In this document: piece after piece, positions 1 through 64,000 of the stretch | Layout of the letters: each line of letters starts with the position of its first letter | How positions within the stretch are numbered: the stretch's first letter is position 1 | Source: Octopus vulgaris | Taxonomy: Eukaryota | DNA: 64,000 nucleotides | Reading direction: 5' to 3' | Assembly: GCA_951406725.2 (NCBI GenBank) | Contig: OX597820.1 | Span: 59,086,001-59,150,000, forward strand | The notes under the pieces: model-generated | Databases searched by the model: none | Told to the model about the DNA's origin: nothing | The model's input: only the letters and a program-made list of their open reading frames with translations | Position numbers and translations under genes: made by a program

Positions 1-557
1 TTGACCCGAGTACGCAACTGGTACTTAATTTATCGACTCTGAAAGGATGAAAGGCAAAGTTGACCTCGGCGGAATTTGAACTCAGAACGTAAAGACAGAC
101 GAAGTACCGCTAAGCATTTCGCCCAGCGTTCTAACGTTTCTTATTTCTTTATTGCCCACCAGGGGCTACACACAGAAGGGACAAACAAGAACAGACAAAT
201 GGATTAAGTCGATTATATCGACCCCAGTGCGTAACTGGTGCTTATTTAATCGACCCCGAAAGGATGAAAGGCAAAGTCGACCTCGGCGGAATTTGAACAC
301 AGAACGTAAAGACAAACGAAATATCTTTTTCTTTATTGCCCACAAGGGGCTAAACATAGAGGGGACAAACAAGGACAGACTAACGGATTAAGTCGATAAC
401 ATCGACCCCAGTGCGTAACTGGTACTTATTTAATCGACCCCAAAAGGATGAAAGGCAAAGTCAACCTCGGCGGGATTTGAACTCAGAACGTAGCGGCAGA
501 CGAAATACCGCTAAGCATTTCGCCCGGCATGCTAATGTTTCTGCCAGCTCGCCGCCG
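1..557 (-). mobile_element. Tandem cluster of tRNA-derived SINE family A (Nin/Deu-type core)
   Basis: Three units whose reverse complement reads GTTCAAATTCC (B box) + GTCGACTTTGCCTTTCATCCTTTCGGGGTCGAT...AAGTACCAG core. Confidence 0.8.
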
Positions 558-1665
558 TCCAGCGACATTATATCTGAAAACAAAATCAGACAGACTGGTC
601 ACTAATGTATATCAAGTAACAGGGATAATAGTAAATGGTTTATGAATTAATCAAGATATGACTGATCAAGTTGAGGTAATACTATTCCACCAATATTTAC
701 CTGAACTCCACTGTTTTGGCGGGGTTTGTTTGTCTTTTGTCTTGCTTGAGACATTGGCTTTTTCTACCTCCTTTCTCCCATTCTTATCATCCACTTCTTT
801 GTACACCTAATACCTTGAACTTCTAACCTTTTCACACCACTTCTCTCTCTCTCTCTTTCATTCTCTCTCACTTTTCCCTCTCTCTCCCTTTCTTTTTCTC
901 TCTCTCTTTCTCTTTCTCTCTCTCCCTTTTTATCTCTCTCTCCCTCTCTGTCTCTCTCACATACACTCATATACACACTCTTTGACGCTCTCTCACATAC
1001 ACACTTTCTCTCTCTTTTTTCGTCTTTGCAGATAAAGGATAATGGTTTAAAACATTAAATTCTCCATTCCTCACACTAATTCATATTTTCAATGAACTCT
1101 CCTGTTGATTAACTGTTGCTGACACAGATCATCCCCATCTTCCATATACTGTAGGTTTTACCCTATGATGGCAACAGTCAAAAGTAGTTGTACTGGTCAC
1201 ATGATGATGATGTAACGCTAAAGGACGATGGTAATCTGGAAAATGAGGATACCATTGACCAAATTAGGGAAATAATGGTCAAAAAATGGTAATAATATTC
1301 ATGGAATGGTATTCTTTGTTTGGTAAGACGGTGAGCTGATAGAAACATTAGCACGCCGGGCAAAATACTTAACGATATTTCGTCTGTCGTTACGTTCTGA
1401 GTTCAAATTCCGCCGAGGTCGACTTTGCCTTTCATTGATTGATTGAAATTGCAGAAATGCAAGAAATTAAACAACAAATAGCTTACAAACTACAGAATTT
1501 TCTCAAGAAAGTCGAGAGAAAAAGATGTTTAATGTAACACATTCTACCAGTATACGAAATTTAAAAGTGTTTAGTTACAAAGAAATTATTTTAAAAATCT
1601 GCCGGTCAAAGCGGAAAGATCCGGTGATGGTAGTAACATTAGCGATAACAGTGATGATGATCATT

Positions 1666-2031
1666 ATTACCCCCGCCTTCACTTAGGTATTGTTTTCAGT
1701 CGTATTTGTTTGTTTGTTTCTTTGTTTGTTCGTAGAAAAGATATCTCAAGAACCGCTGGATGGATTTGGATGAAACTTTCAGGGATGTTTGGCCTCGTGA
1801 CTGGCACAAACATTAGATTTGGAGATCGATCCAGTACCGGACAAGGATTCTGGATTATTTTTCCTGTTTTTTAACTTCATTTTTGAGAGCGATCGGGTTC
1901 ATTTTTAGTATTCTCGTTTGTGAGAGCAGTCAAGATTATTTCAGATATTCTCATTTTAAAAATCATCTCTGGCTAATCGTTGAGAGGACGTTGATGTTGC
2001 TTTGGTGGAACTTTGCACTCTCTGAGTGCTC

Positions 2032-2034
<3 letters not shown>
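1666..2034 (+). mobile_element. Helentron-associated non-autonomous element (HINE/DINE-1-like)
   Basis: ttattacccccgcc start, (TTTG)n microsatellite, 3' palindrome gcactc-tct-gagtgc before a TT-rich site. Confidence 0.55.
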
Positions 2035-2083
<49 letters not shown>

Positions 2084-2112
2084 GATCCACCACTGAGGTT
2101 TGGTTCTTCCAG

Positions 2113-40551
<38,439 letters not shown>

Positions 40552-42478
40552 AGTTGCAAAATCTGTCCTTCAGTTGTAACCAGTTCTACAAATTTATTTT
40601 TGTCTGTTCAATTACTTCATGTTGTTTACTTTAAAAATACAAATGTTATTTAAAATATCAATCTATATCGCATTTTGTTTTTAGCACTTTAAATGCGATT
40701 AAAAATAAAAGAATGAACAGACATTTTATTCTCAAGAGATCTAAAAGACGCTGGATGGCAAATAAGAAGACACTGGTGTGATGGACAGTTAAAGTAAAAC
40801 AGAAATCAGTCATTGAAAATCAAGCAAAGAAAATCTCACATTTGTCACATGTCTTCAGACTATTTACAAGTTTGATACAAGTTTGTTGTTAATAAAAGAT
40901 TCAGTGAATTCTTTCAGTATATCTCATATTTCACATTATTGTTTTACCATCTACATTACCATGTTTGTAAAAGTCAGGCAGGATTAACTGATGCAAATTT
41001 TGTAGTCGGATGCCCTTCCTGTCACCAACCTTTGCTTATTCCAAAGCAAAGTAAATAGTCTTTCACAGGAGATTGCAAACAGCACCACTTGTATGAGAGT
41101 AATATCTTTTAACAATTAATGCTTGATGCCAAAACAAGGAGACTGAAATATTCATAATCATAACTATGCAGACACATGCATAATATACAACAGGCTTCTT
41201 TTCAGTTTCCATCAATCAAATTCACTCACAGGGTTTTTAGCCAGTCCATACAGTGGCTTATAGTAAGACTGCACCTGAAACTACATGGCTGTAGATGTAT
41301 ATGTGTGTATACGTGTGTGTATGTGCTGTGTGTTGTGTATGTTAGTGTATAAGTATGTACATGCATACACATATGAGTATGTGTAAATATATATATATTA
41401 TATATGTATGCATGTAAAAATAAAATATAAAAAAAGAATAAATAGTATAAAATAAAGCAAATTTGAATTTTGTCCCTAAAAAGAGTGTCATATATATGTA
41501 TATGTATGTGTGTGTGTGTATGCATAAATATATATATATATATATATTATATGTATGTATATGTATGTATGTGTGTGTATATGTATGTATGTAGAGATGG
41601 ATGAGCGTATATGTGTGTATACTTTATGATTATACGTATATTTGTATGTGAAGGTGTCTATATGATTGTGTACTTGTATATATGTATAAAGTTATATGTG
41701 CATATATGTATCTAAGACGTATCCATTCACCGTTAGACGGTGGTGAGAGAGACAAACGCACACACACACACATACGTGTGTATGTATATATATAAATGTA
41801 TATGTGTGTATATATACAACCTTCAACAAGGTAACAGTCATGTATACAACTTGAACTGACACATATCATTACATAAACATACGTTCACATATACATACGC
41901 ATGTACACACACAGACACGTTTACACACTCTCCTAATACATGCATAAGTACATAGGTACATACATACATGCGTATAGGCATGCACACATGCATGCCTATA
42001 CACATACACGTACACACATACATACATATGCACATACATACATACATACATACGTACGTACGTACATATATATATCATGAACTAACTGTTACTTTCTCAG
42101 ATGGAGCACGAAGCTTTGTCAGTGAACAGGTTGCGATCTCAAAGCGACGAGAAGTGAAGGAAATGAAAGGAAAATACATAATACTGTAGTGATAAAATTA
42201 AAAATCTATGTTCATTATCACACAAAGTCATTTATGTTTAAAATAAGGTGATCTATAAGGAGAGTCTTTAAAAATTCTCTCTACACACTACTTATATAAA
42301 TACTGTAAAGTCTGTATGCATTTTTAAACAGCCTGTGTTACACTTTAGCAAAATCGTCTAAAACTGTTGATAGAACTCAACAAATAGAGGGGTTTTCTTT
42401 TTTCAGTTCCACACACAAATACTGCTACTGTGGTTAAAAATATACCACTGAACTGTGGCATTAATCTGATTCTGGCAT

Positions 42479-42558
42479 CTAATATTCTGGACTTGGTGGT
42501 TTTGGTTGGCCAAGCATGTAGTCATCGAAAGGCAAAGCTGTTCCTGAACTGATGGAAT
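42479..42558 (-). CDS. MCPH1: MCPH1 terminal coding exon
   Basis: ttccag|AT TCC ATC ... GAA TAT TAG; DSISSGTALPFDDYMLGQPKPPSPEY*; completes the BRCT W-x-x-D-S-I motif. Confidence 0.9.
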
Positions 42559-45500
42559 CTGGAAATAGAGAAGATAGAAAAGAGATATGTCAGTGTACAA
42601 GGATCTTGTGATATTATCATCATCATCATTTAACATCAGTTTTCCATGCTGGTATGGACTGGATGGTTTAACAGGAGCTGGGAAGGCCAGGAACCACACC
42701 AGCTTCCATTGTTTGTTCTGGCATGGTTTCTAAGGCTGGATGTCCTTCCTAATGCCAATCACTTTACAGAATCTACTGGGTGCTTTTTATATGGCAGTAG
42801 CACCAGTATCAATTCTAACTGTGGTGGATGGGTCTTGTTGTGTACAGCAAGGTGCCAGATTTCTCAGTCCTTTGTCATCTCCTTCGTAAGGTTCAGTGAT
42901 GTGAGATCAGCCTTCAGTACTTCATTCCATGATTTTCTGTGTATCAATAAAAAAAATGCTGCTGCTGTTGCTCTTACAATTTACAAACCTAGTTACCATA
43001 CGAAAAGCAAAGTGTACGGCAGCAGAGCAATGGATGAGAGAAAGTCTATAGGAGAGAAAATGACCTCTCTCAGAAAGAAAACTATTGGAATTATAGACAA
43101 CATCCCTTTATGACTTCACCTACTATTTAAACAGAGATAGAAACACAACACCCAGGACCTTTTGCAGGGCCTTGAGAATGATAGAAGCAAACGGAGAAAC
43201 CTTAACCTTTTTAGCATTCAGATTACTCGGAATGCCTTTCAGCATTTAAACTGACCACATCCATCCCAAATATTTTATCTGTTTTATATTCAAACTGGTT
43301 AGATCTGGCTTCTCACACCTACCCAACAATGTCATTCTAAAAACAAACAGTCACATCGTCGAAATATGTGTATGTTGACGTTAGGAAGGGCATCCAGCTG
43401 TAGAAACATTGCCAGATAAGACCGGGTGCAGCCTTCTGGCTTCCCAGATCCCCGGTCGAACCGTCCAACCCATGCTAGCATGGAGAACGGACGTTAAACG
43501 ATGATGATGATGATGATGATGATATATGTATGGAAGTGTGGATGTGTGTATGTTTGTGTGATAGATGAAAATGAATGTCATTGTCATACAATATTCCATG
43601 AAAACATGTCTGGGCCATGGGGAAATATCACCTTGTTTGAAAAAACAAAAGAAATAGCATACCAAATGAAACTTACCAAATATCCAAAGAGGAGTTACAC
43701 TAATCATGGATGGATGATACTCCTCACCAATATAGATACTAGCATTACATATAGTGTTCTTCACCTGTATAATATAAAAAGAAAGGCTGTTAATTTCAGT
43801 GCTATTTCAATAAATGTATTGTACATGAATTGATTATATAAATATGTGTAAGTGCAGTGTGCTTAACAACCTTATCATTAAACAAAGGCTTTTGAATAAA
43901 AGATTTAAATTATACTTGTAACTCTTTTTTCCCAAAGACACAGAGGTCTGATGCAGGCTCCTGTCTGGCCAGCTCCTGCCAGTATGGAAGGAGGATGTTA
44001 AATAATAACAACGGTGAGTGGAGGTGCAATGGCCCAGTGGTTAGGGCAGTGGGCTTGCGGTCATAAGTACACGGTTTCAATTCCCAGACCGGGCATTGTG
44101 AGTGTTTATTGAGCAAAAACACCTAAGCTCCACGAGGCTCCAGCAGGGTTGGGGTGGTGAACCCCACTGTACTCTTTCAGCACAACTTTCTCTCACTCTT
44201 TCTTCCTACTTCTGCCACAAAGCAGAGGAACTACAATGTGGTAAACTCTCAGACCCTAGTCTAGATATTGAATCCTCTGTACCCCAGGATGGTTCAGCTC
44301 TCCACCTGTTAAAAGCTACTGTTTACGGAATGACAACATAGCTTTCGCACCCGTGCAACTGCCAGTCTATCGCGTGTGGTGGGTGGATCTTCAAGTTGCC
44401 ACACGCATTCTTAGTAGCTTAGAGTAGGCTCGAATTGGAGATTATTCTTTGTGGCTAATGATGTGGGTCCTGATTGGAAGAAGAAGAAGAAGACAGCAAT
44501 TGTGATGACAACGATGATGAGTATAATCATACATCTTCCCTACAGTAAGACACTTGTTTCTATCTCTCTATCATACTTTTAATCTCTCGTTACCTGGCAC
44601 AAAGCCAAGCCACTTCCCTCAGTACTACACCCCTTAGTTGAGTGGGCCTTGTCTTGTAAGTTATTTGATGACTTCACTGGTGCAGCTGCCATGTAAAAAG
44701 TGCCCAGTACACTCTGTAAAGTGGTTGGCATTAAGAAGAGCATCCAGCTGTAAAAACCAAAGTAGACACTGGAGCTCGATAATCCTCTTGCTCACCAGCT
44801 CCTGTTGAACTGTTCAATTCATGCCAGCAAGGAAAACAGATGTTAAATGATGATGATATACACTGATATAGATATACATCTAAGAGTATAAAGATACAAT
44901 CATCCTCCATATCATGGAAACATTGTGCTCTTAAAAAACTTGCTGTAATGTGGCATTTAATATGAAACAAATTTTACCAAAGATTTCCATATTAGATGGA
45001 AATCGATGAACATGGAATTCAATGGGAAAATACACCTTATGCTATGAAATTCCATGTTTCATTACAAAAGTATGTGAATGTGATCCTTCTGTAATGCAAG
45101 GGATGTCTGTATATGAATACAGATATAGGTACATATATGCAGATATATGCATCACTGGATGTACAATGTCAGTGTGCATGTATGACAGAGTATAAATATC
45201 TTGAGAGAAAAGTTGGGCATAAGAAGCCTCAGATGTGGTGTGCAAGAGAGACAACTGTGCTGGTATGGGAATGTGATGTGTATGGATGAGGACAGCTGTG
45301 TAAAAAAAGTGCCGATTTCTACCTGTGGACGGAACTTGTAGAAGAGGTAGATACAAGAAGATGTGAGATGAGGTGGTGAAGTATGATCTTCGAACGTTGG
45401 GTCTCACAGAGGCAATGACAAGTGATCGAGACCTTTAAAAATTTGCTGTGCTACAGAAGACTCATCAAGCCAAGTGAAAATTATAGTCGTGACAGTGATG

Positions 45501-47443
45501 CTGACACGTAAAAGGTACCCATGCTGGTGACACACAGAAGGCACTCACTACACTCTTGGAGTGGTTGGCATTAGGAAGGACATCCAGCTGTAGAAACCAA
45601 ACCAAATCAGACTGGAAACTGGAACAGTTCTCCAGTTTACTAGCTCCAGTCAAACTGTCTAACCCATGCCAACATGGAAAATAGATGGTAAATGATGATG
45701 ATGATGATGATGATATGAATATATGTCAACCAGTTCAACACACTGTTTCCATTGTTAAGAATGCAGTAGACATCACATGACTTCTAATAACTTACTTTTC
45801 CTCCACACTGCTGCAATAACTGAATCAGATCCTTCTTTGGTGGAGCCTTAACAGCAGAGACATAGATACTCCCACACTTATCGAACACTTTAGGGCCAGA
45901 GTTAAGCTGCTTCTGTTCACGATATAACTGTAAATAATAACAATGCAAAAAGATAACCTAGGTAGAATAAAAACCAGTGCATCAACACATGCACGCACAA
46001 AACATTCATAAATGTTACTAATATATACATGCATACATACATACATACACATATATGTATATATATATTAGTAAGTTAAACAGAATTACTATAGCACAAG
46101 AGTGGTAGTCACTCATTTCTGGTTTCACAATAAAACATTGTTTTCTCTCTCTCTCTCTCCCTCTCCACACACACATGGAAATTATACACGATGTGTGTAA
46201 CAAACAAATATTTAATCACATGTTGAGAATATACCCCATGGATAAATCACAGGAACTTTAGCAGTTAAAAATGAGAATTGTCTGATTTGTTTCGTCTTAT
46301 GACTCATCAAGGATTACTAACTTTATTTCTCAACTACTTGAGTTAAGAAAAATATATCTTCTTACAAAGTACGTAAACAACCAGAGTGAGAGAAATTTGC
46401 ATACAGGTACAAGGTTTATGACTGAGATTTAAAAACAAAAGTACCAACACAGTATGGTTTTATGTAAATATTATACACATGGAAATCAGATGAAAATATA
46501 TTTTTATAACCATATCACTGCTAGACCAATCATGTTTACTAAACATGCCATGTATAACTTCTTGACACAGCATGACTGAATGGTTAGGATGTTCATTTCA
46601 CAACCATAAGATCCAAAGTTCAACCCCAGTGCATGGCATCTTAGTCAAGGTCTTTTACCATAGCCCCAGACTGACCCAAGCATTGTAAATGACACTGGGT
46701 AGACAGAAACTGTGGGAAAGCCAGAGGTACGCTAATTTTAAAGTTCAGCCTTTTTACACTGCATCATACTGATTCTGCCCAAGAATTACATTAAAGGACC
46801 ATGCAGTGCCTGAGGAGTACTCAGTCACTTGCACACAAATTCAATGAGCAGGTAATTAATTTGATTAACCCTTTAGCATTTAAACCAGCCATATCCAGCC
46901 AAAAGTATTCTGCTTGTTTTATGTTCAAACTGGCCGTATCTGGTCTCTTACACCAACCCTACAATATCGTTTTAAAAATTAACAGCTACCTCATCAAAAT
47001 CTCATAGCTACAAGATAATGCATGATTAGTTCAAAACAACATGGATAAAAAAGCATTAATTTTAGCAGAATGACGTGAACACTAAAGGGTTAAACAACTA
47101 AATACTCATTGCAGAAACAAAGATCCATTTACTTTTTAAATGACTTCTGTATACATATTTATCCAAAACAACATATTTAACCAAATCCTTAAATTACATT
47201 AGCTTTAGATATTTACTTTTCTTTTATTTTACTTTTTACTTGTTTCAGTCATGTGACTGTGGCCATGCTGGAGCACCGCCTTTAGTCGAGCAAATCGACC
47301 CCAGAACTTATTCTTTGTAAGCCTAGTACTTATTCTATCAGTCTCTTTTGCCGAACCGCTAAGTTACAGGGACGTAAACACACCAGCATCAGTTGTCAAG
47401 CGATGTTGGAGGGACAAATGCAGACACACGAACATATACACAC

Positions 47444-47476
<33 letters not shown>

Positions 47477-50400
47477 CATATATACGACGGGTTTCTTTCA
47501 GTTTCCGTCTACCAAATCCACTCACAAGGCTTTGGTCGGCCCGAGGCTATAGTAGAAGACATTTGCCCAAGGTGCCACGCAGAGGGACTGAACCCGGAAC
47601 CATGTGGTTGGTAAACAAGCTCCTTACCACACAGCCACTCCTACGCCTATGTAAATTTTTATTAAACCCTTCCAAACAACCATCCAGAACAAAAGAAAAA
47701 TAGGAGAGACAAAGGCAGAAAGAGTATAGGAAGAGTAATGTCAGAATGTCAGAAAGGATAACTCTATGTTTACTGGTAAGAGAGAGGGTAAGTGATGTGT
47801 TTCTGTATAAATATTAACAATAACAACAATTTCTTAAATGGATATGAAGTCTCTAGCAAGTAGAGTTGAAAGTTTTGGTGAAAGACAAACACAACGCTAG
47901 ATCACTAAATCTTAGCAGCATAACCTTACCTGGGCCACAGGATAGCTAGCAACCAACTCAAATTTATTTTCATCCAACCAACAGCCAGCCTCCATTGATG
48001 CTGACACCTGCAAGGACAAAACTCATATTTACTTCTATGACATCAAAACATAATAACATCACAGCATCAGACAGTACAGAGCTAGCTACAATAGGTGTTT
48101 CATGATATCCAATTCTCTGTGCGGTACTTAATTACTGCCACAGTATCTAGTCTACTATATGGTTCCATAACTTTCATATAGCATCTAGTTCACAATAAAC
48201 TGCCTAAACTTTGAAATGGTATCTTGTTCATTCTATGGTACATTTTTCACTACATGCTGTCTAAACCTCCATATGGCACCTAATTCATCATATGCTACTA
48301 AGACTTCCACATGGTACCGAGTTCATATGGTACACCACATGCTACCCAGTGCACCATAGTTTAGCATATAGTATGCCTAGTTCAAATTATGGTACCTAAT
48401 CCACTATATGGTATCTGACTGGATGCTAGTTATATAGCATCTAGGTACCTAGTTGACTATATAATATCTAGTACCTATATATATATATAGTCCAATAAAT
48501 AAGTAGTAGTATGAAACAGTAGAATTAGTTAACCCTTTAGCATTTAAACCAGCCATATCTAGTCCAAATATTCTATTTGTTTTATGCTTAAGCTAGCCTG
48601 ATCTGACCTCTCACAGCCACCCTACAAAATCATTCTAAAAATAAACAACCACACCATCAAAACCTCAAATCTATGAGATAATGCATAATTAATTTTAAAA
48701 AAACGTGAATGAAAAAAAATAACATCTGACAAAGTAATTTGAATTCTAAATGTTTAAAGAATGAAATCTTGACTTACCCATTCTTTACTGACAAGCCAGC
48801 ATCCCTGAGAAAGAGCAAAGAGCACGTTGAGTGTACGCCTAGGCATACCACAGATTACATGTGTCGTGGACTTCTTCACGTTGTCACTGATTACGCATTC
48901 ACCCAGGGTTTTGGCTACAGATTTCACCATTTCTTGATCTCTAGAAGTACACCAAGTCATAGAAATATGAATTTTTAAACAGAGAAAAAAACATCAGAAA
49001 CATTAATTTTTTTTTTTAAATGAATATCTGAATGAAGAAAATTTGGAACTAAAATAGAATCTAAAATAAAAAAAAATATTTAATGTCACAGACTGTGACC
49101 ATGCTGGTGTTCCAACTTTAAAAGTTTTGATTAGTGAAACAAGCTGACCAAAAAGAACATGCAAGATCCATTTTGTGAGAGATGCCTAACCAAACATCAC
49201 CATTATCATTTAACATCTGCTTTCCATGCTGATATGAATTCGATGGTTTGCTAGGAGTTGACCAGCTGAAGGTCTGTTCAGGCTCCCTGTCTGTTTTGGT
49301 ATGGTTTCTACAGCTGGATGCTCTTCCTGACGCCAAACATAAACTTCAACAGTGCTGAAAGAGGTATCATGCTGCCACAGGTATACAAATGATCAAAGTC
49401 CAACCATACAAAACAACCCAGTCAAAAAAAATTTCTCAACACAGGGGAGAATAAAAAAAAACCATTTGTAGAGTATCATATTTGGCAGAGGTACTCATCA
49501 GATGTGTACAAGAACATAACAGTGTACTTAGAATATGGGAAAGAGTGTCATACACTTTCAGAGAATCATGGAATGGTAAAGTCAGTACCCAAGCCGGAAT
49601 TGCACTGTAGTCACAAAGAAGCTGACATCTGGATACGTCGTCATGAAGCATCTTCATCTGCCAAAACCATCATCATCCACATCAGTTCCACAGGCAAAAT
49701 TATTAAGAAGTTCATTTCACAATCATGAGGCTTTATTTTGATTACACAGGGTTGCACCTCAGTAAACATTACTGTTTATAGCCACAGATTGACCTATAAC
49801 TTGTGATTGAAACTAGGCAGACAGAAACTGATGAACTGTACCTGTAATTCACACAGACATGCTAATTATGCTAAGGTTACAAGTATCTGTAGTTTACTCT
49901 GCCACTTATATGCTAATCCAGTGAGGTTTAATAGTTTAGTTGATCAAACAATGAACACAACTGGAAATTCTGACCAAGGTCGATTTTTTTTTGGGGGGGG
50001 GGGTTATAAAGAGAATGGATACTAATGTGCTCATTATTAGCAAGGGATGTGCACAGAAGAGGTGCCATAAACTTGACATCAAGTCCCTTTAATGTCAGCA
50101 TGGCTTTGGTGTTAATTTGTCCTTGGTTTTGATTCAATGTACTCACCAGATGTGATTTTATAAATGGATTCTTTGAGAAAGGAAAGAACAAAACCTTCAA
50201 ATTAGTAATCAAGCATGAATGGTACATACATGTTTTTCAAAACGTGTATGTAACATGTATATTATGCATTCCACCTGACAACTTGGTCCCTTGTCAGAAG
50301 CAATTGTATGTCGTACCATATGTATGATGAGAAGAAAACATTACATATTAGTGTCACCTGGTATGACATATTCCAACATGGTATACATAAAGAAGAGTCA

Positions 50401-53400
50401 CTTCCTCCAAACAAAGAACTCATAATGCATGCTAATTATCAAGTAGGTGTATTTTGCTACAATTTAGAGCAAATGTCAGAAGCTTCTTCCCAAATGCAAT
50501 TTGGTTGTTGAATGAAACTAAAAATCCCATAAGATGAAAAGTATTCCTTTACTAGACAAAAAAAACCCCCACAAAATTTGTAAAGAAATGTTAATATAGA
50601 AATGGTATACTAGGTGTTTTGACCAGAAGAGAATTAATGCATTCGAGCTTTGGTGTTGGAGAAGACTTTTACGGATTCCATGGACAGCGAGGCTCACCAA
50701 TGGAGAAGTTCTTAAGCAGATCAGGCCGAAAATGTCGCTAGAAGCTAGGATCACCAAGCACAGATTGGCATATTTCGGTCATATTATGTGGAGAAAATCC
50801 CTGGAGAAGGACATCATGCTCGGAATGGTCAGTGGCAAGAGAGGAAGAGGCCGACCAAGAACCCGCTGGCTTGACACCATCAAGAGTGATACCGGAATGG
50901 AGATAGCCAATCTGAAAGAAGCGGCCCAGGATAGAACTGACTGGAGGATACTGATCAAACGAGTAACCGAGAGTTGACTTCGACTGAGCGAATAGATAGT
51001 TAGATAGCGGATAGATAGATACTAGGTGTACCATCCATTAACAAGGGGTTTCATTAACTATACATTAAAAAAAAACTCTATTTTGCATAATAATAAATAG
51101 TTGATGTACCATTGGTTAATACATATTTTCGTCAACTACATGCTACAAAAATCAGTGAGCATCAACTGTATTTGGGGAGACTGAAAGTTTTCATTTGGGG
51201 TGTGTATACACAAACTAGTCCATGACAATTTTAGGTTATCTACCACCTGTTACACAAAAATGTGAGATAGATTATATAAATGGTACATGGCCTATGACAA
51301 GTCAATTAGCAATGACAGTTGAGGTGTTGACATTCATAGTGTTCCTACTATTGCTAAAGTTAGGGGGTGACAATACTGAGATGAAGGATGCTACTGTGGA
51401 GTTTAGTAAATCCTTAAATTACCAAAAATTTCACGCTACCTCTAATGAGGACAATACCATTAACATAAAGTTTACTTACGAGGTAGACAAACTGGTCATC
51501 ACCAAATATTTCTTGACAGGTCGAAGGTTCCTTGTAATCAGAGACACAGTAATAGGGAAGTCAAGTTTCCTTCGCTTGACTCTGGGCCCAAGAGTTTGGT
51601 CATCTGAGATAATAGTCTCTGACTGGTCCAAGCAAGAGGTAGATGTCTGTTGCAACTCTCTGATTTGTTTCTCTTTCTCAATTTCCTTCTGTTGTGACTC
51701 CATCTCCCAAGCTTTACTCTCTTGAGAATCATCAAAACTTCCCGCACTCTTCCATGACAACAAGGAAGATAGGTTGTTTGAGCTTTCTGTGTTTCCATTT
51801 ACCAATACTTCCTCCTGCTTTACAGTGAAACTAGATATGTTAGTACCTACATCATCAGTTCTATAAGATGGAATGTTAGCATTTGATAAACTAGTTGTTT
51901 TAGATGAGGCATGCTCTTCATCACTAATACCAAGTATATGCATTGTCTCTCTGTGAGCAAATTTCCGTCTAGAAATCCTCTGAGATCTTTTGTAGCTAGT
52001 CAAACTTGTGTCACAGTCACTTGATAGTAATGGACTAGTCAGATTTTCAATAGGACTGTTACTGAAAATATCGGCTTCCTTGAAGACAGTACTGCCCACA
52101 TTCACAGTACCATCCTCAGGAACATCACTAATATCTGGAGAGGAATTTTCAGCAGATTTCACATCTAATGATGAAGACATAATGGAACAGGAAATCGATG
52201 ACTTCATTGGTGAACCTGGACTGACATTTACTTTGGCATTTTGATCCAGTTGATCGACTTCACTTACTGCTTTAGGATTCTGTTTTGTGTCATTTAAAAC
52301 GTCGAGTTGATTTGGCAGACAAATAAGATTGGATGACTTGGTGGGAACAAAAGACATTTGATTATTGATAGAGAGATAAGATGCTGAAGCCAAACTGTCC
52401 TGTTGAGTGGAGCCATCAGAATTATGTAGCTTAAAACACTCAGTCTTCAACATTTCTTTGTCTTCAGAAGGGCTGCTGTTCTCTACATCAGAACCATCAT
52501 CTACAAAGAATAAAACACAGTTTATTAGAAATTATTATTAAGGTGGCGAGCTGGCTGAATTGTTAGCATGCTGGATGAAATGCTTAGCAGTATTTTACCC
52601 ATTACTATGTTCTGAGTTCAAATTCCACTAAGGTCGACATTGCCTTTCATATTTTCAGGGTCGGTAAATTAAGTACCAGTGAAACACTGGGGTTGATGTA
52701 ATCAACCTATCCTCTCCCCCAAAATTTGAAATAATTATTATTAATTATTAATTATTATTATTATTATTATTAAGAGTGGTGAGCTGGCAGAATCGTTAGC
52801 ATACTGGGCAAAATGCTAAGTAACATTTCGTCCATCTTTACATTCTGAGTTCAAATTTTACCAAGGTCAACTTTGCCTTTCATGCTTTCAGGGCTGATGA
52901 AATAAGTACCAGTCAAGCACTGTGGTCGATGTAATTGACTTACCCAACCCCTAAAATTTCAGGCCTTGTGCCTTTAGTAGAAAGGATTATTATTATTATT
53001 GTCATTAGTATCTTCTTTCAATTCTATTTCCATTTCTAGCTGAGTGTCTTCCTGACACCTAGGGCAGAGAAACGTACTGTATACACAGGTAGGCCATTAA
53101 AACAAACACACAAATAATTTTCAGTTCCTTTTTTTCGCCGCCGCCGCCACCACCACAACCACCACCATCACCTTCATCATCATCATCATCATCACCATCA
53201 CCACCAGCAACAGCAGCAGTAGTAGTAGTAGTAGTAGTAGTAGCAGCAGCAGCTTTATTATTATTAATATTATTGTTATTATTATTAAGGAAGTGAGCAG
53301 GCAGAATTGATAGAATGCTGAACAAAATGTTTTGTGGCATTTCTTCCAGCTTTATGTTCTAAATTCAAATTCTCCCAAGTGCAAAGGTTGACTTGACCTT

Positions 53401-55853
53401 CCATTCTTTCAGGGTCTATAAAACAAGTACCAGTTGGATACTGAGGTTGATGCAATAGACTGAACAATATCCATAACTATATGTACGTCCCAGGATTTTG
53501 TTTAAGACCAAAGTCAAGGTAACCAATGTGCTGACCTAAGGAATCAGACAGGAGAGATAATAATACTGGAAGAATATAGAGAAATAGCAGAACTCAAGCC
53601 CACACCTACTCCAAGAGAACCAAATGGGGATGTCACTAGAGTTCCCTATGCTGGTTATTTCGGAGAAATTTCCTTATTACTTTTATTTCACACAGTGTCA
53701 GCAGATATAGGTGGTCAGCAAAAGTAGAAAAACTAATTGTTTACATTCGTGGCACACCTAACCACTTCAAAGCTTACTGCACCACAGAAGATGAGAGCTG
53801 AATGCCACCTTCTGTGACCTTGGCAGCAGCAATCACACCAGTGATTATTGCAGCAACTGCAACCACATCATCATTATAAGCATTCAAATCATTTAATGTC
53901 CGTTTTCTATACTGGCATGGGTTAGATGATTTGACAGGAGCTGGCAAGCCACAAGAATGCACCAGGCTTCACTGTCTGCTTTGGCATTGTTTCTACAGCT
54001 GGATGCCCTTCTTAATGCCACTAATAAAAAACAACAGCAATAACTTCTACTACAGCCACCTTTAAAGAAGAGAACATCAAGTTACTTAAGATGATGTGAA
54101 CCTTATATCAGCAAAAACACACATACACATATAAGATGATGTTAGACATAATAATGGGTTTATGTTTTATCTTTCACTTGCTTCAGTCATTAGACTGTGG
54201 CCATGCTGGAGCACAGCCTTGAAGAATTTCTTAACTAAATAAATCAACACCAACACTTGGTTTTTTTAAGCATGGTACTTATTCTATGGTTATCTTTTTG
54301 CCAAACTGCTAAGTTATGAGGATGTAAACAAACCAACGCTGGTTGTCAAGTGATGGTGGTTGGGGGGGGGGGGGACAAACACAATGACACATATACACAC
54401 ATGTATGACTAACTTCTTTTAATTTGTCTACCAAATCCACTCACAAGGCCCTAGACTGTAGAAGAAGACCCTTTCCCAAGGTGCCATGCAGTGGGACTGA
54501 ACCCAGAACCATGTGGTTGGGAAGCAAACTTTTTAAATCACATCCATTTCCATTTACCAAATTTCACACACAAAGTATTGGTCAACATTAGGTTACATTT
54601 GAAGACACATGCACAGGCTGCTATGCAGATGCAGTAGTATTGAACAAAGAACTATCTGGGTGCATATTATGTGTATCATGTGAAATATAATGTACAGTAC
54701 AAAAACCAGTTTTTTTATAGAACACAATCCCCAATGATCCCACATATACAGGAGTCACTGCCTATATAGGACACAATCTTTTACATAAAAGCAGCATCAC
54801 TAACATATGATGAAGCATCCATGTCTACAATAAATCATCGTCATCGTCATTTAACGTCCGTTTTCCATGCTGGTATGGGTTGGACAGTTTGATTGGTGTT
54901 GGACAGGCAGAGAGCTGCACCAGGCTCCAATTATGTGTTTTGGTTTGGTTTCTACAGATGGATGTCCTTTCTAACACCAACTATTTTACAGAGTGTATTG
55001 GGTACTTTTTACTTGGCACTGACACCAGTGCTATTTATGAGGCATGATGAACAGAACAGTATTCTCAGCATATAGAAAAACAAATTCACACAGGGAGCAG
55101 TGTTTCACATGAAGAAGAACAGTACAAAGAAGGAGATGTACCTAGTTAAAGGGACTGTATTATACTTACTGAAGACCAGTTTCTGGAAAGAACGATGGCA
55201 AATAGGGGTGTCATCTGGAAGAGAGAAAAAAAAGACAATAGAAAGATTATCTTAATTTACAACAATATCAACACTGAAGACAGGCTTAAAGGATATATAC
55301 ACACACATACAGACACTTAAACACATGCACACACATACAGATACATACATACATTTCATTTCTTAGAATAAGTGTTGGGTACCAATAGACCACCCTCACC
55401 TAACTATATCTAACAGAACCACCTAATAAATGTGCATACACATAAACTAACTCTCAAATCTTCATGCATACACATATATACATACACATGACCCACCCTC
55501 CATATCATCATCATCATCGTTTAATGCCTGTTTTCCATGCTAGGATGGGTTGGATGGTTCGACCGGGGTCTGGGAAGCCAGGATGCTGCACCAGGCTCCA
55601 GTCTGATCAGGCAGTGTTTCTACAGCTGGATGCCCTTCCTAATGCCAACCACTCCGTGAGTGTAGTGGGTGCTTTACACGTGCCACTGACACAGGTGCCA
55701 GGGGAGGCTGGAAACAGCCACAATCAGCAGGTGATTTTTATGTGCCACCGGCACGGAAGCCAGTCAAGGCGGTGCCAGCATCGCCACGTTCGGATGGTGC
55801 TTTTTACGTTCCACTGGCACAGGTATCACAACTACAATTTCCATTTGATTTTG

Positions 55854-55893
<40 letters not shown>

Positions 55894-58800
55894 AGAGAGA
55901 GAGAGAGAGAGAGAGCAAGTGAGAAATGGGACTTAAAACAAAAATATTCAAGTAGAAACTAGAAATAAATTGAGCAAACATGCTCCATTGGATATATGAG
56001 GTTAGTGTGCATGAATAACAGAACAGAAATAAACTAAGAAAAAACCTGAATATTAGAGGAATTGGATGTTGTATGCAAAAGAGATGACTGTTCTGTTACA
56101 AATGAGTGATGCCTATGAAAAATGACAATTGGGTAAAACACCAAGAGCTCAAAGTGAATGTAATCTTTGGTAAAAACTGATCTCAAGAAACTGAAACTCA
56201 CAACAGAAATGACAGAACCATGATGAATGGTGCTAGAGAAGACCCACCCATTGGTGCACGCATGGCCAAACTGTTATTAAAATAGTCATCGTGGCGATGG
56301 AGACCAGAATGCATAATATCTACTTGTTAATAATATACCATGCTTAGTGTTCTGGTTTTCTCTAAAACGCTAATGAAGAATGATTGAGAGAGCTGTGCAA
56401 GCCACATTCATAGATAATGTCAGTAACAAGTTTAGGGAGGAATTTAACATGCATGTAGGTGTTCATAGGTGTTGGTTTTCAGTTTCATCATATTTATAAT
56501 AGCTTAATAGCTCTCCTGTTGATAAACAGTAATAAACGAAAATGGAAATTGTAGCTGTGATACCAGTGCCGGTGGCATGTAAGAGAACCATCCGAACATG
56601 GCCGTTGCCAGCGCCGCCCCGACTGGCCTCCATGCCGGTGGCACGTAAAACACCATCCGATCGTGGCCGTTTGCCAGCCTCGTCTGGCACCTGTGCAGGT
56701 GGCACATAAAAAGCACCCACTACACTCTCGGAGAGGTTGGCGTTAGGAAGGGCATCCAGCTGTAGAAACACTGCCAGATCAGACTGGGCCTGGCGCAGCC
56801 TTCTGGCTTCCCAGACCCCAGTTGAACCGTCCAACCCATGCTAGCATGGAAAACGGACGTTAAACGATGATGATGATGACATAAACACAAATATATAGAC
56901 ATACAGTTACAAAACACACATAGAGCAGGAAACAACATAAACTTGAAAACAGTCTGACTAATTAAACTAGAAACAGAAGTTGCTGTCACAAAACAGCTTT
57001 TGTATGCAGTTACAGTTCACGGAAATATCAGTTAGAGACATGGCAAGAATGGAATAATAATAAAGTTATATGAGAAACACAAACACATACCTTGGCTTCG
57101 GTTGTATTCAAGGAGTCTTTCCTTCATGCTCGGGGGTGTAGTTAAACGGGGTACATTTTGTTTGAACTGGAAAATAAACATCATTTTCAATTAACGATCC
57201 TTCTTAATCTTTTGAACAAACAATAACATCAAGGGAGCCACTATGTGGTTATATGATATGCTAAAAATAGCACCCAAATATCACTCAAATCCTATCCATC
57301 TTTAAAAAACATAGAATAATGCAGTCCTAGATACACTGTGTGTAAGAAACAAGAACAATTTGGATCTATTCCATCTCAATCACAGATTTTTAATTAATTT
57401 TTTGTAACTAAACAGTTTGAAACTTTGAATACTAGTAGAATTTCTCACATAGAACAGTTTACTCTGAACGTTTTTGACAAAATTTCCTATTCTAGAAGTT
57501 ATTTCATGTTAAAGTTGTCATATTTAGGTAATTTCAACCAATCTATGTGTGTTTTGTAACTGTATGTGAGAAGTTCTATCAGTATTCGAAGTTTCAAACA
57601 GTTTAGTTAAAAAAACTAATCAAAAAATCTGTGATTGAGATGGAATAGATCCAACGATTCAAAGCTAAATACCCTTGACCCTTGGTCTGATATACTGGAA
57701 CTGACTTCGGACTAAATAACATCTAAAATCATTGAATCGTACAATGACAAACACCATTTTAATATATTTATCTAGTTATTTATTGAGACTTAGTCCATAC
57801 ATCTAACAACTTCCACAGTGAACAAGGGACACAAATCTGCTTACTCCAATGTAATTAACTTATCCCCTCCCCCTACAAAAAGTAGTGTCCTCTATTACTT
57901 TACGCTTCAATGGTTAATGGATGGAAAGCTATTTATCAAGTTCTCAAAGTAATTGTTTTAACAAATTGGTAATGAAAATTTTATGTAAAATAGCAAAAAA
58001 AAAAAAAAAATCACAAATTTATGGTAAACAGCCTGTCAAATATATGAATGTGTGTGTTTGCATTTGTCGCCTGCTACTGCTTGACATCTAGTGTTGGTTT
58101 TTGTTACATCCCCATAAAAGAACCAATAGAAAAAGTATCAGCCTTAAAAACAAGTATGGGGTCGATTTGTTTAACTAAACCCTTCAAAGCAGTGCCCTAG
58201 AATGGCCATAGTCCAATGACAGCAACAAGTAAAAGATATTGTATACAACACAAACAAGCTGGCGAAATGCTGAGCGGTATTTCGTCTGCCGCTACGTTCT
58301 GAGTTCAAATTCCGTCGAGGTCGGCTTGGTCTTTCATCCTTTCAGGATCGATTAAATAAATACCAGTTATGCACTGGGATCGATGTAATTGACTTAATCC
58401 GTTTGTCTGTCCTTGTTTAGCCCCTTGTGGGCAATAAAGAAATAACAAACTTTTATTTTGTCTTTCTGAGTAGAAGAGAATACAGTTGGTTATACAGGCA
58501 TTTGTTCTTGCCTGATGGTTTATTTTATCAGCCCCCAAAAGACCTAAAGCAATGCCGACCCCATTCTGAGTTTAAGATTGCAACTAAACATGATCTACTG
58601 ATATGACTATTTCCTACTCCAGCAGAAATGACAGAGGTCACTCAAACAAAACACATAAACATGTAAAGTAGTTACACCTATAACCTTCAGGCCTCACAAG
58701 TAGTCATACCTATAACCTTTGGGCTTCATAGAGGCAATACAAATAACCAAGACCCTTGGCAATATGCTGTGCTTGAGAAGACCCATCAAGCCCAATACAA

Positions 58801-61587
58801 TCGTAGTCATGGCAGATACTGGTGTCACATAACTGGCACCCATGCCAGTGGAACATAAAAGCACCCAGCACACAGTAAAGTGGTTGGCATTAGGAAGGGC
58901 ATCCAGCCATAGGAACAATGCCAAATCAGACTGGAGTCTGGGGCAGCCCCTCAGCTTACCAGCCCTGATCAAACCGTCCAACCCATGCCAGCATGGACAA
59001 CAGACATTAAATGATGATGATGATGATGATGATGATAATCACTGAGGAACAGAAATGATCAAAACAAGCATGAAATAAGAAAACAGAAAATAGAGCAAAA
59101 AGAAATACTTATACTTACATCTGAGACAGGCGTGAAATAAACATCACTCAGACTAGAATTTTGTTGCTCATTTGTTTTATGAGAACGCTTCCTTCGACGA
59201 CGGCATCGCTGGGAACTGTCTTCAAACTCCTCATTCAAGTTCTTGGGCTGCATGGATCGAAACTTCTGTAAAATGTATATATACATATAAATATATTTGC
59301 TTGCATGCATGGGTGGGTAAATACAAACACACACACACAAGAGCATGCAAAAAAGATGTGTGAATGTGGTACATTTCAATTTTATGAATTTTTCATCAAA
59401 CAAAAAGAAAAATAGGTTTGTGTGGGAAGATATAAGTTAATGAAGATAAACTGTGGGAATGATTTTGGAAAGTAACAGAAAGTAAGGAAGGGAGGACAAG
59501 CAGGAAAGAAGGAATATAGAAGAGGGAGAAGAGGAAACTTCACGGAATGGATTTTTCTGTCTAAAATTCTAACAGATTTTATTTGAAAAATATATCTGTG
59601 TATAGAAGACCACATGGACTTCTCAGTATAGTCAGACTTGTAAAAAACAAGTCCAACATTTTTTAATGCTTGCATGGAAAAAGAACATTAAAACAATGAT
59701 GATTTTCTATGGCTGGATGGCTTTCTTGCCAATCCTCAAGTGCTTCCAAGCAAGGCAAATATTTCATGGCCAGACATGTTTTTGGAGAACTCTGGAAATG
59801 AATGACACTGCTTGCATGATAGTGACACTCATTTACAGCTATCATGTAAGGCCAAAACAAAGAGACAAAACATGCACATAAGTGTATATACTTACACATA
59901 AGTGTATAACATGCACATACAGTAGGATTCTTTCAGTTTCTGTCTGCAAAATCCACTCACAAGGCTTTTGTTGACCCAGGTCTAATGTAAAAAAGCCCTC
60001 ACCCAAGTTGCCAACTTATTAAGCATAGCCATACCTGTATCTATACATATATATAAATATTTAATGTCCCTTTTACTGTAGTGACAGAGATTGGATGTTT
60101 TGACATGGTTTCTACAGCTGGACTCCCTCCCTAACACCAACCACCTTACAGAGTGTACTACTGGAAGATTTTTTTGTGGCACCAACTTTAGGGAAGCCAC
60201 CAAGTACTCAAAAGATAAGACCCTTCACGTGAGAGGTGTATAGTACTGAGGGTTGTGAATGTATGATAGAGGAACAGGAATGAGTGCCTTGTTGAAGAAA
60301 TAAATACACAGCTTCCCCAGTTGGAGAGAGAGAGAGACAGACAGACAGCAGACAGAGACAGATAGAGAGAGGCAGGTGGGGTACATATCCTCAAGGTACA
60401 AAGTGAATAAAAGAAAGAGTTTAGGGATAGAGAAACAAAAAAAAGTGAGTAGGCAAGTAAGTGCATTAGAGTATATGAAAAGAATGTGATAGAAGATTAG
60501 AAATGGGCAGTTTGGGGGAAGGAAATACGAGTGGGTCAGGGTGGCAGAAGAGATGATAAAGGACAGTAGTAGGGATACAATGTGAAGTGTAGGGAGATAG
60601 ATGGTATCATTTACAGCATTTGAGTAAGTAGTGCCACAGTTAGAAGATTGAAGGGATGAGTATAAGACGGAGGGAGGTTTGACAGGACCCCAGTTTTGCT
60701 GAGATGGACAAAGCAGTTTACTGACCACTGACAACCACACTCCTACTCCCAATTATATCTGAGTGAAGCAAAAGTAAAAAGGGCAGTAATAGCCAATGAG
60801 AAGTTCTAGTTTGGAAATGAAAACAGAATTGAAAACCAAAACAACACAACCCACAAAAATATGCATAGTTACCTTGGCTTGTTTCTTGGGAAATATACTA
60901 ACAATTTCTGCTTCCAATATATTACGTGGTGTACTGACAAGGAATGTCTCTTCATCTGCATGCTGTAGGCTTCTTTTGCAACTAAAGCAAAGAAACAATG
61001 CATTAAAAACAGTGAAAGCAAACAAAAATTTACAAGTAGAATTTCATTAGGACCTCATATCACTGCATATAACTATGATTATCATTGTTGTGGTTTAGTC
61101 AAAGACATTCAAGCCATAACAATCCTGTCTTTTTCCAGAGTGACATGTCCCTGAGACCACATTGTAGATGGTATTATTTTCTAAGATGGTTAGGTATGAT
61201 TTAAAAGACTCAGCTGTTTTTTTTTCTAGCAAGTCAAGTGACCATACAGATATTCCCTCAGGTCAAAGCATCATGGTCACACAAGTGAGGTTGTTCATTT
61301 CCAGTCTTCCATGAAAAACATATCTGGTTATGGGATTGGAAACAGGTGAGGGTTGGTGACAGGAAGGTTCCAGTCTGATCTGGCAGTGTTTCTACAGCTG
61401 GATGCCCTTCCTAACGCCAACCACTCCAAGAGTGTAGTGGGTGCTTTTTATGTGCCACCGGCACAGGAGCCAGTCAGATGGGCCTGGCATCGATCACGTT
61501 TGGATGGTGCTTTTTACATGCCACCAGCACAGGAGCCAGTCTAGGGTCACTGGTATCAGCCAGGTTCAAATGATGCTTTTTATGTCC

Positions 61588-61622
<35 letters not shown>

Positions 61623-62944
61623 GACGACTGGCTTCTTTCAGTTTTTGTCTGCCAAATCCACTCACAAAGCTCGGGATGGCAGAATCATTAGTATGCCGGG
61701 CAGAATGCTTAGCGGTATTTTGTCTTGCTGTTAGGTTTTGGGTTCGAATTCCGCCAGGGTCGACTTTGCCTTTCATCCTTTCGAGGTCAATAAAATTAGT
61801 CCCAATTCTGTACTGGGAATCCCTTCCCCCAAAATTTAAGGCCTTGTGCTTCCAGGAGAAAGGATTTATTAAAGTTGAAAAAGTGTGACACACTGGCATT
61901 CACATTTATCATATTAGATATGTTTAATTTTGGGAAAACTTTATTTAAGTATGTACTTTATATAAGTGTGTGTGTGTATTAAAGAAAGCAAAAAATAAAA
62001 CAAAAATGAGTGTTCAGTATGTTGGCAACAGGAATTTCTGTCAAAGAGACATGGTTAAACAAAGTCATACATCATCTCCCTCTTTTTCTTACGTGCCTAA
62101 TCTTTCTCTCTCTTTTATTATTACTCCCACTGCCACCATCAACACTACTACTTTTAATAAAACATCAACTCTCCCTAAATTTCTTTCTTTCTTTCTCTCT
62201 CTTTCTCTGCCCTCACCATCTCTATGCCTACTATTATTCTTATCCCATCATGAGTATTAGTAGGACTATCATTGAATAGTGAGAGAGGGGGGTCTAAGTG
62301 TGACACACTGACACACAGAAATTAGTTTCCACATTTATTATATTAGATGTCAGCTTTCCATGCAGGTATGGTATGATGGTTTTATGGGATTCAATGAGCC
62401 ATGACCAGCTCTAATGTCTCGTTTTTGATATGGTTTCTACAAGTGGATACCCTTCTTAACACCAACCACTTTACAGAGTGGAACTGAGCGTAATTTTTCA
62501 TGGCACACATACCCATAAATCTCCATATCAAATTTTTTTAGGACAAGGCCAGCAATTTAGGGGAAGGGGATAAGTCGATTACATCGCCCCCAGTGCTTAA
62601 CAGGTACTTATTTTATTGACCTCAGTAGAATTTGAACTCACAACATATAGACAGATGAAATACCGCTAAGCATTTTGCCTGCCATGCCAACGATTCTGCC
62701 AGCTTGCAACCTTACACATACCCATGAACATTAACTCACCTATCCACCCACAAAACCGACACCAGTGGGATACCAAGTTTCTTGGCACGGTCCCATGTTC
62801 GTTTGGTTCCATCTTTGAATATAACATGGGTGACTTCTTTATTTAGCTTAGGTGAAATGCGGGCACCTAGTTTCTCCAGTTCTATGGCGACTTCTCTACT
62901 GCGATTCTCATTTTTGGACCTCACTTCCACATAAGCCACCACTT
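42479..62944 (-). CDS. MCPH1: Microcephalin (MCPH1/BRIT1), 11 coding exons in window; first coding exon not located (probably beyond 64000)
   Basis: Exons (-): 62740-62944, 60873-60981, 59119-59265, 57091-57166, 55170-55214, 51480-52500, 48778-48940, 47930-48007, 45796-45927, 43677-43764, 42479-42558. All are GT-AG, phases are consistent, total 2144 nt ending in TAG. Hallmarks: VVAYVEV...VTHVIFKDG...VSVLWV (BRCT1), MQPK, LVMTSL...TTHV...RTLNVL...GCWLVS.EW (BRCT2), CGG...WIFDSI (BRCT3). Confidence 0.95.
43677..43764 (-). CDS. MCPH1: MCPH1 exon, BRCT3 second half
   Basis: atacag|GTG AAG ... TTT G|gtaagt; VKNTICNASIYIGEEYHPSMISVTPLWIF. Confidence 0.9.
45150..45715 (+). mobile_element. RTE-clade LINE 3' fragment
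   Basis: LREKLGIRSLRCGVQERQLCWYG remnant, family 3' UTR and (GAT)n tail. Confidence 0.8.
45796..45927 (-). CDS. MCPH1: MCPH1 exon, BRCT3 first half
   Basis: ttacag|TTA TAT ... GGA AAA|gtaagt; LYREQKQLNSGPKVFDKCGSIYVSAVKAPPKKDLIQLLQQCGGK. Confidence 0.92.
46869..47089. mobile_element. piggyBac-like MITE
   Basis: TTAA|ccctttag ... ctaaaggg|TTAA; second copy ~48533-48752, partial copy ~43203-43365. Confidence 0.75.
47225..47650 (-). mobile_element. SINE family B, young full-length copy
   Basis: CpG-retaining copy of family B. Confidence 0.85.
47930..48007 (-). CDS. MCPH1: MCPH1 exon, BRCT2 end and linker
   Basis: ttgcag|GTG ... CAG|gtaagg; VSASMEAGCWLDENKFELVASYPVAQ; 78 nt. Confidence 0.93.
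48140..48480. repeat. Degenerate ~22-24-bp tandem repeat (atatggtacctagttcac-like)
   Basis: Recurrent tggtacct / tatctagt / tagttcac motifs. Confidence 0.55.
48778..48940 (-). CDS. MCPH1: MCPH1 exon, BRCT2
   Basis: ttctag|A GAT CAA ... GAA TGG|gtaagt; DQEMVKSVAKTLGECVISDNVKKSTTHVICGMPRRTLNVLFALSQGCWLVSKEW. Confidence 0.95.
49370..50510 (+). mobile_element. Highly decayed DNA transposon, possibly Academ-like (XPG-type nuclease motifs)
   Basis: Remnants LHCSHKEAD...IIIHISST and EESLPPNKELIMHANYQ resemble HEEADTR / LPPT..RANYQ motifs. Confidence 0.45.
50618..51018 (+). mobile_element. Young 5'-truncated RTE LINE with 11-bp TSD
   Basis: Open frame RINAFELWCWRRLLRIPWTARLTN...RLAYFGHI...GKRGRGRPRTRWLD; (ATAG)n tail; TSD atactaggtgt at 50607-50617 and 51019-51029. 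Confidence 0.92.
51480..52500 (-). CDS. MCPH1: MCPH1 large central exon (Ser-rich, likely disordered; ends at start of BRCT2)
   Basis: ttgtag|AT GAT GGT ... ACC TC|gtaagt; 1021 nt open frame (ORF 51476..52453); NLS-like PRVKRRK; ends KKYLVMTSLST. Confidence 0.92.
52541..52990 (+). mobile_element. Two tandem SINE family A copies next to the MCPH1 large-exon acceptor
   Basis: Two ggtg(g)cgagctggc heads with cores, separated by (ATT)n. Confidence 0.8.
55170..55214 (-). CDS. MCPH1: MCPH1 45-nt symmetric exon
   Basis: Long pyrimidine tract, ttccag|AT GAC ACC ... TTC A|gtaagt; DDTPICHRSFQKLVF; phase 1->1. Confidence 0.7.
55505..55850 (-). mobile_element. RTE-LINE 3'-end-derived repeat
   Basis: Family of 8282-8640; inverted relative to 56540-56880. 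Confidence 0.75.
56540..56880 (+). mobile_element. RTE-LINE 3'-end-derived repeat
   Basis: Ends ggacgttaaacgatgatgatgat. Confidence 0.75.
57091..57166 (-). CDS. MCPH1: MCPH1 exon
   Basis: ttccag|TTC AAA ... CAA G|gtatgt; FKQNVPRLTTPPSMKERLLEYNRSQ; phase 0->1. Confidence 0.8.
57360..57654. mobile_element. MITE with ~95-bp terminal inverted repeats
   Basis: ttggatctattccatctcaatcacagatttt perfectly inverted at the right end; imperfect pairing continues inward. Confidence 0.75.
59119..59265 (-). CDS. MCPH1: MCPH1 exon with MQPK motif and basic cluster
   Basis: ttacag|AAG TTT CGA TCC ATG CAG CCC AAG ... TCA GAT|gtaagt; 147 nt, phase 0->0. Confidence 0.9.
60873..60981 (-). CDS. MCPH1: MCPH1 exon, end of BRCT1
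   Basis: ctttag|T TGC AAA ... GCC AAG|gtaact; CKRSLQHADEETFLVSTPRNILEAEIVSIFPKKQAK; phase 2->0. Confidence 0.9.
62740..62944 (-). CDS. MCPH1: MCPH1 exon, N-terminal BRCT1
   Basis: ttgcag|AA GTG GTG GCT TAT ... GAT AG|gtgagt; VVAYVEVRSKNENRSREVAIELEKLGARISPKLNKEVTHVIFKDGTKRTWDRAKKLGIPLVSVLWVD. Confidence 0.95.
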
Positions 62945-63034
62945 CTGCAACAAAAAAGAATAGAAAATATGGTGAAAGATAATGTGTATACATACACACA
63001 AACACACATAGAGCATATTGTGTTTATTAATGGT

Positions 63035-63770
63035 GTAGTTAACAGTTGTCGCAATGAGTAGTTATAACTGTTATGGCTAACAGGTACTATTGTGCTGTTT
63101 ACCTTTGTAGTTTACAGGTGTCACTGTGCTGTTTATAACTGTTGTAGTTAACAGGTGTAACTATGCTGTTTATAAGTGCTGTAGTTAACAGGTGTTACTG
63201 CGCTGTTTATAGCTGCAGTAGTTAACAGGTGTCACTGTGCTGTTTATAAGTGCTGTAGTTAACAGGTATTACTGCGCTGTTTATAACTGCAGTAGTTAAC
63301 AGGTGTAACTGTGCTGTTTATAACTGCAGTAGTTAACAGGTGTCACTGTGCTGTTTATAACTGCAGTAGTTAACAGGTATTACTGCGCTGTTTATAACTG
63401 CAGTAGTTAACAGGTGTAACTATGCTGTTTATAACTGCAGTAGTTAACAGGTGTCACTGTGCTGTTTATAAGTGCTGTAGTTAACAGGTGTTACTGCACT
63501 GTTTATAACTGCAGTAGTTAACAGGTGTCACTGTGCTGTTTATAAGTGCTGTAGTTAACAGGTATTACTGCGCTGTTTATAACTGCAGTAGTTAACAGGT
63601 GTAACTATGCTGTTTATAACTGCAGTAGTTAACAGGTGTAACTGTGCTGTTTATAAGTGCTGTAGTTAACAGGTGTTACTGCACTGTTTATAACTGCTGT
63701 AGTTAACAGGTGTCACTGTGCTGTTTATAACTGCTGTAGTTAACAGGTGTCACTAAAGCAGTTAACAGGT
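63035..63770. repeat. 37-bp minisatellite, about 20 copies
   Basis: Unit gtagttaacaggtgtcactgtgctgtttataactgca; period confirmed by starts at 63181 and 63218. Confidence 0.95.
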
Positions 63771-64000
63771 TCCCCTCTAACTCCTGTTGTTCAACACCCA
63801 AGTCAACCAACTATCAAAAGTATTCCAGCTATGACCATCCCATATTCTTATCTTTTTACCAGACCATATTATACTATGTATCCTTTTTTTTTTTTATGGT
63901 AGTTTGTGATAAGGAGATCTGGCTGCTATTTATAGCAGGTCAAGTAACCTACAGAGTTTCCCTCATTATAGTTAATAGGTGTTGTTGCAGATGTATATCA

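What the first reader, a model, noticed from the sequence alone, without database searches (positions are those of the whole stretch)
42479..42493. MCPH1 ends in S-P-E-Y-COOH, a built-in mimic of the gamma-H2AX tail that its own BRCT2-3 binds
Seen in sequence: after BRCT3 the terminal exon encodes a Pro-rich linker GQPKPP followed by SPEY-stop. Established: MCPH1 tandem BRCTs bind pS-x-x-(Y/F)-COOH peptides such as H2AX pSQEY and Cdc27. The pocket motifs LVMTS and RTLN are intact here, and as I recall human MCPH1 lacks such a tail. Inference: proline-directed (CDK/MAPK) phosphorylation of this SP would create a ligand in cis or in trans. That could give cell-cycle-gated autoinhibition or oligomerisation, or recruit other BRCT proteins such as MDC1.
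Basis: partly seen in the sequence, partly recalled or inferred. Interest (0 to 1): 0.75.

Follow-up and report, generated by a model that had tools for sequence, protein, structure and literature searches.

The report
Ancient gamma-H2AX-like tail on MCPH1
The octopus microcephaly protein MCPH1 ends in Ser-Pro-Glu-Tyr, a tail shared with coral, hydra, annelid, mollusc, beetle and amphioxus MCPH1 but missing in the vertebrates sampled; once phosphorylated (inferred) it likely acts as a built-in copy of the DNA-damage histone mark that MCPH1's own BRCT pair reads.

Summary
The window holds Octopus MCPH1 on the minus strand. Its last exon (42558-42479) encodes ...GQPKPP-SPEY-stop, and RNA contigs from two studies splice into it. 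Of 123 MCPH1 homologues with a full BRCT2-3, 26 end in S-P-x-[FY]-COOH, always 9-15 residues after the last BRCT3 tyrosine. Named carriers are Hydra, Acropora, Owenia, chiton, snail, clam, octopus, Tribolium, amphioxus and Amoebidium; the beetle Agrilus has S-Q-E-F, the H2A.X motif itself. The vertebrate-like clade (0 of 36), hagfish, a tunicate, echinoderms and hemichordates lack it. So it is probably an ancestral animal feature that was lost several times, not a cephalopod novelty. The spacing is that of tandem-BRCT phospho-ligands. An acidic residue at +2 (20 of 26) and free F/Y exchange fit an MCPH1/MDC1-type pocket better than human BRCA1. Arg at -3 (19 of 26) points to DYRK-type more than CDK/MAPK kinases. 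Phosphorylation and binding are untested, and the short linker may favour binding in trans over cis. I found no report of this tail in the library searched.

The parts
42479..42493 (-). S-P-E-Y-stop: terminal tandem-BRCT-ligand-like motif (Ser at -4 from the end, aromatic residue with a free carboxylate)
   Evidence: same motif ends 26 of 123 homologues
42494..42511 (-). GQPKPP linker; Lys at -3 from the Ser, where 19 of 26 tail-bearing homologues have Arg
   Evidence: identical in P0002 and P0003
42479..42558 (-). terminal coding exon: end of BRCT3 plus tail
   Evidence: AG acceptor; spliced contigs in X2 and X9
42106..42478 (-). 3' UTR, as far as covered by a contig of run X9
   Evidence: record 23 covers 42106-42558
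43677..43764 (-). BRCT3 exon holding the conserved Trp (human W815 counterpart)
45796..45927 (-). inter-BRCT linker and BRCT3 start, with the Pro that aligns to BRCA1 M1775 in the +3 pocket
   Evidence: RNA contigs
47930..48007 (-). BRCT2 end exon
48778..48940 (-). BRCT2 exon with R-R-T-L-N (48840-48826): counterpart of human R693 and of BRCA1 E1698-R1699-T1700-L1701-K1702
   Evidence: RNA contigs
51480..52500 (-). large central exon ending in LVMTS (51505-51491), the beta1 phosphate-binding motif
55168..60983 (-). four small exons of the N-terminal half (about 60983-60873, 59346-59119, 57175-57092, 55215-55168; tblastn limits, splice sites not refined)
62740..62944 (-). BRCT1 exon; residues 1-58 of the P0007 model have no exon match in the window and probably lie beyond its end

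Best explanation
The terminal S-P-E-Y is a conserved, ancient motif of MCPH1 that likely becomes, once its serine is phosphorylated, a ligand for MCPH1's own tandem BRCT2-3 pocket, competing with gamma-H2AX. Shown: the exon, the free C-terminus, conservation of S, P and a terminal F/Y across several phyla, a fixed distance from BRCT3, and an intact pocket. Inferred steps: (1) a proline-directed CMGC kinase that favours a basic residue at -3 (DYRK-type) phosphorylates the Ser. (2) pS-P-E-[FY]-COO- docks as gamma-H2AX does: phosphate on the beta1 Thr/Ser and the T-L-N motif, carboxylate on the R693-equivalent Arg, Glu beside the preceding Arg, aromatic ring in the BRCT2-BRCT3 cleft. (3) Because the linker is short, docking is more likely into a second MCPH1 molecule (dimer or chain) than into the same molecule. 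Either way the pocket would be gated, so the kinase would set how much MCPH1 is free to read gamma-H2AX or Cdc27. Vertebrates and several other lineages lost the tail and kept the pocket.
For: 26 of 123 full BRCT2-3 homologues end in S-P-x-[FY], against an internal rate of 3.5e-4. Carriers have a median pairwise BRCT2-3 identity of 43% and include Hydra, Acropora, Owenia, Liolophura, Littorina, Mya, Octopus, Tribolium, Branchiostoma and Amoebidium. A tree clade holding all named molluscs and Owenia is 18 of 18 tail-bearing (SH-aLRT 86). Agrilus has S-Q-E-F at the same place, the motif of mussel H2A.X (PMC3256202). The distance from the last BRCT3 Tyr to the Ser is 9-15 residues in all 26, while the central region spans 314-975 residues in the 18 where it could be measured. 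Pocket Thr and Arg are invariant in 125 of 125 rows. The residue before the Arg is basic in 26 of 26 carriers, where BRCA1 has E1698, and E1698 disfavours acidic +2 residues (PMC4728184); 20 of 26 tails are acidic at +2. Human BRCT2-3 directs self-oligomerisation (PMC8774270). AlphaFold2 gives the last 7 octopus residues a mean pLDDT of 80, and the Atlas structure search superposes residues 576-772, tail included, on one other predicted microcephalin-like model, whereas the vertebrate-type models align only to 764. These last two show an ordered tail in predicted models, not where it sits.
Against: No phosphorylation or binding datum exists for any of these tails. The pocket is as well conserved in tail-less homologues (basic residue before the Arg in 94 of 99), so it needs no tail to explain it, and the same pocket features would suit MDC1, 53BP1 or PTIP as readers. 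Pro at +1 is the hallmark of BRCA1 ligands (PMC4728184), and whether MCPH1 tolerates it was not checked. Model residues up to K191 follow the ordinary C-terminal path of BRCA1, MDC1 and TopBP1, leaving three residues to S194; from my recollection of the fold, not from measured coordinates, this is too short for canonical cis binding unless the linker peels back. In a second model with a longer linker (P0166) the last five residues scored only 71 against 68 for the linker, which is no clear sign of docking. The tail is dispensable in many lineages (97 of 123 rows lack it).
Confidence: 0.5

Rival explanations
1. The phospho-tail is a docking site for another gamma-H2AX-type reader (MDC1, 53BP1 or PTIP). 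MCPH1 bound to gamma-H2AX would present a second gamma-H2AX-like end and recruit that protein.
For: These readers also bind pS-x-E-Y with a free carboxylate (PMC4688034), and MDC1 with a tandem BRCT is found from sponges to mammals (PMC11014961). Binding in trans avoids the reach problem.
Against: It does not explain why the motif stays 9-15 residues from BRCT3 in all 26 carriers. An MCPH1-type pocket in the same molecule or oligomer would compete at high local concentration (inference).
Confidence: 0.2
2. The tail is an Abraxas-like pS-P-x-F-COOH ligand that recruits BRCA1 to MCPH1-bound chromatin in invertebrates.
For: Pro at +1 in 26 of 26 and Phe at +3 in 19 of 26. Abraxas binds BRCA1 by a C-terminal pSPTF with a carboxylate-R1699 salt bridge (PMC4747905). 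One cnidarian-clade row ends in S-P-T-F (P0057).
Against: Only 3 of 26 tails have both a non-acidic +2 and Phe +3; the octopus has Glu and Tyr. Human BRCA1 E1698 disfavours acidic +2 (PMC4728184). Invertebrate BRCA1 pockets were not examined and may differ.
Confidence: 0.15
3. The tail does not act through a BRCT pocket. It packs on BRCT3 as a structural cap, or is a phospho-site read by another module (Pin1-type WW domain, Polo box, a C-degron receptor).
For: Predicted models order the tail on the domain without any phosphate. Ser sits at -1 in 11 of 26, giving an S-S-P Polo-box-like context (the consensus is recalled).
Against: The invariant features are exactly Ser at -4, Pro at -3 and F/Y as the last residue, the tandem-BRCT signature. 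The octopus lacks the -1 Ser. Tail-less homologues fold without a cap.
Confidence: 0.12
4. A neutral read-through extension that resembles the H2AX tail by chance.
For: Many homologues carry unrelated short extensions: 19 of 45 extended C-termini lack S-P-x-[FY].
Against: The same motif appears at the same distance in cnidarians, annelids, molluscs, a beetle and amphioxus; the internal rate is 3.5e-4.
Confidence: 0.03

Closest known systems
Human MCPH1 BRCT2-3 with gamma-H2AX (PDB 3SZM, 3SHV) and with Cdc27 (3T1N)
   Same: Same protein and fold (TM 0.87; Z 26), same pocket residues; the ligand class is pS-x-x-aromatic-COOH.
   Different: In humans the ligands are other proteins and MCPH1 ends at the edge of BRCT3. 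Here the protein carries a ligand-like motif at its own end, with Pro in place of Gln at +1.
Abraxas C-terminal pSPTF bound by BRCA1 (PMC4747905)
   Same: C-terminal pS-P-x-aromatic motif with a free carboxylate; often a second Ser/Thr just upstream.
   Different: Abraxas has no BRCT of its own. The MCPH1 tails are mostly acidic at +2 and may end in Tyr, which human BRCA1 disfavours at +2 (PMC4728184) and, by recall, at +3.
Phospho-self-ligand systems: MDC1 FHA-pT4 dimer, Chk2 FHA-pT68 dimer, yeast Rad9 SCD-BRCT oligomer, Src SH2-pY tail
   Same: A protein carries both a phospho-reader and its own phospho-ligand, giving a kinase-gated dimer, oligomer or latch.
   Different: None uses a C-terminal carboxylate-ending histone-mark mimic placed a few residues after a tandem BRCT.
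H2A.X C-terminal SQ[ED][FY] motif (PMC3256202, PMC11014961)
   Same: Ser at -4, Glu at +2, F or Y last; Agrilus MCPH1 has the motif exactly.
   Different: S-P in 26 rows is not an ATM/ATR site, so a different kinase would write it.

Membership tests
MCPH1 / microcephalin | N-terminal BRCT1, long central region, C-terminal tandem BRCT2-3 | tested here: met
   Pfam on P0007; exon map
MCPH1 / microcephalin | Human MCPH1 is the best match by sequence and fold, above BRCA1, BARD1 and MDC1 | tested here: met
   E 1.7e-30 against 2.7e-10 for BARD1; Foldseek and VIA ranks 1-3
Phospho-binding tandem BRCT | beta1 Ser/Thr motif, Arg-Thr-x-Lys/Asn at the start of alpha2, BRCT3 Trp | tested here: met
   LVMTS, R-RTLN and Trp align with human residues; R693H and W815R are loss-of-function in human (PMC5539989)
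gamma-H2AX-type tandem-BRCT ligand | Ser at -4 and Tyr/Phe as the last residue with a free carboxylate | tested here: met
   stop codon after Tyr; spliced contigs
gamma-H2AX-type tandem-BRCT ligand | S-Q site for ATM/ATR | tested here: not met
   S-P in octopus and 26 rows; S-Q only in Agrilus P0150. It may work like gamma-H2AX but is not a PIKK site.
gamma-H2AX-type tandem-BRCT ligand | Serine is phosphorylated in vivo and the peptide binds a tandem BRCT | not testable with these tools
   no phosphoproteome or binding data available
BRCA1 pSPxF ligand (Abraxas, BACH1, CtIP) | Pro at +1 | tested here: met
   26 of 26
BRCA1 pSPxF ligand (Abraxas, BACH1, CtIP) | Phe at +3 and a non-acidic +2 | tested here: not met
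   octopus has Glu and Tyr; 3 of 26 tails meet both (rule from PMC4728184, human BRCA1 only)
DYRK-type kinase site | Arg at -3 and Pro at +1 | tested here: inconclusive
   Arg in 19 of 26, Lys in the 3 octopus-clade rows; the paper also notes a preference for hydrophobic +2/+3 and loose specificity (PMC3677093)
Cis autoinhibitory phospho-tail (Src-like) | Linker long enough for the phospho-residue to reach its own pocket in the canonical direction | tested here: inconclusive
   pLDDT only, no coordinates returned; linker start follows the generic C-terminal path

The most novel reading that the evidence does not exclude
Ancestral animal MCPH1 carried its own gamma-H2AX mimic: a non-histone, non-ATM copy of the damage mark, written by a DYRK-type kinase and read by MCPH1's BRCT2-3. 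It gates or polymerises MCPH1 at chromatin. Vertebrates, where all the mechanistic work has been done, lost this control, and one beetle lineage rewired it to an S-Q-E-F ATM-type site.
Probability: 0.4. Interest if true: 0.85.

Novelty: new variant of a known kind. Interest (0 to 1): 0.72.

Why it matters
MCPH1 has been studied almost only in vertebrates and flies, and the vertebrate protein lacks this tail. If the tail is a self-ligand, it is a built-in switch on a gamma-H2AX reader, kept since at least the cnidarian-bilaterian split and lost on the way to vertebrates. It would give a concrete mechanism for MCPH1 self-association and tie a proline-directed kinase to the DNA-damage reader. It is directly testable with four-residue peptides and a 190-residue domain. 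Even under the rival readings it names a previously unnoticed conserved docking motif in an ancient DNA-damage protein.

Tried and rejected
Complex prediction with two copies of octopus BRCT2-3 plus tail gave no answer (scores 0.02 and 0.01; the alignment was not used and the chains carry no phosphate); it is not evidence either way. No whole genome is held for this window, so octopus H2A.X, BRCA1, MDC1 and Cdc27 C-termini could not be read. The third homologue search looked only at proteins of 2593-5000 residues because it took the alignment width as the query length, and found nothing. The run search listed no holder on record as RNA; X1 and X10 showed no listed piece over the last exon, which says nothing about expression. 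The careful tree did not finish; the quick tree is used and deep branches are weak. Rejected: a cephalopod-specific origin; an alternative terminal exon (narrow scan); PDZ class I and 14-3-3 mode III readings (Ser is at -4, one place too far; consensus recalled); a Polo-box core (Ser at -1 in only 11 of 26, absent in octopus); a full CDK site (no basic +3). The primary structure papers (Singh 2012 JBC and PNAS) are not held. Two look-ups of earlier findings returned nothing.

Full report
Observation. The minus strand at 42493-42479 reads S-P-E-Y-stop, after G-Q-P-K-P-P, in an exon that opens with a pyrimidine tract and AG at 42558. The gene is MCPH1. An in-frame BRCT2 exon finds Octopus sinensis, O. 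bimaculoides and hemichordate microcephalins, and tblastn maps residues 59-772 of P0007 (O. vulgaris CAI9725748.1) onto eleven exons in the window. The last six, all with AG acceptors and the five inner ones with GT donors, give 519 residues with no mismatch to P0007. Human MCPH1 is the best PDB match by sequence (E 1.7e-30) and by fold. LVMTS, R-RTLN and the BRCT3 Trp align with the human residues; the human constructs end at ...ENYLLSQ.

The exon is used. Of 4 runs laid, X2 (study P2) and X9 (study P3) each hold one contig whose pieces lie on 48940-48776, 45927-45794 and 42558 downward, with 0 other letters. The gaps between the pieces in the contig (76 and 86 letters) match the two small exons between them, whose own pieces were not listed because the table is cut. 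The tool only guesses that these runs are RNA, but the contigs skip the introns. X1 and X10 show no listed piece there.

Conservation. P0003, an unnamed Logan protein that groups with the octopus rows (support 100) and is 61-63% identical in BRCT2-3, ends in the same ten residues (probability about 0.007 at the background identity). A profile search of 1.84 billion representatives returned 410 proteins at E below 1e-30, of which only the best 150 are given, so the sample leans toward the seed alignment. Of 168 proteins held, 163 matched the BRCT2-3 profile and 134 spanned it. I dropped 9 near-duplicates (125 rows in the tree) and 2 rows without the Trp anchor, leaving 123. Of these, 26 end in S-P-x-[FY]: all among the 45 with an extended end, none among the 78 short ones. 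The same 4-mer occurs at 36 of 103,135 internal positions. The rows are related, so 26 is not a count of independent events, but carriers share a median of only 43% identity in BRCT2-3.

Who has it. I named 20 of the 147 new representatives, chosen by me to span the tree (3 of the 20 stayed unnamed). Carriers: Hydra (SPEF), the Acropora cluster (SPSY), Owenia (SPEF), Liolophura (SPEF), Littorina (SPEY), Mya (SPVY), Tribolium (SPAF), Branchiostoma (SPEF) and an Amoebidium transcript (SPEF; at most 46% identical to any other row, so not a copy of a sampled animal, but a single record). Agrilus ends in S-Q-E-F, the C-terminal motif of mussel H2A.X (PMC3256202). Non-carriers: Patiria, Diadema, Ptychodera, Glandiceps, Styela, Myxine, Centruroides, Ceutorhynchus, Henosepilachna, the Capitella model and the pipefish Doryrhamphus. 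In the quick tree, built without the tail columns, a clade with all named molluscs and Owenia is 18 of 18 carriers, and the vertebrate-like clade is 0 of 36. One gain at or before the cnidarian-bilaterian split with several losses is simpler than repeated gain of the same motif at the same distance. This is inferred from known animal relationships, not from this tree, whose deep branches are weak; some absences may be gene-model errors.

What the motif looks like. Ser at -4 and Pro at -3 define the set. The +2 residue is Glu in 19 and Asp in 1; the last residue is Phe in 19 and Tyr in 7. Three places before the Ser, 19 have Arg and the three octopus-clade rows have Lys. The Arg is kept in 7 rows that have no Ser/Thr at -1, so it belongs to the terminal Ser. 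Arg at -3 with Pro at +1 is the classical DYRK consensus, although that paper also shows loose specificity (PMC3677093). The site lacks the basic +3 of a full CDK site, and Pro at -2 occurs in only 4 of 26 (CDK and MAPK consensus recalled). From the last BRCT3 Tyr to the Ser there are 9-15 residues in all 26, while the central region varies from 314 to 975 residues in the 18 measurable rows.

Which pocket. Ser at -4 with a terminal aromatic carboxylate is how gamma-H2AX binds 53BP1 and MDC1, and MCPH1 and PTIP read the same mark (PMC4688034); Abraxas binds BRCA1 the same way (PMC4747905). BRCA1 ligands usually have Pro at +1, which favours BRCA1, but E1698 disfavours an acidic +2 (PMC4728184), and only 3 of 26 tails have both a non-acidic +2 and Phe. 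In MCPH1 the residue aligned to E1698 is Arg or Lys in 26 of 26 carriers, and the one aligned to M1775 is Pro in 26 of 26; by recall these are MDC1-like states that accept Glu at +2 and Tyr at +3. So the tail fits an MCPH1/MDC1-type pocket. Against over-reading this: tail-less rows keep the same residues (94 of 99 basic, 87 of 99 Pro), so the match does not single out MCPH1 over MDC1, 53BP1 or PTIP, and invertebrate BRCA1 was not examined.

Cis or trans. AlphaFold2 on the last 197 residues (90-row alignment) gave mean pLDDT 95.5, with 92 for residues 181-190 and 80 for the last seven. The Atlas structure search superposes 195 residues over 576-772 on one other predicted microcephalin-like model, while vertebrate-type models stop at 764. 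Both suggest an ordered tail, but no coordinates were returned. A second model with a 15-step linker (P0166) gave 68 for the linker and 71 for the last five residues: no fall-off at the end, but no clear rise. VIA-align lays model residues up to K191 on BRCA1 1859, MDC1 2085 and TopBP1 1491, the ordinary exit path on the outer repeat, three residues short of the Ser. From my recollection of the fold this is about one repeat's width from the phosphate site on BRCT2, so canonical cis binding would be strained for the shortest tails, the octopus one among them. I therefore lean to binding in trans, which fits the reported self-oligomerisation of human BRCT2-3 (PMC8774270). This is inference.

Mechanism and odds. 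Shown: exon, free C-terminus, deep conservation, fixed spacing, intact pocket. Inferred: phosphorylation, kinase class, binding, partner and effect. I put about 0.85 on the tail being a tandem-BRCT phospho-ligand: 0.5 MCPH1 itself, 0.2 MDC1/53BP1/PTIP, 0.15 BRCA1. A non-BRCT role gets 0.12 and chance 0.03.

Novelty. Seven library searches bear on it; none listed a paper on an MCPH1 C-terminal S-P-x-F/Y tail, and the whole-word search for MCPH1 with SPEF, SPEY or SPxF terms returned 4 papers, none on this by title and abstract start. For most hits I saw only the listing. I read passages of PMC10598736, PMC12635110, PMC8774270, PMC3256202, PMC3677093, PMC11014961, PMC4688034, PMC5539989, PMC4154303, PMC10386641 and PMC4747905, and parts 1-2 of 4 of PMC4728184, which hold its main text. 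No supplements were opened. The MCPH1 structure papers (Shao 2012, Singh 2012 twice) were seen only as reference-list entries, and their alignments or supplements may show the invertebrate tail; subscription journals are not covered.

Noticed in passing
P0150, P0164, P0157, P0167, P0149 (beetle-containing clade): Tails of similar length vary within one insect clade: SQEF (Agrilus), SPAF (Tribolium), SFAV (Ceutorhynchus), SPFV (Henosepilachna), SGAV (unnamed). This looks like a motif caught in rewiring or decay.
   Followed up: partly
P0110 (Amoebidium parasiticum, EukProt): An MCPH1-like protein with three BRCT domains, the SPEF tail and a weak N-terminal UBZ-type zinc-finger hit (PF18279, E 8.7e-4, under the cut-off). 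If not a contaminant, MCPH1 and the tail predate animals.
   Followed up: partly
P0001 (XP_029638881.2): The O. sinensis model is labelled 'breast cancer type 1 susceptibility protein homolog' and lacks BRCT1, but it is MCPH1, nearly identical to the window's gene.
   Followed up: yes
P0011, P0012, P0015, P0016, P0019 (cluster of P0003): 316-317-residue products that end just after LVMTS, at the end of the large exon. They may be unspliced contigs or a short isoform without BRCT2-3, as described for fly and human MCPH1 (PMC4154303).
   Followed up: no
window 63021-63754: 37-bp minisatellite, 19.9 copies, 85% matches, just upstream of the BRCT1 exon.
   Followed up: no
window 36835-37411 (+), 20608-20970 (+), 29049-29483 (-): Broken mariner/Mos1-type transposase remnants: PF01359 and PF17906 hits for the first two, no Pfam hit for the third, which resembles them by eye.
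   Followed up: partly
window 50600-50977 (+): 125-residue open frame inside an MCPH1 intron that resembles the end of a LINE reverse-transcriptase protein (recalled); no Pfam hit.
   Followed up: no
window 42478-40730 (-): No AATAAA or ATTAAA within 1.7 kb after the stop codon; contigs cover the 3' UTR only to 42284 and 42106.
   Followed up: no
window intronic repeats 43400-48700: Contigs laid on the intronic repeats differ mostly by A>G, T>C, G>A and C>T. These are probably other repeat copies; A-to-I editing cannot be told apart without matched DNA.
   Followed up: no
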